Shown: positions 1 through 64,000 of the stretch, piece by piece
How the letters are laid out: the number at the start of each line of letters is the position of its first letter
Position numbering within the stretch: the first letter of the stretch is position 1
Assembly: GCA_045652425.1 (NCBI GenBank)
Contig: JAZRUG010000017.1
Coordinates: 16,003-80,002, forward strand
Direction of reading: 5' to 3'
Length of the DNA: 64,000 bases
Origin: Eubacteriales bacterium
GTDB lineage: Bacteria; Bacillota; Clostridia; Oscillospirales; CAG-272
Notes under the pieces: generated by a model
Database searches by the model: none
Told to the model about the DNA's origin: nothing
The model's input: only the letters and a program-made list of their open reading frames with translations
Program-made: the position numbers and the translations under genes

Positions 1-2196
1 TTCTCTGCATATCATAAATGCCGACAAGAAACCAATACCAAAGTTGCTAATCGGCTTGTATTCTATGTCCAATTCTCGATATTCATCACCAGAATAAAAA
101 CTTCTACCTATACTAGTGAAGTAACGCTCAATTTTAAACCTATCCATACCTGTTCCAAAATCTTTAATTCTAAAAAATTTGCGTCCTTGTGATTGTCCAA
201 GCGTTATATATATAGTTTTATCAAAGTCACTATCAGTAGAAGCTCTCACCGCTATTGCATCAATAGAATTTTGAATTAACTCTCTAGCAAACACCTCTTT
301 TTTTGCATAAATATTATCTCCAGTCAAAAGAGGAATAAGTGTTGGTATATAAGCTTCAAAATTATAGTTATCAATAGCATTGGGACTATTATCCTTTTCG
401 ATTTTAGGTGTTAAATAATATAACTTTAGTCCAACAGTCTTAAAATAATCCTCAAACTTGCTAATAATCAATTCAAATTCTTTAACAAATAAAACTGCTA
501 ATTTATGTGCAGTAGCAGAATTACACCGAAGATCAATAAATGCACTTCTGCGGTCAGCGTCAGAATGAATCATTATTTTCTGAACAGGAATATTTTGATG
601 AAACTCTGTTTCATCAAGTTTTATATTTACTTTGTATTTAATGTATTTATTATAGAAACTACCTGCATAATATCTCAACATCAAATATATGTCTGTTATA
701 AAAATCCCAATCATACTAAATGACAAGTAGTACTTTGTTTTTTTGCTTTGAAGATTACCAAAAATTTCATCACATTTTTCTTTTAATTTATTCAGATCAC
801 TTTGCTCAAATATCTTTAAATATTGCTTTTTATCAAAGCCTACATCCGGAATGTTATTAAATAATAAATCATTTAAAATATTATAATATGAAGCATCAAT
901 ATTTTCTTTACCCAAAATTTGTTTTATTTTAAGTACCCTATAATTCATAGCGTATAGTAAGAAAAATACACACAAGCTATTTGTTTCAAATATTTTGTGT
1001 ATCTCTTCAAAACCAACAAATACACTTTCTAACCACTTAAGCATATTGTTATAATCGTCTGCTACAATGTTAATTTTTTCAATTGCATCAGAATATAAAG
1101 AAAACAATTCTGGACTATTTAATTTCAATATATTAAGAAGCTTGACACTTGCAAAATTATCTCTGCTTTTAGGCGGAATTTGTCTAGTAATTATAGGTTC
1201 TGATTGATCATTGTTACATACAAATTTTCGTTGTACCAACTCTACATCACTGTCTTTATCATAAAAATCAATAATGTTAAATGTATGCTTTGCAACCCGT
1301 TTAGTACCTACGGAACCACCAGCTATAACGTTAATAACACTTTTGGGATCCTCATAATAGGAATCTGTAATCAATGGTCTTTCTAAATCAAAATGTTTAT
1401 GTCCGTGTAGTACAGTCTTTACGTGAGCTTGTTGTAATTGTTGAATTATGTTTGTATAATTTCGTATAAGACTGGAGTCACCATATTTATTATGAACCTC
1501 TGGAAATAAATAAAAATGATGATGGAAAAACGCAATTATATTGTAGTCATCATATTTTTTTAATTCTCTCTTAACCTTTAACAGTTGATTAGGAGTTATC
1601 TCACCAAAATCAACAAAAGATTTGTTTTTCATCTGTGTGTCTACAAAACCTAATAATTTTTTCTTTTCAATACCAAATGTATTAAACTGCGAATCGTCAA
1701 TTCTTTCTATATCTTTAAGAATCTTGGAATCAAACAACGATTCTTTTTTTAAACCACACGAATTAAAACCAACAAAAGCAATCCTGTTTTCATCGTATGT
1801 TTTTAAAAGAGAGAAATCATCAGCATCATAAAAATCAGGAATTAAACCATAAAATCCATTTAAAAAAGCACTATATTTAGTCCAACGTTTAGATTCATCA
1901 TCTGCTCTAATAATATCGTGATTACCCGGAACAAACAAAAAATCACTTTTTGTTATATTTGTAGAAGCTTTTAACTCTTCAAAAATAATATTAAAAAAGT
2001 TTATAGCTTCAGATACTATACTATCACTTTCACCGCATGTACCTTCGAATATATCGCCAGTAACAATAACAGCTTGTATCCCATTAATATTTTCGTTTTC
2101 TATATCAGAAATAATTCTGTATGCAATATTTTTTGATTCCATATATGTGTCACCAATATGAATATCAGACAAATGAAGTACCCTAAATAGTTTCAT
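1..2196 (-). CDS. Calcineurin-like metallophosphoesterase fused to a central helical region and an Hsp90/MORC-like GHKL ATPase domain. Partial: the 3' end lies beyond the window start.
   Basis: Absent from the ORF track because there is no stop inside the window. My translation of the minus strand from ATG 2196-2194 (GGAGGG 2204-2209 upstream) has no stop down to position 1 (732 codons). Metallophosphoesterase motifs: LSDIHIGD (DIH at 2158-2166), VTGDIFEG, VPGNHD (1915-1929), FFHHH, LHGHKH. GHKL motifs: ELIQNSIDA (256-282), DFGTGM (145-162), NFGIGFLSAF (16-45). Confidence 0.8.
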   Translation of the reverse strand, partial: MKLFRVLHLSDIHIGDTYMESKNIAYRIISDIENENINGIQAVIVTGDIFEGTCGESDSIVSEAINFFNIIFEELKASTNITKSDFLFVPGNHDIIRADDESKRWTKYSAFLNGFYGLIPDFYDADDFSLLKTYDENRIAFVGFNSCGLKKESLFDSKILKDIERIDDSQFNTFGIEKKKLLGFVDTQMKNKSFVDFGEITPNQLLKVKRELKKYDDYNIIAFFHHHFYLFPEVHNKYGDSSLIRNYTNIIQQLQQAHVKTVLHGHKHFDLERPLITDSYYEDPKSVINVIAGGSVGTKRVAKHTFNIIDFYDKDSDVELVQRKFVCNNDQSEPIITRQIPPKSRDNFASVKLLNILKLNSPELFSLYSDAIEKINIVADDYNNMLKWLESVFVGFEEIHKIFETNSLCVFFLLYAMNYRVLKIKQILGKENIDASYYNILNDLLFNNIPDVGFDKKQYLKIFEQSDLNKLKEKCDEIFGNLQSKKTKYYLSFSMIGIFITDIYLMLRYYAGSFYNKYIKYKVNIKLDETEFHQNIPVQKIMIHSDADRRSAFIDLRCNSATAHKLAVLFVKEFELIISKFEDYFKTVGLKLYYLTPKIEKDNSPNAIDNYNFEAYIPTLIPLLTGDNIYAKKEVFARELIQNSIDAIAVRASTDSDFDKTIYITLGQSQGRKFFRIKDFGTGMDRFKIERYFTSIGRSFYSGDEYRELDIEYKPISNFGIGFLSAFMICRE

Positions 2197-2393
2197 AAAA
2201 ATGCCCTCCACTTTTTGTGTTAAGCAAATTATACCATAATATGACATAAAACGCAATATAACATTAACTATTTAGTACAATACCTTTATAAAAAATATAC
2301 AGCCAAACTCGATTGCATTTGAAGTAGTTATTTTGTGTTTAAGATATATACTTCAACAAAACACTTAAAAAATTATGTTTTTTAATATATACT

Positions 2394-2422
2394 AAAAAAG
2401 GTAGTACCCACAAGTACTACCT
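2394..2422 (-). terminator. Rho-independent terminator after the integrase remnant
   Basis: Stem aggtagtac/gtactacct (2399-2422) with A-run 2394-2399, which is a U-run on the minus strand. Confidence 0.6.
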
Positions 2423-2430
2423 TTTTATCA

Positions 2431-2874
2431 TTACTTACCTAGCACAATACTATCAAGCTTAGTTGCCGCTTCCATGTCCATCTCCGGCAATACGTGGGTA
2501 TAAGTGTTAAGCGTTACACTAACATCAGCATGTCCTAGTCTTTGCTGAACTACCCTTGGGTTAACACCGGCTTGAATTAATGCTGTTGCGTTGCTGTGAC
2601 GGAGATCGTGCAAACGTATATCAGGCAAGTTGTTTGCTTGTATGAATCTCTTCCACTTCCTTGTCATAGCGTCCGGAGTCATAGGAGAGCCGTCTTTCTG
2701 TCTTATTACAAAGTTTAAGTCTTGGTATCCTGTTCCGTATTCCTCTCTATCATGGCAATACTGTTCTTTAGCCATATTCAGCACAGACACAACCTCATCA
2801 CCTATCTGAACGTCTCTGATACCAGCTTCGCTCTTAGGTGCTTTAATAATAAAGCCGTCCTCACCTCTAACCAT
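2431..2874 (-). pseudogene. Tyrosine recombinase (phage integrase family), C-terminal catalytic fragment only
   Basis: The 147-aa ORF carries HDLRHSNAT...LGHADVSVTLNTYTHV (the H-x-x-R, H and Y catalytic part). The N-terminal core-binding region and first catalytic Arg box are missing, with stops upstream. Full-length integrases are about 350-400 aa. Confidence 0.75.
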
Positions 2875-2954
2875 ATTACTTCTTACCTTTATGATATTAT
2901 TATCTAAGTCTATAATATATATTTACAGCAATAAGTTTTACGCTAAAACCGTCG

Positions 2955-3025
2955 AGCCGACCATGAACAACAGAAAAGCCGTCCAAAAAGAACAGTCTAA
3001 ATCCTGACTATTCCTGATGAACGGC
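2955..3025. repeat. 71-nt direct repeat, copy 1 (pairs with 3772-3842)
   Basis: agccgaccatgaacaacagaaaagccgtccaaaaagaacagtctaaatcctgactattcctgatgaacggc. 62/71 identical to copy 2 by hand alignment. Confidence 0.8.
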
Positions 3026-3073
3026 ATGGAATTCCAATGAATGATGAAGCATTGGCTTTGCCAATATAAAGCA

Positions 3074-3110
3074 CAAGCTTCGCTTTTGTAAAGCGAAGCT
3101 TGCTGTTTTT
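3074..3110. terminator. Hairpin terminator downstream of the GyrI-like gene
   Basis: Stem caagcttcgctt/aagcgaagcttg (3074-3102), followed by a T-run on the plus strand and a weaker U-tract on the minus strand. Confidence 0.5.
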
Positions 3111-3125
3111 TAAAAATGTGCCGGA

Positions 3126-3635
3126 CTAAACTACAAAATAACAGTAATCAAGAATTACATTTCCACTTTCGTCAGGCGTAGTATACCGAGGGCACACACA
3201 GTTTTCAAATGAGTATACTGCACCTTGTTCGTCACGCCACAATCTCATACCTTTTTCTTCGATATTTTGTTTGCAGGCACTTGTATTGTGCACTTCACTT
3301 TCCTTACCTCTGATCCAACAGGTTCCTAAACTCAAATCTTTAAAATCTATGTAAATAAATCCATCCGGTACAGGTGTATTTTCGGGAGTAAACATACCAA
3401 TGTAATATTCAAAGGGCTGCCCTTCTGCCCGTTTTTCAACACCAACATATCCTCCGCCATTCTCCCAAACAGAAAGGATTTTATCCGTTCCTCCCATAAC
3501 CTGCTCCAGAAGATCAAACCAACCGTTTTGCCACCATTCGCCCCAGTGACCAAAACTGTTGTACTTTTTTCCGATAAATCTCATCGAGGGTATGTTCTCT
3601 TTAAATACCTTAACAATATCAGCCATACTAAACAC
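3126..3635 (-). CDS. GyrI-like / effector-binding-domain small-molecule-binding protein
   Basis: 169-aa ORF with pattern PSMRFIGKKY...FEYYIGMFTPE...DGFIYIDF...YSFENC, typical of GyrI-like/AraC effector-binding domains. Assigned by resemblance only. Confidence 0.5.
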   Translation of the reverse strand: MFSMADIVKVFKENIPSMRFIGKKYNSFGHWGEWWQNGWFDLLEQVMGGTDKILSVWENGGGYVGVEKRAEGQPFEYYIGMFTPENTPVPDGFIYIDFKDLSLGTCWIRGKESEVHNTSACKQNIEEKGMRLWRDEQGAVYSFENCVCPRYTTPDESGNVILDYCYFVV

Positions 3636-3771
3636 TCCTTAACATTCGTTTTTTCAAAAAACGGCCGTATCTTTTGACTATCATGTTAATTGTATCACGG
3701 CAATCATCATTTTTCAATATATTTCAACGAAAAGTTGAGATATAACATCTTTACTGCGATAAATATTATCA

Positions 3772-3842
3772 AGCCGACCATAGATATCACAAAAGCCGAC
3801 CAAAAAGAACAGTCTAAATCATAACTATTCCTAATGAACGGC
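3772..3842. repeat. 71-nt direct repeat, copy 2 (pairs with 2955-3025)
   Basis: agccgaccatagatatcacaaaagccgaccaaaaagaacagtctaaatcataactattcctaatgaacggc. Same orientation as copy 1; the two copies bracket the GyrI-like gene. Confidence 0.8.
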
Positions 3843-4206
3843 TATACGAAAAACTTGTGGGACTTGTTTGCCCTTCCGAAAATATAGTCGAGTCCGTTTC
3901 GCAAGGTAAAACCTTGCTCTGCCCTCTCCTTATTTTCGTTAATCGCCTCTAAAAAACAGTCCACAGGACTGTTTTTTATTTCGGCTCACCCACTCCCTCC
4001 GGATAACCCGTCGGCGTGAGGTAAAGTAAAAATGAAATCGTGGCATTACCACGATGATATCCTCACTATGCTCGGATGAAATCTTCGGTGTTCCACCTCA
4101 GATGAAATTAAATCCGCCTTTCTTATCCCCGCGTCAGCGGGATTTCATCGCGAAGCGATTTCAACCATCGCAGATGGATTTATTCCGTCGAAAGCGGATT
4201 TAGTTG

Positions 4207-4239
4207 AAAAAAGAAAAGCAAGTCATTCGACTTGCTTTC
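4207..4239 (-). terminator. Terminator of the tRNA-Leu/tRNA-fMet transcription unit
   Basis: Stem gaaaagcaagtc/gacttgctttc with A-run 4207-4212 (a U-run on the minus strand), immediately 3' of the tRNA. Confidence 0.7.
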
Positions 4240-4246
4240 TTTTTTC

Positions 4247-4323
<77 letters not shown>

Positions 4324-4344
4324 ATATTAAGTTTAGTACAACTT

Positions 4345-4434
4345 TGGTGCCGGTGACCGGGGTCGAACCGGTACGGGAGTTGAATTCCCACGGGATTTTA
4401 AGTCCCGGGCGTCTGCCAATTCCGCCACACCGGC
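4345..4434 (-). tRNA. tRNA-Leu (anticodon TAA)
   Basis: Reverse complement starts GCCGGTGTGGCGGAATTGGCAGACGC. Anticodon stem-loop CGGGA-CTTAAAA-TCCCG, long variable arm, T-arm ACCGGTTCGACCCCGGT, acceptor CACCGGC-A-CCA. Confidence 0.9.
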
Positions 4435-4737
4435 ATTTTTGGCTGCCCGTATATTATACTACAACTCATTTTCTTTGTCAATACTTTTTCGTAATTATTA
4501 TTTTTTTAATACCTGCTAACCCTTTTGTTTCCGCTCTACTCAATTATACGCAATATATTTGGTATTTATTCCTTCTTTGTAAAAAATTTATATAAAATAA
4601 CCGACAGACTATTCGTGAATCGCCCCTACTCCGAAAATTTGTGTAAACAATCCCCTCCGCCATTTCTCTTAAAAAGCAAAGAACCGTCTTCAAAAAAGAC
4701 AGTTCTTTGTTTTTACTAATGTTTTTACTAAAAAACC

Positions 4738-5115
4738 TTATGCGAGATATGCTATTACCTCTACCTCAACCAATGCACCTTTCGGTAACTCCTTTACCGC
4801 AAAGCAGCTACGCGCGGGGGCAGACGTTATATATTTTGCATATACTTCATTAAATGCCGCAAAGTCTGCAATATCCGCCAAAAAGCAAGTCGTCTTTACC
4901 ACGTTATCAAATGTAGCTCCCCCTGCTTCAAGAACTGCCGCAAGGTTCTTCATAACCTGCTCTGCCTGTTCTTTGATACCAACAGCATCTATATTGCCTG
5001 TTTCAGCATTAATCGGAAGCGTTCCCGACGTATAAATAATATTGTTCACCATAATCGCCTGAGAATAAGGTCCTATCGCCTTCGGCGCTTTATCTGTAGA
5101 AATCTTGTTAATCAT
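4738..5115 (-). CDS. ridA: RidA/YjgF family reactive-intermediate deaminase
   Basis: 125 aa with KAPKAIGPYSQA...TSGTLPI...VKTTCFL...AR..VEV, the canonical family signature. Confidence 0.9.
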   Translation of the reverse strand: MINKISTDKAPKAIGPYSQAIMVNNIIYTSGTLPINAETGNIDAVGIKEQAEQVMKNLAAVLEAGGATFDNVVKTTCFLADIADFAAFNEVYAKYITSAPARSCFAVKELPKGALVEVEVIAYLA

Positions 5116-5307
5116 AAAGAAATACCCCCTTCTTTTTCTTCATTATATCATACTTTTCCCGAAAATAAATAGATTTTGAAAAATCGCTCGTTTTTCTGTA
5201 TTGATTTTTATTAATACTCGCTATAGGTTTTTTCAATTTGCGAAGGGTTGACATATATGATATAATGTAAAGACTAATGATTTACAAGAAGGAAAAGGGA
5301 CGAATAT

Positions 5308-6216
5308 ATGACCATTCAACAATGCAACTATGTTCTGACTATTGCAAAAGCAGGCTCTTTTAACGAAGCGGCAAAACAGCTTTTCATCGCGCAATCCACC
5401 TTGTCTTTAAGCATAAAATCGCTTGAAAACGAACTTGGAATAAAAATATTCGAGCGTTCCGGAAACGGTGTTTTTCTTACCGACGACGGCTCGGAATTTG
5501 TCAAATATGCTCGGCAGATTGTTGAAAACAGTAATTTTGTTCAAGAAAGATATAAATCTCCAAACGTTCACCAGAAGTTATTTATCGTAACACAGCATTA
5601 CGACTTTATCGCCGATATTTTCGGCAAGATGTTAGGCGAAATGCCCGATTGTGATTACAACTTCGCGCTGAAAGAAATTCAAACTCACGACGTCATATCG
5701 GAGATTGAAAAATCCCACAGCGACATTGGGGTTATCGCCATAAAAGGAAGCGATTCCGATATATTAAAACGATACATAAACAAAAAGGGCGTAACGTTTA
5801 CCCCCGTCTTAAAGGCAGCTCCTCATATTTATATGAGAAAAGAACACCCATTGGCAAACAGAGAAAAGCTTACAAGAGCTGACCTGCGCGATTACCCATA
5901 TATCGCCTACGAGCAGGGTGAACACAATACCCCGTTCTTCACAGAAGAATTAACGCAAGGTATCCCCGGAAACAAGCTCGTAACCATAAGCGACAGAGCG
6001 ACTCTTATGAACGTGCTTATGATTTCCGACTCCTACACTATCGGTACGGGAATTATGCCCTCGGCGCTTAACAAAGGATATATCGTCAGCGTCCCCCTTG
6101 AAAGCGATGATTTTTATATGATAGGATACCTTTTAAACGAAAACAAAAAGACCTCACCTTTGGTTGAAAAGTTTATAAAAATGCTTTGCGAAATGGAAGA
6201 AAGTATAGAAAAATGA
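5308..6216 (+). CDS. LysR-family transcriptional regulator
   Basis: N-terminal HTH (IQQCNYVLTIAKAGSFNEAAKQLFIAQSTLSLSIKSLENELGIKIFER) followed by a substrate-binding domain of typical length. Confidence 0.9.
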   Translation: MTIQQCNYVLTIAKAGSFNEAAKQLFIAQSTLSLSIKSLENELGIKIFERSGNGVFLTDDGSEFVKYARQIVENSNFVQERYKSPNVHQKLFIVTQHYDFIADIFGKMLGEMPDCDYNFALKEIQTHDVISEIEKSHSDIGVIAIKGSDSDILKRYINKKGVTFTPVLKAAPHIYMRKEHPLANREKLTRADLRDYPYIAYEQGEHNTPFFTEELTQGIPGNKLVTISDRATLMNVLMISDSYTIGTGIMPSALNKGYIVSVPLESDDFYMIGYLLNENKKTSPLVEKFIKMLCEMEESIEK

Positions 6217-6857
6217 CTCATATAGTTATGGTTATACTTGAGGTTATCGGCACAATAGCTTTTGCCGTAACAGGCGCGTTTCTGTCGGTAAAAAGACACC
6301 TCGACATTTTCGGTGTCGTATTTATCGGCTGTATCACGGCTGTGGGTGGCGGTATAACAAGAGATATAATAATCGGTAAGTTTCCGCCTACGATATTTTC
6401 ACATACACCAATATTGCTGATAGCCGCAATAACCTCTGTAATAGTATTTTTGATTTCCTATCTTCACGCAGATAAGTTTGAACAGATACGCGAGAAAACG
6501 GAAAAGATAAACAACGTTTTTGATGCAATTGGTCTTTCAGCCTTTGCTGTAACAGGTACGGAAGCGGTATATCACAGCGAATACGGCGGATATTTTGTAC
6601 TTGCTGTACTTATGGGTATGCTGACAGGGGTGGGCGGCGGAATATTCCGTGACATACTTGTAACAGAAACTCCCTACGTTTTGAAAAAGCACGTATATGC
6701 ATTGGCGGCATTGATAGGCAGTATAATATACTACGTATTGCGTGGTTTTGTCGGCATCACGCTTTCTTCAATAATCGCAATGGTTCTCATATTTTCCATT
6801 CGTATGTTGGCAACCAAATATCATTGGAAACTACCCAAGGTAAAACTTGATAATTAG
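6213..6857 (+). CDS. UPF0126 (YadS/YicG, TRIC-like) membrane protein
   Basis: Two UPF0126 repeats (GGGITRDI, GGGIFRDIL) in a multi-TM protein. I prefer ATG 6213, which overlaps the LysR stop (ATGA), over the track start at 6186. Confidence 0.8.
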   Translation: MTHIVMVILEVIGTIAFAVTGAFLSVKRHLDIFGVVFIGCITAVGGGITRDIIIGKFPPTIFSHTPILLIAAITSVIVFLISYLHADKFEQIREKTEKINNVFDAIGLSAFAVTGTEAVYHSEYGGYFVLAVLMGMLTGVGGGIFRDILVTETPYVLKKHVYALAALIGSIIYYVLRGFVGITLSSIIAMVLIFSIRMLATKYHWKLPKVKLDN

Positions 6858-6894
6858 GAATAAATAAAGCACTAACAAAAAGTCTGTACACACA

Positions 6895-7243
6895 GAAAGC
6901 CCTTTCCTGTGGGTAGCGAAGCGGCGTGAGCGTAATGAATGACAGTCCGGTGGACTGTCAGAACGCGAGCGTGACCGAACCGCAGTAGAGGGTGGATGCC
7001 GTTTAAAAAAGGCGATATTTTCTACATTGAGATTTTAATCAGTAGAAAATATCGCCTTTTTAGGCAGACGGGATGAGAGTTCAGCTTTAAGTTTTTGAGC
7101 CTTTATCCGTTGAATATTACTTTAAGTTTAGTTTACAAAGATAATTGTTTTCTTATTACATAGGAATAAAGGCTGTTCTAATCGTTTACCGAGCTCTCAT
7201 CCCGTCACGCTTCGCGTGCCACCCTTCCCACAGGAAAGGGCTA
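6895..7243. repeat. Compound nested inverted-repeat intergenic element
   Basis: Outer inverted repeat agccctttcctgtggg (6897-6913) / cccacaggaaagggct (7228-7243). Inner pair gacgggatgagag (7068-7080) / ctctcatcccgtc (7194-7206). Internal hairpins gacagtccggtggactgtc (6941-6959) and a perfect 20-bp stem aaaaaggcgatattttctac/gtagaaaatatcgccttttt (7006-7061). Confidence 0.75.
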
Positions 7244-7279
7244 AACAATATACCTGCATATTTGTGTATTTGTGCACTC

Positions 7280-7900
7280 TTATTTTACTTTTATAAGAAG
7301 CAATTTACCGCATTTTACCGATACTTCGGCAACAACTCCTTTTAATACTTCGTTGCTTATACCGTATTGATATGAAGTTTTTATTTCGGCATTATCAAGA
7401 GGATATTTTGCGTTCTTTATGGTTATACCTTTGGCTTCGCCCGTTATGTTAAGCAAAGAAAAGAATGAAAAATTATCGTCAATATATTTAGGCGTTTCTG
7501 AAACAAGCTCCATTTCCGAGTAATCGTCAACTATTACTGCCTTTTTTTCCGCACTGTCCAACAAGTCAAGAATATACAGATTTCCAAGAGTATGGTCAAG
7601 CCTTTGCCCTATCGCTCCGACTATCAGAAATTCATCAAATCCGCGCCTTATCCCCTCTTTGACAGCAAATACCGTATCGGTATCGTCTTTTTCGCAGGGT
7701 AAGACTATGGTTTCAGCCTCTGTATTCGGTCTTATATATGAGTCAAAATCTCCTACTATAAGATTTGTTTCTATACCAAGATCTTTCTGATGTCTTAATC
7801 CGCAATCGCAAAATATATTAAAGTCATCATTTTTCAAATATTTTCTTACTGCGGCATAGTCCCCTATTTCCGCGCCGCCGACAATTACACACCTACTCAT
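7280..7900 (-). CDS. thiN: Thiamine diphosphokinase
   Basis: 206 aa with VIVGG...IVGDFDS...DDTD...GA.G.RLDH, the TPK motifs. It is the last gene of the thi operon. Confidence 0.88.
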   Translation of the reverse strand: MSRCVIVGGAEIGDYAAVRKYLKNDDFNIFCDCGLRHQKDLGIETNLIVGDFDSYIRPNTEAETIVLPCEKDDTDTVFAVKEGIRRGFDEFLIVGAIGQRLDHTLGNLYILDLLDSAEKKAVIVDDYSEMELVSETPKYIDDNFSFFSLLNITGEAKGITIKNAKYPLDNAEIKTSYQYGISNEVLKGVVAEVSVKCGKLLLIKVK

Positions 7901-8697
7901 TCATTTATCTCCTTTAAACAAAATGCGTGATTCATAGGACCCGAGCCTTTGCCTATATCAAGCATATCGGCAAGGGCTTTTGATATATATTCTTTCGCCT
8001 TTTTTACCGACTGTTCAAGCGAAAGTCCTTTCGCAAGATTTGAAGCTATAGCACTTGATAAAGTACAGCCTGTACCGTGTGTATTCGGATTGTTTATCCG
8101 TTTTCCCTTAAACCAGGTAAATTCGCCCTTTGAATATAACAGATCATTTGCATCGTTTATACTATGTCCCCCTTTTAGCAAAACAGAACAGCCGTATGAA
8201 TCACTTATGTATTTTGCCGCTTTTTTCATACCTTCTTCATCATTAACTGTCACCCCGGTCAACACTTCGGCTTCGGGAATGTTTGGAGTTACAAGTGTTG
8301 CTATAGGCAATAAGTCTGACGTTAAAGCAGAAATTGCCTCGTTTTTCATAAGCTTTGAACCGCTTGTTGCAACCATTACGGGATCTACAACAATATTCTT
8401 TGCCCCATAATGCTTTAATTTCTCTGCGATAACTTTAATAAGCGTACTTGAAGATACCATACCTATTTTCACGGAATCTGGAAATATATCCTCAAATACT
8501 GCATCAAGCTGGTCTGCAAAAAACACGGGGCTGACTTCCATAATACTCCGTACGCCTGTAGTGTTTTGAGCTGTCAACGCAGTTATTACACTCATAGCGT
8601 ATACACCGTTCACAGTCATAGTTTTCAAATCCGCCTGAATTCCCGCGCCTCCGCTGCAATCGCTTCCGGCAACGGTCAATGCTGTTTTCATTTTCAT
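7897..8697 (-). CDS. thiD: Hydroxymethylpyrimidine/phosphomethylpyrimidine kinase
   Basis: TALTVAGSDCSGGAGIQADLKT...HGTGCTLSSAIA. Start chosen at ATG 8697 behind AAGGAG; the track ORF extends to 8742. Confidence 0.9.
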   Translation of the reverse strand: MKMKTALTVAGSDCSGGAGIQADLKTMTVNGVYAMSVITALTAQNTTGVRSIMEVSPVFFADQLDAVFEDIFPDSVKIGMVSSSTLIKVIAEKLKHYGAKNIVVDPVMVATSGSKLMKNEAISALTSDLLPIATLVTPNIPEAEVLTGVTVNDEEGMKKAAKYISDSYGCSVLLKGGHSINDANDLLYSKGEFTWFKGKRINNPNTHGTGCTLSSAIASNLAKGLSLEQSVKKAKEYISKALADMLDIGKGSGPMNHAFCLKEINE

Positions 8698-8804
8698 TAA
8701 TAAATCTCCTTTCATTTTCAGCATCGTTTTATTAAGCGGCATAAAGTGGTGCTCCCATTATGCCGCATTCTGTAACATTGTCAAAGTAAAGTTCAATTAT
8801 TTTT

Positions 8805-9428
8805 TTAGTTTTCAAAAGATTTTTTTAGTTCAATCACCGCTTTTTGCGGATCAGATGCTTTCATCACAGCCGAGACAACGCATATTCCGGATATACCTAT
8901 TCCTTTAAAAATATTTATGTTATTCTTGTTTAATCCGCCAATAGCATTAACCGGAATATCTACCGAATTACAAATATCCCGTAAAGTTTCAACCGGTGTA
9001 AGAACCGTTACCACTTTCGTGGTGGTCGGGTAAATAGCCCCTACCCCAAGGTAATCAGCCCCCCGTTTTTGAGCATCAATTGCCTGTTCAACTGTTTTTG
9101 TAGTTGCGCCGATTATTGCTTTTTCTCCCAAAATACCTCTTGCAATGTCAATCGGCATATCGGTTTGACCGAGATGAACGCCTTCAGCCCCCACCGCCAA
9201 CGCAACGTCTACCCTATCGTCAATAAGCAACGGAACGTTATATTTCTGAGTCAAGGTATGTACTTTTTTAGCAAGGTCGATATATTCCCTTGTCGTTCTG
9301 TTTTTTTCGCGAAGCTGTACAAGTGTAACACCGCCTTTTAATGCCTCTTCTATTCGATATAAAAACTCATTCTCACCGAAGTCGTTACTATCTGTAATAA
9401 AATAAAGAGTTGAATCAAATTTTTTCAT
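8805..9428 (-). CDS. thiE: Thiamine-phosphate synthase
   Basis: 207 aa with LYFITD...VQLREK...INDRVD.A....GVHLGQ.D, the ThiE pattern. Confidence 0.9.
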   Translation of the reverse strand: MKKFDSTLYFITDSNDFGENEFLYRIEEALKGGVTLVQLREKNRTTREYIDLAKKVHTLTQKYNVPLLIDDRVDVALAVGAEGVHLGQTDMPIDIARGILGEKAIIGATTKTVEQAIDAQKRGADYLGVGAIYPTTTKVVTVLTPVETLRDICNSVDIPVNAIGGLNKNNINIFKGIGISGICVVSAVMKASDPQKAVIELKKSFEN

Positions 9429-10231
9429 ATTTCCTTAATCTCCATATCCAAATATTTTTCTAATTCACTATCAGTCAAAACCGAAAGTTTATCCATAAGA
9501 GCAACAAAAAAGCTTCCGTTGCCTCTTTCCGTTTCTGCCAACTGACCGCATATTCCCAAAACGGTACAAGCGGTTACGGCTGCGTTTATCCCGTTATTCT
9601 CGGACATAAACACAGCGCATAAAACCCCAAGCATACAGCCGGTTCCCGTTATCTTTGACAACTGAGGACTACCGTTTTTTATAAGTATTACTTGTTTACC
9701 GTCAGAAATAACGTCCGTTTTTCCGCTTGCAAGAATAACGGTATTATACTTCTTCGCAAGAGATGCCGCCGCCCGACTTATTTCAGCTATCCCTAAAGAC
9801 TTATCCGCATCCACTCCTGCCGAGCAATAGCTATCATCAAACAAGGCGTTTATTTCTGAATAGTTACCTTTTATAAGAGAGGGCTTTGCAACATCTACAA
9901 GCTTTTTCGCATACGCTCTGCGGTGTACGGAACAAGCGATACCTACTGCATCTATAACACAATGAATATTATGACTTTTAGCTGCTTCCGCCGATATCAA
10001 CATAGATTCCATTCTAACATCTGTTATGTTTCCAAGGTTCAGCAAAAGAGCATTGGCTGTTGAAGTTATCTCTGCAACCTCCTTTGGATGTTCAGCCATC
10101 ATAGGCCGTCCCCCTACAGCAAGTACTGCATTTGCGCATTGGTTTATTGAAATAGGGTTAGTTATACAGTGAATAAGAGGGGAGTTTTGTTTAACCCTGT
10201 TTCTGATTCTGTTTATTGTTTCAGCCGTCAT
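9425..10231 (-). CDS. thiM: Hydroxyethylthiazole kinase
   Basis: PLIHCITNPISINQCANAVLAVGGRPMMA...GTGCMLG. 4-nt overlap with thiE. Confidence 0.9.
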   Translation of the reverse strand: MTAETINRIRNRVKQNSPLIHCITNPISINQCANAVLAVGGRPMMAEHPKEVAEITSTANALLLNLGNITDVRMESMLISAEAAKSHNIHCVIDAVGIACSVHRRAYAKKLVDVAKPSLIKGNYSEINALFDDSYCSAGVDADKSLGIAEISRAAASLAKKYNTVILASGKTDVISDGKQVILIKNGSPQLSKITGTGCMLGVLCAVFMSENNGINAAVTACTVLGICGQLAETERGNGSFFVALMDKLSVLTDSELEKYLDMEIKEI

Positions 10232-10959
10232 TTCTCCTTAGCCTTTCCTGTCTTTTTTATTATGTAATATACAACGGCGCTTGCCCCGAAAACAACAAGC
10301 GAAGCATAAGAAACATAGGTGAGAATGGGATTATTAAGCTTAAACATATCATTTACTACGCTGATAACCACAAAGCATACTCCGCCAAACGCGGCGATTG
10401 TAACCGCATTCGAAAAAACACTGCTTTTATCCGCATAGCATCTTGCAACAAGAAGCGTTTGAATTTTTGTAAGCATTCCGTTATCGGCAAGCTTACGCAA
10501 GAATACATAGGCAATACTTCCACCGATAAGCGTTCCGCAAACGAATGATGGAATGTAGAATAACCAGGTTAGTCCCTCTTTTCCCATAATATACGCCATA
10601 ACCGGATATGAACATAAAGCGCCGATAAATCCGGTACCTATAACTTCTCCGATGACTGCAAACAATATCTTTCCTTTTGACAGTCTATATAAAACACCTG
10701 AAAGGAACGCGCCAAACACAGCTCCGGTTAAAGCTAAAGGCGGAATTGCCATCGTCATCATTCTGATGATACCAATAAGCGTCGCGCATAAAAGCGAATA
10801 CCAGGGGCCTAAAAAGACCGAAACTACAATATTGATAAAATGTGCCATTGGGCACATACCTTCCACGCGCAAGAACGGAGATATTACCACACCTATTGCA
10901 ACGAACATGGAAAGCACCGTCATTTTGAGTAAAACCTTTTGTTTTTTCATAAATATCAA
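10228..10959 (-). CDS. thiW: ThiW-like ECF S-component (predicted thiazole transporter) with a C-terminal two-helix extension
   Basis: Multi-TM protein with GMCPMAHFINIVVSVFLGPWY, as in ThiW. First gene after the TPP riboswitch and overlaps thiM. At 243 aa it is longer than typical ThiW. Confidence 0.65.
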   Translation of the reverse strand: MIFMKKQKVLLKMTVLSMFVAIGVVISPFLRVEGMCPMAHFINIVVSVFLGPWYSLLCATLIGIIRMMTMAIPPLALTGAVFGAFLSGVLYRLSKGKILFAVIGEVIGTGFIGALCSYPVMAYIMGKEGLTWLFYIPSFVCGTLIGGSIAYVFLRKLADNGMLTKIQTLLVARCYADKSSVFSNAVTIAAFGGVCFVVISVVNDMFKLNNPILTYVSYASLVVFGASAVVYYIIKKTGKAKEK

Positions 10960-11155
10960 CCCTTTTCTTTTATTTTTTCAAGACTAAAGTCTTATATCCG
11001 GTCGGAAATAAATTTTTCCCTCTCACCTCGAAACACGAGTTCCCATCGCAAAAAATACAAGACACAAGGCGCTCCCCTTCTATCCGTCTTCAAAGATTAT
11101 CATTCTTTACATCCTCGAAGATAATTCCCCACCAACTCCTTTAACAAAATTTTGC

Positions 11156-11196
11156 ACAAAAAAAACGGAAGCTACCTGTTTTGGTAACTTCCGTTA
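11156..11196 (-). terminator. Intrinsic terminator forming the expression platform of the TPP riboswitch
   Basis: Minus-strand reading: aacggaagttacc-aaaacag-ggtagcttccgtt followed by TTTTTTTT. Confidence 0.7.
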
Positions 11197-11204
11197 AAAA
11201 TACT

Positions 11205-11300
11205 TGTATCTCAGGCATCCCTACGTTGGCATTATCCAAATCAGGTTATCGGTCGAAGGTCATACCTTCCTCTCAGCCTGTAATACAAGCTCCCGTCTGT
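11205..11300 (-). promoter_or_regulatory. TPP (THI-box) riboswitch
   Basis: Minus strand reads GACGGGAGC...GGCTGAGAGG...ACCTTCGACCGATAACCTGATTTGGATAATGCCAACGTAGGGATGCC. The CUGAGA and ACCUGAUnUGGAUAAUGCCAnCGUAGGGA core elements are present, and it sits upstream of thiW-thiM-thiE-thiD-thiN. Confidence 0.88.
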
Positions 11301-11350
11301 TCAATTGTCGTGTTTATTATAAACCGCTTATCGCAAAAATGCAATAGGTT

Positions 11351-12535
11351 TTATATAATTTTTCCGTTTTTTACTACATTTGTTACGTTAAACTCTTTAT
11401 CTGCAAACACAAAATCTGCATTTTTTCCTACAGATATACTGCCTAAAGAGTCTTGCATTCCGATATGCTTTGCAGGTGAAGACGAAAGCATTTTCGCCGC
11501 AGTTACAACGTCAACACCGTAATCAACACAAAGCACTCGAAGGGCTCTGTCCATAGTGCAAATACTTCCCGCATACGACGTCATATCGGGCAGCTTTGCC
11601 ACTCCGTCGTCAACAATAACGTAACTGCCGTTGGTCTTGCTTCCAAGCATACCGTTCTTTTCTTCGGTACAAGCAAGTCTTGTCGCATCGGTTATACCAA
11701 GCACCTTATCGGCGCCTTTTATCTTCAACGCCAATTTTAAGCAGTGTTCGGGTATATGTCTTCCGTCACAAATCAGCTCAACGGTTACGGAATCGTCAAG
11801 ATACGCAGCCTCAACTATTCCCGCAGTAACAATCTGTTCCCTCTTCTTATATGCCGTACAAGCATTATAAAAATGGGTAACGTGGGAAAATCCCGCCTTA
11901 AATCCTGCTTCTGCCTCATATCCCGTTGAATCGGTATGTGCTGCAGCGCATATTATGCCTTTTTCACACATAAGTTTGGCAAATTTTGCGCTATTCGGTA
12001 TCTCGGGTGCCGCATCCCAACGGATTATATCGCCGTTTGCAGCTTCAAGAAGTTCATTTACCTCATCAAAATCAATATCACGAATAATATCGCCTTTTTG
12101 CGCTCCCTTGCTCTTGCCGTTTGCATTAGAAAAGTACGGACCCTCTAAATGTAACCCCTGGGCTATATCGGCATAGGCGCTTTTTTGTTTGAACTCGTGA
12201 TAGGCGTTTATAAAGCCTATAAGCTCTTCTTTTGATGCGGTCATAGCCGTCGGAACAAGGGTAGTTGTACCTTTTTTCAGATGCGCTTTAACCGCCGTTT
12301 CAAAAGCGTCGGACGTTCCGTCCATAAAATCCGCGCCGCCTCCGCCGTGAATGTGCGCGTCAATAAAACCGGGGAATATATAATCTCCCGCCGCGTCAAT
12401 AATATCAGCGCCGTCGGCAAAAATATTCTTTCCGATATTCGCTATCTTGCCGCCCTCGACAAGAATATCTGTATTATCAGATATTCCGTCGGGCAAAACA
12501 ACGCTTCCGTTTTTAATAAGAAGCTTATTATTCAT
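11351..12535 (-). CDS. nagA: N-acetylglucosamine-6-phosphate deacetylase
   Basis: 394 aa with PGFIDAHIHGGGGADFMD, HLEGP and AAHTD.. motifs. Confidence 0.9.
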   Translation of the reverse strand: MNNKLLIKNGSVVLPDGISDNTDILVEGGKIANIGKNIFADGADIIDAAGDYIFPGFIDAHIHGGGGADFMDGTSDAFETAVKAHLKKGTTTLVPTAMTASKEELIGFINAYHEFKQKSAYADIAQGLHLEGPYFSNANGKSKGAQKGDIIRDIDFDEVNELLEAANGDIIRWDAAPEIPNSAKFAKLMCEKGIICAAAHTDSTGYEAEAGFKAGFSHVTHFYNACTAYKKREQIVTAGIVEAAYLDDSVTVELICDGRHIPEHCLKLALKIKGADKVLGITDATRLACTEEKNGMLGSKTNGSYVIVDDGVAKLPDMTSYAGSICTMDRALRVLCVDYGVDVVTAAKMLSSSPAKHIGMQDSLGSISVGKNADFVFADKEFNVTNVVKNGKII

Positions 12536-13386
12536 TACTTGTTATATACTCTGATTTCGGGAATAGGGTTCTTTGTTGCTTCCGCGATAGTATAAATCGT
12601 TGCATCGGGGTGATTGCGAAAGAGTGAGCAAGGAACCTTTGCTGTTATATCGCCGTGAAGAATTTTACGGAGAGCGCCTGCGTTCCAGTCACGAGGCATA
12701 ATCATAATAATCTTCTTTGCCATAAACATTTCTTTCATACCAACGGTAATGCAGTATTCGGGAATAGCGTTAAGGTCAGCGCCACAGTTCATATATGCGT
12801 TTATAGTTCTTGTTTCGCGGCTAATCTTAAGAACACGGGTAGGTCTGTTTGCAAATTCTTCGTTTGTACAAGCTTCTCCGGGTTCGGGCGGCTCGTTGAA
12901 AGCATAGTGGCCGTTGATACCAACACCGCCGAATACCATGTCAAGCTTGCCGTACTTGTTTATTATTTCCATAACCTCTTCGGGCTTACTCGGGTCGGGG
13001 AAATATCTGTTCTCGGGAAGAACGTTGAGTTCTTCGTCAACTATATCGTAGAAAATTCTGTTCATACCGCCTCTGAAAGACAACGGATCGTCCATATCAA
13101 CGTATGTTTTATCATCTTTGAGATACTCGTCCATATTGATAAATACGCAGTTCTTCAAAGAAATTCTGTGCTTGTTTACGAGATATGAAAGTCTGAAGTA
13201 AGGGCCGAGAGGACCGTAAGGTACTACCATAACGGTAGGCTCACCCTTCTTGTTATTTTCTTCAATAACCGCAAGTACTTCCATAGCGACTTTCCAATAG
13301 ATATCAACCTCAGCGGTGCTTACGTCAAGCTTAATGCTTGAACCCTTACCCAAATCTTCGGGTTTAATAAGATTATAGTGTTCCAT
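12535..13386 (-). CDS. Glucosamine-6-phosphate deaminase/isomerase family protein
   Basis: FINMDEY and GGVGINGHYAFNEP motifs. 1-nt overlap with nagA. Confidence 0.8.
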   Translation of the reverse strand: MEHYNLIKPEDLGKGSSIKLDVSTAEVDIYWKVAMEVLAVIEENNKKGEPTVMVVPYGPLGPYFRLSYLVNKHRISLKNCVFINMDEYLKDDKTYVDMDDPLSFRGGMNRIFYDIVDEELNVLPENRYFPDPSKPEEVMEIINKYGKLDMVFGGVGINGHYAFNEPPEPGEACTNEEFANRPTRVLKISRETRTINAYMNCGADLNAIPEYCITVGMKEMFMAKKIIMIMPRDWNAGALRKILHGDITAKVPCSLFRNHPDATIYTIAEATKNPIPEIRVYNK

Positions 13387-13409
13387 AATGTATTCCTTTC
13401 GTTTTTATG

Positions 13410-15116
13410 TTATTTATTTTCAATATAATATTTTATTCTATCGTTTACTTTCTTTCTGAACGTCATCATCTTTTCGGGTGTTTCGGGAGTATTAAAGAAA
13501 TTGGGAACACCCATATTGTCATCAATAAGCTTTTTACACTCTTCTCTGCCGCCAAGACTTTCAAGCAACTGCAATGCTCTCATATCAATAAGTCCATCGG
13601 TAAATATCTTTTGATGAATAGACTGTAAAGGTTTTCTGTCTATACCGGGATATACACTGTAAGTCGTTCCTGCATTTGGGAAACCACAACACGGATCAAT
13701 TGCCGGATTATAAAGACCGTGTGCGAGTCTGCCGTAGTAATAGTTGTAGCCCCAATGCAAAAAGCCCTTTGCATTATAATAATAAAGCATATATCCAAGC
13801 GCTCTGTTTCTTTCTCTCGGTTGCTGAATAAGTCTGTTTGACAGACCGTCATAGCACTCTCCGCCCGTGTAATAAATCCAGAGGTCATCGCACTTATCTA
13901 CAAAATCCATAGCCTTGTGAATTCGCGCAATAGGCGTTTTTACAAGTCCGCTTTCGTAGTATTTATAATCGGACAATGCATCGCCGACAGTATAACCTTC
14001 AAGCAAATCCCTAATCTTCGAGCTTGATTTTTCATAAGTTTCAAGATGTGTTTCGTTAGGTTCATCGGAAATGTGGAAGAGAGTGGTTTTGTCAAGCCCC
14101 TCGCCCTTAAGAAAATCCAACACTTGCGGAATATAGCTTCTTAAAAATTCAACGTAACCTTCTCCCGAAGCATCTGTTTCCCAGCCGAATATTTTCTTTG
14201 TTTCTCCATCAACCTCAGCAACTACTTTGGGTGCGTGTGCCGCCCCCCACTGTGTAAAGAAATGTGAGTGTTCAAAGAATTTGATTCCCGCTTCTCTTGC
14301 TACGTCAATATATCTCTTCATTAAAGAGAAATCGAAAGTATATTTGTCATTTTCTTTCTTTACTTTAACAAGCTGAACCGTCATTCTCTCCTCACCGATA
14401 GCAGTATCAAGTGCCGGTGTAAATGCAGGCATAAGTACCATATTCATACCGTTTTTTACTGCCGTACGAAGAAAATCTTTCATTACTTCAAAGTAGTCAT
14501 CGGAAAAAAGTTCAAGATTATAGTAATCTGCAAGACAGTCGTTGTGGAACCAGTTTGTATAATAAAGTGTCTGTTCGGGAAGGTCGGCATCAATAACGTC
14601 GAGAACTATTTCATTTTCCCCAACCTTTTCATTTCCCCAGTTGTATAACTCTATTTTTATTGTCTGCTTTCCCGTAGGCATTTCTTTGCCGTTTTCATTA
14701 ACAGTAAACCAAACCTGTCTCCAACTGTCGTTGTATGCCCCAAGGCTTATTTTTTCGTCAGGTTCAACACAACGGTAACCGATACCGCCGTGAATGGTCT
14801 GTCTTTGCACTTCGGCATTAGTGTTTTTAGGCATAAGTATATCGGGATACATACCGATAGGCAGCTTTGGACTTATCTTTGAAAATGAATGCATAACGGG
14901 TACGCACGCAACGTGATAAGTGCTTATATCCAGATTAGAAGTAATTTTAATAGTAAAATGCTGTTCGTCAGTAATTTTTTCATCAAAAAGCTTGTATGCC
15001 ATCTGGAAAGAAAAAGGCTCATTCTTACAAATAGAATACTCCTTTAATTCCGTAGCATCAGAGCCGTTTTCGGGTGTAATAAGAGTCAATGCATCGTACA
15101 GTTTAGTAAGAATCAT
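13410..15116 (-). CDS. DUF4091-type (GH123-like) glycoside hydrolase candidate
   Basis: 568 aa from ATG 15116 (AAGGAG upstream). The overall resemblance to DUF4091 proteins and the location in an amino-sugar cluster are my inference; no catalytic motif was verified. Confidence 0.5.
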   Translation of the reverse strand: MILTKLYDALTLITPENGSDATELKEYSICKNEPFSFQMAYKLFDEKITDEQHFTIKITSNLDISTYHVACVPVMHSFSKISPKLPIGMYPDILMPKNTNAEVQRQTIHGGIGYRCVEPDEKISLGAYNDSWRQVWFTVNENGKEMPTGKQTIKIELYNWGNEKVGENEIVLDVIDADLPEQTLYYTNWFHNDCLADYYNLELFSDDYFEVMKDFLRTAVKNGMNMVLMPAFTPALDTAIGEERMTVQLVKVKKENDKYTFDFSLMKRYIDVAREAGIKFFEHSHFFTQWGAAHAPKVVAEVDGETKKIFGWETDASGEGYVEFLRSYIPQVLDFLKGEGLDKTTLFHISDEPNETHLETYEKSSSKIRDLLEGYTVGDALSDYKYYESGLVKTPIARIHKAMDFVDKCDDLWIYYTGGECYDGLSNRLIQQPRERNRALGYMLYYYNAKGFLHWGYNYYYGRLAHGLYNPAIDPCCGFPNAGTTYSVYPGIDRKPLQSIHQKIFTDGLIDMRALQLLESLGGREECKKLIDDNMGVPNFFNTPETPEKMMTFRKKVNDRIKYYIENK

Positions 15117-15288
15117 ATTACTTCTCCTTTTGTTACTAAATAATACTTTACTACAATTATACAACACTCAAACAAAAAATAAAATCCACAATATCGACAT
15201 AACTTTGGACAATATTGGTGTTTTTTGTTGACATACCACCGTTTTTATTGTACAATACAGAAACCATCTACAGAGGAGAACAGAAAAT

Positions 15289-16104
15289 ATGTCAGTTGTT
15301 AAATTCACGACAGAGAAAAAATACGATGGATATTTAAACGTTAATTCATGCGGGAAACAGTGGCTTGTTGACCGCGATTACAATACCGTCCGCGAGAACG
15401 GCAGAGTGGATTTTTCTATACATTACGTTTCAAAGGGCAAGGGGTATTGCGAGCATAACGGAAAAAATTATACTATCCCTGAAGGAAGCCTTGTATTATA
15501 TTTTCCGTCTGTTCGCCACCACTATTATTTCAAAAAAGAAGACGAAACTGAAATGATGTGGTCTCACTTCAGCGGACAGGCTGTCGATTTACTTGACGGC
15601 ATAAAAAGCAACGAGCCTTTAGTTATTACAATAAAAGACAGAAAGCAGTTTGAATCTGCATTTGAAAAAATGATTTCCGCCCACTATAATAAACAAGAAA
15701 ACGGAAACGAGTTATGTAACGGATATATGCTTGTTATTTTGGCTCTTATCAACCAAAGTACAATTGACAACAAAAAAGCAAAAAAAGCACATGGCAACGA
15801 ACAACTTGAAAAGGTTCTTAGCAATATGCATATATATTTTGATGAACCTATTGACATAAAAAAATACGCAAATATGTGCCACCTCTCCGAAGATAGATTT
15901 ATCCGTATGTTTAAAGCGAATACAGGTCTTCCGCCGTATAGATATCAGCTCAAAGTAAGAATAGAAAGGGCGATAGAAATGCTTGAAAACCGTTCCATCA
16001 GCGTATCGGAGTGTGCCGAAGTGGTGGGCTTTAGCGACGTTGCATATTTCAGCCGAATATTCAAAAAGTTTACCGGTCACCCGCCGTCATATTATAAAAA
16101 ATAG
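15289..16104 (+). CDS. AraC-family transcriptional regulator (cupin N-terminus)
   Basis: C-terminal double HTH (FIRMFKANTGLPPYRYQLKVRIERA...AYFSRIFKKFTGHPPSYY). Divergent from the amino-sugar cluster. Confidence 0.9.
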   Translation: MSVVKFTTEKKYDGYLNVNSCGKQWLVDRDYNTVRENGRVDFSIHYVSKGKGYCEHNGKNYTIPEGSLVLYFPSVRHHYYFKKEDETEMMWSHFSGQAVDLLDGIKSNEPLVITIKDRKQFESAFEKMISAHYNKQENGNELCNGYMLVILALINQSTIDNKKAKKAHGNEQLEKVLSNMHIYFDEPIDIKKYANMCHLSEDRFIRMFKANTGLPPYRYQLKVRIERAIEMLENRSISVSECAEVVGFSDVAYFSRIFKKFTGHPPSYYKK

Positions 16105-16311
16105 GCAAAGCTCTTTTGTTTTATTTTTGGCTGCTTCTATCGTGTCTGATACGAAATTTGCCTGCTGCCGATTTTTCGTTTTTTATATCATTGTTCCTTC
16201 AAATTCAGTATCTCTGTTTTGTAGCCCATGATATCTTAATTATACCATAGGAGAGTTTTTTCATTGTCCGTTTTTAACTGTTAGTTTCAACCATACAAGA
16301 TTTTTCTTTAC

Positions 16312-16344
16312 AAAAAAACAGCCTATATTCATCATATAGGCTGT
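16312..16344 (-). terminator. Rho-independent terminator of the HAD gene
   Basis: Stem acagcctatat/atataggctgt with A-run 16312-16318 (U-run on the minus strand). Confidence 0.75.
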
Positions 16345-16350
16345 TTTCAG

Positions 16351-17064
16351 TTAAATTAAAGTATCAATATACTCAAGAAGCTCTGCAAATCCGCCCGATT
16401 TGTAGCAAGAAATATCTTTATTCTCGCTGTTTATCAAGCAATCGGTAATAAGAAAAACTTTCATTCCGATTTTTTCCGCCGTCATATCTTCTGAAACGTC
16501 GTTTCCTACCATAAGACATTCTTCGGGAAGAATTCCCAAATTTTCGGCAATCTCCTTATAGTATCTTACGTCGGGTTTGCAAAAACAACATTTGTCGTAA
16601 GACGTATAGTATTCAAAATCATCAGCGTTAAGTCCCGCCCACTTCATTCGGCTTAAATTAGCTTCATCCGGAAATATAGGCTTCGTCGCAACAACAGCAC
16701 GAAGTCCCTTTTTCTTTATCGCATTCACCGTCTTATCAGCATTGGGATTGTATCCGCATACTTCTTGTAACGCTTGAAATTCATTTAAGTAAAATTCTCT
16801 TAAAACGCCGATTTTATCGTGCGTTTTTTCGGGAAAATAATTATTAAAATATTCCCAAAAGACCTCTTCATTTAATCTGCTTCCATCGCTTTGTTCAACG
16901 GCATTGACACCGCCCCATATAACCTTTACAAGTTTTTTGGGATCGTCATAACCGTATGGATAGAGTTTGGTCGCAAGAAGTTTGAAATATTCCCTGAAAA
17001 ACCTCTCTTGATCCATCGGCAAAAGCGTTCCGTCAAGATCAAACAGTACTGCTTTTATTTTCAT
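16351..17064 (-). CDS. HAD-superfamily hydrolase
   Basis: Motif I FDLDGTL at the N-terminus and GNDVSEDM (motif IV-like) near the C-terminus. Confidence 0.85.
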   Translation of the reverse strand: MKIKAVLFDLDGTLLPMDQERFFREYFKLLATKLYPYGYDDPKKLVKVIWGGVNAVEQSDGSRLNEEVFWEYFNNYFPEKTHDKIGVLREFYLNEFQALQEVCGYNPNADKTVNAIKKKGLRAVVATKPIFPDEANLSRMKWAGLNADDFEYYTSYDKCCFCKPDVRYYKEIAENLGILPEECLMVGNDVSEDMTAEKIGMKVFLITDCLINSENKDISCYKSGGFAELLEYIDTLI

Positions 17065-17078
17065 TTATTATTTTTGCC

Positions 17079-17537
17079 TCAATTATTATCGTATTTTTTG
17101 CAAATTTTCTCAAGATTATTGCTGATAAGAGCAAGACTGCGGTAAAAAACTACTCTGTCTTCTTCCGACAACCCATTTCCCGCCTCATCAAGCACGGCAT
17201 CTATCTTTTGAGACAAATCCTCTGCAATTACCCTTCCCTTTTCGGTCAACTGCATATTTGCTCTGTACCGCTTCTTTGTGCCGTCAGGATATTCAACGTA
17301 TCCTTCATTCTCAAGCTGAACTATCGAACGGGAAATTGCCGCCTTATCCTCATCGCATATTTCGCATAACTCGGTCGCCGTCATATTTCCATACGTATAC
17401 AAATAGTAAAGACAAGAAACGTGAGGACTTTTCAAGTTGTATTCAGCCATTTCCTCAGTCTTGATTCTTTGAATACTTCTTCTCGTTTTCGTCATCAAAA
17501 CCGTAAACAGTTTAAACCTTTCCTTCATTTTATCCAC
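17079..17537 (-). CDS. MarR-family transcriptional regulator
   Basis: 152 aa with a winged-helix pattern (MTATELCEICDEDKAAISRSIVQLENEGYV). Confidence 0.8.
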   Translation of the reverse strand: MDKMKERFKLFTVLMTKTRRSIQRIKTEEMAEYNLKSPHVSCLYYLYTYGNMTATELCEICDEDKAAISRSIVQLENEGYVEYPDGTKKRYRANMQLTEKGRVIAEDLSQKIDAVLDEAGNGLSEEDRVVFYRSLALISNNLEKICKKYDNN

Positions 17538-17550
17538 CGTTTCTTATTAT

Positions 17551-19287
17551 TTATTCTGCAACAAAAATATAAGGATATACTTCCTGACCGCCGTCAACAA
17601 AATATATTTCTACAGAAGGATGAACTTCTTTGATATACGTTTCAAGAGCCGCGCACTCGTCAGGAGTAGACTCTTTACCCATAAATGCCGTAATCATAAA
17701 TTTTCCGTCAGCACTCAAAAGCATTGATACAAGCAATTTTGCCGCTTCAAGACGGTCGGGTTCCGATACTACTATCTGTTTTTCTATAATACCGATAGTG
17801 TCGCCCTTCTTTATGTGAACTCCGTTCATATCTGCATCGCGTATAGAGGGAGATATGTAACCCGCTGTAACCCTCTTCATCGCCTTCATCATTTCTTCAA
17901 TAATAGCATCTACGTTATCATTGCAAAGATCTGCCGATGATACAGCAACGTAACCTGTTCCGATATTCTTACTCGGAATAACGTGTACCTCTGCCTTATC
18001 GTATATTTCAGCAGCCTGTGTCGCCGCCATTATAATGTTACCGTTATTGGGGAACACAAATATATGCTCTGCCGATACCTTTGCAAATGCATCAAGAAAA
18101 TCATTAGTTGAAGGATTCTGCGTTTGTCCTCCCTGAACTATCTCGTCTGTTCCAAGCTCTTTGAAAAGCGCTTCAACACCGGGACCGTTCGTTACGGCAA
18201 CAATACCGTATTTTTTGTCGGGAGCTTTTTTCTCGGGTTCAACCTTTACCTCAACCTCATTATTTCCTTGAGATTCGGTATGCTGTAACGACATATTTTC
18301 AATCTTTATTGTGATAAATTCGCCAAAACCGCGGCAATATTCAAGCACCTTTTCGGGTGTCATCGTATGAACGTGCAATTTTACTATACTTTCGGTTTTA
18401 AAGCAAACTACCGAATTACCTATCTCGCACAAAAAGGCTTTAAGAGGTTCTATATCAAACTTTTCAACGTCTGTTTTAGCGTTCATAAGCTGAATAAGAA
18501 GCTCTGTACAGTAACCGTATTCCATAACGCTATCGGGACCAAACTCCGTGTTTATGGGAGCAGAAACGGTTTCAGCAGTTATTTTAGCAAATTCCATCGT
18601 TGAATCAGAGTTAACCTGTTCACCGTTAAGAACTCTGTTAAAACCGTCCATTATGTAGAAAAGTCCCGCGCCGCCGCTGTCGACAACCCCCGCTTCTTTT
18701 AGAACTGCCAATGCTTCGGGAGTTCTTTCAAGAGAAGCGTACATTTCTTTTACCAAATCGCCAAAAAGTGATCTCACCGTACTTTGTGGCGTAATTCTGT
18801 TTACCGCATACTCTACGGATTCACGCGCAACTGTAAGGATTGTTCCCTCTGATGGATGCATAACGGAAGCATAAGCCTGTTCAACACCTTTTTTTAGTGC
18901 CTCACCCATCGTTACAACGTCAGCTTTTTTGGACTTATCTAATCCCTTTGAAAGTCCCGAGAAAAACTGCGAAAGAATAACACCTGAGTTACCACGCGCT
19001 CCAAGAAGCATACCGTGTGATATAGCTTTCATTACAGCAGCAATATCATCAGAATCCATATTCTCGACAGCGGCAATACCGCTTTCGATAGTCATTCTCA
19101 TATTATCGCCCGTATCTCCGTCAGGAACGGGGAAAACGTTAAGCTTGTTAACCTCATCAGACTTGGAACGCAATCTTGCAGCTCCGCCCAAAGCCATCTT
19201 CTTAAGAAGTGCGCCGCCTATAGATTTAAGCTCTTTAGAAACTCCGCTCTTCTTTGAAGAGGTCTTCTTTTTCTTATCTTTTACCAT
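17551..19287 (-). CDS. DAK2-domain fusion protein YloV
   Basis: NVFPVPDGDTGDNM...GARGNSGVILSQ (DAK2 domain) followed by a long C-terminal YloV-type domain. Adjacent to DegV. Confidence 0.88.
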   Translation of the reverse strand: MVKDKKKKTSSKKSGVSKELKSIGGALLKKMALGGAARLRSKSDEVNKLNVFPVPDGDTGDNMRMTIESGIAAVENMDSDDIAAVMKAISHGMLLGARGNSGVILSQFFSGLSKGLDKSKKADVVTMGEALKKGVEQAYASVMHPSEGTILTVARESVEYAVNRITPQSTVRSLFGDLVKEMYASLERTPEALAVLKEAGVVDSGGAGLFYIMDGFNRVLNGEQVNSDSTMEFAKITAETVSAPINTEFGPDSVMEYGYCTELLIQLMNAKTDVEKFDIEPLKAFLCEIGNSVVCFKTESIVKLHVHTMTPEKVLEYCRGFGEFITIKIENMSLQHTESQGNNEVEVKVEPEKKAPDKKYGIVAVTNGPGVEALFKELGTDEIVQGGQTQNPSTNDFLDAFAKVSAEHIFVFPNNGNIIMAATQAAEIYDKAEVHVIPSKNIGTGYVAVSSADLCNDNVDAIIEEMMKAMKRVTAGYISPSIRDADMNGVHIKKGDTIGIIEKQIVVSEPDRLEAAKLLVSMLLSADGKFMITAFMGKESTPDECAALETYIKEVHPSVEIYFVDGGQEVYPYIFVAE

Positions 19288-19339
19288 AAAAACTGTCCCT
19301 TTTCATTCACTCAAATAAACACTTAAACTGATAAAAACG

Positions 19340-20206
19340 TTATCTTTCTTTACCTACAAAGAAAAATGCAAGTACGCCGGGGCCCGTGTGAGCGCCGATA
19401 ACAGGACCTACGTCCGTTATTATCTCAACGTCAACGCCGTGTTTGTTTTTTATAATGGATGCAAGATATTCTGCATCAGCCAAACAATCGCCGTGAGAAA
19501 TAAACAAAGTTCCCTCTTTTGTGTTAAGAGCCAACTCGTCATATTTCTGAGCCAAAGCCTCAACAGAGGTTCTTCTGCCTCTTACCTTTGTCATATTAAT
19601 AAGGTGTCCCTCATCGTCCATGTGAAGAACGGGCTTGATACCAAGTACGTTACCTACAAAAGCAACTGTGGGACTGATTCTTCCGCCCCTCTTCAAATAC
19701 ATAAGGTCGTCAACAGTAAACCAATGGCAAAGATTTGGTCTCAAACCTTCTGCAAACTTTGCCGTCTCTTCGATAGTTGCGCCTTCATTTTTCTTTTTAA
19801 CAGTAAGATAAAGCAAAAGACCAAAGCCAGCCGATGCCGAAAGGCTGTCTACTGTAATAATCTTTCTGTCGGGGTATTTTTCCTGAAGCTGCACCCCTGC
19901 AAGTCTTGCAGAATTATACGTTGTGCTGAGTCCCGAAGAAAAACCGAGATAAAGCACGTCTTTTCCGGCCTTAAGATATTCTTCAAAGCATTGAGAGAAT
20001 ATTTCTACGTTTACTGCGGCTGTTTTCGCAATACCGCCCTCACGCATTTTTGCGTAAAACTCGGTGGCTGTTAAATCAAAGTTAGAATATTCCTTTTCCT
20101 CTCCCTCAAATCTCAAGGTAAGACTACAAAAAGGAACGCCCCATTTTTCAAGTATTTCCGGCTTAATATCACAAGCCGAATCAGTAATTATAATATATTC
20201 GCTCAT
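19340..20206 (-). CDS. DegV-family fatty-acid-binding protein
   Basis: IIITDSACDI...SSGLSTTYNSA...ISHGD pattern. Start at ATG 20206 behind GGAG; the track start at 20266 adds an unlikely 20 aa. Confidence 0.88.
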   Translation of the reverse strand: MSEYIIITDSACDIKPEILEKWGVPFCSLTLRFEGEEKEYSNFDLTATEFYAKMREGGIAKTAAVNVEIFSQCFEEYLKAGKDVLYLGFSSGLSTTYNSARLAGVQLQEKYPDRKIITVDSLSASAGFGLLLYLTVKKKNEGATIEETAKFAEGLRPNLCHWFTVDDLMYLKRGGRISPTVAFVGNVLGIKPVLHMDDEGHLINMTKVRGRRTSVEALAQKYDELALNTKEGTLFISHGDCLADAEYLASIIKNKHGVDVEIITDVGPVIGAHTGPGVLAFFFVGKER

Positions 20207-20382
20207 TTGTTTTACTCCTATTTTCGATATTACGTTTTTAACAACTGTAAAAAAATAACAATACATCTTATATTATATCACCCAACTGTTGTTTTGTCAA
20301 CAATATAAAATATATAGTAATGTTTATTGTATATAAGTCCGTGACTTAATGATTAGATACATATAATCTAATAAAAAAGGCT

Positions 20383-20516
20383 AAAGGGATCCTTCGACTT
20401 CGGCAATATAAATTGCCTTCGCTCAGGATGACAGTCTTTATTATTTATACAAACAAACAATGAATATGTCATTCTGAGTGAAGCGACCAAAGGTCGCGGA
20501 ATCGAAGAATCCCTTT
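20383..20516. repeat. Nested inverted-repeat intergenic element
   Basis: Outer arms aaagggatccttcgacttcg / cggaatcgaagaatcccttt (17/20 complementary). Inner arms gctcaggatgaca / tgtcattctgagtgaagc. Confidence 0.7.
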
Positions 20517-20544
20517 ATCACTATACAAAAATGTTAATCTTTTA

Positions 20545-21297
20545 TTACCCCAATAGCACGTCTGTTACAAGCATCACGCAAAAGCCTACGAGCAAGGCAT
20601 AAGTTGCGCCGCGTTCGCTTCCGTGTGCGTGTGTCTCGGGTATCATTTCATCACTGATTACATAGAGCATAGTACCACCGGCAAATGCAAGAGCAAAGGG
20701 CAATATCGCTGATGCAATACTTACCGCAAAATATCCTACGAGAGTTCCCACAACCTCAACAAGTCCGGTTATCATAGCGCATACAAACGTCTTCTTCGGC
20801 GTTACTCCCGCCGCCAGCATAGGTCCAATAATAACCATACCCTCGGGGATATTCTGCAATGCTATACCACCTGCAATAATAAGTGCTTGCGACACGTCAC
20901 CCGAACCAAAACCAACACCTGCGGCAATACCCTCGGGTAAATTATGTATAGCTATTGCAAGTACGAACAGCAATACTTTACTCAAGTTTTCGTTCTTATG
21001 CGGCTCAATATCCGCCCCCACCATCTTATGCAAATGTGGTACGAGCTTATCTATAACGTTAAGACACAAAGCCCCCGCAAATATTCCCGCAACCGTAATC
21101 AAAATCCCGTATTCCCCGCCGTATTCAACTGACGGTAAAATAAGTCCCAATACCGCCGCCGCAAGCATTACTCCTGCCGCAAAAGACAGAATTATGTCGG
21201 AAAACTTATGACTTATCTTTTTAAATGCAAAACCGATTATTGAGCCTATCATTGTCGCTCCCCCAACACCGAGAGCCGTCAACAATACCATTTCCAT
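20545..21297 (-). CDS. ZIP-family divalent metal transporter
   Basis: 250-aa multi-TM protein with HNLPEGIAAG and QNIPEGM motifs. Confidence 0.88.
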   Translation of the reverse strand: MEMVLLTALGVGGATMIGSIIGFAFKKISHKFSDIILSFAAGVMLAAAVLGLILPSVEYGGEYGILITVAGIFAGALCLNVIDKLVPHLHKMVGADIEPHKNENLSKVLLFVLAIAIHNLPEGIAAGVGFGSGDVSQALIIAGGIALQNIPEGMVIIGPMLAAGVTPKKTFVCAMITGLVEVVGTLVGYFAVSIASAILPFALAFAGGTMLYVISDEMIPETHAHGSERGATYALLVGFCVMLVTDVLLG

Positions 21298-21354
21298 AAA
21301 ATAATCCTCGTATTAATCTACTTTAATTCACTATATAACGCACAGATAAAAACA

Positions 21355-21480
21355 AGGCTCCCTTGTGTAAAGGGAGCTCCCGACGGAGTCGGGTGAGGGA
21401 TTGTTTTTAACGTACAAACCATTATTTAACAACCCTTCCGCCTCGTTCCTCGGCACCTCCCCTTACACAGGGGAGGCTTC
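21355..21480. repeat. Multi-hairpin intergenic element
   Basis: Hairpins ctccctt-gtgta-aagggag, cccgac-ggag-tcggg and cctcccc-ttacaca-ggggagg. The last is followed by a T-run. Confidence 0.65.
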
Positions 21481-21494
21481 TTTTTTAAGTTTTT

Positions 21495-21653
21495 TTACGC
21501 TTCGCTGAAATTAGACTTATCTACACCGCAGATGGGGCATACGAAATCTTCCGTAACCTCTTCCCACTTCGTTCCTGCAGCAACGCCCTGGCTTCCTTCG
21601 CCAACAGCTTCATCATATTCATATCCGCAAATATTACATACATATTTTTTCAT
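21495..21653 (-). CDS. Rubredoxin
   Basis: 52 aa, below the ORF-track cutoff. My translation: MKKYVCNICGYEYDEAVGEGSQGVAAGTKWEEVTEDFVCPICGVDKSNFSEA, with CxxCG...CPxCG. Confidence 0.9.
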   Translation of the reverse strand: MKKYVCNICGYEYDEAVGEGSQGVAAGTKWEEVTEDFVCPICGVDKSNFSEA

Positions 21654-21682
21654 TATGTTTTTCCTCCATATTAGATAATCAA

Positions 21683-22063
21683 TTAAAGTTCAGTCTTCCA
21701 AAGACCGTGAAGATTACAGTAAGCATATACTGCAACTGCCTTTTCGTCAGCAAGAGCAAAAGTTACTTTAGGTTCTTCTCCGGGATTCAAGCACTTTCTT
21801 TGACCACCCTTATCTGTCTGGAGATACACCCAAGTAATGCTGTGCTCTTCGGTCATAGGATGTGCAACCGAGCCTATCTCAACTGTTACAAGATTACCCT
21901 CAACCTTTGCAACAGGTATATGCTTTTCATGACTTGCCTCAACCACACCGGGTTCAAGCTTCGTCATCTTCTGTCCGCAACACATCATAGGAACACCTGC
22001 ATCTTTAATAAGTCCCACTATATTGCCGCAATGTTCGCAAATGTAAAATTTGTTATCACACAT
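21683..22063 (-). CDS. dfx: Desulfoferrodoxin (superoxide reductase)
   Basis: N-terminal desulforedoxin-like CEHCGN...CCGQ plus a SOR domain (HIPV...HPMTEEH...CNLHGLW). Start at ATG 22063 behind GGAGG. Confidence 0.9.
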   Translation of the reverse strand: MCDNKFYICEHCGNIVGLIKDAGVPMMCCGQKMTKLEPGVVEASHEKHIPVAKVEGNLVTVEIGSVAHPMTEEHSITWVYLQTDKGGQRKCLNPGEEPKVTFALADEKAVAVYAYCNLHGLWKTEL

Positions 22064-22095
22064 ATTATTATCCTCCAAAATGTTATTTATATAAA

Positions 22096-23895
22096 TTATT
22101 CAATGGGTTCAAAGTCTGCCGCCCCATGTTTACACAAAGGACATACTATATCTTCGGGAAGCTCTTCCCCTTCATATACGTATCCGCATATTCTGCATAC
22201 GTATCCTTTTTTGCCTTCAGTCTTGGGCTTCGGCTTAACGTTATTCTGATAATAAGTGTAGGTCATCGTTTCCTTATCGGAAATAACTCTTGACTCGTTT
22301 ACCGAGCATATAAACATTCCGTGTGTATCAAGGTCTATATACTGTTCAACCTTGAGCGACATAAATGAATTAATATATCTAGGCAAGAATACCAATCCGT
22401 TATCTGAACGGAGAGGCGTACAATCTGCAAACTTATCCACGTTTCTTCCGCTTGCAAATCCGAATTTTTCAAACACCGAGAAGGGCGCGTCTACTGTCAG
22501 ACAGTTTATATTCATTTTGCCCGTCTGCTTTATAACGTGATGTGAATAATTCTCTTTGTTAATCGTAACTGCAATTCTGTTGGGTACGCTGGTTACCTGT
22601 GTTACTGTATTTACGATAAGTCCGTTATCCTTCTTGCCGTCGTTTGACGTTACAACGTAAAGACCGTATCCAATATTAAAGAGGGCTGTCAAATCACTCT
22701 TGTTTGCCGTTTCGGATCTCTGCGCCAAATAATCCTTGCAAAGCTCGTTAACTAACCTATTAAGCTGTTCGGTACTTTCTTCGTTAAGAGCAGACAGTAT
22801 TTTTACAGTTGTATCGGTGTAGGTAATATTCTTGCACTTTTCAAGTAAGCCTTTCATTACCTTTGCCGCCATAGGCGCCCAGCTTCCGTTTTCAATAAGG
22901 GCAACGGTTCTGTTACTGAAGTTTCTTTCAACCAAGTGATTGATAAACTCGCGCATAAAGGGGAATATTTCCGCATTATAGGTCGTCGTCGCAAGTACGA
23001 TCTTGCTGTATCTGAACGCGTCCTCGACCGCCTCTGCCATATCGCATCTTGCAAGGTCGTTTACAACAACCTTTGGACAACCGTTTGCCTTCAATGCATC
23101 TGCAAGTTTGAGAACCGCTCTTTTTGTATTGCCGTAAACGGAGGTATAACAAATAACGATTCCCTCTTCCTCGGGCTGATAGCTTGACCAAGTATTGTAA
23201 AGGTTAATGTAATAACCGAGATTTTCTTTAAGAACGGGACCGTGCAAAGGACAGATAATTTGAATATCAAGCCCTGCCGCTTTCTTGAGAAGCGCCTGAA
23301 CCTGCGCACCGTACTTTCCTACGATACCGATATAGTAACGTCTTGCTTCACAAGCCCAATCCTCTTCAACGTCAAGGGCGCCAAACTTTCCGAATCCGTC
23401 AGCCGAGAACAACACTTTATCGGTTGAATCGTAAGTTACTATAACCTCGGGCCAATGCACCATCGGTGCTGTTACAAAAGTAAGATTATGTTTACCAAGA
23501 GAAAGTTGACTTCCCTCACCCACCACTATCTGTCTTTCGGCAAAATCGGTACCGAAAAAGTTTTTCATCATTTTGAATGCTTTATCGGAAGATACGATTT
23601 TTGCATCGGGGTAAATCTTGATGAAATTCATAATATTTGCCGAGTGGTCAGGCTCCATATGCTGAATTATAAGATAATCCGGCTTTCTGTCGCCCAAAGT
23701 ATTCTGCAAATTATCAAGCCATTCATGAGTAAAGTTCGCATCAACAGTATCCATTACAGCTATTTTTTCATCAACAATAACGTAAGAGTTATACGCCATT
23801 CCGTTAGGCACATCGTACTGCCCTTCGAACAAATCAATCTTGTGGTCATTTACACCAACGTATTTTATATCTTTGGTAATCATCATAGTATTCAC
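22096..23895 (-). CDS. Multidomain flavodiiron protein (metallo-beta-lactamase + flavodoxin core, flavin-reductase-like domain, C-terminal rubredoxin)
   Basis: HMEPDHS diiron motif, then a flavodoxin-like segment (IVICYTSVYGNTK). C-terminal YVCRICGYVYEG...CPLCKHG. Confidence 0.88.
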   Translation of the reverse strand: MNTMMITKDIKYVGVNDHKIDLFEGQYDVPNGMAYNSYVIVDEKIAVMDTVDANFTHEWLDNLQNTLGDRKPDYLIIQHMEPDHSANIMNFIKIYPDAKIVSSDKAFKMMKNFFGTDFAERQIVVGEGSQLSLGKHNLTFVTAPMVHWPEVIVTYDSTDKVLFSADGFGKFGALDVEEDWACEARRYYIGIVGKYGAQVQALLKKAAGLDIQIICPLHGPVLKENLGYYINLYNTWSSYQPEEEGIVICYTSVYGNTKRAVLKLADALKANGCPKVVVNDLARCDMAEAVEDAFRYSKIVLATTTYNAEIFPFMREFINHLVERNFSNRTVALIENGSWAPMAAKVMKGLLEKCKNITYTDTTVKILSALNEESTEQLNRLVNELCKDYLAQRSETANKSDLTALFNIGYGLYVVTSNDGKKDNGLIVNTVTQVTSVPNRIAVTINKENYSHHVIKQTGKMNINCLTVDAPFSVFEKFGFASGRNVDKFADCTPLRSDNGLVFLPRYINSFMSLKVEQYIDLDTHGMFICSVNESRVISDKETMTYTYYQNNVKPKPKTEGKKGYVCRICGYVYEGEELPEDIVCPLCKHGAADFEPIE

Positions 23896-23947
23896 CTCAA
23901 AATAATATTATCATTTGTTTATTTATTCGTCAATCATATTTTCTAAA

Positions 23948-24646
23948 TTAATCAAGAATTCTACCATCTGTTGTTATAGTAACAACTTGCCAAGGAATAA
24001 ACTTTCCGCTTTCTTTCAGCGCTCTTCTTACCGCGTTTTCAAGTCCTCCGCAGCAAGGCACTTCCATACGAACGATCTTCAAGCTTTTTATATCGTTGTT
24101 ACGTATAATCGCCGTCAACTTTTCGGCATAATCGCCTTCATCAAGCTTTGGACAGCCAATGAGTGTAATGTGATTTTTTATAAAATCATTATGAAAACTT
24201 CCGTAGGCATAAGCGGTACAGTCGGCGGCAATAAGTAAGTTTGCTCCTTCAAAATAAGGTGCATTTACGGGAACAAGCTTTATCTGGCACGGCCATTGCA
24301 TCAGCCTGCTTGCCGTAGACGGATTTGAATAAGACGCCGGAACGGTATCCCTTTTTATATTTTTTATTCGCATTCCGGGACAACCGCTGTGCAAACTTGC
24401 TTCGCTTTTCTTCATTTTTTCTTTTTTTACAGCCTCTTCATCATACTCGGGTGCTTCCCTTTCCTCAAAAGATATAGCATCTACCGGACAAACAGGTAAG
24501 CAATCTCCCAAACCGTCGCAATAATTTTCCTTGGTCAGTTCAGCTTTACCGTTTATCATTTCAATAGCGCCCTCATGACAAGCAACAGCGCAAGCTCCGC
24601 AACCGTTACATTTTTCTTTATCGATTTTTATTATTTTTCTTATCAT
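23948..24646 (-). CDS. 4Fe-4S dicluster-domain protein
   Basis: CNGCGACAVACHEGAI and CDGLGDCLPVCP motifs. Start at ATG 24646 behind AGGAGG; the track start at 24730 would overlap ldhA. Confidence 0.8.
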   Translation of the reverse strand: MIRKIIKIDKEKCNGCGACAVACHEGAIEMINGKAELTKENYCDGLGDCLPVCPVDAISFEEREAPEYDEEAVKKEKMKKSEASLHSGCPGMRIKNIKRDTVPASYSNPSTASRLMQWPCQIKLVPVNAPYFEGANLLIAADCTAYAYGSFHNDFIKNHITLIGCPKLDEGDYAEKLTAIIRNNDIKSLKIVRMEVPCCGGLENAVRRALKESGKFIPWQVVTITTDGRILD

Positions 24647-24671
24647 AGCGCCTCCTGATTTGCTGTATTTT

Positions 24672-25706
24672 TTAAAAACATTTTTTATCATTACAGTCCT
24701 TAGATTCGCCGTTACAGTAACAAACCTCATTTGGACATTGATTCGTTTCGAAGAAACCTACTATATTGTTTACGGTTGTGTCTGCGATATTTTCCAACGC
24801 ATCTTCGGTAAGAAAAGCCTGATGCGACGTTACGATAACGTTCGGCATGGAAATAAGCCTTGCCAAAGTGTCATCTTCAAGTATGTGCCCCGACTTATCC
24901 TCGAAAAACAAATCGGATTCTTCTTCATATACGTCAAGACAAGCGGCTCCAACCTTACGCGCCTTTATTCCGTTCAACAACGCCTCGGCATCTACCAACG
25001 CGCCCCTTGACGTATTTATAATTACAACGCCTTTTTTACATTGTTCAATTGCCTTTTCATCAATAACGTGATACGTCTCGTCGGTTAACGGACAGTGCAA
25101 ACTGATTATATCGCTGTTTTTTAATACGTAATCAAGAGTACAATATCTAACCGTGTCTCCGTTATCAAGTTCTTTTGAAGGAAATTTGTCATAAGCCAAA
25201 ACTTTCATACCGAAGCCAAGACATATATCAATGAATATCCTTCCGATTTTTCCTGTTCCTATAACCCCGACCGTTTTACCGTGCAAGTCGAAGCCGGTCA
25301 ATCCGTTCAAACTGAAATTGAAATCCCTTGAACGTATATACGCCTTGTGTATACGGCGTACGCTCGTAAGAAGCATTGCTATCGCGTGTTCTGCTACGGC
25401 GTATGGAGAATACGCGGGAACACGCAACACGTGAACTTTTCCATACGCGTGCTTTATATCAACGTTATTAAAACCCGCGCATCTTAAAGCAACTACAGAT
25501 ACTCCGAATTCTGCCAAGCGATCGATTACCTGCGCATTTACTGTATCGTTTACAAACACGCACACGCCGTCGTATCCCTTTGCTAAATCAACAGTATCTT
25601 GAGTTAACCTCGTTTCAAAAAATTTAATTTCTATATTTAAGTTGTTTGCATATTTTTCAAAATAAGGTCTGTCGTAAGGTTTAGTATCAAAAAATGCTAT
25701 TTTCAT
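24672..25706 (-). CDS. ldhA: D-lactate / D-2-hydroxyacid dehydrogenase with a Cys-rich C-terminal tail
   Basis: MKIAFFDTKPYD..., GVIGTGKIGR (NAD-binding), RGALVD, H..FLT. Tail: CPNEVCYCNGESKDCNDKKCF. Confidence 0.85.
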   Translation of the reverse strand: MKIAFFDTKPYDRPYFEKYANNLNIEIKFFETRLTQDTVDLAKGYDGVCVFVNDTVNAQVIDRLAEFGVSVVALRCAGFNNVDIKHAYGKVHVLRVPAYSPYAVAEHAIAMLLTSVRRIHKAYIRSRDFNFSLNGLTGFDLHGKTVGVIGTGKIGRIFIDICLGFGMKVLAYDKFPSKELDNGDTVRYCTLDYVLKNSDIISLHCPLTDETYHVIDEKAIEQCKKGVVIINTSRGALVDAEALLNGIKARKVGAACLDVYEEESDLFFEDKSGHILEDDTLARLISMPNVIVTSHQAFLTEDALENIADTTVNNIVGFFETNQCPNEVCYCNGESKDCNDKKCF

Positions 25707-25790
25707 TACACTCCCCCTTGCTTTTCTGAAATCATTATAGTATAATCTCTTTGTAATTTCTGTTGAATTTTCAACAAAACGGAGAAAAAT

Positions 25791-26450
25791 ATGGAAAAAT
25801 ATTTAGAAATTTTAAAAAAGTGTCCGCTTTTTTTCGAAATAGAGAAAAACAACCTCTTTAAAATGCTGAATTGTCTAGGTGCAAAAATCGAAGAATTTGA
25901 CAAAAAATATACTATTTTTGCTGAAGGCTCGTCAGCTAAATATATAGGTATAGTTTTGTCAGGGTCAGCCCAAATAATTCAAATGGACTATTACGGAAAC
26001 AGAAATATTTTGGGGACAATAGAACCTTCTCAGATTTTTGCTGCAGAATTTGCTTGTACCGAGTCAAGCTCTTTGCCTGTGTCGGTAATCGCAAACGAGC
26101 CGTGCGAAGTTATGCTCATTAACTGTAGCCACATTTTACATACCTGCTCCAATAATTGCGGGTTCCACCAGCAGCTTATATTCAACCTTATGAAAGACCT
26201 TGCTTTGAAAAACATTATCTTTCATCAAAAAATCGAAATAACTTCAAAAAGAACAACAAGAGATAAGCTTTTAACATATCTTATATTTAAATCAAAAGAA
26301 ATGGGAAAAAGAAGTTTTGATATTCCCTTTGACCGACAAGAACTTGCCGACTATCTTGAAGTTGACAGAAGCGGTCTTTCTGCTGAAATAAGCAAATTAA
26401 GAAACGAGGGTATACTCGAGAGCAACAAAAAACATTTCGTTCTGCTATAG
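25791..26450 (+). CDS. Crp/Fnr-family transcriptional regulator
   Basis: cNMP-binding-like N-terminus and C-terminal HTH (RQELADYLEVDRSGLSAEISKLRNEGIL). Divergent from the redox cluster. Confidence 0.88.
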   Translation: MEKYLEILKKCPLFFEIEKNNLFKMLNCLGAKIEEFDKKYTIFAEGSSAKYIGIVLSGSAQIIQMDYYGNRNILGTIEPSQIFAAEFACTESSSLPVSVIANEPCEVMLINCSHILHTCSNNCGFHQQLIFNLMKDLALKNIIFHQKIEITSKRTTRDKLLTYLIFKSKEMGKRSFDIPFDRQELADYLEVDRSGLSAEISKLRNEGILESNKKHFVLL

Positions 26451-26480
26451 GACTAGGCCAAATTAATAAAGCAAAATAAA

Positions 26481-26718
26481 CGACCTCATCCGTCTCGGCA
26501 ACGAAGAAATATATTTAATAAAGCTTGTACCCTGCCTCGACACCTTCTCCCACCGGAGAAGGTCTTTGTTTGTACAAGAATTTAAAAATGTTAGTTATTA
26601 CTGTTCTTTAATTTAGAGTAAAATTAAACATTGTACCTTCTCCGGTGGGAGAAGGTGTCGTACCGCCAATAAATAATAGTTTTTTATTAATCTTTATGCG
26701 GTGCGACGGATGAGGTCG
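26481..26718. repeat. MITE-like element with perfect nested inverted repeats
   Basis: Outer 14-nt inverted repeat cgacctcatccgtc (26481-26494) / gacggatgaggtcg (26705-26718). Inner perfect 25-nt inverted repeat cgacaccttctcccaccggagaagg (26538-26562) / ccttctccggtgggagaaggtgtcg (26636-26660). Each inner arm is itself an 8-bp hairpin. Confidence 0.85.
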
Positions 26719-26823
26719 TTAATAATAATTAATTTTTTTATTATGGAATTGACTGTTTGTTTATTGATTTTGAGAAAACAAAAATGGGACTAAGTTAATA
26801 ATAAACCGCCCCATCTTTTTTAT

Positions 26824-28584
26824 TCACTTCTTAGTTTCTTCGATAAACAAATCGATTTTGTCATATATAGTTTGAAGACTCTTTCTCCAGAAATCAGAAG
26901 ACGTCAAATCTATTCCCATAATAAGAGCGCATTCCTCTATACTCATCATTGACGTTGCTTTAAGCAACTCACGATATTTTTGAACAAAGCTATCTCCCAT
27001 CTCTAAATATTTTGCATACAGTCCTCGTCCGAAAAGACCACCAAACGTATATGGGAAATTATAGTAAGAACGTTGAGAAGAATAATAATGCGACTTATCA
27101 CACCATACGTAAGGGTAAAGATAATCGTTGTCAAGCGCGTCGCCATAAACCTCTTTTTGAGTGTCTGTCATAAGTTTGTTTATCTCCGAAGCATAAACAA
27201 ATCTTTCCTTTCGCATTTTTATAAGTTCGTCTTCAGTCTTATACCTTACGTACATATCGGGCAGTATCATAAGGCTGTCGGTTATCTGCTTGTCAAGCAA
27301 AGCGATTTTTTCTTCGCCCTCCGCCTTATCTATAGCACCGTTTACAAGCAATATTTCGTTAAAAGTAGATGCTGTTTCCGCAAGAGGCAATCCGTAAGCT
27401 CTGTTTAAAGGTCTGTTATTTTTTACCTGCTGACCGTGAAAAGCGTGTCCAAGCTCGTGTGCAAGTGTGTTTATTGCACCGAAATTACCGTTGAAATTAG
27501 TGAGAATTCTCGATTCGCCAAACCAAGTAAGGTTATAACAAAATGCGCCGCCTGACTTACCCGCCCTTGAATAAAAGTCTATCCACTCTTCCTTAAACGC
27601 TCTGTCCATCATTTCAGACATATCCGAAGAAAAGTCCTTAAAATGTTCTACCAGATATTTGTGAGCGCTCTCGGGCGTATATTCCTTTTTAGTCGCATTG
27701 CCAATAGGCGCATAAATGTCATACCAAGGCAATCCCTTTTCGTAACCTAAAAGACTTGCCTTTGCTTTCAAATACTCTCTGAATTTCGGGAAAGATTCTT
27801 TTACGGCACTCCACATAGCCTCAAGAGTATCTTTCTTCAAACGCCAACTTGTCAACGTCATATCAAGTGGAGATTCATAACCGCGTAATTCCGTCTCGGT
27901 TAAAACCTGTGCTTTAATATTGTTTACAGAATATGCAAGTGCATCGCTTATTCTGGGATAATTTGCAATTTGCGCTTCATATACTTCTTTTCTTATATCT
28001 GCATCCGAGCTTTTAGCCAATGCCTGAAGCGCATTCATAGACTTTTTTTCGCCCCTGAAATCAACCTCTGTATGAGACATAAGATACGAATACTGTTCAG
28101 TCCAAGCAAGTCCGCCCGAAGCCGCCATTTGTGAAAAAACGTATTCGCCGTCGGAGCTCATATTATGCTCCAAACTTTCTTTTATCTCTTTGAAATAAAA
28201 TGCGTATTCATTCAACAAATCGTCGGATTTTATTACCTCTGCAATATTATTTATATTGCCAACATAGTTTTTGAACAAAACGTCTTCCTTTGCATTTGCC
28301 GTAAGAAGCTTTTGTATTCTCGTGCGATAAGGGTCTCCCTCCTTGTCCGAGCTGTTTGCGGAACGGCGAAGCCTGAAATATACGTAAAGACGGTTTGAAA
28401 CGTTGAGTATCTCTTCCTTTAATTCCATTATTGCGCGAAGAGTATCTTTCGGAAAATCGAGTGTCGCCGAATTAACCCTATTTCTGTATTCCTCATTTAA
28501 AGACTCCAGTTTTGCCAAATCGATTTCTATATTTGGATCATCTATACCTTTGTAAAACACGTCAAGAGACCATCTGTCGTACAT
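26824..28584 (-). CDS. pepF: Oligoendopeptidase F (M3B family)
   Basis: HELGHAFH zinc motif. Start at ATG 28584 (AGAAAGAGG upstream). The longer track ORF would read through the neighbouring gene's terminator at 28710-28738. Confidence 0.88.
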   Translation of the reverse strand: MYDRWSLDVFYKGIDDPNIEIDLAKLESLNEEYRNRVNSATLDFPKDTLRAIMELKEEILNVSNRLYVYFRLRRSANSSDKEGDPYRTRIQKLLTANAKEDVLFKNYVGNINNIAEVIKSDDLLNEYAFYFKEIKESLEHNMSSDGEYVFSQMAASGGLAWTEQYSYLMSHTEVDFRGEKKSMNALQALAKSSDADIRKEVYEAQIANYPRISDALAYSVNNIKAQVLTETELRGYESPLDMTLTSWRLKKDTLEAMWSAVKESFPKFREYLKAKASLLGYEKGLPWYDIYAPIGNATKKEYTPESAHKYLVEHFKDFSSDMSEMMDRAFKEEWIDFYSRAGKSGGAFCYNLTWFGESRILTNFNGNFGAINTLAHELGHAFHGQQVKNNRPLNRAYGLPLAETASTFNEILLVNGAIDKAEGEEKIALLDKQITDSLMILPDMYVRYKTEDELIKMRKERFVYASEINKLMTDTQKEVYGDALDNDYLYPYVWCDKSHYYSSQRSYYNFPYTFGGLFGRGLYAKYLEMGDSFVQKYRELLKATSMMSIEECALIMGIDLTSSDFWRKSLQTIYDKIDLFIEETKK

Positions 28585-28709
28585 AACAATAAAACCTCTT
28601 TCTTCAGATTTTTTATAAATATCATCAAAATGAATATAACATATATTCCCCGTATTTTCAAGAAGGTATCGTTTTTTTATATAAATAAAACGTACTGCGT
28701 AAAACTTGT

Positions 28710-28738
28710 AAAAAAAAAAGGGCGGTTTCAAACCGCCC
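28710..28738 (-). terminator. Rho-independent terminator of the 28759-29724 gene
   Basis: Stem gggcggtt/aaccgccc preceded by a 10-nt A-run (U-run on the minus strand). Confidence 0.8.
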
Positions 28739-28758
28739 AATATAAAAACTTTGCCAAA

Positions 28759-29724
28759 TTACTGATTATAAGTCAATCTGTAATATATATCGCTGTGCCA
28801 TACAGTACCCGCTTTTGCAGATATATTTTTTGCAATATTAAAATATATCTTATTATCAAGGCATCTTGCAAATCTAATGCAAAGATGCGTATCTATTTGC
28901 GTATCGGGAATTGTTCCATCAACAACTTTGTATCCGCCTTCAACGGCAAATCCGCTATTCTTTCCGTAAACCTTAACCGCTGTAGATAGAGTGTCATAAC
29001 AAAAGCCCTCGCTGAATTTTCCGTCAAGACTTTCGCCGTAAGAAGTCGTATCAAAACTTTTAAGCAGTTTTCCGCCCTCTCTGTCGTAAAATTCCACCGT
29101 ATCGGTAAGAATCTCCTCCGTATTTGCCGGATTTATTCTCTGAACTGTCAGCATAGGCGTATATGCCGCAACAAAGGGTTTGGAATCGTTTATCCACTCA
29201 ATATACTGCGAAAGATTTAAAGTATTACCCGAAACGGTATATTTTTGCTTATGTAAAACAAGTTTTTCCGTCGGTGTGTTACATCTGTATAGATGTGAAT
29301 TTTCAACAAATTCAAAACTTTCAAAGCTACCGAAATACGCTTTGTCAAGTGCAGTTTCAACTCCGTTTAATTTCAAAGAAACGTTGGTCATAACTTCATC
29401 GCCGTGAAAACCGCCGCAGAAATCCCCCGCGCCCTTTTCACAGAATGCAAAGCCAACCTCTCCTCCCTGCAAAGCACGGAATTTTATTGTAAAAACCTCT
29501 CCCTCAAGTTTACCGATATATGCCTCTCTTATACGGTAAAACTCACAGTTTGCCGCGTCATTCGGTCCTCCCGAATATTCAAGTTCAGGCTTTATTGGAT
29601 TTTTCACGTAGACAAATCTATATTCCGCATAATCCTCTTCCCCTGCGGGTAAGTATAAACAAAAATCTGAATATTCATTTTCATTATTAGGTGAAAATAT
29701 TTTTATATATGTCTTTTTTTCCAT
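28759..29724 (-). CDS. Hypothetical protein (beta-rich, no motif recognised)
   Basis: 321-aa ORF with its own terminator and a clean intergenic upstream region. I recognise no family. Confidence 0.55.
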   Translation of the reverse strand: MEKKTYIKIFSPNNENEYSDFCLYLPAGEEDYAEYRFVYVKNPIKPELEYSGGPNDAANCEFYRIREAYIGKLEGEVFTIKFRALQGGEVGFAFCEKGAGDFCGGFHGDEVMTNVSLKLNGVETALDKAYFGSFESFEFVENSHLYRCNTPTEKLVLHKQKYTVSGNTLNLSQYIEWINDSKPFVAAYTPMLTVQRINPANTEEILTDTVEFYDREGGKLLKSFDTTSYGESLDGKFSEGFCYDTLSTAVKVYGKNSGFAVEGGYKVVDGTIPDTQIDTHLCIRFARCLDNKIYFNIAKNISAKAGTVWHSDIYYRLTYNQ

Positions 29725-29937
29725 GTTTCTTTTGTCCTTCGACAGCGCTTATTTTGTTATTGTTTTTATTTTAGTATATAAAAATACGTTTGTCAATAAA
29801 AGCTCACAAACAAATAATTCAATAAGAAAAAGTAAATGATACAAGTTCCCTCTAAACTTATATTAAACTATTGCAATTACATAGGAAAAAGAAGTATAAT
29901 AAAAAAAAGACCTTCATTAAGAAAGGTACAAAGCACT

Positions 29938-30696
29938 ATGAATCAATATTTAAAAAATCTAACAAAATGCGAATTCGTTATAACCAACGACTGCACGGGT
30001 AAATGCAAACATTGTTCCGAGGGCGACCACGGTATATGCGGCGAAAGAATTGACCCCCATATTGCCGCCGACGCTGTAAGAAAGGTTGCATCTGAATACC
30101 ATATAGAAACGGTTATGGCTTTTGGCGGCGAACCTCTTTTGTATATAGACTCTGTAACTGCAATAATGACCGCCGCACGTGAAACGAACGTTCCGAAAAG
30201 GCAGATAATAACCAACGGATATTTTTCAAAAGATAAATATCATATTTGTGAAACGATAAAACGCCTTGCCGACTGCGGTGTAAACGATATTCTCTTGTCC
30301 GTAGATGCCTTTCACCAGGAAACGATACCGCTTGAAACAGTAAAAATATTCGCAAAAACGGTTAAAACTTACGGCATACCTATAAGACTCCAACCTGCCT
30401 GGCTTGTTTCCGCCGACAACAATAACCCCTACAACATAAAAACACGCGAAATCCTTGACAGCTTCAAAGATATGGAACTTTACGAAAATGAAGGAAATAT
30501 AATTTTCCCCGAAGGTAACGCAAAAAAATATCTGGCAGAATATTTTACCTTGAAAATCCCCGAAAATCCATATATAGAAAACCCTTATGACGTCCGTTGC
30601 ATATCTTTTGACCACCAAGGCAACGTGCTTGACGGAAATATATACACCGATGATATTATGTGTATTATACGCAAATATACCCCTAAAATCTTATAA
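29938..30696 (+). CDS. Radical SAM domain protein
   Basis: CTGKCKHC (CxxxCxxC) 20 aa from ATG 29938, then GGEPLL. Confidence 0.75.
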   Translation: MNQYLKNLTKCEFVITNDCTGKCKHCSEGDHGICGERIDPHIAADAVRKVASEYHIETVMAFGGEPLLYIDSVTAIMTAARETNVPKRQIITNGYFSKDKYHICETIKRLADCGVNDILLSVDAFHQETIPLETVKIFAKTVKTYGIPIRLQPAWLVSADNNNPYNIKTREILDSFKDMELYENEGNIIFPEGNAKKYLAEYFTLKIPENPYIENPYDVRCISFDHQGNVLDGNIYTDDIMCIIRKYTPKIL

Positions 30697-31038
30697 CTAC
30701 AAATTCATAAGAAGGGTAATTTCTTCTGACTGCTTACCAACAAGACACTCAAACTCTTCTGCAGTTGCAACGGGATTATCGGTTTTATAACGTACTGTAA
30801 TAATGTCTCCTTCAGAAATTCCTACATAATTTGCGTCATCCTTCGCGTGTTTAAAAGAAAGCACCGCGCAAGAAGTTGGCCAAAGAATATCACGCAATTC
30901 TTTTCCTACTGCAAAAGAATCCTTATTTACTGTAAGAGGTGCTTCTATAACTGTCGGCTCTTTGCCCTTGCTGATAGAACAAATCTTTGTTTTTATAACT
31001 GTGTCTGAAAAATCTTCAAGACCTGACACCTCTACCAT
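30697..31038 (-). CDS. TrkA-C (RCK_C)-like domain protein, separated from the ClC channel gene by the inserted element
   Basis: 113 aa with the pattern SFAVGKELRDI...VLSFKH...ISEGDIITVRY, typical of TrkA-C. No RBS upstream; the ATG abuts the attL palindrome. Confidence 0.6.
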   Translation of the reverse strand: MVEVSGLEDFSDTVIKTKICSISKGKEPTVIEAPLTVNKDSFAVGKELRDILWPTSCAVLSFKHAKDDANYVGISEGDIITVRYKTDNPVATAEEFECLVGKQSEEITLLMNL

Positions 31039-31040
31039 AT

Positions 31041-31082
31041 CGAGTGTTCATAACCAACTTGAAGGTTGGAAATGAGCACTCG
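31041..31082. repeat. Putative attL (imperfect palindrome)
   Basis: cgagtgttcataaccaac-ttgaag-gttggaaatgagcactcg. The arms are 15/18 complementary; the AGGTTGG core lies at 31063-31069. Confidence 0.6.
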
Positions 31083-31148
31083 ATTTCTTTTTGTCCGTAA
31101 AATAAGCATTTCCTTTGATGTTTTGAGTAGGCTTCGGCCTACTCTTTT

Positions 31149-32852
31149 TTATATGGCGCTTGGCAAATATTCTACCGCCACACCTTGTCTTGTATTGAGT
31201 TTAACAGGTCTTGGCTTTGGTACTTCGGGTAGAGCGATACATCCTATGAACTTGTAGTGGATTTTGAAGTGTTGTGTACGATTCTTGCCCACGCCCTCAA
31301 TATGACAAACCTCTATGCGTTCAATTAATTCTTTGAGTAGTGGTGCTGTCAGCTTGTCCATCTCCATAAACTTGCGAACGGCGGATATGAAGTTATCCTT
31401 ATTTTGCTTAATACTGTCGATAGATAACAAACGTTCGTGGGCATCTTCATTCTTGGCTTTCAGTTCCATTCGTTCCTCTCCGTACTTTTGAGATTGAATC
31501 ATAAACCATTCGTCTGTAACTTCACCGTTTATGTTCTTCTCATAAAGTTTTTCAAAGAATACCTCAACCTTTTTCATACGAGATTTTGATTTTTGAATTA
31601 CCGACTCCAAGTGCTTTTGCTCTTTGATGGCATCCTCGTTGCTTTTCTCGGCTAACATCTCGGCAAAGGTGTCCTTATCGTCATAGAGAAACTGAGCTAA
31701 CCACCGAAGTTCCATCATCACAATTTGCTCCAAAGCATCCGCACGGATATAATGGGTGGATTTGCAGGTCCCACGATTGCCTTTGTAGTTACCGCAACTA
31801 AAGAACGGTATATCTGTTTTGTCGTGCTTTACGTTAAACCACAGTTTGCTACCGCAGTCAGCACAGTAAACTAAATCGCAAAACATATTCTTTTCAGCGT
31901 TAGTGGGTTTTGGTGCTCGACGTTTCGTTTTAGCAACTAACTCTTGCACTCGCTCAAAGGTTTCTCGGTCAATGATTGGCTCGTGAACGTTTTTGAAGAT
32001 AACCCAATTCTCTTTGGGATTATCAATGCGTTGCTTATGCTTAAAACTTTTTGAGTAAGTTTTGAAGTTGATAATATCACCGCAATATTCTTGCTGAGAT
32101 AATATCTTCGCCACCGTAGTCTTGCACCATTTATAAGGGTTCTCTTGTGTCTTTTTACCGCCACGCCCAAGCCCTTGACTTTGCCAATATGCCATCGGTA
32201 CCAAGACCTTGTTTTCTTGCAAAATGCGAGCAATCGTTTCGTTGCCTTTGCCCTCCAAACACATACGAAAGATATCTCTCACAACTTGTGCAACATTGTT
32301 GTCAATGTTCCATTTCTTTTTGTTCATAGGATCTTTCATATATCCGTAAGGCGGTTGAGATAACGGTTCTCCCGCATTTCCACGAAGTCTGTGGGATGAA
32401 CGAACCTTTCGGGAAATATCCCTTGCATACATCTCGTTCATAACATTGCGGAATGGCGTAAGTTCGTTTTCACCATCTGCACTATCCACACAGTCGTTGA
32501 CTGCAATGAAACGGATATCTCTGTCTGGGAAATAGGTGTCAGTGTAAAATCCAACTTGCAGATAATCTCGACCAATTCGGGACATATCTTTTACAATTAC
32601 AACCGACACATAACCCATATCAATATCCTCAAGTAACTTTTGAAAGCCTGGTCGATTGAAGTTTGTGCCGGTATATCCGTCATCTACATAATTACGTGTG
32701 TTACTGAACCTGTGCTCTTTGGCATATTTCTGCAAGAGCTTCTTTTGGTTGATGATGGAGTTGCTATCGTTGTCGGTTCCGTCATCACGAGAGAGTCTGC
32801 AGTATAGGGCGGTAATTCCTATTTGCTCTTTCTTTTTTGATTTCGACTGCAT
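31149..32852 (-). CDS. Large serine recombinase (resolvase N-terminus, recombinase + zinc-ribbon, DUF4368-like C-terminus)
   Basis: ALYCRLSRDDG (catalytic Ser region), VIVKDMSRIGRDY, and a Cys cluster CADCGSKLW...CGNYKG..GTC. Start at ATG 32852 behind AGGAGG. Confidence 0.9.
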   Translation of the reverse strand: MQSKSKKKEQIGITALYCRLSRDDGTDNDSNSIINQKKLLQKYAKEHRFSNTRNYVDDGYTGTNFNRPGFQKLLEDIDMGYVSVVIVKDMSRIGRDYLQVGFYTDTYFPDRDIRFIAVNDCVDSADGENELTPFRNVMNEMYARDISRKVRSSHRLRGNAGEPLSQPPYGYMKDPMNKKKWNIDNNVAQVVRDIFRMCLEGKGNETIARILQENKVLVPMAYWQSQGLGRGGKKTQENPYKWCKTTVAKILSQQEYCGDIINFKTYSKSFKHKQRIDNPKENWVIFKNVHEPIIDRETFERVQELVAKTKRRAPKPTNAEKNMFCDLVYCADCGSKLWFNVKHDKTDIPFFSCGNYKGNRGTCKSTHYIRADALEQIVMMELRWLAQFLYDDKDTFAEMLAEKSNEDAIKEQKHLESVIQKSKSRMKKVEVFFEKLYEKNINGEVTDEWFMIQSQKYGEERMELKAKNEDAHERLLSIDSIKQNKDNFISAVRKFMEMDKLTAPLLKELIERIEVCHIEGVGKNRTQHFKIHYKFIGCIALPEVPKPRPVKLNTRQGVAVEYLPSAI

Positions 32853-33082
32853 TAGTCCTCCTTTCCGGCAGTCGAACACGCTTTTCCAACTGCCATTATA
32901 TCAAATCCGCATTTTCTGTTCAAATGTGCAAATTGTTCTTTTAACGCTTTGCCAAAGCGCTGGGTGATACTTTGGTGTTCTTTGATTTTGGCAGTTTGAA
33001 AAGATGAGCTAATAATATATTTGACACCATTGATTTCATATTCGTGGTTCCGATCTACAAGTCCCACAATAAATTTGTCCAT
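32852..33082 (-). CDS. Small protein translationally coupled to the recombinase, function unknown
   Basis: 76-aa ORF with AGGAGG upstream. Its TAA shares a base with the recombinase ATG (TAATG). Confidence 0.5.
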   Translation of the reverse strand: MDKFIVGLVDRNHEYEINGVKYIISSSFQTAKIKEHQSITQRFGKALKEQFAHLNRKCGFDIMAVGKACSTAGKED

Positions 33083-33142
33083 TAGATTCCTCCTTCTATT
33101 TATGGGGTATTAGGGGTGAACCCCCCTAACAAGGTGCGTTTG

Positions 33143-33217
33143 TGGATATCCACGCACGATGCTTGCGAAGACAAGGACGTGCAAAAAATGGATATCCAAA
33201 CGTGATGCTTGCGAGAC
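33143..33217. repeat. Two ~30-nt direct repeats, each containing the GGATATCC palindrome
   Basis: tggatatccacgcacgatgcttgcgaagac (33143-33172) and tggatatccaaacgtgatgcttgcgagac (33189-33217), about 83% identical. They lie upstream of the small-ORF/recombinase operon. Confidence 0.7.
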
Positions 33218-33585
33218 TAATGACATTATGATGTAATGCCATCCCCTAAAGAAACATTGCCGTTCTACCTAAATGCAGTTCCTGCCTCGGATTTTCACCG
33301 TGACGTTGTTTCGCTCGCTATGAACAAGATCAAAGGTTATCGCAAAATCGTATCTCATTTAGACGGTCATTCAATTTTCACCCCCCTCACATAACGTCAA
33401 AAACCGAGGAAAATATGCATAGTTTTTTAAAAAATATTTTACCCCTCATGTGGTAGGCATCGAAAAAGGCTAAAACTAAACACAAAACTGAAATTATTGC
33501 AAAAAATAAAAGCCGCCACACAACATCTAAAAAGGATGCCGTATGACGACGCAGATCATAAAAGGAGTTATTTAGTTTTTTGCTG

Positions 33586-33614
33586 TTTACATTTGCTATA
33601 AAAAATGTTATAAT
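33586..33614 (+). promoter_or_regulatory. Sigma-70-type promoter of the six-gene plus-strand operon
   Basis: TTTACA (33586-33591), 17-nt spacer, extended -10 TGtTATAAT (33606-33614), about 37 nt upstream of ATG 33651. Confidence 0.55.
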
Positions 33615-33650
33615 ATTTTTAACGTATATCAACACAATGGAGATAATGTT

Positions 33651-33848
33651 ATGAATTTTGCAGAAAAAGTAAAATATGTTAGAACAGAATTAAAGTTGTC
33701 TCAAGAAGATTTGGCGCGAGAATTGGGTGTGAGCTTTGCAACTATCAATCGATGGGAGAATGGTAGCTATAATCCAAGTCGGTTAGCAAAAAAGGCTTTT
33801 GAAGACTTTTGTAGCAATCAAAATATCAAATTTGAGGTAGCAATATGA
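33651..33848 (+). CDS. XRE-family HTH protein (possible controller of the downstream R-M genes)
   Basis: 65 aa: KVKYVRTELKLSQEDLARELGVSFATINRWENG. Its stop overlaps the next start (ATGA). Confidence 0.8.
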   Translation: MNFAEKVKYVRTELKLSQEDLARELGVSFATINRWENGSYNPSRLAKKAFEDFCSNQNIKFEVAI

Positions 33849-34681
33849 GAATAGTACAAGATTTTACCGACAATGAGCTTAAGGCCGTTCTAAATGATTT
33901 TTATTCCTATTTTAAAACAGGTTTCGAATTCGAAGAGTTCTTAAAACCTTTTTTAGAGTCTATCGGTCTTTCTGAAGTTGTTGTTACCAAAAAAACAGGT
34001 GATGGCGGTATAGATTTAGAAGCGGTAAAGGAAGGCCTTTCTGAAATCAATAATGTAGATAGCGTGAAATATCGAATTCAGGCAAAAAGGAATTCACCTT
34101 CAAGAACTATTCCTCCTGAGAAAATCGATGCATTAAGAGGTAACCTTTGTTTCAATGAAAAAGGATTATTTATCACCACTGCTAAGGTATCTGACAAAGC
34201 AAAAGAGCAAGCTATTTCTAAGGATCCATCCAAACCGGTCTTTGTTATCGACGGAATTGATTTAGTCAGAATTTGCATCGACAGACAAATTGGATTTGCC
34301 TATAAACCTATATTCAGTAAAAGTGCGCTCGACTTGTTTACAAACAAAAATAAATCTCCTGAAATCAATACAAATCTTTCATCCGAGTTAAGTTGTGTTG
34401 AAAAAACAATTACAACTAACGATGTTCGTGTATACATAATTTCACTTCCAAGAATTATCGTAGACAAAATTGAAAATAATAACGAAAAGCATCCTATGAA
34501 ACTCATTGTAAACAGTGACGATTCTTATGATGTGACATTTTGTCCAAGTAGAAACTATCTTTCTCAAGTTACGAGTATATTCCGAAAATACGGATTATTA
34601 CAAGAAGACGGAACTATAGTCGAGAAAAAAGCAAAATGGGCAATTGATGCACAACAAAATATTTATTTAACGATATTGTGA
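33845..34681 (+). CDS. Mrr-cat-type PD-(D/E)xK restriction endonuclease with an extra C-terminal (possibly B3-like DNA-binding) domain
   Basis: FEFEEFLKPFLESIGL...KKTGDGGIDLEAV...YRIQAKR is the Mrr_cat signature. The C-terminal ~110 aa (VRVYIISLPRIIVDKI...) was assigned only by loose resemblance. Confidence 0.7.
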   Translation: MRIVQDFTDNELKAVLNDFYSYFKTGFEFEEFLKPFLESIGLSEVVVTKKTGDGGIDLEAVKEGLSEINNVDSVKYRIQAKRNSPSRTIPPEKIDALRGNLCFNEKGLFITTAKVSDKAKEQAISKDPSKPVFVIDGIDLVRICIDRQIGFAYKPIFSKSALDLFTNKNKSPEINTNLSSELSCVEKTITTNDVRVYIISLPRIIVDKIENNNEKHPMKLIVNSDDSYDVTFCPSRNYLSQVTSIFRKYGLLQEDGTIVEKKAKWAIDAQQNIYLTIL

Positions 34682-34688
34682 GGATACT

Positions 34689-35723
34689 ATGAATTATATT
34701 GGTTCTAAATATTCTTTAATAGATTTTTTGGAAGAGTCTATTAATAAAACCTTAAAATTGTGCGGCGAAGATAGAAAATCGTCTGAAATGGTGTTTGCCG
34801 ATTTGTTTGCAGGAACTGGCGTGGTTAGTGGTTCGTTTAAAAAACAAGGGTATTCTATAATAGCAAACGACATTCAATACTATAGTTACGTTATAACAAA
34901 ACACATGATTGAAAATAACGGAAACTTGGATAAAAAACATTGCAATGAACTTATAGATGAATTAAACCGTTTGGACGGGATAGAAGGTTTCATTTATGAA
35001 AACTATTCTTATGAAGGAACTGCAGAACAAGAATTTAGAAGAATGTATTTTTCGGAATACAATGCTAAGAAATGCGATGCAATAAGAACTACTATAGAAG
35101 AATGGCTTGTTAACGGTAAAATAACTGAAAATGAATACTATTTCCTACTAGGTTCCTTGATTAATAGCATTGACAAATGCGCCAATACTGCTTCAGTGTA
35201 TGGGGCTTTTTTGAAAAAATTAAAGAAATCCGCATTGAAAGAAATGGAATTATCACCACTTCCAATTATGCAAGGTTCTGTTGAATGCAGAGTTTATAAT
35301 GAAGATATAAGTGAGTTAATCAAAAACGTTTCCGGCGATATTCTTTATCTAGATCCCCCATACAATGCCCGTCAGTATTGCTCTAATTATCATATGCTCG
35401 AAACGATAGCCAGATATGATAATCCTAAAATCAAAGGCAAAACAGGATTAAGAAATTATGAAGATCAAAAAAGCGTGTTTTGTATGAAAAACAAGGTTGA
35501 AGCTGCATTTGCCGAATTAATTAAAAACGCAAAATTCAAATACATATTTTTAAGTTATAACAACGAGGGATTAATGTCTTTCGATACTATTGAAAAAATA
35601 ATGAAAAAATATGGCAAATATAAAGTCTATATGCAACAATATCGCCGTTTTAAAGCGGATAATGCTAGAGACTGCAAATCTGATTCAACGATTGAATATT
35701 TACACTGCTTAATAAAGGAGTAA
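34689..35723 (+). CDS. D12 (Dam)-class N6-adenine DNA methyltransferase
   Basis: N-terminal YIGSK, motif I FADLFAGTGVV, motif IV LYLDPPYN. Confidence 0.85.
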   Translation: MNYIGSKYSLIDFLEESINKTLKLCGEDRKSSEMVFADLFAGTGVVSGSFKKQGYSIIANDIQYYSYVITKHMIENNGNLDKKHCNELIDELNRLDGIEGFIYENYSYEGTAEQEFRRMYFSEYNAKKCDAIRTTIEEWLVNGKITENEYYFLLGSLINSIDKCANTASVYGAFLKKLKKSALKEMELSPLPIMQGSVECRVYNEDISELIKNVSGDILYLDPPYNARQYCSNYHMLETIARYDNPKIKGKTGLRNYEDQKSVFCMKNKVEAAFAELIKNAKFKYIFLSYNNEGLMSFDTIEKIMKKYGKYKVYMQQYRRFKADNARDCKSDSTIEYLHCLIKE

Positions 35724-35726
35724 CTC

Positions 35727-36884
35727 ATGGAAGAAATGAACATCAAAGAAGAATTGAATTTAGACGGAATCGACACAGAAATCGAAGAAAATATAGTAGA
35801 ATCTAGCGAAATTTCTATGCAAAGTTTGGAAAACACTATTGTTGTTCCGATGGACTTATCTGTAGAAATGGTTACGGCGTGGTATAAGTCAAAAAAACTA
35901 TCATTAGATCCTGTGTTTCAAAGGAGATATGTGTGGAACGATGTACTAAAATCTGCCTTTATAGAATCACTTATTTTAAATGTTCCTATTCCTTCGTTAA
36001 TGCTTGCTAACGATACAGAGAATAACAGATTTATAGTTATTGATGGAAAGCAAAGACTTAATGCTATTATAAGCTTTATTGCGCCTGAAAACGAAGGCAA
36101 AGGGTTTAGACTTAAAGGATTAAATGTTTTAAAAGAACTAAACGGTTACACTTATAAAAAATTGCTTTCTGATAGCACAAAAACTCAGTATTTGAGCAAA
36201 ATTGAGAATGCTTTAATTAAAACCAGTGTTCTAAAAAATTATAATACCGATATTCTATACTTTATATTTAATAGGTTAAATGGTGGTGGGGTCCCTCTTT
36301 CGCCTCACGAACTAAGACAGTCATTATATGCAGGACAATTTATCAACTTTATTAACGAATACTCTGCAGAATCTAAAGGTATAAGACGAATGCTTAATCT
36401 AAAGAACCCTGACAAACGTATGCGCGATGCCGAATTGTTAGTGCGTTATTATGCATTCAAATATTATGGAGCAGAGTATAACGGAAATATAAACGAGTTT
36501 TTTAATAAAACTTGTGAAAAATTAAATCTCGAATGGCAAACAAAAGCAGAAACCGTTAAAAAAGATGCGCAAGAATTTGAGTTTGCGGTGGAATTTATTT
36601 ATTCGCACTTTGGCGACGATGCTTTTAAAGTGTTCTTTGTAAAAGAGACGGGAGAAGAATATTTCGGCCCATTCAATAGACCGATGTTTGATTTACTAAC
36701 TAGTATCTTTTCCGACTCTTCAAAAAGAGAGTTTGTTGAAAAGAAAAACATCAACTTGAAAGAGTTTGTAATCAATTTATTTAAAACAAACAAGGATTTT
36801 GCAGATGCTTTCTTGCCAACAACCCACTCTAAGGAAAAGAATAATACTAGAATAACTGAGTTTACAAAAGCTCTCTTTGTATAG
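35727..36884 (+). CDS. DUF262 (ParB/GmrS-like) domain protein lacking a recognisable DUF1524/HNH C-terminus
   Basis: DPVFQRRYVWN, VIDGKQRLNAI and FNRLNGGGVPLSPHELRQS are the three DUF262 hallmarks. Confidence 0.8.
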   Translation: MEEMNIKEELNLDGIDTEIEENIVESSEISMQSLENTIVVPMDLSVEMVTAWYKSKKLSLDPVFQRRYVWNDVLKSAFIESLILNVPIPSLMLANDTENNRFIVIDGKQRLNAIISFIAPENEGKGFRLKGLNVLKELNGYTYKKLLSDSTKTQYLSKIENALIKTSVLKNYNTDILYFIFNRLNGGGVPLSPHELRQSLYAGQFINFINEYSAESKGIRRMLNLKNPDKRMRDAELLVRYYAFKYYGAEYNGNINEFFNKTCEKLNLEWQTKAETVKKDAQEFEFAVEFIYSHFGDDAFKVFFVKETGEEYFGPFNRPMFDLLTSIFSDSSKREFVEKKNINLKEFVINLFKTNKDFADAFLPTTHSKEKNNTRITEFTKALFV

Positions 36885-36895
36885 GGATATAGGAT

Positions 36896-37477
36896 ATGAC
36901 GAATGAATATCAACATCTCCAGCGAAGGCTTCAATCTATTTCTGCAACATTTGAAGTTTTAATGCCGGATGATCCGTTGGATGAGGCATTAGAAGATAAG
37001 CAAAACATAATTAAATCATATATTTTGTTATGCCACGCTGAGTTTGAAAAGTATTTCGAAGACATTGCTTTGGGGATAATTAAAAAAGCAAAGGAACTAT
37101 ATGATTCGAGGAATGAAACAAGTGAGCCGTTGCTTCATCTAGCCTTGATGTTAAAAAAAGATTTTACTAATGAAGGTGCTAAGGCAAGACTTGATAAATT
37201 GTTTTCAAATTATCGAGCACTTCTTGATAAAAATCACGGAATCAAGAAAGCAAACATCGACGAAATGTTTGCTCCTTTGGGTATGCCGATAAGTGGCATG
37301 TCCGATACATACCTAGAAGCGTTGGAAAGTTTCGGGAAGAAACGAGGACAAATTGCTCACAATGTTAAAGAGGCGTTAACTACTACATATAGTTTTTCAA
37401 TTGAAAAAACTGCAATAAATGCGTTGCTTAATGATACTTTAAGCGAAATTGATGAAAAAGCAGAGAGGTTACTTTGA
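36896..37477 (+). CDS. HEPN-superfamily-like protein (Rx4H motif)
   Basis: 193-aa all-helical-looking protein with KKRGQIAHN (R-x4-H) near the C-terminus and CHAEFEKYFEDIA in the N-terminal half. Resembles MAE_28990/RiboL-PSP-type HEPN by pattern only. Confidence 0.5.
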   Translation: MTNEYQHLQRRLQSISATFEVLMPDDPLDEALEDKQNIIKSYILLCHAEFEKYFEDIALGIIKKAKELYDSRNETSEPLLHLALMLKKDFTNEGAKARLDKLFSNYRALLDKNHGIKKANIDEMFAPLGMPISGMSDTYLEALESFGKKRGQIAHNVKEALTTTYSFSIEKTAINALLNDTLSEIDEKAERLL

Positions 37478-38268
37478 TTATGGGTAAAATAAACGACCTT
37501 GATATGTCAAAATGGAAGGAAATTAATGATGTATGGTTAGATAGTCTTTGGATAATCCCACAAAGAGATAATTCCGGAGCTCATGATGGTCATTATCATG
37601 GAAATTTTGTTCCTCAAATACCGCATCAGCTTTTGACACGATACACGAAAGCTGGAGATTTTGTTTTAGACCCTTTTGCCGGAAGCGGAACCACCTTGAT
37701 AGAAGCTCAACGGATGGGTAGAAATTCTATAGGTATCGAATTGCAACAAGATGTAGCTATGGAGGCTATTAAAAGAATTCACTCAGAACAAAGAGAAGGA
37801 ATTATAGCTGATACATTTGTGGATGATAGCAGAACCTTTGATACGAATAGAATATTAAGCACATACAATATTAAAAATGTGCAGTTTATAATTTATCATC
37901 CTCCATATTGGGATATTATAAAATTTAGTGAAGACGGAAATGATTTATCTAATGCTAAAACCTTAGAGGCATTCATAGAAAATTTCCGATTAGTTGTGCG
38001 AAACACTTCGGCAATATTGGAGAAAGGAAGATATTGTGCCGTAGTAATCGGAGATAAGTATGCAAATAGCCAACTAGTTCCGCTGGGCTTCTACTGTATG
38101 CAAGCAATGCAGCAAGAAGGGCTAACTCTTAAAGCCACGATTGTAAAGAATTTTGAAGAAACTAAGGGCAAAGCAAATCAAAAAGCCCTTTGGAGACAAA
38201 GAGCTTTGCAAAATGGTTTGTATCTATTTAAACACGAATATATTTTCTTATTCAAAAAGGAGAAGTGA
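37474..38268 (+). CDS. Amino (N6A or N4C) DNA methyltransferase, motif I before motif IV
   Basis: VLDPFAGSGTTLIEA (motif I) followed about 70 aa later by IIYHPPYWD (motif IV). 4-nt overlap with the preceding gene. Confidence 0.8.
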   Translation: MIMGKINDLDMSKWKEINDVWLDSLWIIPQRDNSGAHDGHYHGNFVPQIPHQLLTRYTKAGDFVLDPFAGSGTTLIEAQRMGRNSIGIELQQDVAMEAIKRIHSEQREGIIADTFVDDSRTFDTNRILSTYNIKNVQFIIYHPPYWDIIKFSEDGNDLSNAKTLEAFIENFRLVVRNTSAILEKGRYCAVVIGDKYANSQLVPLGFYCMQAMQQEGLTLKATIVKNFEETKGKANQKALWRQRALQNGLYLFKHEYIFLFKKEK

Positions 38269-38284
38269 AACACTTCTCCTTTTT
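38254..38284. terminator. Bidirectional terminator between the convergent operons
   Basis: Stem aggagaagtg/cacttctcct, flanked by AAAA and TTTT. Confidence 0.7.
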
Positions 38285-38285
38285 G

Positions 38286-39434
38286 CTATACTATAATTAA
38301 TTTTGAATCAACTTCTTTGAAATGGAGTATTTTGTTTTGATAAAAATCTACGTTTTTTAAATTTAAAGCGCTCCAATCCTTGGAAAGAACTTTATTCTCT
38401 ATATCATTTAACCTATCTTTTTTCAATTTACTTGCATTAAACAAACCATCTGATATTATTATTGGATAAACATTAACTTTTTTATTTTTGTTTAAATAAA
38501 ATGGCAATATATAATCTTTTAGCCAAACTAAATAACCCTCAATTTGGTTTATAATACCGATAGAAACCCCTTCGTCTTTTAATTCAATTAAAGAAATATC
38601 AACACTATTTTCATCTTCTTGAATTGTCATGACATCAATGCGATGTTCTCCAAAACTACACATTACCTCATTTCCAATCCATTTAATTTCTTTTTCATTG
38701 GTTAAGATTTTTATGTAATCTGAACTTTTGAGTATCGTTACTGTAAGAAATTGTATATAATGTTCAAAAGCCTTGCCTTTTTTATACTTTTCCAACATGT
38801 TCAACAACAAGTTTTCAGTAACGTCAATTTTTCTATCAGATGAATATTGATTAGTATTGTTGGTTTTTTCTATTTCCTGATTTTCTAGGTTGAAAGAAAA
38901 GTGTTCTCCATTCAATACGGTATTATCCCGTGAAATTCTTTTTAAAAACAAGTCATATTCCGCATCGGTAATCATAGTACAACCACGATTACCGCCGAGC
39001 TTTCTATAAATAAGAGACCAACACAATTGATTGGGTTTAGTAAGACCTTCTAACGAATCGAGATAATTGTATTCGCTTATTCCTTTTTGAAAAACCTTAT
39101 ATGGTTTAATTAAAATTCTATATGTTAATTTTTTTTGAAGTTCTGAAAACAAATAATTGTCATCATCATTGGGGTCAACAAAGAAATCACTGACCGCTTC
39201 AAAAACACCGTAAAATTTAGAAATTCCGGTCACAAAAAAGATGATCTTATCTCCTTTTCTAATTCTAGCAAGGTCTACCATCATGCCAACCGATCGTTTC
39301 TCGTTTTGAGTATGTATTGTTATAGATGGATCAAAAATGAAATCAGTAGATACTTCTGAAGCACCTGTTCCTGCGAACATATTCTCCAAATGCACCTTAA
39401 AAGTATTTTGGTTGACAATAAAAACGTGTGCCAT
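38286..39434 (-). CDS. Two-domain protein: N-terminal PUA/EVE-like candidate and C-terminal PD-(D/E)xK nuclease candidate
   Basis: Start at ATG 39434, 1 nt after the HNH gene stop (TAAAATG). N-terminal pattern IRKGDKIIFFVTGISKFYGVFEAVSDFFVDP...YRILIKP. C-terminal HRIDVMT...ISLIELKD fits D...E-x-K. Both assignments are by eye. Confidence 0.45.
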   Translation of the reverse strand: MAHVFIVNQNTFKVHLENMFAGTGASEVSTDFIFDPSITIHTQNEKRSVGMMVDLARIRKGDKIIFFVTGISKFYGVFEAVSDFFVDPNDDDNYLFSELQKKLTYRILIKPYKVFQKGISEYNYLDSLEGLTKPNQLCWSLIYRKLGGNRGCTMITDAEYDLFLKRISRDNTVLNGEHFSFNLENQEIEKTNNTNQYSSDRKIDVTENLLLNMLEKYKKGKAFEHYIQFLTVTILKSSDYIKILTNEKEIKWIGNEVMCSFGEHRIDVMTIQEDENSVDISLIELKDEGVSIGIINQIEGYLVWLKDYILPFYLNKNKKVNVYPIIISDGLFNASKLKKDRLNDIENKVLSKDWSALNLKNVDFYQNKILHFKEVDSKLIIV

Positions 39435-39435
39435 T

Positions 39436-40047
39436 TTACTTCTTCTCCTCCAAATGACTTCTAAATTCAATTGGATCATACCAATAACAGCCCTCGCACG
39501 CGTTTTCCTCATTGTTATGAGTTGGGCCACCTTTATAGTATGCCATTGGATAACCTAGTTGCCTTGCATCATAACGAATACCCGTTCTGCGGCATTCGAT
39601 GCAAAATTGACGCTTTGCGTCGTTTGCAGCTTTGCTTAATGGTTGAAAATCTTCGTATCTTTGATCTTCATTAAGCATTACTCGTCCTTCATTTTTCATT
39701 CCGTTTTTATGATCGACTTCCGGGTTAGATGTTCCAAGAACCACACATCGTTGAGATTGCATTGCGCGTTTAATAGTAGGATCAATATAAGACGAATACG
39801 GGTCACCTGTATTAAATCCGACAGTTCGTATTGCATCTGTTCTGTTGCCCGGAGTTATGCTTTTATCTCTTTCAACAATATACTTTCTGCCAAAAGAACC
39901 ATCATCTCTTGACCATCCAGCACCATTAAGTAGCTGCAATCCTTGATATTCACCTACAAATTCATCCACGCTAACCCATCTGCTACATCCGTTTTCATCG
40001 ATCTGAGCTAATTCTTCAAATAATTGTATTTTTGTCTTTCTTGGCAT
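39436..40047 (-). CDS. HNH (beta-beta-alpha-Me) type restriction endonuclease candidate
   Basis: EVDHKNGMKNEG...QPLSKAANDAKR plus Cys pairs CIEC...CEGC. Immediately downstream of a C-protein gene. Confidence 0.65.
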   Translation of the reverse strand: MPRKTKIQLFEELAQIDENGCSRWVSVDEFVGEYQGLQLLNGAGWSRDDGSFGRKYIVERDKSITPGNRTDAIRTVGFNTGDPYSSYIDPTIKRAMQSQRCVVLGTSNPEVDHKNGMKNEGRVMLNEDQRYEDFQPLSKAANDAKRQFCIECRRTGIRYDARQLGYPMAYYKGGPTHNNEENACEGCYWYDPIEFRSHLEEKK

Positions 40048-40058
40048 TTTGAAACTCC

Positions 40059-40268
40059 TTATTCAAAAGTAAAAAATTCTGCTAAACTAACATTTAATGC
40101 TGTTGCTAACTTTTCAATGTTTACAATAGATATATTGCGTTTACCTCTTTCAACACTGGTTATGTATGTCCTGTCAAGTTCGACAATGGCAGCCAATTCT
40201 TCTTGACTAACACCGAGTTTGTTGCGTAATTCTCTTATTCTTTTTCCAACAGTTTGTTTAATGTCCAT
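40059..40268 (-). CDS. R-M controller (C) protein, XRE HTH
   Basis: MDIKQTVGKRIRELRNKLGVSQEELAAIVELDRTYITSVERGKRNISIVNIEKLATAL matches the C-protein pattern (ERGxRNxS). Start at ATG 40268 behind GAGGAG. Confidence 0.85.
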   Translation of the reverse strand: MDIKQTVGKRIRELRNKLGVSQEELAAIVELDRTYITSVERGKRNISIVNIEKLATALNVSLAEFFTFE

Positions 40269-40311
40269 AATATCTCCTCGCTTAGTGAGTATATATAAAT
40301 TATACAAAAAG

Positions 40312-40342
40312 GTGACTCATTTCACAACGGACTTTAAGTCAC
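40312..40342 (-). promoter_or_regulatory. C-box operator overlapping the promoter of the C-R operon
   Basis: Minus strand reads GTGACTTAAAGTCCGTTGTGAAATGAGTCAC. It contains a perfect GACT-N3-AGTC box plus a degenerate second box with outer GTGACT/AGTCAC symmetry, followed by TGTATAAT and then the RBS. Confidence 0.65.
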
Positions 40343-40412
40343 ATAATGCTCTTGATGTCTTTTACAAAAATAAAAGCCGAACCTATCAATAGATAGATTC
40401 AGCTAAATGTGT

Positions 40413-40460
40413 AAATAAAATCTCGGCTAAAATGCGATTGGATGCGATTTTAGCCGAGAT
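40413..40460 (-). terminator. Rho-independent terminator after the TnpV-side operon
   Basis: 14-bp stem atctcggctaaaat/attttagccgagat with A-rich 40413-40420 (U-tract on the minus strand). Confidence 0.7.
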
Positions 40461-40466
40461 CTTTAC

Positions 40467-40622
40467 TTATTTAGTTTCGTTTGAGACATTTTGGCCTTCA
40501 TCTGTTTTTAGCCATTCTTCATACTCACGTTGCCTTTCTTCGCTTTGAAAGAAGGCAATCATGTCTGGCATAATGACACGAACAAAAGAACGTATCGCTT
40601 CATCAGGAATGGTACAACTCAT
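40467..40622 (-). CDS. Small ORF (51 aa) coupled to the TnpV-like gene
   Basis: Below the track cutoff. My translation: MSCTIPDEAIRSFVRVIMPDMIAFFQSEERQREYEEWLKTDEGQNVSNETK. Its ATG overlaps the upstream stop (ATGA) and a terminator follows. Confidence 0.4.
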   Translation of the reverse strand: MSCTIPDEAIRSFVRVIMPDMIAFFQSEERQREYEEWLKTDEGQNVSNETK

Positions 40623-41002
40623 ACGTAAATCAACTCCTTATATATAATTTCGTTGATTCTATCACGTATGTTATTCATTTTGCAAACCCATTCCATTTGA
40701 TTATCTGCTTTGAGCTGCTCGGTGATGCTTTCGGCGGTTTTGTATTGTGAGATAGGTGTATCAAACATTTCTTCCGCTTGTTTGTTAATATCAGCGAGGT
40801 AGCGATTAAGTTTGCAGTCTAAAACCAACGAAGTATAGAAACCTTTACGGTGATGTTTGATATGCTCTAAATGCCGTTGTCCCCATACACCGATTTCGAC
40901 TTGTTCTTCATCGGGAGGTTTTAGGCAAGGGATGTAATAATCGCCTTGAAGTTCGTACCATAAACCATTGTTTTCATCGTAGATATATTTTTCCATAATC
41001 AA
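40619..41002 (-). CDS. TnpV-like transposon protein
   Basis: NGLWYELQGDYYIPCL...GVWGQRHLEHIKHHRKGFYTSLVLDCKLNRYLADINKQAEEMF...QLKADNQMEWVCKMNNIRDRINEIIYKELIY matches my memory of the TnpV family of Tn4451-like elements. Confidence 0.7.
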   Translation of the reverse strand: MIMEKYIYDENNGLWYELQGDYYIPCLKPPDEEQVEIGVWGQRHLEHIKHHRKGFYTSLVLDCKLNRYLADINKQAEEMFDTPISQYKTAESITEQLKADNQMEWVCKMNNIRDRINEIIYKELIYV

Positions 41003-41301
41003 ACCTCCTTCAGCAAATCTTTGAATGGTGCCTCATCGTTTACAAAAGTGTCGTATGTAAACTGCGCGCCAAGCCGAAATCCCATAATAAAACTATCGAG
41101 GTTTGATTCTCCGTTCATACCACTCCAAGCGTTACAAAACTCAAGGAACTTCTTTTTACTTTCACCGGTGAGGTTATCAGTTAGATAGTCCTCGTTTAGC
41201 ATCAGAACTTCCATTTGCTTTTGGACGGTTATATTTTCTTTTGTGCTACGTGCCTGTGGATCTAAATTACCATAGTAAAATTCTTTAATAAACTTATACA
41301 T
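40999..41301 (-). CDS. Hypothetical protein, first gene of the right-end operon
   Basis: 100-aa ORF with a 4-nt overlap with the TnpV-like gene. No motif recognised. Confidence 0.5.
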   Translation of the reverse strand: MYKFIKEFYYGNLDPQARSTKENITVQKQMEVLMLNEDYLTDNLTGESKKKFLEFCNAWSGMNGESNLDSFIMGFRLGAQFTYDTFVNDEAPFKDLLKEV

Positions 41302-41380
41302 TTAATTGTCCTCCTTAATTTTCAAGGAAAACACTATTTTCACGGATTAGGTAGAGCGAGAAAAGCGTGTGACTACCGGT

Positions 41381-41419
41381 ATTTCAAATGTTATTTGTCA
41401 GGTTGGTTATGAACACTCG
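41381..41419. repeat. Putative attR
   Basis: atttcaaatgttatttgtc-AGGTTGG-ttatgaacactcg. The right arm (41402-41419) is the exact reverse complement of 31041-31058. 41400-41419 is 17/20 identical, in direct orientation, to 31063-31082. Confidence 0.6.
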
Positions 41420-42715
41420 CACCACCAATAACGCAACTGTCGTTGCAATTATGACAGAAATAACGTTGTTAATCCCACCGAGAGATTCAATAGCAAACAC
41501 ACAAGCGGTTATGGGAATACGAGAGGTTGCCCCCAAAAAAGCAGTAATGCCAAGCACTACTATCAGAACATAGTGTTCAGCTCCCAGCCATTCCAAAGCA
41601 ATCATAACCTCTGCGCAAAGAGAACCGATTATAGCACCAAAAGCAATAGTAGGAAGAAATAATCCGCCTGTTACTCCCGAGGTATTCGACAATATCATTA
41701 AAACTGCACGAATTAAGAATACCAAAATCAGCATACCCCATGTGATTTCTGCTCGAAAAATCCTATCCGTCAATGAATGTCCGGTTCCGAGTACGTCTGC
41801 AAAAAAATAACCAATTACGGATATACATACAAACAATACGGGAATGACAACTTTTACTGATAATTTTTTTAGCAAGGTAGTCATAAATCCGTCAATAAAA
41901 TGATATAGACGTGTAAAAAATATAGATCCTACGCCGCATACAAGCCCAAGCAATAAAGGAGCAAAAAACATTTTTGGAGGAATGGCGGCAATAACGGGAA
42001 TATGAAACAAACTAACCGAACCGATACCAAGCGCTGCGAGAATATGTGCTGTAACTTGAGCTGATATAACCGAAAGAGAAACAACAGTCAGTAGTATAGG
42101 CGAAAACTTCTTATGGAGCTCTTCCATAGAGAAGATGATAGCGGTTATGGGAGATGATGTTGCAATTGAAAAACCGGCCGAAGCCCCGCCGGTCATAATA
42201 TATCGGCGCCACCCTCTGTATTTTTTCGTACTGAAACAAGTTATAACACCATCACCAATTGCAGTTCCCATCTGAATACAGGGGCCTTCAGTACCGAGAG
42301 GAACACCGCAAAGAAAAGTTAGTAAAGCAGAAAACGGCAATACAAAAACACTTGCATACCACCTAAAACTAACTATACCGCGAACAGCGGCAATTGATGT
42401 AGGTAAACCGCCCCCTCTGCAGCTTTTAAAACGGGAAAGAATAAGACTTGCAACAAGCCCGACAGCACCGGCACTAACTATAAGCAACAGCAAATAAAAC
42501 GGGTTAGTATGTACTGTGCCGTATATTATGTTTGATAAATGAATAACAACCTCTGCCAATAATTTGAATATGGTAACAATAACTGCAGATAGCAAACCTA
42601 CAGTTATTGAAAATACAAGACAAGGAAAAAGAATATTTTTAAAATGATTATATAGTCGGATATACATGGTAATCTCCCTGACGATTAATAAAGGCAACTC
42701 AAACAGATTGTTCAA
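41384..42715 (-). CDS. ClC-family chloride channel / H+-Cl- exchanger; the last codons are supplied by the element end
   Basis: GGGLPTS, GTEGPCIQMG and G.FLPT motifs in a multi-TM protein. The track start is TTG 42715; ATG 42667 is an alternative. The tail ...NLTNNI* crosses the attR core. Confidence 0.85.
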   Translation of the reverse strand: MNNLFELPLLIVREITMYIRLYNHFKNILFPCLVFSITVGLLSAVIVTIFKLLAEVVIHLSNIIYGTVHTNPFYLLLLIVSAGAVGLVASLILSRFKSCRGGGLPTSIAAVRGIVSFRWYASVFVLPFSALLTFLCGVPLGTEGPCIQMGTAIGDGVITCFSTKKYRGWRRYIMTGGASAGFSIATSSPITAIIFSMEELHKKFSPILLTVVSLSVISAQVTAHILAALGIGSVSLFHIPVIAAIPPKMFFAPLLLGLVCGVGSIFFTRLYHFIDGFMTTLLKKLSVKVVIPVLFVCISVIGYFFADVLGTGHSLTDRIFRAEITWGMLILVFLIRAVLMILSNTSGVTGGLFLPTIAFGAIIGSLCAEVMIALEWLGAEHYVLIVVLGITAFLGATSRIPITACVFAIESLGGINNVISVIIATTVALLVVRVFITNLTNNI

Positions 42716-42817
42716 AATTGATTATTGATTATAACACAATACAAGACATTTTTCAACATAAAAAAAGATTTTTACAGCAAAGAGGATACGAGTTTTTGAC
42801 TCATATCCTCTTTAAAT

Positions 42818-43939
42818 TTATTTCTCCCACGGGAATACGTATTGTGTAAGTTTCAGCTCGTCGCGGACTTGTGTTATTTCTTTTTGAACTGACTTATTTA
42901 TCGGTACACCGTTCTTACGTGCAAGTCTTATTTCATATTCTTTTTCACCTGCGGTATATATCCTGTCAGCCCCGGGTGCTTTCTTTGCATTTCGCATACT
43001 GCGGCTTATTTCACCCGCTTTTTTACGCGCAATGTCTTCGCCCAAGAAATGATCGGTATCTATCGCAATAAACCAATGTCCAAGACTGTAGTGGCGTTTG
43101 TTTCCATTTTCGTCTTTGCCACTTAACGCCTTTCCGTACGCGCCGTCTTGCAATATCGACGCCATAAATTCAACGGCAAGAGCAAAACCGTACCCCTTAT
43201 AGCCACCAAGCGATTCACCTATTCCGCCTAAAGTCGTAAGAGCCGCAGTCCCTCCGTTTATTCTTTTGAGTGCTTCACCTGCATCCCCCTCGACGGCAGT
43301 TCCGTCATCGGCTACTATAGTTCCTACGTGTACGTTTTCGCCGATTCGGTCATAGTACTCAATTTTTCCGTTTTGTGTTATTGAAGTTGCGCAGTCAAAG
43401 TTAAAATCAAAAGCCTCGTCGGTAGGTACACCTATAGTAAAGGGATTAGTCCCGAACATTCCCTCAACGCTGTTTGTAGGTGCAACAGTGGGACGCGCAT
43501 TAGTGCCGGTCATACCGATACATCCCGCCTTTGTAGCCATTGAAGAATAATATCCCGCAATACCGTAATGGCAAGAGTTACGTACGACTACCATACCCAT
43601 ACCGTATTCTTTAGCCTTGGCAATAGCCATATTCATAGCCTTGTAACCAATCACTTGCCCCATACCGTGATGCCCGTCGATAACGGCGGTAGTAGGAGTT
43701 TCTTTTATTATTTCAATTTCCGTAACTGCATTTTGTATGCCTGCCTTGATTCTGTCAAGATATACGGGCTTAAAGCGGTTTACACCATGCGATTCGATCC
43801 CCCTCTTGTCTGCCTCAAGAAGAACGTCAGCGCATATTTTTGCATCTTCATGCGGAATACCATATCCAACAAATACATCTATTACAAAGTTTGTAATGGT
43901 TTCCCAATCTACAATTTCAGTTATATTATTTTTCGCCAT
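42818..43939 (-). CDS. Ldh_2-family (malate/L-lactate/sulfolactate-type) dehydrogenase
   Basis: 373 aa with GIESHGVNRF and HYGIAGYY patterns typical of the Ldh_2 family. Confidence 0.8.
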   Translation of the reverse strand: MAKNNITEIVDWETITNFVIDVFVGYGIPHEDAKICADVLLEADKRGIESHGVNRFKPVYLDRIKAGIQNAVTEIEIIKETPTTAVIDGHHGMGQVIGYKAMNMAIAKAKEYGMGMVVVRNSCHYGIAGYYSSMATKAGCIGMTGTNARPTVAPTNSVEGMFGTNPFTIGVPTDEAFDFNFDCATSITQNGKIEYYDRIGENVHVGTIVADDGTAVEGDAGEALKRINGGTAALTTLGGIGESLGGYKGYGFALAVEFMASILQDGAYGKALSGKDENGNKRHYSLGHWFIAIDTDHFLGEDIARKKAGEISRSMRNAKKAPGADRIYTAGEKEYEIRLARKNGVPINKSVQKEITQVRDELKLTQYVFPWEK

Positions 43940-43992
43940 TCGTTTGCTACCTCCAAATTATTGTTAAAAAAACTTTTTCTTAAAGTCACTCA

Positions 43993-44613
43993 TCAAGAAT
44001 TTTTCATAATAATCGAGCCAACACATTCGCTTACGTGTTCGCACGCATCTGCACAAGCCTCAAAGCAATCAAAAATCTTGTACCAAGCAATTGCCGTCAA
44101 TGCATCGGTTAACTTTTTTGTTATATTGTTCGTAGTCGAAAGGTAAAGCTTGTCACATTCTTCCTCTACGTCATTACAAGCAATGATAAGAGAACGCATA
44201 ATCTTAGATTTTTTGAAGTTTTCAAATTCATCCATAATCTGTACGAGCAACTCGCAACTTTTTACTAATTTTTTTGCAAATTCTATTGCAGCAGGTTCAA
44301 TTTCCTGAACGTTAAAAATATAAAATTTCTGCAATATTTCTTCTATTGTATCAGAAACGTTATCAAGCTGTTGGCTGAGAATATCAAGGTCCTCGCGGTC
44401 AATAGGAGTAACAAAAGCCTTTGCAAGATTTTCATTCATTTCGTGTTTTTTTATGTCTGCCTGATGCTCAAAAGTATGCATTTTCTCAAGCATTTCAGAA
44501 ATTCTTTCAGCATCATAATTTTCAAGACAATCAACAAGATAGTTTGCCGCACTTTTAGCAAGAACTGCACATTCCGAAAAGTTTGCAAAATAGAATTTAT
44601 CACCTTTAGCCAT
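43993..44613 (-). CDS. DUF47 (PhoU-like) protein associated with the PiT transporter
   Basis: 206-aa helical protein with HxxEHxAD-like FEHQADIKKHE. Immediately downstream of pit. Confidence 0.8.
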   Translation of the reverse strand: MAKGDKFYFANFSECAVLAKSAANYLVDCLENYDAERISEMLEKMHTFEHQADIKKHEMNENLAKAFVTPIDREDLDILSQQLDNVSDTIEEILQKFYIFNVQEIEPAAIEFAKKLVKSCELLVQIMDEFENFKKSKIMRSLIIACNDVEEECDKLYLSTTNNITKKLTDALTAIAWYKIFDCFEACADACEHVSECVGSIIMKNS

Positions 44614-44642
44614 TGTTTTATTATCCTTTCTTTTTGTTATGT

Positions 44643-45695
44643 TCAGTTAAAAATATACAAAAACAGTTTCGTTACCAAAAAAGCAAGAATTCCGCATCCG
44701 GGGAACGTAAGTATCCACGTCATAACCATCTCTTTTACTACGCCAAAATTTATTGCCGAAATACGCTTAACGGCACCTACACCCATGATAGAGGTAGTTT
44801 TTACGTGAGTAGTAGAAACTGGCAACCCGAACACCGAACAGAAAACAAGGGAAAGTGAGGATGCAATGTCAGCGGAAAAACCTTGATATTTTTCAAGTTT
44901 TACCATATCCATACCGACCGACTTGATAATCTTTTTACCGCCCATAGCCGTTCCTGCCGCCATAATAAGCGAACAAACTATCATCAGCCACATTGGAATT
45001 TCAAAAGAGGATGCGGCAACTCCGGTACCCTGCAATGTAAATACACAAAGCAAAATGATACCCATAAACTTCTGTCCGTCCTGCGCGCCATGCATAAAAG
45101 CCATCGCGGCCGCACCGACAATTTGCGCCCCTCTGAAAAACGGCTCTGTTTTAGGTCTGTTCACTTTGTAACAAATAACCGTTACAAATTTGCAGATAAG
45201 CCAAGCCAGTCCAAAGCCCAGCACTATAGAAATACCAATACCGTAAATTACCTTCAACCATTGAGTCCAAACGATAGCGCCCATACCGTTCAATGCCATA
45301 GCTCCGCCTGTCAAACCTGCAATAAGAGCATGGCTCTCGCTTGTGGGAATACCGAATACCCAAGCAAGTGTAGCCCAAACAACGATAGCAAACATTGCCG
45401 CGCAAAGTACGATAATTATCGTGCGACCTTCGTTTTCACCGAAATTAACCATACTTGTAATAGTTACAGCTACCTCGTTACTGATTTTTGTCATAATGAA
45501 TACACCGAGGAAGTTAAACAACGCCGCCATAAGTATTGCCGCCCTTGGAGGCATACATCTCGTTACGACACAGGTTGCAATAGCATTTGGAGCATCAGTC
45601 CAACCGTTGACAAGTATTACACCGAGTGTAAGCGTTACAGCAACGAATAATAGTGGATTCGCTGTCATTTGATTTAGAAATTCTAAAATCTCCAT
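44643..45695 (-). CDS. pit: Inorganic phosphate transporter, PiT family
   Basis: NGWTDAPNAIAT and HGAQDGQK signatures in a multi-TM protein. Confidence 0.9.
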   Translation of the reverse strand: MEILEFLNQMTANPLLFVAVTLTLGVILVNGWTDAPNAIATCVVTRCMPPRAAILMAALFNFLGVFIMTKISNEVAVTITSMVNFGENEGRTIIIVLCAAMFAIVVWATLAWVFGIPTSESHALIAGLTGGAMALNGMGAIVWTQWLKVIYGIGISIVLGFGLAWLICKFVTVICYKVNRPKTEPFFRGAQIVGAAAMAFMHGAQDGQKFMGIILLCVFTLQGTGVAASSFEIPMWLMIVCSLIMAAGTAMGGKKIIKSVGMDMVKLEKYQGFSADIASSLSLVFCSVFGLPVSTTHVKTTSIMGVGAVKRISAINFGVVKEMVMTWILTFPGCGILAFLVTKLFLYIFN

Positions 45696-45953
45696 AGACT
45701 CCCCTCTTTCACTTCACACGTCTAAATGTTTCTCGGTCTATACCCCAAAATTACTAAACTATTGTATCATAAAACCACAAAACTTTCAAGTGTTTTTAGT
45801 TGACTTCTCCAATTGGTATCAAAGTAAATACTGTTATTTCAAATAACTCACTCAAAAGTAATTATTCATCAAGCGTTGAAATGTTTTGAAAAATATGTTA
45901 TTATAAATATATGTGTAAAAATCACCTATTATTTTTGTAAAATTGGAGCTTAT

Positions 45954-47273
45954 ATGTTAGATAACAGAACACAAAAATATGCCGATACTTTAGCCGAATT
46001 AATCCGTATGGACACTACGTCATACGACGAGCAAACGGACAAAACGGCTTTTTATCAGTTTCATAAATTGCTGAAAGAAAAATTCCCCCATATTTTTTCC
46101 GTAGTCGAATATGAGGATTTTTCCGGAAGCTTTCTGCTTAAATGGAAAGGTGATAAAAGCCAAGCCCCTATTTTGCTCATGAATCACCATGACGTCGTTG
46201 CTGCAACGGGCGAGTGGCGTTTTCCTGCTTTTTCGGGAGAAATTGCCGACGGAAAAATTTGGGGACGAGGTACCCTTGATGACAAGGGCGGCCTTTGGGC
46301 TATGCTTCAAGCGGCAGACGAACTTGCTATGGAAGGCTTTGTTCCCAAACGTGATATATACTTTATGTCCACCTGCACCGAGGAGCAAACCGGACTCGGT
46401 GCGGATATTATTTCAGCCGAGTTAAAGGAAAGAGGTATTCGCTTTGATATGGTGCTTGATGAGGGCGGTATGATCGTATCCGAACCCATTTCAGGCGCAG
46501 TCGGTAAGTACGCTATGGTGGGCGTAGGCGAAAAAGGCTGTGTTGACTTAAGATTTACAGCTCGTTCGGAAGGCGGACACGCATCCACCCCCGAAAGCAA
46601 TACTCCCCTTGTAAGATTGGGTAAGTTTATGGCAGAGGTTGACAACGGTAAGCAGTTTAAGTCCGAATTATCTCCCACTGTATGCACTACCTTCAATCGC
46701 ATTTCAAGGGGAATGAAAGGTCCGGTAAAGTTTCTTCTCCAAAATGCCAAACTATTCAAAGGTTTGCTTTCCATTGTAATCCCCAAGATATCGGCAGCGG
46801 CAGGAGCTATGCTAAAAACTACAATCGCTTTTACCATGTGTTCGGGTTCAACAGAGTCCAACGTATTGCCCGAAAAGGCTTGGGTTCTCGGTGATATGCG
46901 TTATTCTCATCACCAAGGAAGTAAGGACAGTATTCGCGTTATTACCGAAATAGCTAAAAAATATAACATTGAAACCGAGATTGTCGGTCCCGTATTTGAT
47001 TCACCCATCTCCGATACTGAAAGCTACGCTTTTAAGACGGTAACAAGAGCAATTGAAAAAATATTCCCCGACGTTGTGACAACCCCCTATATTATGATGG
47101 GAGCAAGTGACAGCCGTTATCTCAGCAGAGTATGCGACAACTGTATTCGCTTCTCCCCATTTACAATCAACAACGAACAGCTTGACAGCGTTCACGCAGT
47201 TAACGAAAATCTTGACCTCTCTTGTCTATCCCCCGCTGTTGATTTTTATCGTTTAATAATTACGGAGGCTTAA
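45954..47273 (+). CDS. M20-family metallopeptidase
   Basis: LLMNHHDVV...GRGTLDDKG...CTEEQTG...DEGG motifs. Start at ATG 45954 behind GGAG. Confidence 0.85.
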   Translation: MLDNRTQKYADTLAELIRMDTTSYDEQTDKTAFYQFHKLLKEKFPHIFSVVEYEDFSGSFLLKWKGDKSQAPILLMNHHDVVAATGEWRFPAFSGEIADGKIWGRGTLDDKGGLWAMLQAADELAMEGFVPKRDIYFMSTCTEEQTGLGADIISAELKERGIRFDMVLDEGGMIVSEPISGAVGKYAMVGVGEKGCVDLRFTARSEGGHASTPESNTPLVRLGKFMAEVDNGKQFKSELSPTVCTTFNRISRGMKGPVKFLLQNAKLFKGLLSIVIPKISAAAGAMLKTTIAFTMCSGSTESNVLPEKAWVLGDMRYSHHQGSKDSIRVITEIAKKYNIETEIVGPVFDSPISDTESYAFKTVTRAIEKIFPDVVTTPYIMMGASDSRYLSRVCDNCIRFSPFTINNEQLDSVHAVNENLDLSCLSPAVDFYRLIITEA

Positions 47274-47279
47274 AAATTT

Positions 47280-48677
47280 ATGGAACAGAAAAAAGGTCTG
47301 AACATAAGCGTAAAATCTTTTATTACAGCATTGGTTGTAATATTTGCGCTGATGGTTGCATCGTATACGCTTACCCTGCTTATCCCCGGAGGTGAATATG
47401 CACGTATTCCCGATTCCGATGGCAATATGATTATTGATACCGAAAACGGTTTTTCCTATGTTGACGGCGGTATTGCCTTTTGGAAATGGGCTCTTTCGCC
47501 TATTCTTGTACTGGGGGCTACGGGTAATGGCACCTTGATTGCGGTTATTATCTTTTTACTTGTTATCGGCGGTGTATTTAACTCGCTCGACCGTTGTGGT
47601 CTTATGAAATATCTCCTTGATAAAATCGCTAATAAATTTGGTAAACTCCGCTATTCTCTTATGGCGGTAACCACGCTGTTCTTTATGGCTATGGGCGCTT
47701 TGATTGGCTCTTTCGAAGAATGCGTTCCCCTTGTTCCCATTGTAGTTGCTCTTTCAATCAATCTTGGTTGGGACGCTTTGACGGGCGTTGGTATGAGCCT
47801 TCTTGCCGTAGGTTGCGGTTTTGCATCGGGCGTGTTCAACCCATTTACCGTAGGCGTTGCTCAGCAATTGGCGGGACTACCTATGTTCTCGGGAGCATCT
47901 ATGCGAATTTTAGCCTTCGTTCTTATCTATTTCCTGCTATTGTTCTTCCTTAGACTGTACGCAAAAAAAATTGAAAAACCATTAAATGAGAGTATATCAG
48001 AAAGAACGTTTGTTCGCGATAACAAGATGGACAAGGGAATTATTTTCTTTGCCGTCCCCCTCGGAATAGGTATTGCAGCAATATTCTGCTCGGGATTTGT
48101 TACCGCCTTGCAGGATTATACTATGATTATCGTAGCTGTGGCGTTTCTCGTAGCCGGTATATCCGCTTGTTTGGCAACCGGTATGGGCGGGAAGGCTTTG
48201 GGTAAAACATTCTTGCAAGGCATTGTCAGCATATTCCCCGCAGTTTTGATGATTCTTATGGCTTCTTCAATCAAGTACACCTTGGAAGAAGCACAGATAT
48301 TGGATACAATACTCCACGGTGCCGTTGAGTTAGCTCAGGTAATGCCTAAATGGGCGGTTGTACTGTTTATATATCTTATAGTACTTGTAATGAATTTCTT
48401 TATTTCATCGGGCTCGGCAAAGGCATTTATGCTTATTCCCCTTATTGTGCCTATCGCGCAGGTATTTGGCATTTCCCCACAGCTTTGCATATTGGCGTTT
48501 GCCTTCGGCGACGGCTTCTCTAACGTTTTCTATCCCACCAATGCGGCGTTGCTTATAGGTTTGGGGCTAGTAGACGTAAGCTATGTAAAGTGGGTTAAGT
48601 GGTCATGGAAATTCCAAGCCGCTAACCTTATTCTTACCTCGCTTCTGCTCCTGTTCGGCTTGGCTATCGGCTATTAA
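47280..48677 (+). CDS. YfcC/DcuC-like anaerobic C4-dicarboxylate-carrier-family membrane protein
   Basis: 465-aa polytopic protein, 6 nt downstream of the M20 peptidase; this pairing is common for YfcC-family transporters. Confidence 0.7.
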   Translation: MEQKKGLNISVKSFITALVVIFALMVASYTLTLLIPGGEYARIPDSDGNMIIDTENGFSYVDGGIAFWKWALSPILVLGATGNGTLIAVIIFLLVIGGVFNSLDRCGLMKYLLDKIANKFGKLRYSLMAVTTLFFMAMGALIGSFEECVPLVPIVVALSINLGWDALTGVGMSLLAVGCGFASGVFNPFTVGVAQQLAGLPMFSGASMRILAFVLIYFLLLFFLRLYAKKIEKPLNESISERTFVRDNKMDKGIIFFAVPLGIGIAAIFCSGFVTALQDYTMIIVAVAFLVAGISACLATGMGGKALGKTFLQGIVSIFPAVLMILMASSIKYTLEEAQILDTILHGAVELAQVMPKWAVVLFIYLIVLVMNFFISSGSAKAFMLIPLIVPIAQVFGISPQLCILAFAFGDGFSNVFYPTNAALLIGLGLVDVSYVKWVKWSWKFQAANLILTSLLLLFGLAIGY

Positions 48678-48690
48678 TTATTGACTATTA

Positions 48691-48766
48691 AAAAAAACCT
48701 CGGTTTGATACTCACCCTAAAATATACTTTTAGGTACTGAATATCAAACCGAGGGATTTTTTTAAT
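48691..48766. terminator. Long bidirectional terminator hairpin
   Basis: Outer stem cctcggtttgata/tatcaaaccgagg, inner stem cctaaaa/ttttagg, with A- and T-runs on both sides. Lies between convergent genes. Confidence 0.75.
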
Positions 48767-48786
48767 ATCTTACTTCACAACAAAGG

Positions 48787-49869
48787 CTAGTTAATTTTTA
48801 AACCTTCTCTCAATGCCTTTTTTTGTTTTTTCACACTATACATATTGAAGTCAGCCTTCTGGATAACCTTTTCAAAAAAATCATTTTTTTCGCATCTTGC
48901 ATATCCTGTAGATACACTTAACTGGACCGGATCGTTCTTGAAACTATTATCAACAGCTTCATCAAAGCGTTTTATCAAACTCTCTACATCAACGCTCTTC
49001 CTTAAAACTACCGCAAACTCATCTCCGCCAATTCGGTAACACTGTCCGTAATTTTCAAAAACTATTTTAATATTTCTTGATACGATACTTAGACACTTAT
49101 CGCCATATTGATGACCGTAATTGTCATTAATAAGTTTAAAATCATCAATATCCAAAATTATCACTGTTTGATAAGCTTTTAATTCTTGTATCTTTCTCAA
49201 ATACGTACCGTGATTAAGAAGACTGGTGTGTTTGTCAAAAAGATTTGTCAACTCAAGACTGTATGCATAATAAATACATAAGCTAAAAACAACTGTGATT
49301 CTGGTTATGTAAATCTCAGCGTTAAAGACCTGGAACGAGCTTAAAAAAAGAAAACAAACACTCAATATATAGGCGAAAATTTTATGCTGTATAAAGCCTT
49401 TACGCGAATATCTAAGCGTTTCATAAAGTAAATATAACACTGCAAGAAAATATGAAACCAAATATAAAAAAAACAGATTTCCGCGATGGTAATTATTTTG
49501 AACGTCTATAAAAAACAGTTGCTTCGTTGCACTCAAAACGTTACAAGAAACAAAATATGCCAACATTCCGATTATAGCGCCTTTTATATGGTGAAATCTT
49601 CCTATGGAAACTGCAAAGAATATAATCAGTAACGGAGTCAAAAGAAATCCAAAATAATTCGACAAAAAGTGTAATTGTTTAAATTTCACATCGGAGCCAT
49701 TAAAAAATAAAGATACTACTTCACAAGCAGTTATAAATGATTCCCCTAAAAAACCAACAATGAATGCTTTTCTATGAGCTGATAAAATATATTCGTTTGT
49801 AGCAGTTAAAAACAACATACATAAAACTGCCAGATAAAGTACGACCATCGTATAAAGGTATTGCGTCAT
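48787..49869 (-). CDS. Membrane-anchored diguanylate cyclase (GGDEF)
   Basis: Six or more predicted TM helices, then DIDDFKLINDNYGHQYGD and RIGGDEF. Confidence 0.88.
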   Translation of the reverse strand: MTQYLYTMVVLYLAVLCMLFLTATNEYILSAHRKAFIVGFLGESFITACEVVSLFFNGSDVKFKQLHFLSNYFGFLLTPLLIIFFAVSIGRFHHIKGAIIGMLAYFVSCNVLSATKQLFFIDVQNNYHRGNLFFLYLVSYFLAVLYLLYETLRYSRKGFIQHKIFAYILSVCFLFLSSFQVFNAEIYITRITVVFSLCIYYAYSLELTNLFDKHTSLLNHGTYLRKIQELKAYQTVIILDIDDFKLINDNYGHQYGDKCLSIVSRNIKIVFENYGQCYRIGGDEFAVVLRKSVDVESLIKRFDEAVDNSFKNDPVQLSVSTGYARCEKNDFFEKVIQKADFNMYSVKKQKKALREGLKIN

Positions 49870-49988
49870 TTTGTGTATCTCCTATTAATTTATGCCATTT
49901 TATTATAATATAGAAACTTTTAAAAGTCAACCTAATATAAATTCAATTCAAACTATCTTACACATTTAACTATTCGCTTGTCCGGCAT

Positions 49989-50014
49989 TAAAAAAAGGCT
50001 GTAAGAAACAGCCT
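49989..50014 (-). terminator. Rho-independent terminator of the GTPase-NYN gene
   Basis: Stem aggctgt/acagcct with A-run 49989-49996 (U-run on the minus strand). Confidence 0.65.
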
Positions 50015-50032
50015 CAAAAATTCTTATCTCAA

Positions 50033-52663
50033 TCAGGATTCATTATTTTTTCTACACTGTCGGACTGTTCTCCCATAAGAATTTTTACTTTCCGAAAGCT
50101 TTCGCACAAAGTCGGTTATTTCGTTACCAATGCGTGTTAATTCTTCCAGGAATTCCTTTGATGTCATACGAGAGATACCCGAATGAACCGCAGAAAATTG
50201 CAAGAGCTTATCGTCAGTTACCATACGTATACTGTAATCGGGGCCTAATTCGTGCATCATTTTTTCAATATATGCATCTGCCGTTTGATTGGCTTTGGTA
50301 TATACGACTTTAAACCCGTCGTGCATAAACTCCGAACCCTCGCCTTTTTTTACACGATATGCATCAAACACAAGTACAAGCTCGGTCTTCGTGTATGAAA
50401 CGTAGTTGCTAAGCAAGTCCATAAGTTCATCACGCGCTTTATCTATGCTGAAAAGAGATGTCTTTTTTAGATTGTCGTCGGCGTAGATAACGTTGTAACC
50501 GTCAACGATTATCATATTTCTCTGCGAACGTATCGATTTTGACTTACTCTGCTTTTCTTTCTTGTCTGCTTTTATTACCTTGGGTTCACTGTACTGCTTA
50601 CGTTTGATTGGGCCGAACAATCGAAGCATTAAAGCTTCAAGCTCATCGTCGCTTATGCTGTATTTACGCGCCAAAGTAGATGCTTTCGGGATTATTGCCT
50701 CGCCTTTAGACAAATCATCCAAGTTAACGTCAAGATGTTTGTAGTTATCAACCTCACTCCAATGTACAGTAAAACCTGCGCCGTGGGCGCAGAATACGGA
50801 GTGTGGCGGATTATCGAGGTCTGCCTCGGGATCATACTCCGTTTTGGAAACAACCTCATCTTGATTATGGCAGGGATCATATCCGTCAGAGGTGCAAAAC
50901 AGTCTGCCCTCGCCCCTTGTATATGCAATAACTTCTTTTGTGTAATCGAAAAGCGTAGATACCGGTGCTCTTCCGCATATTGTTGTACGTTCTGTGTCCG
51001 AGCTTTCAAGCTCGAATTCTGCAAATCGTGCTTGTAAGTCAGCCATAGCTCTACCTACGCATGAAGTTGGTATCTCCAATCTGAACTTGTAGTATGGCTC
51101 AAGCAAAGTACAGCCCGATTTCATAAGCCCGTGTCTGACCGCACGGTATGTTGCTTCTCGGAAATCTCCGCCCTCGGTGTGCTTAAGATGCGCCTTCCCT
51201 GCTACAAGGGTTATTTTTGTATCTGTAAGAAGCGCCCCCGTAAGAGTGCCTCTGTGGTCTTTTTCGTAGAGATGCGTCAGTATAAGCCTCTGCCAATTAG
51301 TATCAAGGGCGTTATCGGGCAAACGCGTGTCAAATATCAGTCCCGTTCCTTTTGGCTGTGGTTCAATAAGCAACTGAACTTCTGCATAATGGCGTAACGG
51401 TTCAAAGTGACCGACACCGATAGATTTTTGTGTTGCCTTTTCTTTATATAGTATTTTGCCTGCGCCAAGGGTGCAATTGATAGAAAAACGGTCGCTTATA
51501 AGCCGTTTTATAAGCTCGGTTTGTACCTCACCCATAAGTCTTGCTTCTATCTGTGAAAGTTCCTCGTTCCACATAAGGTGCAAGGAGGGTTCTTCCTCTT
51601 CAAGCTCTTTAAGCTTTGGGAAATATAATCGTGTATCGCAATTTGGCGGAAGCTGAATAGCGTATGATAATACCGGCTCAAGCAAGGGCTTTTGAGTGTC
51701 CTGTTCAAGTCCTAATCCCTGACCGACGTATGAGAAAGAAAGCCCGATTATAGCGCAAATCTCACCGGCAAAAACCTCGTCGACCTGCTCGAACTTTTCG
51801 CCCGAATAAAGTCTTATTTGACTAATTTTTTCAGTAATACGTTCCCCATCTGCCGAAATGTAGCTTATTTCATCACGCGCGGATAATTTTCCGCTCGTTA
51901 TCTTCATATAGGTCAAACGAGTCGTGCCTATATGTGATATTTTATAAACTCTTGCGCCGAAAACTTCTTGATCATAGACAGGGGACAGGGTATATCTATC
52001 CAAGGCGTCAAGAAAATAATCTACGCCTTGCATACGTAGTGCCGAACCGAAGAAGCAAGGAAAAAGTTTGCGATTAGCTATTAAATAAGATATATCTCCG
52101 TCGTCAATATCCTCGTCTGCAAGATAACTATCCATAAAGTCTTCATGAACGAAAGCTAATTTTTCTTCAAGCTCTTTGCGTTCTTGTGCTTCCATAAAGC
52201 CGACACAAAGGTTAGACAGAATATTTGAAAGTTCTTTCTCAATATCTTCCTTTAACTTTATTGCTATATCGCATTTATTAACAAAGATAAAGGTAGGAAT
52301 GTTATAGTGTTCAAGCAGCTGCCAAAGAGTTCGGGTGTGGTTCTGTACACCGTCAGAGGCGCTGATAACAAGTATTGCATAGTCAAGAAGCGCCAAAGTT
52401 CGTTCAGTTTCTGCAGAAAAATCCACATGCCCGGGAGTGTCAAGGAGGATGAAGTCGCAGTTATCGCTTGAGAATCTTGCTTGCTTTGAAAATATGGTTA
52501 TTCCGCGTTCACGCTCAATAACGTTGGTGTCGAGATAGGTATTTTTGTGGTCTACTCTTCCCAAGGCGCGTATTTTTCCCGATGCATAAAGCAACGCTTC
52601 GCTTAAAGTTGTTTTTCCCGCATCGACGTGCGCAAGAATACCGATAGTTATTTTCTTTTTCAA
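50033..52663 (-). CDS. TetM/EF-G-like translational GTPase fused to a C-terminal Rae1/YacP-type NYN ribonuclease domain
   Basis: G-motifs AHVDAGKTT, DTPGH and NKCD, with a length compatible with EF-G domains II-V. A Lys/Ser-rich linker follows. The last ~160 aa (50033-50515) read MIIVDGYNVIY...LVFDAYRVKKG...VVYTKANQTADAYIEKM...MVTDD. Confidence 0.8.
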   Translation of the reverse strand: MKKKITIGILAHVDAGKTTLSEALLYASGKIRALGRVDHKNTYLDTNVIERERGITIFSKQARFSSDNCDFILLDTPGHVDFSAETERTLALLDYAILVISASDGVQNHTRTLWQLLEHYNIPTFIFVNKCDIAIKLKEDIEKELSNILSNLCVGFMEAQERKELEEKLAFVHEDFMDSYLADEDIDDGDISYLIANRKLFPCFFGSALRMQGVDYFLDALDRYTLSPVYDQEVFGARVYKISHIGTTRLTYMKITSGKLSARDEISYISADGERITEKISQIRLYSGEKFEQVDEVFAGEICAIIGLSFSYVGQGLGLEQDTQKPLLEPVLSYAIQLPPNCDTRLYFPKLKELEEEEPSLHLMWNEELSQIEARLMGEVQTELIKRLISDRFSINCTLGAGKILYKEKATQKSIGVGHFEPLRHYAEVQLLIEPQPKGTGLIFDTRLPDNALDTNWQRLILTHLYEKDHRGTLTGALLTDTKITLVAGKAHLKHTEGGDFREATYRAVRHGLMKSGCTLLEPYYKFRLEIPTSCVGRAMADLQARFAEFELESSDTERTTICGRAPVSTLFDYTKEVIAYTRGEGRLFCTSDGYDPCHNQDEVVSKTEYDPEADLDNPPHSVFCAHGAGFTVHWSEVDNYKHLDVNLDDLSKGEAIIPKASTLARKYSISDDELEALMLRLFGPIKRKQYSEPKVIKADKKEKQSKSKSIRSQRNMIIVDGYNVIYADDNLKKTSLFSIDKARDELMDLLSNYVSYTKTELVLVFDAYRVKKGEGSEFMHDGFKVVYTKANQTADAYIEKMMHELGPDYSIRMVTDDKLLQFSAVHSGISRMTSKEFLEELTRIGNEITDFVRKLSESKNSYGRTVRQCRKNNES

Positions 52664-52788
52664 AGCTTGTCCTCCTTTCGATTTAATATATTGGGTACTA
52701 TATCACATTTTTAAAGTATGTTCAAAAAAATTGCACCGTTTTGGTATAAGGGGGTATATATTGCTGCAATAAACAATCCCAAAATGCC

Positions 52789-54084
52789 CTATTCACCTTG
52801 GATTTGCCGTTGTTTTTTCCCGATAAGAATTTCGCGGTAAAGCTTTAGACTAAGTATTATTTCAATTATTGACAAAGCAAACATTATAGAAATAACAACT
52901 ATCAATGGATAGCCGGTAAGGATGGCGGAAAAGCTGAGTCCTACTCCCGCCGCCGCAATTTTCACCCCGAACTCCAATACGGTAAGAAGTGTCTGATGCT
53001 GTTCTTTTGGGGTTGCTTCGAAAACGACGTCTTGTATGTACAGCTTAAACGGATCCCTTATAAATAGGAGTATTGCATATCCGACGGTCATAACGGTTAT
53101 TTTTACGATGAAAACAGAGATAAATGAACCGAACAAAAGTAATCCCATGGAAGCCACAAGAAATGACGGTAGGATGACGCCCATTTGCGACTGATATTTT
53201 TTGTAAAGCTTTTCAAAAATGATGTTTGAAATAACGCGAATGATTCTGGAAATGCAGATAACCGCCCCGATTATCAACGCCGTCTTTTCCACGTCAAAAT
53301 CAAGGAGAATATTCTCCTGAATAAACAGTTTTCCCTCTCCTTGTCCATGGTTTATCAAGGAATAAAAAACTGCATAGATGATGACAGTTAATATAATGAA
53401 TTTACTGTAATGTACTTTTGTTTTTTCTTTTGTTTTGGCTTTATTCGCAATTTTGTTATAGCTCGAGCAGTCTTTCATAAAAAGCGACAGAACAACCCCC
53501 ACCGTGCAAGTTGCAATGCAGCATATCATAGGCAGGTAGTTATTAAGGTTAAACAAAAAGCTTGCCACAAACGAAATAAGCATGGTTATAACAGCATATA
53601 CGGTGTTTGCAGATGTTCTGATATGTACAAACTCTCCCCGCTTTCCCGATAATTCAAGGTTATTTTCAAGGGCAACAATGGAAGCTGTTCGCAAGATCAC
53701 AGCAATATCGTGGAATATTCTGCCAATCAATACAAGATAATAGCTTTTACCAAATGTGATAAAAACTGCAGATATCAGCAAACTTAATGCCCCCAACCTT
53801 ACGGAAGCGGTGTTGCCGATCTTTTTGATAATAAAAAGAATAGGAAACTGAAGCACAATACATGCTACTCGCGACAGAGAGGTAATAGAGACTATCTCCG
53901 CAGAAGAAAAGTTTTTTACTATAGTTAAAAACAAGGTGTCTATGGCAATGTAAAACAACAGATCCCCGGTAATGCCGGAATACCACGGAAAGAGTTTTAT
54001 ATATCGGTTTAGGCTTTTTTCCAAATCCCTTTCCCCCCTTTTTATATTCTTGCATATTGTAACACATCTTGCTTCTTTTGGCAA
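52789..54084 (-). CDS. MFS-type transporter
   Basis: About 12 predicted TM segments. The start is uncertain: TTG 54084 in the track, or TTG 54024 behind a G-rich RBS. Confidence 0.65.
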   Translation of the reverse strand: MPKEARCVTICKNIKRGERDLEKSLNRYIKLFPWYSGITGDLLFYIAIDTLFLTIVKNFSSAEIVSITSLSRVACIVLQFPILFIIKKIGNTASVRLGALSLLISAVFITFGKSYYLVLIGRIFHDIAVILRTASIVALENNLELSGKRGEFVHIRTSANTVYAVITMLISFVASFLFNLNNYLPMICCIATCTVGVVLSLFMKDCSSYNKIANKAKTKEKTKVHYSKFIILTVIIYAVFYSLINHGQGEGKLFIQENILLDFDVEKTALIIGAVICISRIIRVISNIIFEKLYKKYQSQMGVILPSFLVASMGLLLFGSFISVFIVKITVMTVGYAILLFIRDPFKLYIQDVVFEATPKEQHQTLLTVLEFGVKIAAAGVGLSFSAILTGYPLIVVISIMFALSIIEIILSLKLYREILIGKKQRQIQGE

Positions 54085-54126
54085 ATATTTTATAAAAAAA
54101 TTGTCATATACAAAATTATAAGCAAT

Positions 54127-54203
54127 ATAAAAATCGGGAATCGTTTGATTCCCGATTTTTGGTCTAAAGCTTTAGACTTGAACCAGCCTTGGCCTTTTCT
54201 GAA
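54127..54203. repeat. Terminator hairpin + tRNA-Pro 3'-end-like direct repeat, copy 1
   Basis: ataaaaatcgggaatcgtttgattcccgatttttggtctaaagctttagacttgaaccagc. 57/61 identical to 58323-58383. The TGGTCTAA...GACTTGAACCAGC part matches the 3' end of tRNA-Pro (59698-59725). Confidence 0.8.
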
Positions 54204-54235
54204 AAAAACAATTTTACAAAGCGCTCCACAACCCG

Positions 54236-56944
54236 TCATTTCTCAAGCGAGGCACGAACCTCGATAATCCGAGCCGAAGGATCACCCCATGTTTTATAAA
54301 CGTTTATGCGTATCTTCTCTGCTGTTATACAATCAAAGCGGTGATTACGCTTACGCATAAAATTTTCGGTTTCCCATGCAACCTTGATCCACGCGTTGCC
54401 GTCAAACACTTCCACATCATATTCCTTAATGCAGGTGGGGACGTTTTTGATTTTAATGCCCGAGCAGGTTCCGGGATTTGTCATATCGGTATCAAATACT
54501 ATGCTGACGGAGTTGATTTCATTTTTTTTCTTGAATATAAGTTCAAGCCACTGTGGTAAGGCTTCGTCGGGATTTGATACCCATTCATATTCCTTCTCGC
54601 TCAAAATGCGCGAATGACCGTTAATGACGTTTTCGGGAGAGCAATTGGCAATAATATCCTTTGGTTTTTTAATTTCAAAAAGGAAGCATTTCCCACCGGT
54701 AAACACCCAGTTTCCGTTATTGTCTCTCTCACCTTGTCTGCGATAGTTAGACAGGTTTTCAAGAGAACGCCAGGATATGCCTGGAGAAGCTTCCAACCAC
54801 ACCATCAAATATGAGCCGTCTCTGAACAAGGATTGGTCGATTTTTATGTCAACAGGAAATTTCACCCAGCTTTCGCCCGGAGGCACTATACCTTTTGCCG
54901 AGCTGACTTTATAGTTTTGACCAGCTTTTGTATCCAGATCTCCCACGGGACGGGCATACACCGTAACCTCAGTGCATGTCAACTTTGACGAATGGAGCTT
55001 CAAATACAGTTGACCGATATCGCCGCGGCTTGCGTTAAAGCCGCAAACGCTTATTCTTGCCTGATCCAAGGGAACCAATGGACCGGGAGAGCCGTGCTTG
55101 GGATAGAAAATTTCGGTCCTGCTGATGCTTGATGCGGTTGCCGTGGCTGTCAGGCAGGGATCGCCCGCATCTTCGTTCTTGAGGCCGGGAATATACTGAT
55201 CGTTCTTAATAAGCAGTTGTTGCAAATCGCTAATGTGTCTTTGGTAAATTCCGCGCGGTGTCTCGTTAAGCTTGACACACATAGCTGCGGCAGTACCTGC
55301 CGCCTGCCCCAAGGTTGCAATGGTATTCTGCACACGGACCGTCCCCAATGCTATATGGGTAACGCTTACGTTTCTACCCGCAAACAGAAGATTGTCGATA
55401 TTCTTGGAATAAATGCATCGGTAAGGAATCGTGGACAGTGCAACCCTTTTTGCGCAGTAAAGAGGCCCTTCTTTTCCGGAATAAATGCCTTTCGGGTGGT
55501 GAATATCCAGTGCCCAGCCAAAATATGAAATAGCATCGTCAAAGGTGCGGCCTTCCGTACAGTCATCCTGTGTGAGAACGTAGTCGCCGATCAATCTACG
55601 CGATTCTCTGCGCCCATTGATTACATTAGCCATACGGAACGCTGTCTTTCTTACCTTCTCCTTGCCAGTCCAATAGTTTTTCAGGTGATCTACATAGCCC
55701 AGAATTACCAAAAACAGTGTATCTCGCGCTTTTTCACCGTCCCACATATCATCATAGGTGTTTGGCGCTTCCAGCCACCAGTACATGCTCGCTTTCGAAA
55801 TAACGCGACCGAACTCCTCGTCGGATTCGGGCAGCTTCGGTACCCATTCGGGGGCATGAAATTCAACGTCCTCCTCGCATTCAAAGAAAAAGGGGGCACA
55901 TCCTCCGCGGATACAGCCGCTCATAGTCTGTGTATCAGCAATAGCCGGTGCCATATCCTCGTTGTGTTGATCGGCAGCCTCGCGTCCGAATCGGTATTTT
56001 GCGCCTGCATAATAGCCTACCCAGGCATCGCCCGTGCAATCGATAAATATTTTGCCACCGTAGCGAGTTTTGGTAAGATTGCAAATATCAAGGCTTATAA
56101 CGCTTTCTATAGTGCTGTTATTCTTCATTTCAACGTCACACACGTGTGCATTACAAATAACCGTAAGGTTTTCTTCTTTAGCAACGATCTTTTCCATTGC
56201 TCTTGTCCATTCGCCGTAGCTTTCGGTCTCTCTGTCGCGGTAACGGCGTATTTCCTCGGCAATACCGCCCTCTCTTGCTCGAGGATAGGCAACCTCGGCT
56301 CCGTCGAAAGTAATACCCACCTCGCAACTGCTGTTTCCACCAAGCATGGGGCGGTTGTGGAGCAGTAAGGTTTTTATGCCGAGTCGTGAACAAGCGACAG
56401 CAGCAGGCATACCGCCGGGACCTCCGCCCGCGATAATTACGTCATAATCTCCGCCGTATGCGATATCGCGGTTAAGTCCCTTGACTTCTGCTCGCTTTTT
56501 GTGCATACGGTCAATTTCTCTGGGAGGTATAAAGTCAAAATCGTTTGTAATAAAAATAGAAGAAAAACGTCCGAAATAACCGCTCAGATCTTGAACGGTT
56601 ATTTCTGTATTTCCATCAAGAAAAAAATCGCCCGCAATTTCCCAAACCCAATCGTCTGAGGGTAACTGACCAAGTACAACTCCATTGCTTTTTCCGTTGA
56701 CGAGAAGAGTGAATGTTCCGGGATTGTGGGGGCGAAGCCAATTTCTGTCACGCACCCAGATTCTATATTTATCAGCTTTCGGTATATTAACTGTAGTACG
56801 TGCATTTTCTACCGGAATACCAGGTATGTCTGCGGCGATGAGATAGCCACTTCCCATCAAATGAACAAACTGGGTATCCTCTTTCCAGCCGCCTTTATGA
56901 TTAAAATCAATAGCATCGATCCAAATCTCATTTATTTTGTTCAT
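54236..56944 (-). CDS. FAD-dependent oxidoreductase with beta-sandwich (F5/8-type-C-like) flanking domains
   Basis: DVIIAGGGPGGMPAAVACSRLG...GGNSS dinucleotide-binding motif. Start at ATG 56944. The C-terminal ~150 aa resemble a discoidin-like module (by eye). Confidence 0.75.
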   Translation of the reverse strand: MNKINEIWIDAIDFNHKGGWKEDTQFVHLMGSGYLIAADIPGIPVENARTTVNIPKADKYRIWVRDRNWLRPHNPGTFTLLVNGKSNGVVLGQLPSDDWVWEIAGDFFLDGNTEITVQDLSGYFGRFSSIFITNDFDFIPPREIDRMHKKRAEVKGLNRDIAYGGDYDVIIAGGGPGGMPAAVACSRLGIKTLLLHNRPMLGGNSSCEVGITFDGAEVAYPRAREGGIAEEIRRYRDRETESYGEWTRAMEKIVAKEENLTVICNAHVCDVEMKNNSTIESVISLDICNLTKTRYGGKIFIDCTGDAWVGYYAGAKYRFGREAADQHNEDMAPAIADTQTMSGCIRGGCAPFFFECEEDVEFHAPEWVPKLPESDEEFGRVISKASMYWWLEAPNTYDDMWDGEKARDTLFLVILGYVDHLKNYWTGKEKVRKTAFRMANVINGRRESRRLIGDYVLTQDDCTEGRTFDDAISYFGWALDIHHPKGIYSGKEGPLYCAKRVALSTIPYRCIYSKNIDNLLFAGRNVSVTHIALGTVRVQNTIATLGQAAGTAAAMCVKLNETPRGIYQRHISDLQQLLIKNDQYIPGLKNEDAGDPCLTATATASSISRTEIFYPKHGSPGPLVPLDQARISVCGFNASRGDIGQLYLKLHSSKLTCTEVTVYARPVGDLDTKAGQNYKVSSAKGIVPPGESWVKFPVDIKIDQSLFRDGSYLMVWLEASPGISWRSLENLSNYRRQGERDNNGNWVFTGGKCFLFEIKKPKDIIANCSPENVINGHSRILSEKEYEWVSNPDEALPQWLELIFKKKNEINSVSIVFDTDMTNPGTCSGIKIKNVPTCIKEYDVEVFDGNAWIKVAWETENFMRKRNHRFDCITAEKIRINVYKTWGDPSARIIEVRASLEK

Positions 56945-57076
56945 ATTTGTGCATCCTTTCAAAATATATTCTACATCCTATTATATACTAAATACCACAG
57001 CGTTCATAAGATAAAAGAAAGAAGTAGTTGCACAAAAGATGGATTAATGCTATAATATTAGAAGATTATAAGAAAT

Positions 57077-57928
57077 GTGGTGAAATTTGTGGAGCACGTA
57101 TCTCTCAGCGAATTGATAGAAAGACTTGAAAAAGGCACAAAAATCCATATATGTATTGCGTTTTTAGGTGAGTGCGGCAACAGAAAAACAAGACTTACCC
57201 CCGGTCAAGCCATACACAACAGCCCAGTATGTCTGGCAGTCAAAGAATTGCCGAACGGATTGAAATCCTGCTACAGCTGTCGAAATTATGTACAAAAGAC
57301 AGTTATTCAGAGCCAGAAAGCTATGTCAGGCTTCTGCACCAACGGTGTGTATGAATATATAAGACCTGTTGTTTATGATGACCGCGTAATATGTGTTATT
57401 TACGTGGGAAATATTCTGCTGCCAGACCCATGCCAACGCGAAAAATTGGAAAAAATGGTAAACGGAGACCTCTTAAAAACCATGGAATCACACTCTACAC
57501 CGCAGGATTGCGTAAAGGTTGCCGACGTTTTGGAAAGCTATATCACATTTTTATTTGACCGATATGGAATCGAAAACAATATCTTCGACCCGCTGTTGGA
57601 AAACGTCAAAAACTATATAAAAGAAAACCTCGAATACGGTTTCTCAATGGATGAGCTGGCAGATGCTTTTCACTATACCCCCAAGTATTTAGGTCAAATT
57701 TTTAAAGCCCGAACCGGAAAATCGATCAAGGAGTATTGTAATCACCAAAAAATAAAGCAAGCAAAACACAATCTTACGGAAACGAATTTAAGCATCGAAG
57801 CGGTTGCGCTTCGTGCTGGATTTAACAGCGTTACTTATTTCGACCGTGTTTTTCATAAGCTAACAGGGCTTTCGCCGCAAACATATCGCTCCACCTCAAG
57901 CTCACATAAAAGCAGGAAATCCAACTAA
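57077..57928 (+). CDS. AraC-family regulator with a Cys-containing N-terminal sensor (PocR-like?) domain
   Basis: C-terminal double HTH (YLGQIFKARTGKSIKEYCNHQKI...VTYFDRVFHKLTGLSPQTYR). GTG start. Divergent from the oxidoreductase. Confidence 0.85.
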   Translation: MVKFVEHVSLSELIERLEKGTKIHICIAFLGECGNRKTRLTPGQAIHNSPVCLAVKELPNGLKSCYSCRNYVQKTVIQSQKAMSGFCTNGVYEYIRPVVYDDRVICVIYVGNILLPDPCQREKLEKMVNGDLLKTMESHSTPQDCVKVADVLESYITFLFDRYGIENNIFDPLLENVKNYIKENLEYGFSMDELADAFHYTPKYLGQIFKARTGKSIKEYCNHQKIKQAKHNLTETNLSIEAVALRAGFNSVTYFDRVFHKLTGLSPQTYRSTSSSHKSRKSN

Positions 57929-58322
57929 AAATCAGTAGGAGCCTTTGTTTGCGGAAACATCGCAGAGCAGCTGATTTGTAATCAGCGGGTGTGTATGTGT
58001 TTTTCGCTAGAAAAAACGAGAAATATTGAAATTTTAGCATGGTATTAACGAAAATAATATGAAACAATATGAGTTTGTTAGATTTACAAAAACCTACACA
58101 TCGGTCGACGGAATCATAAATGAAAATTACGAAATTGTTGCAAAAATATAGGATAAAAATTTGAAAATTTCTGATGATTACCAAAACCTATACTTATACG
58201 AAAAATGTCTCAGTGCTTCTGCGCAGCAAATTGCGTAACACCTCTATAAAAACTGCGTAGCAGGCATAAAAAAGAGGCTACATAAAACAGCCTCAAAAAG
58301 TTCAAAAAAGCTTATAGATAAA

Positions 58323-58400
58323 ATAAAAATCGGGAATCGAAAGATTCCCGATTTTTGGTCTAAAGCCTTAGACTTGAACCAGCAAAGTGCCCTTCCTGAA
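58323..58400. repeat. Terminator hairpin + tRNA-Pro 3'-end-like direct repeat, copy 2
   Basis: ataaaaatcgggaatcgaaagattcccgatttttggtctaaagccttagacttgaaccagc. The hairpin loop is inverted relative to copy 1 (gaaa versus gttt). Confidence 0.8.
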
Positions 58401-58469
58401 ATATAGTCGAAATGAAAAAATAAGATTGTGTCTAAACGAAAAACCAAATTATAAATTTGTATTTCTTAC

Positions 58470-59576
58470 TTAATCATCATTCACATTTAATTTTAGATTT
58501 TGTATATACTTGCATTTGGGAAAATTTGAACATCCATAAAATTGTTTTCCAATATTCGCACCTTTTGTTGCAGTTCTTAAGACGAGATTGCCGTTGCATA
58601 GAGGGCATTTTAAAACTTGAGAGTCTGGGTTGTTAGATATATGTTCTTTTAATTCTGATGATGCTGGTGTTACATAATTTGTTTTGTTTTCGATGTTTTC
58701 GGTGTTGGTAAAAATACTGTCGTTGGTTTCAGCAGTTTCGTTGGCTGTAGTCTTATTAGTATCTGCCTGTATAGTAATATCTATATTAGATTTGATTTGC
58801 TGAGTAGCCTCAGTATTTAGATCATTGCATATATTAGCGATATGTTGTTCTTTCGTAGCAACATCAACTTGAGTATAAGGGTAAAGTTTATTGTAAATGT
58901 TTGTGATGTCATTTTCACTTAGCAAAACAGAGGTTGTTTGCTCAAAAAGCGTTGAAATGAGAAAACTAACGTTTTCCCTTTTGATTACACTGATATTATC
59001 ATTTTTTAATTGAAGGCTTTTTATAGTACACCTTTCAGAAAAAACAATAATTGACTTTATTGGTAATTGATCTCCTAATAATGCTTTGAGATGTTTTATA
59101 TGTGAGTGATTTTGCATAATTGGATTATAAAAACTTTCTTTATGACTTTGATTCCTGCCGGATGGCAGGGTTTGATACCAATATTTTTGGTTTTCGCTAC
59201 CAAATATCCATCCACTGTAATTTTTGCTCTCAAATACATATATTCCTTTAGAACATATCATTAATACATCAATTTCTGTAGTTTCCCCATCCTCTTTCGG
59301 AATATATATGTTAAATAGAAATTTTGCACCTTGACTTTCATAATGTTTAAGATATTTGTATATAAGATACTCACCGTATTTTCCCGTGTTATTTTTAACC
59401 GAACGATAGGACATTTTCGTGATTTTATAATATGAAGTTTTTTTGTATTCTTTATTTTTATGAATGTGAATACATACAACAATAATAATTGGTATTATAA
59501 TCGGTGATTGTACCCACAATATAATAGTTTCCCAAAAAGAGCTAAAAAACGATTGAAGTAGTTCTAATAATGACAT
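58470..59576 (-). CDS. Membrane-anchored NERD-domain protein with a C-terminal topoisomerase-type C4 zinc ribbon
   Basis: N-terminal TM helix. NERD pattern GEYLIYKYL...EIDVLMICSKGIYVFESKNYSGWIFG. N/T-rich linker. C-terminal CPLCNGNLVLR...YGCSNFPKCKY. Confidence 0.8.
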   Translation of the reverse strand: MSLLELLQSFFSSFWETIILWVQSPIIIPIIIVVCIHIHKNKEYKKTSYYKITKMSYRSVKNNTGKYGEYLIYKYLKHYESQGAKFLFNIYIPKEDGETTEIDVLMICSKGIYVFESKNYSGWIFGSENQKYWYQTLPSGRNQSHKESFYNPIMQNHSHIKHLKALLGDQLPIKSIIVFSERCTIKSLQLKNDNISVIKRENVSFLISTLFEQTTSVLLSENDITNIYNKLYPYTQVDVATKEQHIANICNDLNTEATQQIKSNIDITIQADTNKTTANETAETNDSIFTNTENIENKTNYVTPASSELKEHISNNPDSQVLKCPLCNGNLVLRTATKGANIGKQFYGCSNFPKCKYIQNLKLNVNDD

Positions 59577-59664
59577 CTAGTAACCTCATTTGTAATTTGT
59601 CGATATGAAAATGACTTATTTAATATAGAGAAGGCGATTGATTATGCCTAACTAGCTATAAAAC

Positions 59665-59696
59665 AAAAATCGAGTGTTCATAATTAAACACTCGAT
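59665..59696 (-). terminator. tRNA-Pro terminator hairpin (attB-like palindrome)
   Basis: Stem atcgagtgtt/aacactcgat (59669-59678 / 59687-59696) with an A-run upstream on the plus strand (U-run on the minus strand). Confidence 0.7.
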
Positions 59697-59697
59697 A

Positions 59698-59773
59698 TGG
59701 TCTAAGTGACTGGACTTGAACCAGCGGCCTCTACCACCCCAAGGTAGCGCTCTCCCAGCTGAGCTACACCTAG
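59698..59773 (-). tRNA. tRNA-Pro (anticodon GGG)
   Basis: Reverse complement: CTAGGTG-TA-GCTCAGCTGGGAGAGC-G-CTACC-TTGGGGT-GGTAG-AGGCC-GCTGG-TTCAAGT-CCAGT-CACTTAG-A-CCA. The acceptor has 7 pairs including one G:T. Confidence 0.88.
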
Positions 59774-59904
59774 TCAACGCTCTGTATTATAGCACATCTT
59801 TTTCAAATAGTCAAGAGAATATTCAAAATATTTTTATTTTTCTGCATTTTTTTACTTGCTTCTTGCCTTGCAACTCTCTACCCATATAAACACCCCAAAA
59901 GCAT

Positions 59905-59935
59905 AAAAAAAACTGCCGAAATCGGCAGTCTTTTT
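59905..59935. terminator. Bidirectional terminator hairpin
   Basis: Stem actgccg/cggcagt flanked by an A-run and a T-run, just after the stop of the 59937-60680 gene. Confidence 0.65.
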
Positions 59936-59936
59936 A

Positions 59937-60680
59937 TCATTCCTTCGATTCAAAAACCATATCTTCCACAACAGCTATAATCTTATTCACAAGGCTCATA
60001 TCAAAATCTTCAAACTCACTGATTTTAATCTTTTCCCCTGTCAATTTACAGAAAAACGTTGCCGCCGCCGTAAATCTTCCATAATCAAGTGAAAGATGAT
60101 ATCCGTCTCTGTTCAAAGACATTCCGCCGTTTCTGTAATCAAACTCGGGCAAACTCTCGCGTATCTTCTGTATAACTCTGCCTACCGGAATAATCGGCAC
60201 CCCAAGCACTTTCGATGCCATCTCCGAAGCATCAATAACACGTCTGTACATCTCCATCTGGTCGCGGTTATATGCATCAAAAGATTTCGAATCTCTGTCA
60301 ATCTCATAACTCCACGTCTGGAAAAAGTATATCTTCGCCTGCGGTTGTTTCTCTCTTACAACGGCTGCAATATTCTGCAAATAAGGAAAATACGACTGCG
60401 GTCTGCCACTCAATGGGCTTGACTGCTGAATAGTTACAACGTCCCAAGTATCAATCTCAAGTGCTTCATTTAGCGATATATATCTTTCGCCTCTGCAACC
60501 GTTAAGCTCCCAAGAATAATCAGCCTTATTTTCAAGATAGTTATTCCAATGTCTTTCAAGATTACAACCACCTATGTAAAGATTGGCTGTATACATCTCA
60601 ATACCATTCTTCTCTGCAAGCTTATGAAGCCATTTATGCGCATCTTGGGAAAAACTGTTACCGATAGACAAAATCTTCAT
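59937..60680 (-). CDS. DUF4886 / SGNH-hydrolase-like protein
   Basis: MKILSIGNSFSQDA N-terminus (GNSF block) with a 247-aa alpha/beta pattern. Assigned by resemblance. Confidence 0.6.
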   Translation of the reverse strand: MKILSIGNSFSQDAHKWLHKLAEKNGIEMYTANLYIGGCNLERHWNNYLENKADYSWELNGCRGERYISLNEALEIDTWDVVTIQQSSPLSGRPQSYFPYLQNIAAVVREKQPQAKIYFFQTWSYEIDRDSKSFDAYNRDQMEMYRRVIDASEMASKVLGVPIIPVGRVIQKIRESLPEFDYRNGGMSLNRDGYHLSLDYGRFTAAATFFCKLTGEKIKISEFEDFDMSLVNKIIAVVEDMVFESKE

Positions 60681-60692
60681 AAAAAATTCTCC

Positions 60693-62222
60693 TTAATTGT
60701 TCTTCTGTTCTTTTAAATATACTTTAGCAACACGTGTGTTATTGTATTTGCCTTGCTCAAGTACCACCTTACCGTCAACCAGCACATATTCAAGTCCTTC
60801 ATTCGCAAGGCTTGAATTAACAAAGTTTGCGCGGTCGATAATCGTATCCGCATTAAATATACATATATCCGCATCAAAGCCCTCGACTATTCTTCCCTTT
60901 GTTGAAAGCTCGTAAACCGATGCGGGAAGTGCCGTCATCTTATATATCATCTCGTGAAGTTCCATAACCTTACGCTCACGAACGTATCTTCCGAGTATTC
61001 GAGGAAACGCCCCCACCATACGCGGATGATACGGCAAATCACTTGTTCTAACCGCCGAGTCTGTACACATCATTACTCTCGGGTGCTTCATAACGTATTC
61101 AACGTCTTCTTCACACATCATAAACGTGCATATATTCGCAAGTCCCTTTCCCTCTCTCAATATATCCAAAACTGTATCAAACCTATCGGTCTGCCCTTTC
61201 ATTTCGGCTATCTGATTAACGGTAAGTCCGCTGTATTCAGGGTGATTTCCGCATACTACCATCTGTACCCAGCTTAAATCGTTCCCCCACTTATTGTGCC
61301 CCCATTCCTTAACCCTCGCGCAAATCTCGGAATCGTCAAGCAAATCCAAAACGTTCGTCGTCATAGGCGGATGAAATTGTGTCGGAACAAATCTTGAACT
61401 CATTGACGTTGAAGATGCTATATAAGGATACACGTCAGCGTAAATATCCGCGCCCTCTTCGTTTGCCTTATCAATCATCGCAAGTGTAGTCTTTACCGAG
61501 CCCCAGTTATTTTTGTCCATAGCTTTATGGTGTGAGAATACTGCTCTGCAGCCGGTAGCCTTTATAATATCTATAAATTCTTTCGTAGCCTCAATAAGTC
61601 CGTCGTTTTCGTTGCGGATATGCGAAGTAATAATGCCGCCGTATTTTGCAACCACTTTACCAAGAGCTATGACCTCGTCTGTATTAGCGTAACAACCCGG
61701 AACGTAATAAAGTCCGAGCGACATACCTATAGCGCCGTTTTTTAATCCCTCTTCAAGTAAATCTTTCATCTGTTCAAGCTCTTCTGGGGTAGGTTCGCGC
61801 TTTTCTGTTTTCATTACGGCTTTACGGATAGAATTGTGTCCTATCAAAACAGCCGCGCCTGAACCCTGCGCTATTTTTTCAGCCTTCGTCAAATATTCGC
61901 CCATAGTTTCGATTTTGCTATCGTTATCTACTCTTGTAGGCGCAGGAGAACCGCCGCATTGACCTGTTATAGAAAAAGTAATACCCTGCTCAACCTTTTC
62001 TTTTTGGTCGGGAAAGGTTAAAAAGTTTCGGTCTGAATGGCTGTGAGAATCAATAAAACCGGGAGTAACCGTTAATCCTGTCGCATCAATCACATTTGTA
62101 GTCCCTGTTAAATCGGATGCTATAGCCGCAATTTTGCCATTCTTTATTGCAACGTCTGAAATAAACCCTTTTGTCCCCGTTCCGTCAATAACCGTACCGT
62201 TTTTTATTATCAGGTCGTACAT
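60693..62222 (-). CDS. N-acyl-D-amino-acid deacylase (D-aminoacylase) family amidohydrolase
   Basis: DLIIKNGTVIDGTG...PGFIDSHSHSD and a length of 509 aa. Confidence 0.85.
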   Translation of the reverse strand: MYDLIIKNGTVIDGTGTKGFISDVAIKNGKIAAIASDLTGTTNVIDATGLTVTPGFIDSHSHSDRNFLTFPDQKEKVEQGITFSITGQCGGSPAPTRVDNDSKIETMGEYLTKAEKIAQGSGAAVLIGHNSIRKAVMKTEKREPTPEELEQMKDLLEEGLKNGAIGMSLGLYYVPGCYANTDEVIALGKVVAKYGGIITSHIRNENDGLIEATKEFIDIIKATGCRAVFSHHKAMDKNNWGSVKTTLAMIDKANEEGADIYADVYPYIASSTSMSSRFVPTQFHPPMTTNVLDLLDDSEICARVKEWGHNKWGNDLSWVQMVVCGNHPEYSGLTVNQIAEMKGQTDRFDTVLDILREGKGLANICTFMMCEEDVEYVMKHPRVMMCTDSAVRTSDLPYHPRMVGAFPRILGRYVRERKVMELHEMIYKMTALPASVYELSTKGRIVEGFDADICIFNADTIIDRANFVNSSLANEGLEYVLVDGKVVLEQGKYNNTRVAKVYLKEQKNN

Positions 62223-62464
62223 CTTCTTTTTCTCCTTTACACTTAAAAAGTGAAACTAAATAATATTATACACCCCTACACTTCAAAAAGCAATAATTCC
62301 GTTGATATAAAAAAACGATTACGCGTAATTATGTCTTAAAGAACACAAATAAGTTCTATTGACAAAGCATTTTAGCGAAGGTATAATATTGGTATAAAAC
62401 TATCAATTTCGACTTATTTTACCATTAGTTTTACATATTTTTTACGTTTTTTAGGAGGCAAAAA

Positions 62465-64000
62465 ATGCACGATAACGCGCCAAGACCTGTAAACAGACCT
62501 CGTCCCCCGCAAAATAATACTCAATATAAAAGAAGAGTTCCCTTAAAGAGAAAAAAGTCTTTCTTTCAAAAGCACTTCGGGCTTATATGCCTTATAGCCG
62601 CTTTAGTAACCATAGCAATATGCATATCTTTATACAGCCTTAAAACCGTAACCTCTGAAGTGGGACAAAAAATCGACTACTCGCACATAACCTCAAATAA
62701 ATTAGTCAGTATCTTTTGCAAAGTCGATACCGATTTATCGGCCATAGACACCTCACACCCAACGGAAACACAAATTCCAATCAAATTATTTGGAATATTC
62801 AAAGCAAACTCCAAACTCCACATCGCTGACACAGTTAGCCCCGAAATCCAACCGCAAAACGTTTGTATAACCAAAGGGCTTGAAATCACGGGAGATATGT
62901 TTGTCAAAGAGGCAATCGACAAAACGAAAATAACCTACAAAATAATCTCCCCTAAATTAAACAACCAAAAGATTGGAAAAGAAAATGTAACTATTACCGC
63001 CACGGACGAAGGTAATAACACCACAACATTCCAAGCAAATCTAACCGTCATTGATGCTCAAAACCAGTTAAACTTTGAGTGCGGTATTCCCCAAGAAAGT
63101 ATAGAATCTACTGTCAAATCGGTTCTGTCAAATGCTGATACCCTTGATTTTTCCCAAGTACAACTCAACGGAAATTTCATGGTAACGGGAAATAGTAACG
63201 ATACTGCATTCTTTGCAAAAATCAGCATCAAAGACACCACGCCACCCATAATAAGCGGACATCAAAACATCTCTCTTGATCTTGGCGATACTCTTAACCT
63301 CCCCGACAATATTACAGCAACCGACAGTTTTTGCGGCGACGTAAAAGTTAACGTCGATTCGTCTGCGGTTAACACAAAAGCTTCCGGCTCATACCAAGTC
63401 ATATATACCGCCACAGACACCTCGGGAAATACGGCTAAAGAAACAGTAACCGTAACCGTCAATAAACCCTCAAAATTAGCGCTCGACGTTAAAAACATAT
63501 TACAAAAACCCGCACTTCCCAATGGCTGCGAAGTCGTATCTCTTGCTATAGCTTTAAAATATAACGGCTATAACATCGATCCTATAAAACTGTATGACGA
63601 CTTTATGCCGCAGGCGCCTTTAAAGGCAGGTGATCCTTGGACAACCTACGTAGGAAACGCTAAAGGAACCGGTTACGGCTGTTATGCCCCCTGTGTCGTT
63701 ACGACAGGAAATGCCTATCTTGCTTCCGTCGGCTCGTCAAAACTCGTATATGACGTAAGCGGAAACCCGCTTGACTATTACGAAACACTCCTCGAAAGCG
63801 GAATTCCCGTTATAATGTGGGGTACTTTGCAAATGAACGGAAATGCAAAATTATGTTGGGAAGATACTATAGACGGTAAATACGTCAACTGGCATTCATA
63901 TTCCCACTGCCTCGTTCTTATCGGATATACGGACAAATCATACATATTCTGCGACCCGTTGAGAGGTATTGTCGAATATTCAAAAAAGAATGTTGAAGCC
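62465..64000 (+). CDS. Membrane-anchored protein with Ig-like repeat(s) and a C-terminal peptidase-C39-like domain. Partial: runs off the window end.
   Basis: Absent from the ORF track because there is no stop in the window. ATG 62465 sits behind AGGAGG. My translation: MHDNAPRP...KKSFFQKHFGLICLIAALVTIAICISLY (TM helix), then TATDSFCGDVKVNVDSSAVNTKASGSYQVIYTATDTSGNTAKETVTVTV (Ig-like), then QKPALPNGCEVVSLAIAL...HCLVLIGY (Cys/His C39-like). Confidence 0.7.
   Translation, partial: MHDNAPRPVNRPRPPQNNTQYKRRVPLKRKKSFFQKHFGLICLIAALVTIAICISLYSLKTVTSEVGQKIDYSHITSNKLVSIFCKVDTDLSAIDTSHPTETQIPIKLFGIFKANSKLHIADTVSPEIQPQNVCITKGLEITGDMFVKEAIDKTKITYKIISPKLNNQKIGKENVTITATDEGNNTTTFQANLTVIDAQNQLNFECGIPQESIESTVKSVLSNADTLDFSQVQLNGNFMVTGNSNDTAFFAKISIKDTTPPIISGHQNISLDLGDTLNLPDNITATDSFCGDVKVNVDSSAVNTKASGSYQVIYTATDTSGNTAKETVTVTVNKPSKLALDVKNILQKPALPNGCEVVSLAIALKYNGYNIDPIKLYDDFMPQAPLKAGDPWTTYVGNAKGTGYGCYAPCVVTTGNAYLASVGSSKLVYDVSGNPLDYYETLLESGIPVIMWGTLQMNGNAKLCWEDTIDGKYVNWHSYSHCLVLIGYTDKSYIFCDPLRGIVEYSKKNVEA

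Follow-up and report, generated by a model that had tools for sequence, protein, structure and literature searches.

The locus and its genomic island

The window, i.e. the whole 64,000-nt stretch of DNA that was analysed, from an uncultured clostridial bacterium of the gut, begins inside a large gene on the minus strand, beyond which lie an integrase remnant, two direct repeats and two tRNA genes. The features are listed here with their window coordinates.

1..384, minus strand: first part of the predicted Hsp90-type ATPase N domain, codons 605-732 (HATPase_c_3, HSP90/HtpG models, Foldseek)
385..1161, minus strand: helical linker (aa 350-520) and conserved pre-ATPase segment (aa 526-604), codons 346-604
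1162..2196, minus strand: metallophosphoesterase (MPP) domain with a small beta-rich extension, the proposed effector, codons 1-345 (Pfam, NCBIfam, AF2, fold search)
2197..2258, minus strand: leader travelling with the gene (window compared with 33 loci by blastn; alignments end at positions from 2196 to 2258)
2204..2209, minus strand: ribosome-binding site GGAGGG, 7 nt before the ATG at 2196 (read from the sequence)
2394..2421, minus strand: hairpin and T-run after the integrase stop codon (read from the sequence; homologous to the intact element L038)
2431..2874, minus strand: truncated tyrosine integrase, C-terminal 147 aa (Phage_integrase, E 6e-19, profile positions 86-170 of 172)
2952..3025, plus strand: 74-nt direct repeat, copy 1 (repeat search, family D1; matches L038 1882-2010)
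3769..3842, plus strand: 74-nt direct repeat, copy 2 (86% identical to copy 1)
4247..4323, minus strand: tRNA-Met (CAT) (ARAGORN)
4345..4434, minus strand: tRNA-Leu (TAA) (ARAGORN and Rfam)

Direct translation of the minus strand from 2196 to 1 gave 732 stop-free codons, the first residues being MKLFRVLHLSDIHIG, in agreement with an earlier note on this DNA in which the frame was described as continuing past the window edge. The frame is absent from the list of open reading frames because it runs off that edge. A database twin (P0001), 100% identical over the 732 aa, showed that the full-length protein consists of 1,184 aa. The last 452 codons fall beyond the window edge, and the twin was used for all analyses of the full protein. 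DNA similarity between homologous loci stops about 60 nt upstream of the ATG. A promoter scan upstream of the gene gave matches that were no commoner than in shuffled sequence.

The DNA around the gene is very AT-rich, with a GC content of 0.28 over positions 1-2500 as compared to about 0.37-0.46 further into the window. The integrase was found to be truncated, since its cluster mates (90% identity) have a length of 378 aa instead of 147 aa. The integrase region displays 92% nucleotide identity to positions 10655-11177 of L038, an intact sister element. The 74-nt repeat occurs twice in the window, while no copy is expected by chance, and it derives from the left end of this related intact island. 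The 3' 47 nt of the tRNA-Met correspond to the att core of L038, which is a perfect 47-nt repeat (L038 1780-1826 and 15128-15174). The hairpin at 2394..2421 was not flagged by a simple scan; it is a likely integrase terminator, separating the integrase from the cargo gene. The fusion gene fills the cargo slot directly downstream of the integrase, and the same slot in L038 is occupied by Pycsar-like genes and DUF4238. With PADLOC, nothing was matched among the neighbouring island ORFs in the window. The setting given in the earlier note, with a truncated integrase and two tRNA genes in very AT-rich DNA beside the gene, was thus recovered, and GC content, truncated integrase and adjoining tRNAs support the horizontal acquisition on a decayed tRNA-associated island that had been deduced from it. 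The association with tRNA and integrase is not general: a tRNA lies within reach in 2 of 27 other loci, and a close integrase relative in none of the 27.

Domain composition of the full-length protein

Pfam analysis of the full 1,184 aa detected Metallophos and HATPase_c(_3) only, as anticipated in the earlier note, and the proposed fusion of an MPP domain with a GHKL ATPase was confirmed as an intact gene with full motif sets. Every motif that had been read from the translation was found at its place: DIH (aa 11-13), GD (47-48), GNHD (91-94), HHH (225-227) and GHKH (265-268) in the MPP domain, and ELIQNSIDA (639-647), DFGTGM (679-684) and NFGIGFLSAF (718-727) in the ATPase. All motif residues listed for the two domains are invariant in a 21-sequence alignment with identity down to 41%. 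The stretch of about 290 aa described as helical and free of motifs gave nothing by Pfam between the two domains, and helices were predicted for it. The structure prediction (pTM 0.50) modelled the inter-domain layout poorly, and aa 518-628 as well as the ATP lid were of low confidence.

No NCBIfam model was matched above its cutoff. The NCBIfam matches are only at the level of domains and far below the cutoffs, giving the protein no housekeeping identity. No PADLOC model matched the fragment or the full protein, even at E <= 10, and no description of an MPP-Hsp90 fusion or of an Hsp90-type defence core was found in the literature. The statement that the protein does not belong to a named system therefore holds for PADLOC, for NCBIfam above cutoff and for the papers searched.

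The metallophosphoesterase domain

The MPP domain was recognised by Pfam (PF00149 Metallophos, aa 4-268, E 2e-10, 41.8 bits against a cutoff of 21.5). All five motifs of the calcineurin-like superfamily (DxH, GD, GNH[DE], H and GHxH) are present, and residues D11, H13, D48, N92, H93, H225-227, H264, H266 and H268 are invariant in both alignments (A1 and A2). The alpha/beta sandwich typical of MPP enzymes was recovered as well: the AF2 model of aa 1-345 reached a pLDDT of 83 and a pTM of 0.84, and the top 10 matches of this region in a Foldseek search against PDB were all MPP enzymes (E 1e-11 to 2e-4). These data clearly identify the N-terminal domain as a predicted binuclear-metal phosphoesterase with an intact active site. 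Its substrate cannot be read from the modelled fold alone; MPP enzymes include nucleases.

The domain had been described as Mre11/SbcD-like, and one explanation of the gene follows from this description: an Mre11/SbcD-like nuclease combined with a MORC/MutL-style DNA clamp would load on foreign DNA of phages or plasmids and degrade it. Mre11/SbcD does belong to the MPP superfamily and shares the five motifs, and weak SbcD matches were obtained both by sequence (best E 3.5e-6, restricted to motifs I-III) and by fold (E 2e-4). However, the SbcD models scored 22-27 bits against cutoffs of 77-450 (TIGR00619, 26-27 against 77.65; PRK10966, 22-23 against 450) and matched aa 5-104 only, and SbcD was ranked 10th in the fold search. 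The nine better fold neighbours include YydB, SMPDL3A, GpdQ, Rv0805 and PhoD, and the characterised ones are mostly small-molecule or nucleotide phosphodiesterases. No capping domain was recognised by Pfam. The likeness to Mre11/SbcD was consequently not retained beyond the superfamily level.

A PPP-type phosphatase, considered by analogy with Hsp90-PP5, was rejected, as no PPP enzyme was present in the top 50 fold matches or among the family matches.

The linker and the Hsp90-type ATPase

Codons 346-604 gave no match in Pfam, NCBIfam or PDB. Helices were predicted for aa 353-518 and 563-625. Nowhere is the protein more conserved than in the pre-ATPase segment (majority fraction 0.81).

The ATPase domain was matched by HATPase_c_3 over aa 639-731 (E 9e-6; with the full protein, the score of 31.7 bits exceeds the cutoff of 25). 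GHKL motifs I-IV (ExxxNxxDA, DxGxG, GxxGxG and a conserved Thr) are all present, with the N box (E639, N643, D646), the G1 box (D679-G683) and the G2 box (G720, G722), and residues E639, N643, D646, D679, G681, G683, G720, G722, G769 and T770 are invariant. In NCBIfam, the full protein matched the HSP90 family (E 9e-26) and HtpG (E 2e-22), and the PDB profile matches were N domains of Hsp90 or HtpG (E 2.5e-17). Of 138-139 matches in a PDB sequence search, the best 60 were all of Hsp90 type, and so were the best 50 GHKL matches by fold. Foldseek aligned 440-745 columns to full-length TRAP1, Hsp90, GRP94 and HtpG (E about 1e-8). In these features, the protein resembles Hsp90, HtpG and TRAP1, with a Bergerat-fold N domain, a RELIxNxxDA N box and a pre-N-box segment that aligns with HtpG.

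In Hsp90, the middle domain carries a catalytic arginine within an NxSRE motif. In 108 of the 117 members having both motifs, an xDVSRE motif with the invariant R927 follows the N-box Glu at a distance of 280-299 aa. By motif spacing, R927 (about 285 aa after the catalytic Glu) may be the counterpart of the Hsp90 arginine. By sequence, the middle region does not match the M domain of Hsp90, the likeness being one of fold and motif spacing, and the C-terminal 379 aa gave no PDB sequence match at E <= 10. Altogether, the ATPase is identified as a predicted Hsp90-type N domain that has the glycine boxes as well as the residues for catalysis (Glu) and Mg binding (Asn), followed by a middle-like domain, while the C-terminal part is a fast-diverging helical domain. 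The identity to distant members across six regions of the protein is 50/35/65/63/25/15%. Such a combination of conserved enzymatic parts with variable middle and C-terminal parts would fit a diversifying recognition surface.

The GHKL boxes had been said to be in Hsp90/MORC spelling. The Hsp90 part of this assignment was supported by the matches to Hsp90, HtpG and TRAP1, which include the middle domain; for the MORC part, no MORC or MutL family or structure was present among the sequence and fold matches listed, and no GyrB among the NCBIfam matches. Since the ATPase matches are all of Hsp90 type with no MORC or MutL among those listed, a DNA clamp is not implied. Restriction systems are known partners of MORC/paraMORC-type GHKL proteins (PMC2292703), an Mrr_cat endonuclease is borne by one relative of the Hsp90-like module, and restriction-modification genes and Wadjet occur among the neighbours of homologous genes. 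These observations are in favour of a nuclease with a clamp. In contrast to MORC/paraMORC proteins, no conserved operon partner was found here, and the 2008 survey of paraMORC proteins is without an MPP fusion (PMC2292703); in contrast to Mre11/SbcD, there is no conserved Rad50/SbcC neighbour in 27 loci. Taking the evidence from both domains together, degradation of foreign DNA by a clamp-loaded nuclease is considered unlikely.

The protein could also function in proteostasis or signalling, as an Hsp90-like chaperone with a phosphatase acting on clients or second messengers in the manner of Hsp90-PP5, without taking part in conflict. The likeness of the ATPase half to Hsp90 is a genuine one that covers both the N and the M domain, and Hsp90-PP5 complexes were among the fold matches, via their Hsp90 chains. 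Against this, the phosphoesterase is of MPP and not of PPP type, and the HtpG equivalog models gave about 20% of their cutoffs (90 against 455 for PRK14083; 79 against 371 for PRK05218), matching at profile positions 3-218 only. Unlike Hsp90, the protein has about 600 extra N-terminal residues carrying an enzyme, its M and C regions are hypervariable and lack an Hsp90 sequence match, and the gene, AT-rich and mobile, has a patchy distribution in variable mobile and defence contexts. The same module is moreover joined to SIR2, Mrr or HD effectors elsewhere. A chaperone-phosphatase of this kind is regarded as highly improbable.

Homologous loci in other genomes

The neighbourhoods of homologous genes were compared by all-versus-all blastp of 466 ORFs from 34 sources, representing 27 distinct loci. 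Clustering of the neighbours revealed no conserved partner gene across the 27 loci. The suggestion that partner genes may lie upstream of the window was not supported by this comparison, and the fusion gene is a single-gene unit.

At least 7 of the 27 loci had known or candidate defence systems within 5-8 kb, a raw count that makes the association a qualitative one; the systems comprise Gabija, PD-Lambda-4, Wadjet, PDC-S06, restriction-modification, ABC-3C and HicAB/Abi_2. In L028, the gene has Gabija immediately upstream and PD-Lambda-4 immediately downstream, and in L024 Wadjet JetABC is located 2 kb from the gene. PDC-S06 is near the gene in L016, and the AAA_13-type gene of that locus is also found in L034, where it adjoins a type IIG restriction-modification gene (Pfam). 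NERD, HsdR and McrBC fragments are near the gene in L036, and an ABC-3C system with a YobI ATPase in L037. It is accompanied by HicAB, Abi_2 and a SLATT-type gene in L008, and by ParE and conjugation genes in L005. Matches to MADS, AriA, PDC-S05 and PDC-S56 were obtained among 138 neighbour ORFs. Recombinases and IS elements are frequent around the homologous genes, and the gene has a lower GC content than its distal flanks in all 18 loci compared. L001, with Fic, stress genes and an ABC transporter, is not obviously a defence island. The distribution is patchy, with most members in Clostridia, one in a Desulfovibrionaceae MAG and one archaeal fragment; cultivable hosts with a homologue include Tissierella and Clostridium sp. 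AF27-2AA. Variable contexts were observed across the 27 loci, as was to be expected from the earlier note.

Some of these contexts would also suit a selfish factor of mobile elements, either a toxin that stabilises its island or conjugative element by addiction or a weapon against rival elements. The copy in L005 is situated beside ParE/Phd and TraG-type conjugation genes in a region resembling a conjugative element, the copy in L008 is near HicAB and transposases, and the copy in the window is on an integrase island; the gene itself is AT-rich and mobile. This explanation, which overlaps with a defence role instead of excluding it, is opposed by the lack of a conserved antitoxin-like neighbour in the 27 loci and by the many loci which are chromosomal defence islands without an obvious element backbone. 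In addition, no full-length homologue was found in 72,556 plasmid or 50,697 phage records, which gave generic HtpG-level GHKL matches only. A primary function in addiction or competition between elements is judged rather improbable. The search of a viral fold library likewise returned generic GHKL and MPP matches only (giant-virus Hsp90, phage RIIA, topoisomerase subunits).

Comparison with known defence systems

The best sequence match of the MPP domain is the model of the anti-phage protein DS-9A (NCBIfam DS9_1_antiphage, NF053862, E 2e-21, below cutoff). Profile positions 195-479 of 486 were matched, i.e. the MPP part of the profile only, and the fusion protein reached 75-76 bits against the equivalog cutoff of 420. 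In DS-8 and DS-9 (DefensePredictor, Science 2026), the metallophosphatase is an essential domain whose catalytic residues are needed for anti-phage defence (PMC13092281); the MPP domain of the fusion protein is homologous to it. DS-9 has a HAD phosphatase as second gene; beside the fusion gene, no HAD family was found in the Pfam-labelled contexts and no conserved neighbour in the 27 loci. DS-8 is likewise a single protein with an MPP domain and an NTPase switch (PMC13092281), but the MPP domain is followed there by a NACHT P-loop NTPase and here by an Hsp90-type GHKL ATPase, with no NACHT by Pfam. The best structural neighbour of the MPP domain is YydB of B. subtilis (E 1e-11, TM 0.60 normalised to the query; PDB integrative model 9a6c). 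With 481 aa, YydB is close to the 486-position length of the DS-9A profile. It differs from the fusion protein in having no ATPase half and in being modelled in complex with a separate protein, YydD.

For the ATPase half, a functional parallel is VcSduA, a Shedu protein of type I-D (paraMORC3) composed of a GHKL ATPase, a middle clamp and a DUF4263 nuclease (PMC12137116; bioRxiv 2023.08.10.552793). The fusion of GHKL ATPase and nuclease in VcSduA gives ATPase-dependent phage defence (PMC12137116), which is abolished by both ATPase and effector mutants, and a possible sensor role of Hsp90-like GHKL domains has been suggested by the authors (PMC12137116; bioRxiv 2023.08.10.552793). Both genes stand alone and combine a GHKL ATPase, a middle domain and a catalytic effector on one polypeptide. 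The domain order is reversed, with the effector at the N-terminus of the fusion protein, and the effector is an MPP domain instead of a PD-(D/E)xK nuclease of the DUF4263 family; neither DUF4263 (Pfam) nor a Shedu match in PADLOC (E <= 10) was detected.

The general layout is shared with the conflict proteins of STAND/NACHT and TRADD-N type (Kaur et al. 2020, 2021), in which the effector at the N-terminus varies (calcineurin-type phosphoesterase, TIR, SIR2, nucleases, EADs) and is followed by an NTPase switch and a variable C-terminus. Calcineurin-type phosphoesterases were predicted to be swappable N-terminal effectors of such NTPase proteins (PMC7159879, PMC8195603). The switch is a P-loop STAND NTPase in these proteins and of GHKL/Hsp90 type in the fusion protein; Hsp90 and GHKL are not mentioned in the main text of either paper.

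Proposed function

From the evidence above, the gene is fairly likely to encode a stand-alone, horizontally mobile immunity (conflict) protein made of an effector, a linker and an ATP-driven switch or sensor. The earlier note had read it as a nucleic-acid-targeting defence or anti-plasmid effector. A role in defence or against mobile elements remains the best reading, given the defence neighbours, the lack of a housekeeping match and the swapping of effectors described below, while the Mre11/SbcD nuclease and the MORC-type clamp were not supported.

By analogy with Hsp90, the protein would dimerise, and the variable middle/C-terminal surface, as the counterpart of the client-binding region of Hsp90, would recognise a trigger, probably a protein, from a phage or mobile element. 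The N domains would then close in an ATP-dependent manner, and this closure could be passed on through the conserved pre-N segment and the linker, by which the two phosphoesterase domains would be released or assembled. The active effector is predicted to hydrolyse phosphodiester or phosphoanhydride bonds in a nucleotide-type substrate, nucleic acid being less likely. As a result, replication of the invader would be stopped, probably with a cost for the host cell.

If confirmed, the gene would represent a new defence family, made of one gene and common in Clostridia of gut and rumen, a group that defence screens in E. coli or Bacillus cover poorly. The role of sensor or switch in modular immune proteins would then be open to a chaperone ATPase of Hsp90 type as well, beside the STAND, SMC and MORC-type NTPases. 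The newly validated metallophosphatase effectors of DS-8 and DS-9, which are mechanistically unexplained, would be given a second architectural context, and their comparison with the fusion protein could help to identify what these effectors hydrolyse.

Relatives with other N-terminal effectors

The same Hsp90-like module was found behind SIR2_2, HD-CE, Mrr_cat or EAD11 N-termini in other proteins. Tblastn revealed no MPP remnants upstream of two Hsp90-only versions (L031, L033). It may tentatively be proposed that an unrecognised class of immune proteins in prokaryotes is built around ATPases of the Hsp90 family. In such proteins, a chaperone-type client clamp driven by ATP would sense the pathogen, and interchangeable N-terminal effectors would execute the response. 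The gene in the window would then be the MPP-armed member beside the forms with SIR2, HD, Mrr nuclease and EAD11 adaptor. If this is true, modular immunity would have a third NTPase chassis in addition to the STAND and SMC/ABC types, and there would be a prokaryotic precedent for the involvement of Hsp90 in innate immunity. With the effector-swapped relatives (SIR2, HD, Mrr, EAD11), nature provides an experiment by which sensing could be separated from killing.

The modules of these proteins match the one of the fusion protein with E-values of about 1e-22 to 1e-27 and are thus closer to it than the solved Hsp90 N domains (E about 2e-8 in a separate PDB search). The pre-ATPase segment is common to the proteins with other N-terminal effectors, and a similar arginine motif is found in them at the same offset from the N-box Glu.

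The MPP-Hsp90 gene and its product

Translation of the minus strand of window 1-2196 gave 732 codons without a stop from an ATG at 2196, with a GGAGGG ribosome-binding site 7 nt 5' of it. The gene was missing from the ORF list solely because the reading frame overruns the window edge. Its full-length database twin (P0001) has 1,184 aa and is 100% identical across the 732 residues, so that 452 codons lie outside the window. The GC content was 0.28 over the gene versus ~0.37-0.46 deeper in the window, and in 18/18 loci the homologous gene had a lower GC content than its distal flanks.

Each motif quoted in the earlier note for the metallophosphoesterase (MPP) and GHKL halves was found in its place, and the two-domain fusion was recovered by Pfam (Metallophos aa 4-268, HATPase_c_3 aa 639-731), which recognised no domain in between in the 732-aa fragment. 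The full-length protein was divided as follows:

Regions of the protein
aa 1-345, MPP domain with beta-rich extension
aa 350-520, helical linker
aa 526-604, very conserved segment ahead of the N domain (pre-N), fold unknown
aa 605-830, GHKL N domain
aa 830-1000, alpha/beta middle-like (M) domain
aa 1000-1184, helical C-terminal domain

In an alignment of 21 sequences (lowest identity 41%), the MPP metal-ligand/catalytic residues D11, H13, D48, N92, H93, H225-227, H264, H266 and H268 were invariant, as were E639, N643, D646, D679, G681, G683, G720, G722, G769 and T770 of the GHKL boxes. Judged by sequence, both the MPP active site and the Hsp90-type ATPase are intact. The AF2 model of the whole protein was of medium quality (pLDDT 71.7, pTM 0.50), with aa 518-628 and the ATP lid modelled poorly, while the N-terminal 345 residues alone gave a good model (pLDDT 83, pTM 0.84).

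The ATPase half is Hsp90-like

With the full protein as query, the strongest family hits were to the NCBIfam models 'HSP90 family protein' (E 9e-26 over aa 617-824) and HtpG (E 2e-22). Two PDB sequence searches returned 138 and 139 matches, the best 60 of each being N domains of Hsp90, HtpG or TRAP1, and the profile alignment to HtpG also covered the stretch preceding the N box (LIPLLtGdniYsskEvFaRELIqNsiDA). Using Foldseek, the whole model was matched to full-length TRAP1, Hsp90, GRP94 and HtpG (440-745 aligned columns, E ~1e-8). An xDVSRE motif with the invariant R927 was located 280-299 residues past the catalytic Glu in 108 of the 117 members having both motifs; it is a putative counterpart of the catalytic arginine in the NxSRE motif of the Hsp90 middle domain. 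The last 379 residues gave zero matches in a PDB sequence search.

The evidence points to the Hsp90 type rather than MORC or MutL. The 'Hsp90/MORC' spelling proposed earlier loses its MORC part, as the sequence and fold matches listed are Hsp90-type, with no MORC, MutL or GyrB family among the sequence or PDB fold matches listed; phage topoisomerase ATPase subunits appeared in a viral structure library as weaker matches only. A housekeeping chaperone-phosphatase was considered beside these chaperone folds and appears very improbable: the protein scored about one fifth of the cutoffs of the HtpG equivalog models, and the ATPase half is an Hsp90-like paralogue rather than an orthologue of the chaperones.

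In the same viral library, phage RIIA proteins (T4-type 'protector from prophage-induced early lysis') were among the GHKL fold matches of the whole-protein model (E ~1e-5 to 1e-3), beside giant-virus Hsp90 and topoisomerase subunits. A generic likeness among GHKL proteins probably accounts for this.

The phosphoesterase half resembles anti-phage enzymes

The best family match of the MPP by sequence was NCBIfam NF053862, 'DS9_1 anti-phage phosphoesterase' (E 2e-21; 76 bits versus a cutoff of 420, with the MPP part of the profile covered). The next families, cAMP phosphodiesterase CpdA and SbcD, were far weaker (~E 1e-6), the SbcD match spanning motifs I-III only.

Fold neighbours of the N-terminal model
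B. subtilis YydB, E 1e-11
SMPDL3A, E 4e-9
GpdQ, E 1e-8
Rv0805, E 5e-8
PhoD, E 6e-7
SbcD, rank tenth, E 2e-4

Protection against phage was shown for DS-8, an MPP and NACHT in a single protein, and DS-9, an MPP protein with a HAD phosphatase; the MPP catalytic residues of both are needed, their substrates are still unknown, and the DS-8 MPP domain resembles SMPDL3A (PMC13092281). Because of the sequence and fold rankings and this precedent, the 'Mre11/SbcD-like' nuclease of the earlier note becomes the weaker reading, and its version of a DNA-clamp nuclease is unlikely. The MPP is more likely a nucleotide or small-molecule phosphodiesterase than a nuclease, the fold alone not fixing the substrate.

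The validated relatives nearest to the window protein are DS-8 and DS-9 for the effector and VcSduA (Shedu type I-D, paraMORC3) for the GHKL ATPase; the architectural logic matches that of STAND-type conflict proteins, for which calcineurin-type phosphoesterases were earlier predicted as swappable effectors (PMC7159879, PMC8195603). By the membership criteria of DS-9, DS-8, Shedu, MORC/paraMORC, SbcD and HtpG, the window protein belongs to none of them, and PADLOC models gave zero matches to it. In the part of the literature covered, no description was found of an MPP-Hsp90 fusion or of immune proteins that swap effectors around an Hsp90-type core.

Distribution and modular relatives

A word-indexed search retrieved 211 relatives, the best 120 being nearly all 1,160-1,240 aa long with both domains; their few source names were 'metallophosphoesterase', 'ATP-binding protein' or 'hypothetical'. 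An exhaustive search gave 121 representatives (50% clustering, E <= 1e-30). Two peptide patterns run against 185,579 species genomes identified 22 loci, most of them in Clostridia (Ruminococcus, Fimenecus, Oscillospiraceae, Lachnospiraceae, Clostridium, Tissierellales) and one in a Desulfovibrionaceae MAG. No full-length homologue was found in plasmid and phage collections. Two of the 22 loci carry the Hsp90-like half alone:

L031 9998-11905, Blautia intestinihominis, 635 aa
L033 8003-9928, archaeon Candidatus Methanimicrococcus odontotermitis, 641 aa

An MPP remnant was looked for upstream of both genes and was absent; the two genes represent truncated remnants or else stand-alone forms of this half. 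Its presence in an archaeon implies transfer between the domains of life.

The Hsp90-like module was also found behind other N-termini:

SIR2_2: P0248, P0256
HD-CE: P0244, P0250
Mrr_cat: P0242
EAD11: P0257
divergent MPP: P0180, P0192

These modules match that of the window protein at E ~1e-22 to 1e-27, with the pre-N segment often part of the match; solved Hsp90 N domains match it less well (E ~2e-8, separate PDB search). The other-effector relatives show a comparable motif, (I/V)x(V/L)(S/A)R, at the R927 offset. The SIR2 domains among them are similar to the ones in Lamassu LmuA and Thoeris ThsA. At the sequence level, effectors are swapped among proteins related through the Hsp90-like module; an Hsp90-based chassis for modular immunity is put forward tentatively. 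The existence of the Pfam names HD-CE and EAD11 indicates that parts of these relatives were already catalogued by comparative genomicists. P0256 also showed a C-terminal match resembling sigma-70 region 1.1.

Within the MPP family, conservation drops from the enzymatic parts toward the M-like and C-terminal regions; identity to distant members is ~50% in the MPP, ~35% in the helical linker, ~65% in pre-N, ~63% in the N domain, ~25% in M-like and ~15% in the C-terminal region, and even among relatives at 85% identity the differences are greatest in M and C. Hsp90 clients are held by the middle and C-terminal regions; by analogy, a fast-evolving surface at this place is what one would expect of a module that recognises invader proteins.

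Genomic neighbourhoods

An all-versus-all comparison of neighbouring ORFs at 27 distinct loci revealed no conserved partner gene, so the upstream partners suspected earlier have no counterpart common to the loci. Nucleotide similarity between loci does not reach beyond ~60 nt 5' of the start codon. Together, these two results indicate that the mobile unit is the gene itself.

Neighbours of homologues
L028 (Tissierellales), Gabija GajA/GajB ending 200 nt upstream, PD-Lambda-4_A beginning 140 nt downstream
L024 (Clostridium sp. AF27-2AA), Wadjet JetA/B/C 2 kb downstream
L016, PDC-S06 match
L034, same AAA_13-type gene as L016, adjoining a type IIG restriction-modification gene (Pfam)
L036 (C. estertheticum), NERD, DUF429, HsdR and McrBC fragments
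L037 (C. botulinum B Osaka05), ABC-3C system and YobI ATPase
L008-L011, HicAB, Abi_2, transposases, DUF4231 gene
L005, RHS, ParE/Phd and conjugation genes
L007, integrase and tRNA

PADLOC on 138 neighbour ORFs from 20 loci additionally detected mad2, mad3, mad8, AriA, PDC-S05 and PDC-S56, and Pfam detected resolvases, recombinases and IS21/IS66 genes. The contexts are mobile and defence-rich; the association with defence genes is strong qualitatively, not statistically established, and that with tRNA and integrase is not general across the loci. An addiction or competition factor of a mobile element was weighed against this mixed background of mobility and defence genes and seems improbable, slightly more so than the DNA-clamp nuclease.

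In L037 the homologue lies between the ABC-3C-type system (4532-7952; CTD6, MC2 and a 619-aa gene ending 49 nt upstream) and the 1,203-aa YobI-type ATPase (12374-15985). The DUF4231 gene (L008 7369-7929, also in L009-L011), which codes for a SLATT-type two-transmembrane protein, lies in the same orientation as the homologue, with its end 72 nt upstream, and may be a clade-specific partner.

Proposed mechanism

The gene is a single-gene unit, and the M and C regions of its family are variable. The protein would dimerise like Hsp90, and its variable surface would bind a phage- or element-derived trigger. ATP-dependent closure of the N domains could then be relayed via the conserved pre-N segment and the helical linker to the MPP domains and switch them on. 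These would hydrolyse a nucleotide-type substrate and stop the invader from replicating, probably through abortive infection. We regard this overall picture of an Hsp90-like switch that senses a trigger and activates an MPP against the invader as reasonably likely; a role in conflict or defence is somewhat likelier, and the specific relay and MPP substrate are less certain.

The island in the window

The integrase found beside the gene was compared with an intact sister element (L038 1780-15174, also L039-L041). This element of 13.3 kb lies in the 3' end of a tRNA-Met gene, has a perfect 47-nt att repeat at its two ends, and carries Mor, DpnD-PcfM, DUF1643, an HTH_17 gene and a 378-aa integrase of the same family as the window fragment. 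Its cargo directly downstream of the integrase is a PycTM gene, two cyclase genes (Pycsar-like) and DUF4238.

Island features in the window
2394-2913, 3' part of the L038 integrase and terminator, 92% identity
2431-2874, integrase ORF, 147 aa, equal to the C-terminal 39% of a tyrosine integrase of 378 aa
2896-3025 and 3769-3853, L038 sequence just inside attL
2952-3025 and 3769-3842, 74-nt direct repeat derived from an L038-type left end
3126-3635, minus strand, 169-aa ORF bracketed by the two repeat copies
4023-4293, L038 tRNA-Met 3' end and native flank outside attR

The contents of the cargo slot differ: the MPP-Hsp90 gene sits where L038 has Pycsar, and L038 2010-10655 has no counterpart in the window. 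On the strength of this alignment, which places the integrase fragment, the attL-end remnants and the tRNA-Met end, the 'decayed tRNA-linked island' of the earlier note holds. Since the tRNA-Met is complete and followed by the native flank that lies outside attR in L038, the junction resembles an empty site. The left-end sequence of the island starts only ~390 nt further along and is partly duplicated; the arrangement of 2896-4293 is not a simple integration and looks like tandem or rearranged island remnants.

A 10-mer of the att core (CAAGTCCCAC) stands immediately ahead of the second 74-nt repeat copy. The ORF at 3126-3635 is absent as an exact sequence from the protein collection and gave a weak Cass2/GyrI-like Pfam match alone (E 0.037). 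Within the flank downstream of the tRNA-Met, 90% conserved with L038 and rich in GATTTCAT-like repeats, window 4137-4206 (minus strand) gave a sub-threshold Rfam match to Gut-1 RNA (33.8 bits versus a gathering score of 50, E 0.001).

Follow-up and report, generated by a model that had tools for sequence, protein, structure and literature searches.

A DUF262-HEPN gene pair within a mobile restriction-modification cassette as a predicted divergent relative of the anti-phage system PD-T4-2

In the window, that is, the whole stretch of 64,000 nucleotides analysed here from an Eubacteriales bacterium, a gene for a DUF262/ParB-like protein (35727..36884, plus strand; 385 aa) is followed by a gene for a HEPN protein of the RiboL-PSP family (36896..37477, plus strand; 193 aa). 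The pair is probably a divergent member of a widespread two-gene anti-phage family of DUF262 plus RiboL-PSP-HEPN, and would form an RNA-targeting second layer beside restriction. As judged by profile matches and gene order, it appears to be a divergent relative of PD-T4-2 of Escherichia coli, and the less ordinary point is its location inside a mobile restriction-modification (R-M) cassette, between two DNA methyltransferase (MTase) genes. An earlier note on this DNA had described the two open reading frames and the 11-nt gap between them, and both were found as described.

Features of the two proteins

The DUF262/ParB-like protein, identified with Pfam, PADLOC, and Foldseek and predicted to be the sensor or switch of the pair, consists of an acidic disordered N-terminal tail, a ParB/DUF262 NTPase-type domain, and a helical C-terminal domain resembling that named ParBDB in NsnA, GmrSD, and SspE. 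Residues 54-201 correspond to Pfam GmrSD_N/DUF262 (E = 1.6e-25). The three DUF262 hallmarks claimed in the earlier note are all present as motifs I (FQRRYVW, residues 64-70), II (DGKQR, 106-110), and III (FNRLN, 181-185), and are invariant in the alignment across 26 homologues with identity down to 35%; among them, DGKQR is likely to represent the switch residues.

The C-terminal half of this protein gave no match in Pfam, contains only two His residues (H294 and H367), both unconserved, and includes no [DE]H dipeptide. By Foldseek, the model matched BrxU (probability 0.98), SspE, and CTPases of the ParB/Noc type, but nothing with a nuclease fold. These results agree with the earlier reading of this protein as a DUF262 protein devoid of a DUF1524/HNH domain. 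The alignments with BrxU and SspE cover 441-584 columns, extending far past the DUF262 domain of about 150 residues. Among the PADLOC models, NsnA matched residues 5-381 on profile positions 10-377 of 385 (E = 2.9e-65) and scored above PD-T4-2_A, which matched residues 50-298 (E = 7.7e-44); NsnA outscored PD-T4-2_A also for all 26 DUF262 relatives in the alignment. The PDB sequence search with profiles of the DUF262 and HEPN proteins gave nothing meaningful.

The 193-aa HEPN protein, a single-domain protein and the predicted RNase effector, matched Pfam HEPN_RiboL-PSP (PF18735) with E = 1.8e-15 and 57.8 bits (gathering score, 28.4), and carries the motif R150-x4-H155. The chance expectation of Rx4H in a protein of this composition is about 0.18, and the motif by itself is thus not significant; a second and unconserved site, R107-x6-H114, agrees with the pattern when it is relaxed to Rx4-6H. 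Over 81 partner HEPN proteins with 18-68% identity, the only invariant columns are R150, H155, and G115, and the invariance of R150 and H155 is, by this alignment, far beyond chance. The same two residues are invariant in two other HEPN alignments, of 24 and 13 sequences, and are likely to be catalytic. PF18735 was matched by 75 of the 81 partners. These results support the earlier identification of the small partner as HEPN, with its Rx4H motif conserved.

The earlier note had mentioned linkage between ParB/DUF262 and HEPN proteins of the MAE_28990 type. An operon linkage of ParB and HEPN was indeed catalogued in 2013, but the family here is RiboL-PSP (PF18735) and not primarily MAE_28990. 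The MAE_28990 family (PF18737) also gave precomputed matches in two of 34 close HEPN homologues and one of the 81 partners. With respect to the fold, the structure model is confidently all-helical (pLDDT 91), but its resemblance to HEPN proteins in structure searches is no more than weak to moderate: the second-best match in the BFVD structure search was an MAE_28990-like HEPN protein (probability 0.93, TM 0.49), and Foldseek against PDB gave no significant match, with HEPN toxins at probability <=0.41 and E > 1. Of the three findings named in the earlier note as contrary to its reading (another fold, an unconserved motif, or a nuclease domain in the DUF262 protein), none was outright observed. 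PADLOC at E <= 0.1 gave no match of the HEPN protein to any model including PD-T4-2_B, and this model (PDLC04028) was weakly matched by 11 of the 81 partners (best E = 5.4e-5).

The pairing of the two genes is obligate. Where the downstream sequence was readable, a HEPN gene was located immediately 3' of the related DUF262 gene in 66/66 metagenomic loci and 13/13 loci on viral contigs, and the two genes are adjacent and co-oriented in all these 79 loci, indicating that they behave as one unit, as had been proposed. With clustering at 50% identity, the search with the HEPN profile yielded 1526 clusters; the pair is thus widespread, and is present on viral contigs as well. The HEPN profile search of genome contigs detected seven loci only, and a tblastn search of plasmids with the HEPN protein gave no match. 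A set of DUF262 genes on E. coli and Salmonella plasmids (H20-H25) was considered as copies of PD-T4-2 and rejected, the 180-aa protein encoded downstream fitting neither a PADLOC model nor the HEPN profile.

The surrounding cassette and its relatives

The pair is located within a mobile defence cassette of 6.8 kb (33583..40344), which was delimited by blastn homology and composition and had been overlooked in the earlier note. Its G+C content is low (0.31-0.37, compared with 0.39-0.44 in the flanks). Homology was detected with six other loci (L014, L004, L001, L017, L006, and L022), starting earliest at 33583 (L014 and L004) and further inside in the other four, and ends by about 40344. Direct repeats were considered as attachment sites of the cassette, but the only candidate, a 14-nt repeat lying inside two similar terminators, was not convincing. 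Serine recombinase genes are located near the pair in the window and in two other loci (L001 and L134).

The plus-strand operon starts downstream of a sigma-70-like promoter site (33586..33614), identified by consensus match only (TTTACA-17-TATAAT, TG-extended; 11/12 matches). Its first gene (33651..33848) encodes a C-protein-like HTH_3 regulator (Pfam HTH_3, E = 5.8e-13), kept in L001, L004, and L014. It is followed by the gene for a 278-aa Mrr_cat restriction endonuclease (REase)-like protein (33845..34681; Pfam Mrr_cat, E = 3.6e-18), which is accessory, being missing from L001, L008, L010, L012, and L017, and by the gene for a 344-aa D12-class N6-adenine DNA MTase (34689..35723; PF02086, E = 1.7e-48; PADLOC MTase_II, E = 3.8e-117), for which the PDB sequence search gave nothing. 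Downstream of the DUF262-HEPN pair, an N6_N4-class DNA MTase is encoded at 37474..38268 (PF01555, E = 2.2e-26; PADLOC MTase_II, E = 4e-110), its likely start, from the sequence and homologue alignments, being ATG at 37480, 2 nt past the HEPN stop codon. The gaps or overlaps within this operon are 11 nt or less, with the sole good promoter-like site ahead of the HTH gene and a hairpin after the last MTase gene, suggesting that the pair is co-transcribed with the two m6A/m4C-type MTases in a mobile type II R-M cassette. The hairpin (38253..38285), in which two perfectly matched 15-bp arms enclose a loop of 3 nt between the convergent operons, is likely a bidirectional terminator.

On the minus strand, a controller (C) protein (40059..40307; PADLOC Control_protein, E = 2.3e-24; Pfam HTH_3, E = 2.6e-17) and a 203-aa IceA/NlaIII-like REase (39436..40047; Pfam ICEA, E = 1.3e-58) are encoded in an IceA operon, together with a variable-slot gene (38286..39530) whose true start is probably the ATG near 39434. 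The N-terminal region of its product is weakly EVE/PUA-like (Pfam EVE, E = 1.1e-3, under the gathering score), and a PD-(D/E)XK-like motif was read by eye in the C-terminal part; the product is possibly a modification-dependent nuclease. The gene shows 39-48% identity in L006 and L014, and is swapped or missing elsewhere. The Rfam scan of the 31-42 kb region gave only sub-threshold chance matches, without any candidate for an RNA antitoxin. Across cassettes the HEPN gene is the fastest evolving, its identity falling to 35-55%, compared with 63-84% for the MTases.

The same arrangement was observed in relatives. The clade with DUF262 identity of at least 44% comprises 15 non-redundant loci, of which 14 sit within arrays of MTase and REase genes, mostly with the N6_N4 MTase gene directly after the HEPN gene. 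This arrangement is kept despite non-orthologous MTases and different REases, i.e., IceA, DpnII, a small PD-(D/E)XK protein, and an HNH protein. The gene for the D12 MTase is located immediately 5' of the DUF262 gene in all the IceA-type and most of the DpnII-type cassettes, including those without the Mrr_cat REase, and minimal cassettes carry two MTases and only one REase. The embedded clade is monophyletic; one locus (L023) is nested within it, yet its pair stands alone. More distant relatives of the pair are stand-alone, with neither linked R-M nor MTase genes.

Comparison with known systems

The earlier note knew of no experimental characterisation of such a pair. At the level of architecture this is incorrect: PD-T4-2 of E. 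coli ECOR65, annotated as 'DUF262, HEPN', confers protection against T4 on cloning and also in its strain of origin, and HHpred assigned its A component to PF03235 and its B component to PF18735 (97.8%)/PF18737 (Vassallo 2022, PMC9519451). As in the window, PD-T4-2 is a two-gene operon in which a DUF262/ParB-like protein without DUF1524 is followed by a small HEPN protein of the RiboL-PSP/MAE_28990 type. Compared through the PADLOC models and the published annotation, the window DUF262 protein matches PD-T4-2_A but scores higher on NsnA, and the window HEPN protein misses PD-T4-2_B; the relation to PD-T4-2 is therefore at the level of superfamily and architecture. The window pair is also longer (1751 bp, 385 + 193 aa, compared with 1540 bp for the PD-T4-2 genes at 338334-339873 of ECOR65 contig QOYX01000002), belongs to a gut Clostridia-type organism, and has an MTase gene of an R-M cassette on either side, whereas PD-T4-2 stands alone. 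No mechanistic study of PD-T4-2 was found in the literature searched.

The novelty of the pair was likewise not upheld, the combination of DUF262 and RiboL-PSP HEPN being the PD-T4-2 architecture and the operon linkage of ParB and HEPN having been catalogued in 2013. The comparative-genomic listing of RiboL-PSP-HEPN in an 'operon with ParB' is exactly the context of the window pair, but the sandwich between two MTases, and the retention of this sandwich where the R-M modules are not orthologous, are absent from it (Anantharaman et al. 2013, PMC3710099).

With ParB-DUF262 followed by a helical ParBDB domain, the DUF262 protein is built like NsnA of Menshen (NsnABC; Millman 2022; Li et al. 2025, PMC12065111), a system often linked to methylases. 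Membership in Menshen was rejected: the DUF262 gene is followed by HEPN and MTase genes, with neither an NsnB ABC ATPase nor an NsnC inPIN-nuclease, and Pfam and PADLOC detected no ATPase gene in the cassette. In GmrSD, BrxU, and SspE, the DUF262 domain is the NTPase/sensor that reads DNA modification, and DUF1524 is the part that cleaves. The window protein resembles these enzymes in having an N-terminal DUF262 NTPase domain followed by a helical domain, and BrxU and SspE are its best structural matches; assignment to the GmrSD type was rejected for the lack of a DUF1524/HNH nuclease domain, and the output predicted for the window pair is cleavage of RNA by a separate protein.

A HEPN nuclease gene inside an R-M operon has a precedent in PrrC, the anticodon nuclease within the EcoprrI hsd operon (type Ic R-M), and linkage of HEPN and R-M was earlier proposed as a general multi-pronged defence. 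In both PrrC-EcoprrI and the window, the HEPN nuclease is tied to an NTPase regulatory module, suggesting a second line of defence. In the window, however, the NTPase is a separate ParB/DUF262 protein instead of a fused ABC ATPase, and the R-M system is type II with two MTases.

Proposed mode of action and alternative explanations

In the proposed model, the DUF262/ParBDB protein would bind DNA and nucleotide and serve as the infection sensor and switch. Upon sensing of phage DNA, possibly modified DNA as in the case of GmrSD, BrxU, and SspE, it would release or activate a HEPN dimer, which in turn would cleave RNA and halt translation, leading to protection of the abortive-infection or growth-arrest type. 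Both the RNase activity of HEPN and the abortive-infection outcome proposed in the earlier note are predictions. In the lineage embedded in R-M cassettes, the pair would most likely add to DNA restriction a second layer aimed at RNA.

A simple stand-alone model does not account for the strict placement of the pair among MTase genes in this clade, which is a hint that the pair may depend on modification or on R-M proteins. A functional wiring of the pair to the flanking MTases and REases, either as a PrrC-like guard or as a reader of an m6A self-mark with an RNA-cleaving abortive output, would make the pair more than a passenger, but is considered less likely. For the former, neighbouring R-M proteins would hold the pair inactive, and the RNase would fire only once restriction or modification is blocked by a phage, for instance with an anti-restriction protein. 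The 14 embedded loci of the clade, the N6_N4 MTase mostly right after HEPN, the survival of this layout with non-orthologous MTases and different REases, and the precedents of PrrC and of the proposed multi-pronged defence all point in this direction. Distant relatives and PD-T4-2, however, occur or work without linked R-M, the lone pair of L023 is nested in the clade, and since the embedded clade is monophyletic, a single past insertion followed by co-inheritance could account for much of the linkage, leaving such a guard rather unlikely. The other form, in which one of the flanking MTases marks self and the DUF262/ParBDB protein recognises incoming DNA as unmethylated or differently methylated and then activates HEPN, would fit the reading of DNA modification by the DUF262 domains of GmrSD, BrxU, and SspE, the position of the D12 MTase gene directly 5' of DUF262, and the presence of two MTases but a single REase in minimal cassettes; a like idea was raised for methylase-linked Menshen operons. 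The set of two MTases and one REase (dpnM, dpnA, and dpnB) is, however, the classical DpnII layout, and no extra partner is thus needed. In L134 the DUF262 gene is preceded by the DpnII REase gene instead of the D12 MTase gene, the D12 MTases are non-orthologous between two subclades although the DUF262 proteins there are 46-49% identical, and the stand-alone pairs carry no MTase, all of which make this form improbable.

A toxin-antitoxin or addiction module, in which a constitutive HEPN toxin is neutralised by the DUF262 protein and the mobile cassette is stabilised without sensing of phage, would agree with the frequent occurrence of HEPN toxins in such systems, e.g., HEPN-MNT, and with a tight two-gene operon on mobile elements with serine recombinases nearby. 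In two loci (L002 and L003), however, an insertion of IS1595 splits the DUF262 gene but leaves the HEPN reading frame intact, which fits poorly with the role of an essential antitoxin, even though HEPN expression may have been lost there by polarity. The conserved NTPase motifs in a protein of 385 aa exceed the needs of a simple antitoxin, and PD-T4-2 was selected by phage protection; an addiction module is accordingly considered very improbable. Least credible is a DNase effector function of the DUF262/ParB-like protein with HEPN as an accessory or regulatory subunit. The linked partner was named 'ParB nuclease' in the 2013 survey (Anantharaman et al. 2013, PMC3710099), and PADLOC REase_II gave a weak match (E = 4e-6) over the DUF262 domain, but DUF262 is the NTPase/sensor and DUF1524 the cutter in GmrSD, BrxU, and SspE, and conservation in the partner is highest at the HEPN catalytic dyad, arguing for an active HEPN.

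For the preferred reading, a divergent anti-phage pair of the PD-T4-2 architecture, the present analysis singles out R150, H155, and DGKQR as residues of interest in a type of system that is validated but mechanistically blank. For annotation, tools of the PADLOC type would report no more than a solitary 'NsnA' at this locus, and the system would be overlooked. The analysis also delineates a natural clade with the module integrated into type II R-M cassettes, a simple setting in which to examine whether sensing of DNA or its modification is linked to an RNase by a ParB-like NTPase. If the pair is functionally wired to the flanking MTases and REases, the order MTase-DUF262-HEPN-MTase, kept with non-orthologous MTases and with REases of four kinds, would reflect selection for that wiring. 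The clade bears on how general the back-up of restriction by an RNase, known from PrrC, may be.

The DUF262 and HEPN proteins

The DUF262 gene (35727-36884, plus strand; 385 aa) is followed after 11 nt, in the same orientation, by the HEPN gene (36896-37477, plus strand; 193 aa) with an AGGA ribosome-binding site upstream of its ATG, exactly at the positions and sizes given in the earlier note. Residues 54-201 of the DUF262 protein match Pfam GmrSD_N/DUF262 (E 1.6e-25), and the three hallmarks claimed for this protein, FQRRxVW (64-70), DGKQR (106-110) and FxRLN (181-185), are invariant among 26 homologues down to 35% identity. The C-terminal half gave no match in the Pfam search; its conserved residues in the 26-homologue alignment are R231, D234, E236, R240, N267, W270, N317, R318 and D322. 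Since it contains only two histidines, neither of them conserved, and no [DE]H dipeptide, it carries no HNH or DHxxP signature. The best PDB matches of the AlphaFold model (pLDDT 85) were BrxU (probability 0.98), SspE and the ParB/Noc/KorB CTPases, with no nuclease fold among the PDB structural matches. The claimed absence of DUF1524 or HNH is upheld by all three lines, and the protein is shown to have an intact NTPase-type domain and a helical C-terminal domain.

All 26 homologues carry a strongly acidic N-terminal tail of 36-54 residues, with 10-17 D/E against 1-4 K/R. In the window protein this tail (35727-35850, residues 1-43) is predicted to be disordered (pLDDT < 50 over residues 1-27), and it may be autoinhibitory or DNA-mimicking.

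The HEPN protein is matched by Pfam HEPN_RiboL-PSP (PF18735) with E 1.8e-15, scoring 57.8 bits (threshold 28.4). In a protein like this one, chance alone would give about 0.18 Rx4H motifs. All three alignments (24, 13 and 81 relatives) keep R150 and H155 invariant, and in the 81-sequence set (18-68% identity) these two and G115 are the sole invariant columns; the Rx4H HEPN assignment and the conservation of R and H in its RGQIAH motif, named as a check on it, were both borne out. At the level of aligned sequences, the predicted catalytic-type dyad is shown to be the most conserved feature of the protein. The structure model is all-helical and confident (pLDDT 91); its second-best BFVD match is a phage MAE_28990-like HEPN protein (probability 0.93, TM 0.49) and the HEPN toxins in the PDB are matched at low probability only, giving weak to moderate backing to the modelled HEPN fold.

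Pairing in the family and kinship with PD-T4-2

Scanning metagenomes with the DUF262 profile gave over 544 relatives, from which 80 loci were retained, and scanning viral contigs gave 14 full-length relatives. At loci with at least 300 nt of sequence 3' of the DUF262 gene, the next gene was without exception a co-oriented homologue of the window HEPN gene (66/66 metagenomic and 13/13 viral-contig loci), usually starting no more than about 20 nt past the DUF262 stop codon or overlapping it, with HMM E-values from about 1e-11 (copies cut by the contig end) to 1e-56. Searched against 1.84 billion representatives, the HEPN profile matched 1526 clusters (50% identity level), and nearly all of the best 150 are of single-domain size (175-240 aa). 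The DUF262 and HEPN genes belong to a large family in which the two form an obligate unit.

The pair is present on twelve viral contigs of IMG/VR of about 7-42 kb (L106-L117), and on L118, indicating that the module is carried by (pro)phages too. In a distant relative (L002, 4419-7992, and L003, 2224-5797), an IS1595 insertion splits the DUF262 gene in two, with a further IS1595 copy just upstream and the HEPN ORF intact on the 3' side. On the E. coli plasmid CP057779.1 (L136, 2953-4548), an NsnA-like DUF262 gene (350 aa) is followed by a gene for a 180-aa protein, and this combination is carried by IncF-type plasmids of E. coli and Salmonella. The HEPN profile and the PADLOC models gave no match to the 180-aa protein, which is a different, uncharacterised partner.

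The same two-domain operon architecture is found in PD-T4-2, selected from E. coli ECOR65 and listed as 'DUF262, HEPN', which protects against T4 both when cloned in K-12 and in the native strain (PMC9519451). In its authors' HHpred table, PD-T4-2A is assigned to DUF262/DndB/ParBc, and PD-T4-2B to HEPN_RiboL-PSP (97.8%) and HEPN_MAE_28990 (96.9%) (PMC9519451); RiboL-PSP-HEPN was entered as 'operon with ParB' in the 2013 HEPN survey (PMC3710099). No mechanistic study of PD-T4-2 was found in the literature searched. The statement in the earlier note that no experimental characterisation was known is thus outdated at the level of architecture; its domain-level reading stands, but the R-M (restriction-modification) cassette around the pair was overlooked.

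Kinship was judged from PADLOC profile models. The PD-T4-2_A model matches the window DUF262 protein (E 7.7e-44), whereas the NsnA model of Menshen gives a better, full-length match (E 2.9e-65) and outscores PD-T4-2_A for all 26 relatives also; the PD-T4-2_B model does not match the window HEPN protein and gives weak matches in 11 of the 81 family members. By these profiles, the window pair is best described as a divergent PD-T4-2 relative with an NsnA-like sensor. It belongs to an already known, experimentally validated kind of defence, to which it is a divergent addition, and is not a new kind. Identity with Menshen was rejected because the window locus has neither the NsnB ATPase nor the NsnC effector, and identity with a GmrSD-type enzyme because the DUF262 protein has no DUF1524.

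The R-M cassette and its conservation

On the plus strand, the pair is preceded by genes for an HTH regulator (33651-33848), an Mrr_cat REase-like protein (33845-34681) and a D12-class m6A MTase (34689-35723), and followed by an N6_N4 MTase gene (37474/37480-38268), all with gaps or overlaps of at most 11 nt. The best promoter-like site (33586-33614) lies upstream of these genes and a perfect 15-bp hairpin (38253-38285) at the operon end; the pair is shown to bear co-transcription signals with the MTases. Convergent to them, on the minus strand, are genes for a C-protein (40059-40307), an IceA/NlaIII-like REase (39436-40047) and a protein of 414 aa (38286-39530; probably about 382 aa). Nucleotide homology to related contigs extends from 33583 to 40344, delimiting a 6.8-kb low-G+C cassette.

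The 38286-39530 product, possibly a modification-dependent nuclease, shows weak EVE/PUA-like similarity in one region and, read by eye, a PD-(D/E)XK-like motif ('IDV...IELK'). With the listed GTG start, 95 nt would be shared with IceA, and an ATG near 39434 (MAHVFIV...) is the likelier start. A large serine recombinase gene (Resolvase, Recombinase, Zn ribbon and DUF4368; 31149-32879, minus strand) adjoins the cassette, and related recombinases lie beside it at L001 (13724-15265), L014 (1063-2217) and L134 (12578-14218), which suggests that an integrative element of Clostridia carries it. Just beyond each cassette end (33502-33515 and 40366-40379), a perfect 14-nt direct repeat, AAAAATAAAAGCCG, sits in two similar terminator-like hairpins (33550-33512 and 40404-40375, minus strand) and could reflect chance, similar terminators or an insertion trace. 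Across the 64-kb window, GGCC (0.27), CATG (0.37), CTAG (0.38), GATC (0.43) and CCGG (0.52) are all strongly under-represented against second-order Markov expectation for 4-bp palindromes; the avoidance of CATG fits long exposure to NlaIII/IceA-type restriction.

The closest relatives are found in sheep, roe-deer and other gut Clostridia, Christensenellaceae and Ruminococcus MAGs. In L014, L004/5/16, L001/15, L017, L010/11, L008, L006/7 and L022, the D12 MTase, DUF262, HEPN and N6_N4 MTase genes stand in this same order, with convergent IceA; L012 has the same genes, but with the IceA-like gene co-oriented between HEPN and N6_N4 MTase. Identities to the window for D12, DUF262, HEPN, N6_N4 and IceA are 95, 92, 89, 98 and 94% in L014, 87, 79, 75, 95 and 73% in L004, 77, 65, 55, 84 and 81% in L017, 80, 65, 35, 84 and 66% in L008, and 73, 53, 41, 63 and 28% in L012. 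HEPN is thus the fastest-evolving cassette gene save where IceA diverges more (L012, 28 vs 41; L004, 73 vs 75); such speed is to be expected in an effector under conflict. Mrr_cat is a dispensable part. The slot between N6_N4 MTase and IceA is variable, being empty or holding an unknown 282-aa protein, an EVE-like protein or an AIPR (Abi) protein (window 38286-39530, minus strand, compared with L001 9399-10247, L022 5313-7091 and L006 6745-7869).

In a sister subclade (DUF262 46-49% identical), the same MTase sandwich is built from non-orthologous parts. In both L021 and L025 the order is HTH-fused Dam-like D12 MTase, DUF262, HEPN, beta-class N6_N4 MTase, with a DpnII REase next in L021; the L025 contig ends inside the MTase gene. 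Downstream of its second MTase, L026 has a small PD-(D/E)XK protein and a complete GmrSD, and L134 has a DpnII cassette followed by DUF262, HEPN, N6_N4 MTase and HNH. Further related modules are stacked in some cassettes: the L026 GmrSD (5025-7112; DUF262 + DUF1524, 695 aa) lies two genes past the pair, and L012 has a Ymh-family (HEPN) protein (4770-5471) 3' of the second MTase. The window N6_N4 MTase (37474-38268) is permuted relative to the Pfam profile, the AdoMet-binding part preceding HPPY (read by eye), and the DpnII-type cassette MTases (L025 7764-8485, L026 3594-4406) are colinear with it, indicating different MTase classes at the same site after the HEPN gene.

Proposed mechanism and possible coupling to R-M

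In GmrSD, BrxU and SspE, the DUF262 domain senses DNA modification in an NTP-dependent manner. By analogy with these enzymes and with HEPN biology, the DUF262 protein would sense phage DNA or nucleotide state and would then switch on the predicted HEPN RNase, stopping translation. Were DUF262 instead a simple antitoxin to HEPN, the intact HEPN ORFs beside IS1595-disrupted DUF262 genes would be harder to explain, which speaks weakly against such a role.

In a neighbour-joining tree the R-M-embedded loci form one clade of two subclades, with the stand-alone L023 nested within; R-M gene arrays surround 14 of the 15 non-redundant members of this clade. This embedding allows two further readings, a PrrC-like guard in which the pair is released when restriction is blocked, and recognition of the MTase self-mark by the pair, the latter an idea floated for methylase-linked Menshen as well (PMC12065111). 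Functional wiring of the pair to the R-M genes is considered rather unlikely. Strict dependence on R-M is argued against by the stand-alone relatives and PD-T4-2, which persist or function without MTases, by the classical DpnII layout, which likewise has two MTases plus one REase, and by the monophyly of the clade, which permits one historical insertion. In a local scan, relatives at ≤ 42% identity, from soil and aquatic metagenomes, Proteobacteria and viral contigs, had neither a D12 nor an N6_N4 MTase as immediate neighbour; weak D12-like matches, 1.5-3 kb off, were all that three of them had. To the known defence kind, the obligate pairing, the conserved putative catalytic dyad and the R-M-embedded clade are added here, and this clade makes the question of coupling to R-M testable.

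Follow-up and report, generated by a model that had tools for sequence, protein, structure and literature searches.

A translational GTPase carrying a tethered Rae1-type nuclease in gut Clostridia: a predicted ribosome-targeted RNase

Does a ribosome-binding GTPase of the Clostridia carry a ribonuclease of its own and, if it does, on which ribosomes would the pair act and which RNA would it cut? The question is raised by a single open reading frame (876 aa plus stop, TTG start) in the 64-kb stretch of DNA analyzed here, referred to as the window. The original prediction had read this frame by eye as an EF-G/TetM-like GTPase fused to a Rae1/YacP NYN endoribonuclease, and had proposed GTPase-delivered cleavage of mRNA in the ribosomal A site.

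The gene had been described as monocistronic, with its own terminator and in a core-like context, and this description holds at the level of consensus patterns (Table 1). The surrounding genes (GGDEF, MFS, FAD oxidoreductase) have unrelated membrane and metabolic functions, and the setting is chromosomal and core-like, with no adjacent efflux partner or mobile element and no other NYN or translational-GTPase ORF within the window. The source lineage is an uncultured ruminant-gut Oscillospiraceae, whose closest species representatives are 81% identical, and an exact-sequence look-up of the protein returned no identical record. The locus is matched by DNA runs from bovine, sheep and manure gut metagenomes, no run containing more than 21% of the sampled words, and none of the RNA runs searched contains the fusion gene region.

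Table 1. Features of the fusion gene and of its product, with positions numbered along the window.
Feature	Residues	Position	Strand	Basis
Complete CDS: translational GTPase, C-terminal extension, linker and NYN_YacP nuclease		50033..52663	(-)	ORF list, Pfam
Promoter-like site TTGAAC-17-TATAGT with TG (extended -10)		52725-52697	(-)	Consensus scan; pattern-level evidence only
Shine-Dalgarno AAAGGAGG, 7 nt upstream of TTG start		52678-52671	(-)	Read in sequence; pattern-level only
G domain	3-225	51989..52657	(-)	Pfam GTP_EFTU, E 6.7e-51
Domain II	246-314	51722..51928	(-)	Pfam EF-G_D2 (246-309) and GTP_EFTU_D2; beta-barrel in AF2 model
Domain III	329-400	51464..51679	(-)	Pfam EFG_III, 24.6 bits, just under gathering score 27
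Domain IV	403-516	51116..51457	(-)	Pfam EFG_IV
Domain V	520-601	50861..51106	(-)	Pfam EFG_C, E 1.7e-18
Family-specific extension GYxPCHN..YDPxxDxxNPxxSVFCxHGAGxxVxWxxV...H	596-645	50729..50878	(-)	Family conservation
Flexible tether	646-716	50516..50728	(-)	AF2 pLDDT <50 over 650-713
NYN_YacP (Rae1-type) endoribonuclease domain	717-861	50081..50515	(-)	Pfam PF05991
15-aa C-terminal tail NSYGRTVRQCRKNNES, unique to window sequence		50036..50080	(-)	Close homologues stop at ...RKLAESKK
Intrinsic-terminator-like hairpin GAGGCTGT..ACAGCCTT then T-run		49995..50015	(-)	18 nt past stop codon

The N-terminal part of the protein carries the motifs AHVDAGKTT (G1), DTPGH (G3, with the catalytic His79) and NKCD (G4) picked out in the original prediction, together with GSAL (G5), and residues A11, V13, D14, G16, K17, T18, D75-H79, K130 and D132 are invariant among 62 diverse members of the family. 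Foldseek matched EF-G over ~690 columns (E 1e-48), confirming the Domain III fold and the five-domain architecture. Taken together, the G1-G5 motifs, the catalytic His and this architecture confirm by sequence the placement of the GTPase in the EF-G/EF2 family of the translational GTPase superfamily. A full five-domain EF-G/Tet fold occupies residues 1-600; the GTPase body thus stops near residue 600 and not at the ~700 aa initially assigned to it. With EF-G the protein shares its fold, its G motifs and, presumably, its ribosomal binding site, but by equivalog score and loop sequence it is not EF-G proper: identity is 26%, it scores 255.1 on TIGR00484, where the cut-off is 659.4, and Domain IV is devoid of SGGRGQYGHV. 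Two Domain IV tip loops, GVGHFEPLRHYAEV (416-429) and GKAHLKHTEGGDFR (489-502), are specific to the family and invariant or nearly so across it, unlike their counterparts in TetM (PNPFWA and YYSPVSTPADFR) and in EF-G (SGGRGQYGHV and SYHDVDSSEMAFK). Since carriers retain canonical EF-G besides the fusion (Atkinson 2015, Additional file 2, PMC4342817), the fusion protein is an extra factor.

The family-specific extension that follows Domain V, in which Y610, S622, F624 and G628 are invariant, is missing in Tet protection proteins and EF-G and is present also in unfused relatives; it had no match in Pfam, and a profile search of the PDB returned chance matches only (best E 0.08). Within the tether beyond it, residues 672-684 form a short helix that is conserved (ELxxLxxRLFG), and the final part is basic and rich in K/S/R. 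The Lys/Ser-rich linker that had been noticed by eye is borne out as residues ~690-716 (KVIKADKKEKQSKSKSIRSQRN), which are predicted to be disordered. Linker length in the family varies from 54 to 192 aa around a median of 85 aa; the composition is rich in E/K/R/A/S, and the last 30 aa bear a net charge of ~+4. The AF2 model of the window protein (pTM 0.49) gives no reliable inter-domain placement. The 15-aa tail probably reflects a shifted stop codon, and no functional inference was drawn from it.

A domain scan of the C-terminus matched the PF05991 profile over residues 718-861 (E 1.7e-36; 126.2 bits, the gathering score being 24.6), establishing it as NYN/YacP-like. The by-eye alignment to YacP was reproduced by phmmer against B. 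subtilis YacP (PDB 5MQ8/5MQ9; E 1.7e-19, aligned YacP residues 3-147), and the segments IIVDGYNVIY, LVFDAYRVKKG, VVYTKANQTADAYIEKM and MVTDD are all present. The catalytic residues D721, D767, D796 and D818 align to D7, D53, D81 and D104 of Rae1, and D721, Y723, N724, D767, T789, D796 and D818 are invariant in the 62 diverse members. The domain shows the features by which Matelska 2017 recognized NYN_YacP proteins, a GYN motif after the first catalytic Asp (D721-G-Y-N) and four conserved Asp residues. D721 and D796 are the equivalents of D7 and D81, the two positions replaced in the catalytically dead D7N D81N mutant of Rae1 (PMC10351889). All four catalytic Asp residues are intact, and the nuclease is predicted to be catalytically competent.

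The NYN_YacP fold, DGYN motif, four catalytic Asp residues and C-terminal helical extension are common to the fusion and to B. subtilis Rae1, and the two probably also share the cutting of mRNA on ribosomes that have stalled or collided. Rae1, in contrast, is a free protein of ~170 aa, encoded in an rlmB-yacP-sigH context, that binds the ribosome transiently. Identity between the fusion NYN domain and stand-alone Rae1 is 32-36% for Bacillus, Listeria, Staphylococcus and C. difficile and 40% for Acetoanaerobium noterae, in which a canonical mrnC-rlmB-yacP-sigH-type arrangement is seen; the window protein, with its NYN domain joined to a 716-aa N-terminal part and its gene flanked by GGDEF and MFS neighbors, is not a canonical Rae1 ortholog.

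Tet/TetM-like proteins fused to NYN_YacP in Clostridia were reported by Atkinson 2015 in BMC Genomics (PMC4342817) and by Matelska et al. 2017 in NAR (PMC5499597), with C. thermocellum, E. rectale and R. albus among the cultured carriers named. The architecture has therefore been in print since 2015 and 2017, and the window gene is a member of this published family, for which we found no experimental work in the literature. Against proteins of Agathobacter (Eubacterium) rectalis and Monoglobus, the window protein shows 45-48% identity across 96-97% of its length; it has the signatures GHFEPLRHYAEV, KHTEGGDFR, SVFCxHGAG and LVDGYN common to the sequences in Atkinson Additional file 8, and the domain order in one polypeptide matches. 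Nothing essential differs. It departs from the described members in its 15-aa longer tail and its uncultured ruminant-gut lineage, and the earlier papers put the GTPase under 'Tet', whereas here it falls in a separate sister clade.

No stand-alone NYN gene was found within 10 kb of the fusion gene at any of 81 loci. A tblastn search of the plasmid collection with the NYN domain identified one complete chromosome, that of Acetoanaerobium noterae, with canonical free Rae1 only and not shown to carry the fusion. Published surveys of Rae1 distribution used hmmsearch and state no size or architecture filter for Rae1, and because of this they probably count free and fused forms together.

The function that makes most sense for such a protein is that of a ribosome-targeted RNase. 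The best reading, which we hold with about even confidence, is that of a distinct EF-G-fold ribosomal GTPase, sister to the Tet proteins, carrying a tethered Rae1 that is GTP-gated on stalled or collided ribosomes. In this scheme, drawn by analogy with EF-G and TetM, the GTP form would dock in the factor-binding site of a ribosome unable to proceed, most plausibly one that is rotated and has collided with a stalled ribosome ahead, or else a stalled one whose A site is accessible. The C-terminal extension and the family-specific His/Lys/Arg-rich loops of Domain IV would thereby be placed at the decoding center. The tethered NYN domain would then be held at high local concentration by the mRNA entry, where the leading ribosome has its tail end, and would cut the mRNA there, at the site where free Rae1 is now thought to cut. 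GTP hydrolysis via His79 would free the factor, and the truncated mRNA would send the ribosomes to trans-translation or RQC.

Several published observations bear on this scheme. In B. subtilis disomes the collided ribosome is in the rotated/hybrid state bound by EF-G-type factors, and the inter-ribosome mRNA is located by uS3 of the collided ribosome (PMC10897456). Rae1 makes tmRNA substrates on collided ribosomes, with a ribosome binding too transient for structural capture (PMC13622287); current opinion places its cut between collided ribosomes, 12 nt upstream of the A site, and A-site cutting has been withdrawn by its own proposers. The delivery of A-site cleavage by the GTPase, as first envisaged, survives in part: the fusion is genuine, both active sites are intact and a ribosome-targeted RNase is reasonable, but the A-site premise is outdated. 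The collision sensors SmrB of E. coli and MutS2/RqcU of B. subtilis would be functional analogs only: in both, an SMR nuclease-type domain reaches the inter-ribosome mRNA, and in MutS2 it is flexibly linked to an NTPase in one polypeptide (PMC10897456; PMC13622287). They differ from the fusion in using SMR instead of NYN and an ABC/MutS ATPase instead of a translational GTPase, and they recognize the 30S-30S interface, whereas the fusion protein would use the factor-binding site.

Gene neighborhoods provide additional evidence. At nine loci from one Oscillospiraceae clade, whose fusion proteins are 57-80% identical among themselves, a ylmH-like gene (Pfam YlmH_RBD, E 9.5e-10) lies 3' of the fusion on the same strand, at distances that range from a 10-nt overlap to 123 nt, save for one imprecise ORF call, and with the other flanks differing. 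YlmH is an RQC factor (PMC11317155), and this operon supports a role on stalled or collided ribosomes; the linkage is confined to 9 of the 81 loci, in a single clade, and is absent from the window. No neighbor is conserved family-wide among the 81 loci. Other recurrent neighbors were set aside as generic (ABC ATPases, histidine kinases, MATE-like transporters) or, for rimO/miaB-type, pgsA-type and recA genes, as local housekeeping synteny read by eye, and several recurrent clusters were spurious antisense ORFs of high-GC genomes.

The substrate might instead be rRNA, with the GTPase probing immature or defective 30S or 70S particles and the NYN domain trimming or cleaving 16S rRNA for maturation or disposal, a possibility that we consider unlikely. 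Yeast offers a parallel, in that the PIN-domain nuclease Nob1 cleaves pre-18S rRNA under stimulation by eIF5B/Fun12. YacP itself was first predicted to act in rRNA/tRNA processing, from the mrnC-rlmB(yacO)-yacP operon (PMC5499597); contacts of the extension and of the basic, conserved loops in Domain IV with the decoding center are probable, by analogy with EF-G and TetM, and an unfused L. salivarius relative adjoins the alternative S14 gene rpsN. Every Rae1 experiment, however, shows translation-dependent mRNA cleavage and no rRNA processing, the ylmH linkage points towards the rescue of stalled translation, and a long, variable, disordered tether is better suited to reaching a loosely placed target beyond the ribosome than to hitting a single, exactly defined phosphodiester in rRNA.

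Atkinson 2015 (PMC4342817) suggested that the protein could act in resistance, as a tetracycline ribosomal-protection protein to which an RNase has been added as an extra or novel mechanism. In line with this suggestion, the best NCBIfam match is tet_protect (NF012153), TetM and TetO are the best PDB sequence matches, homologs in RefSeq are named 'TetM/TetW/TetO/TetS family tetracycline resistance ribosomal protection protein', and the protection proteins are the sister group of the family in the tree described below. The NF012153 score, however, is 400.9 bits against a cut-off of 775, and all specific Tet models fall below their cut-offs (NF033148, 268.6 against 1100; Tet(M), 226 against 1420). 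Identity to Tet(M), Tet(O), Tet(S), TetB(P) and Otr(A) is only 29-32%, compared with 46-52% inside the fusion family. Loop III of Domain IV reads AHLKHTEGGDFR in the window protein and YYSPVSTPADFR in TetM, placing K494 at the position of TetM Pro509, a residue located in the tetracycline site and reaching C1054 (PMC8161019). Lys occupies this position in nearly all aligned family members, whereas all five reference protection proteins keep S-P-x-S-T.

A neighbor-joining tree (582 columns, 200 bootstraps) resolved two separate sister clades, one made up of the family (100% support) and the other of the protection proteins (99.5%), with the deep branching order not secure under this simple method. 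As the nearest characterized clade, Tet(M)/Tet(O) have in common with the family a five-domain fold of EF-G type, GTPase motifs that are intact and a GTPase body of similar length. They differ in Domain IV loops I and III, in having a short C-terminal tail in place of the 50-aa extension of the fusion family, in being devoid of linker and NYN domain, and in their mobile context, as opposed to the core-like chromosomal setting of the fusion gene described above. Because of the sub-cut-off score, the Lys in place of Pro509 and the separate clade, the fusion is most likely not a true tetracycline protection protein, and a resistance function appears very improbable. The likeness to TetM put forward initially persists as a best match, but the protein fails the Tet cut-off and has no tetracycline-displacing loop.

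An anti-phage translation shutdown had also been envisaged, in which a toxin-like effector would cut ribosome-bound RNA when triggered and stop translation. The Rae1 preprint speculates on a defense by Rae1 against phage mRNAs that stall ribosomes (PMC13622287), a defense island lies 12 kb off in the window, and single relatives are found beside barstar genes or a BrnT/CopG pair. PADLOC nevertheless gave no match for the gene or its immediate neighbors, and the gene lies outside the island, separated from it by seven housekeeping genes. No immunity or antitoxin partner recurs in the 81 loci, the broad and apparently vertical distribution across Clostridia is unlike that of patchy defense genes, and matches in the phage collection were limited to two unannotated fecal contigs, at 36%. 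We accordingly regard this role as slightly more remote still than resistance.

The notion that the fusion is an assembly or frameshift artifact, or its NYN domain a decayed non-catalytic remnant, is effectively refuted by the sequence comparisons: a few split or truncated database entries exist (for example, P0249, of 719 aa, and P0422, of 138 aa, share one contig, and P0248 lies on a 2.7-kb contig), but a single continuous ORF is present at all 81 independent related loci, the fused architecture is found in 140 of the 150 top representatives (clustered at 50% identity), complete genomes of cultured species have it, and the catalytic Asp residues are invariant. Close homologs (81-92% identity, 857-883 aa) carry PF05991 without exception, and carriers span many Clostridia families. 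Given the number of fused representatives, the unbroken frames and this taxonomic breadth, the comparison indicates that the fusion is kept under long-term selection. P0254, P0262, P0265 and the L. salivarius protein were accepted as genuinely unfused relatives; P0248 and P0249, whose cluster mates are 869 and 901 aa long, were discarded as the products of truncation or frameshift. Unfused relatives with the same extension occur on L. salivarius megaplasmids and in some Clostridia, and their existence implies that the GTPase must have some role of its own.

Building on the reading of a tethered Rae1 acting on stalled or collided ribosomes, a bolder version can be entertained, tentatively and with more doubt than belief. 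The fusion might be a self-contained GTP-gated collision/stall nuclease that takes on Rae1's task, and perhaps replaces Rae1, in many gut Clostridia, docking in the manner of EF-G on the rotated, collided ribosome and cutting the inter-ribosome mRNA, with its GTPase module representing a housekeeping rescue lineage of which the Tet proteins would be a specialized offshoot. Whether fusion carriers also retain a free Rae1 bears on how the pathway is organized in Clostridia.

Rae1 has newly become central to a Gram-positive collision-rescue pathway (CART, 2026 preprint), and it stays on the ribosome too briefly for structural study of how it recognizes its target. A natural Rae1 joined to an EF-G-like anchor provides both a tool to trap the ribosome complex and a natural experiment on nuclease delivery. 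Covalent anchoring of the nuclease means that, if the proposed reading is true, a GTPase-locked form (H79A or GDPNP) could provide the first ribosome-bound structure of a Rae1-type nuclease. Members of the family abound in Clostridia of human and livestock guts, where RefSeq routinely names them as tetracycline resistance proteins, and, since the sequence evidence argues against the function so named, resistome surveys by product name or with loose thresholds may over-count tet genes.

The Pfam scan bore out the original prediction of a GTPase-nuclease fusion: a single reading frame encodes the full set of EF-G-type domains together with a C-terminal NYN_YacP domain, and a hairpin with a T-run after the stop codon agrees with the proposed terminator of its own. 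Genes for a GGDEF membrane protein and for an MFS transporter directly adjoin it; farther out lie those for an FAD oxidoreductase, an M20 peptidase and a DcuC-type carrier. The window copy ends in a short C-terminal tail without counterpart in any close homologue, which probably stems from a displaced stop codon. The window protein is genuine and intact, but as it belongs to an uncharacterised family that is already known, it is no discovery in itself. Additional file 8 of Atkinson 2015 (PMC4342817) lists fusion proteins from R. albus 7, E. eligens, E. rectale, B. proteoclasticus, C. cellulolyticum, C. lentocellum, C. phytofermentans, C. thermocellum and two D. hafniense strains, and the family was also covered by Matelska et al. 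2017 (PMC5499597). Full-text literature searches found no experimental test of a fusion protein.

Coordinates of features in the window and in the compared loci (residue numbers refer to the fusion protein)
Feature	Location	Strand	Basis or remark
Fusion gene	window 50033-52663	-	uninterrupted ORF, 876 aa, TTG start (ORF list)
Ribosome-binding site AAAGGAGG	before TTG start of fusion gene		sequence pattern
Promoter-like site	just 5' of fusion gene		sequence pattern
Hairpin and T-run	3' of fusion-gene stop codon		sequence pattern
GTP_EFTU	residues 3-225		Pfam, E 6.7e-51
EF-G_D2	residues 246-309		Pfam
EFG_III	residues 329-400		Pfam
EFG_IV	residues 403-516		Pfam
EFG_C	residues 520-601		Pfam
Conserved extension	residues 596-645		
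Linker helix	window 50615-50653, residues 672-684		
NYN_YacP	residues 718-861		Pfam, E 1.7e-36, 126 bits vs gathering score 24.6
C-terminal tail	window 50036-50080		15 residues
Low-GC segment	window 31149-38268		GC 0.33-0.34, reversed GC skew
Large serine recombinase	window 31149-32879	-	within low-GC segment
FAD-dependent oxidoreductase	window 54236-56962	-	908 aa, C-terminal NedA-like galactose-binding domain
AraC/PocR regulator	window 57077-57928		adjoins FAD-dependent oxidoreductase
Apparent carbohydrate-related locus	FAD-dependent oxidoreductase and AraC/PocR regulator genes		
NERD nuclease-related domain + topoisomerase-type zinc ribbon protein	window 58470-59576	-	weak PglW-like PADLOC match
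ylmH-like neighbour	L010, L011, L019, L020, L021, L025, L041, L063, L073		e.g. L041 10926-11669
Unfused relative	L084 (L. salivarius pHN3, NC_017499.1) 4400-6917		644 aa
Two tandem barstar genes	L001 (GCA_015064605.1) 8864-9605		
BrnT/CopG pair	L083 (A. rectalis NZ_CP143948.1) 6310-6818		
Extension + NYN on 'Bacteriophage sp.' contigs	MT835514.1 17016-17759; MT835563.1 7212-7964		phage collection

Over its C-terminal 160 residues, the protein aligns with the crystal sequence of B. subtilis YacP/Rae1 (5MQ8/5MQ9; E 1.7e-19, YacP residues 3-147), and this alignment reproduces each of the motif pairs given in the original prediction. Residues D721, Y723, N724, D767, T789, D796 and D818 are invariant in 62 diverse members with 37-48% identity to the query protein. 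The four aspartates among them align with Rae1 D7, D53, D81 and D104, and the catalytic aspartates are therefore conserved; the catalytically dead Rae1 mutant used experimentally is D7N D81N (PMC10351889). The AF2 model retains the long C-terminal helix of the domain, whose identity is 32-36% to the stand-alone Rae1 of Bacillus, Listeria, Staphylococcus and C. difficile and reaches 40% for Rae1 of the clostridial Acetoanaerobium noterae.

The fusion architecture proved to be common. The best 120 matches in a collection of 5.8 billion proteins are 857-883 aa long, share 81-92% identity and all contain PF05991, and the NYN domain is present in 140 of the 150 best-matching representatives clustered at 50% identity. 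The ten representatives without it include at least two truncated or frameshifted copies of fused genes and three genuine unfused forms (P0254, P0262 and P0265). Scanning one genome per GTDB species yielded at least 580 confirmed NYN relatives, the best 80 of which are all fusions from Oscillospiraceae, Ruminococcaceae, Lachnospiraceae (Blautia, Dorea, Coprococcus, Roseburia, Oliverpabstia and Faecalimonas), Acutalibacteraceae and other gut and rumen Clostridia; the closest among the matches listed, at 81% identity, belong to a sheep-colon MAG and an Oscillospiraceae MAG. Agathobacter rectalis and Monoglobus pectinilyticus are among the cultured carriers, and cluster mates extend the range to Mogibacterium and an Erysipelotrichia MAG. 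Both parts lie in a single ORF in 81 of 81 loci compared, and the reading of the fusion as an artefact of frameshift-joined genes, or as one with a decayed NYN domain, is excluded for practical purposes. Two unannotated contigs from human faeces also encode the extension and NYN domain at ~36% identity, and may represent bacterial DNA in a virome bin.

No neighbour conserved across the whole fusion family was found among the 81 loci, which agrees with a self-contained gene. Within one Oscillospiraceae clade, a ylmH-like gene lies next on the same strand after the fusion gene at nine loci, whose fusion proteins share 57-80% mutual identity. The two genes range from a 7-10 nt overlap to 123 nt apart, L073 aside, where a larger apparent overlap reflects an imprecise ORF start call. 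Because the other flanks differ between these loci, the fusion gene and the ylmH-like gene appear to form a conserved two-gene unit in that clade. The neighbour encodes 248 aa, matches YlmH_RBD (E 9.5e-10) and spans nearly the whole TIGR03069 model at a score under the cut-off. In B. subtilis, YlmH takes part in ribosome-associated quality control as an S4-domain factor, and the paper describing it makes no mention of this linkage (PMC11317155). The 64-kb window itself contains no ylmH.

Individual loci have further neighbours. An 87%-identical orthologue has two tandem barstar (RNase-inhibitor) genes in divergent orientation ~400 bp upstream; since no recurrent neighbour cluster at other loci corresponds to them, this adjacency is probably coincidence. 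A BrnT toxin/CopG antitoxin pair closely precedes the fusion gene of A. rectalis. The unfused L. salivarius relative (46% identity), which shares the C-terminal extension and bears a Tet protection protein annotation, is found on megaplasmids of 44 L. salivarius records. Its divergently oriented neighbours are an extra rpsN (S14) gene and a gene for a 'putative metal homeostasis protein', which hints at some connection to alternative ribosomal proteins or to zinc limitation.

An anti-phage role had also been suggested. The low-GC segment of the window does hold what looks like a mobile restriction/defence island: after the serine recombinase come, on the plus strand, genes for an Mrr-type restriction endonuclease, for a D12 N6-adenine methyltransferase, for a GmrSD_N/DUF262 protein, for a RiboL-PSP HEPN protein and for an N6/N4 methylase. 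The island is unlinked to the fusion gene, with housekeeping genes in between, PADLOC gave no match for the fusion gene, and no partner gene recurs, all of which makes a defence or toxin effector highly improbable.

The GTPase part has the EF-G fold, in line with the EF-G/TetM-like GTPase of the original prediction, but the resemblance to TetM does not extend to membership among the tetracycline ribosomal-protection proteins. The G1, G3 (with His79) and G4 motifs are invariant in the 62 diverse members, and the AF2 model (pLDDT 73) matches EF-G structures over ~690 columns (E 1e-48). The best named matches are Tet proteins, yet the fusion protein scores 401 against a cut-off of 775 for the tet_protect model, 269 against 1100 for the M/W/O/S model and 255 against 659 for EF-G. 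Over residues 1-596, identity is 52% to another fusion and 46% to the unfused L. salivarius protein, compared with 32% to TetB(P), 29-31% to Tet(M), Tet(O), Tet(S) and an Otr(A)-like protein, and 26% to EF-G. When 582 alignment columns were used for neighbour joining, the fused and unfused family together (100% bootstrap) and the protection proteins (99.5%) came out as apparent sister clades. The domain IV tip loops are specific to the family and almost invariant: loop I reads GxGH[FY]EPL[RK]HYAEV, as opposed to PNPFWA in protection proteins and SGGRGQYGHV in EF-G, and loop III reads GKAHLKHTEGGDFR, as opposed to GLYYSPVSTPADFR and GSYHDVDSSEMAFK, respectively. Pro509 of TetM, which lies in the tetracycline pocket at C1054 (PMC8161019), is replaced by a conserved lysine. 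Membership among the protection proteins thus fails every specific test, and we regard tetracycline protection with an added RNase as very unlikely. The RefSeq label of the A. rectalis gene as a TetM/TetW/TetO/TetS resistance protein (WP_306784676.1) is a probable misannotation. Carriers also have canonical EF-G, EFGII, LepA, RF3 and TypA (Atkinson 2015, Additional file 2, PMC4342817), and the fusion protein is therefore an additional factor.

The GTPase body stops at about residue 600, short of the ~700 residues first proposed, and is followed by a separate extension, GYxPCHN..YDPxxDxxNPxxSVFCxHGAGxxVxW, which is conserved in fused and unfused members, absent from protection proteins and EF-G, and without match in Pfam or among PDB sequences. 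The linker beyond it, disordered over residues 650-713 in the AF2 model, measures 54-192 aa (median 85) in 141 members and is rich in E/K/R/A/S, with ~+4 net charge directly before the nuclease. Within this otherwise variable linker, one short helix is conserved (family pattern ELxxIFxRTYG, window protein ELEALMLRLFG), and it is restricted to fused forms.

An EF-G-shaped factor binds exactly a rotated ribosome that is unable to translocate. Disomes of B. subtilis pair a non-rotated stalled ribosome with a rotated/hybrid collided one, and the inter-ribosome mRNA adjoins uS3 of the latter (PMC10897456). The A-site cleavage by Rae1 on which the original prediction drew has since been revised in the literature, and the cut is now placed 12 nt upstream of the A site, between collided ribosomes. 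Rae1 acts on collided ribosomes to generate substrates for tmRNA, and it associates with the ribosome too briefly to be captured structurally (PMC13622287). Since Rae1 acts on collisions and the rotated, non-translocating collided ribosome suits an EF-G-shaped factor, we infer a docking site, a substrate and an order of events for a protein whose domains, active sites, tether, selection and ylmH link are observed. The GTP form would dock on a collided, or otherwise blocked, ribosome, placing domain IV and the extension at the decoding centre; the tether would allow the NYN domain to reach, and cut, mRNA at the entry side of the docked ribosome, that is, at the tail of the ribosome ahead; and GTP hydrolysis would then release the factor. 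We consider the chances of this reading, a docking GTPase with a tethered mRNA-cutting nuclease, to be about even.

A serious alternative, albeit an unlikely one, is that the fusion acts on rRNA, for maturation or disposal. Loops directed at the decoding centre would fit such a role, as does the original operon-based prediction for YacP; all Rae1 experiments and the loose tether, however, argue for mRNA. Atkinson 2015 (PMC4342817) proposed testing Tet-like + NYN_YacP fusions for rRNA RNase ability.

The widespread labelling of the fusion family as tetracycline resistance proteins appears to be wrong. Rae1 and collision rescue are under active study; docking of the fusion protein on collided or blocked ribosomes would make it a naturally anchored Rae1, and thereby a handle for capturing the nuclease in its ribosome-bound state.
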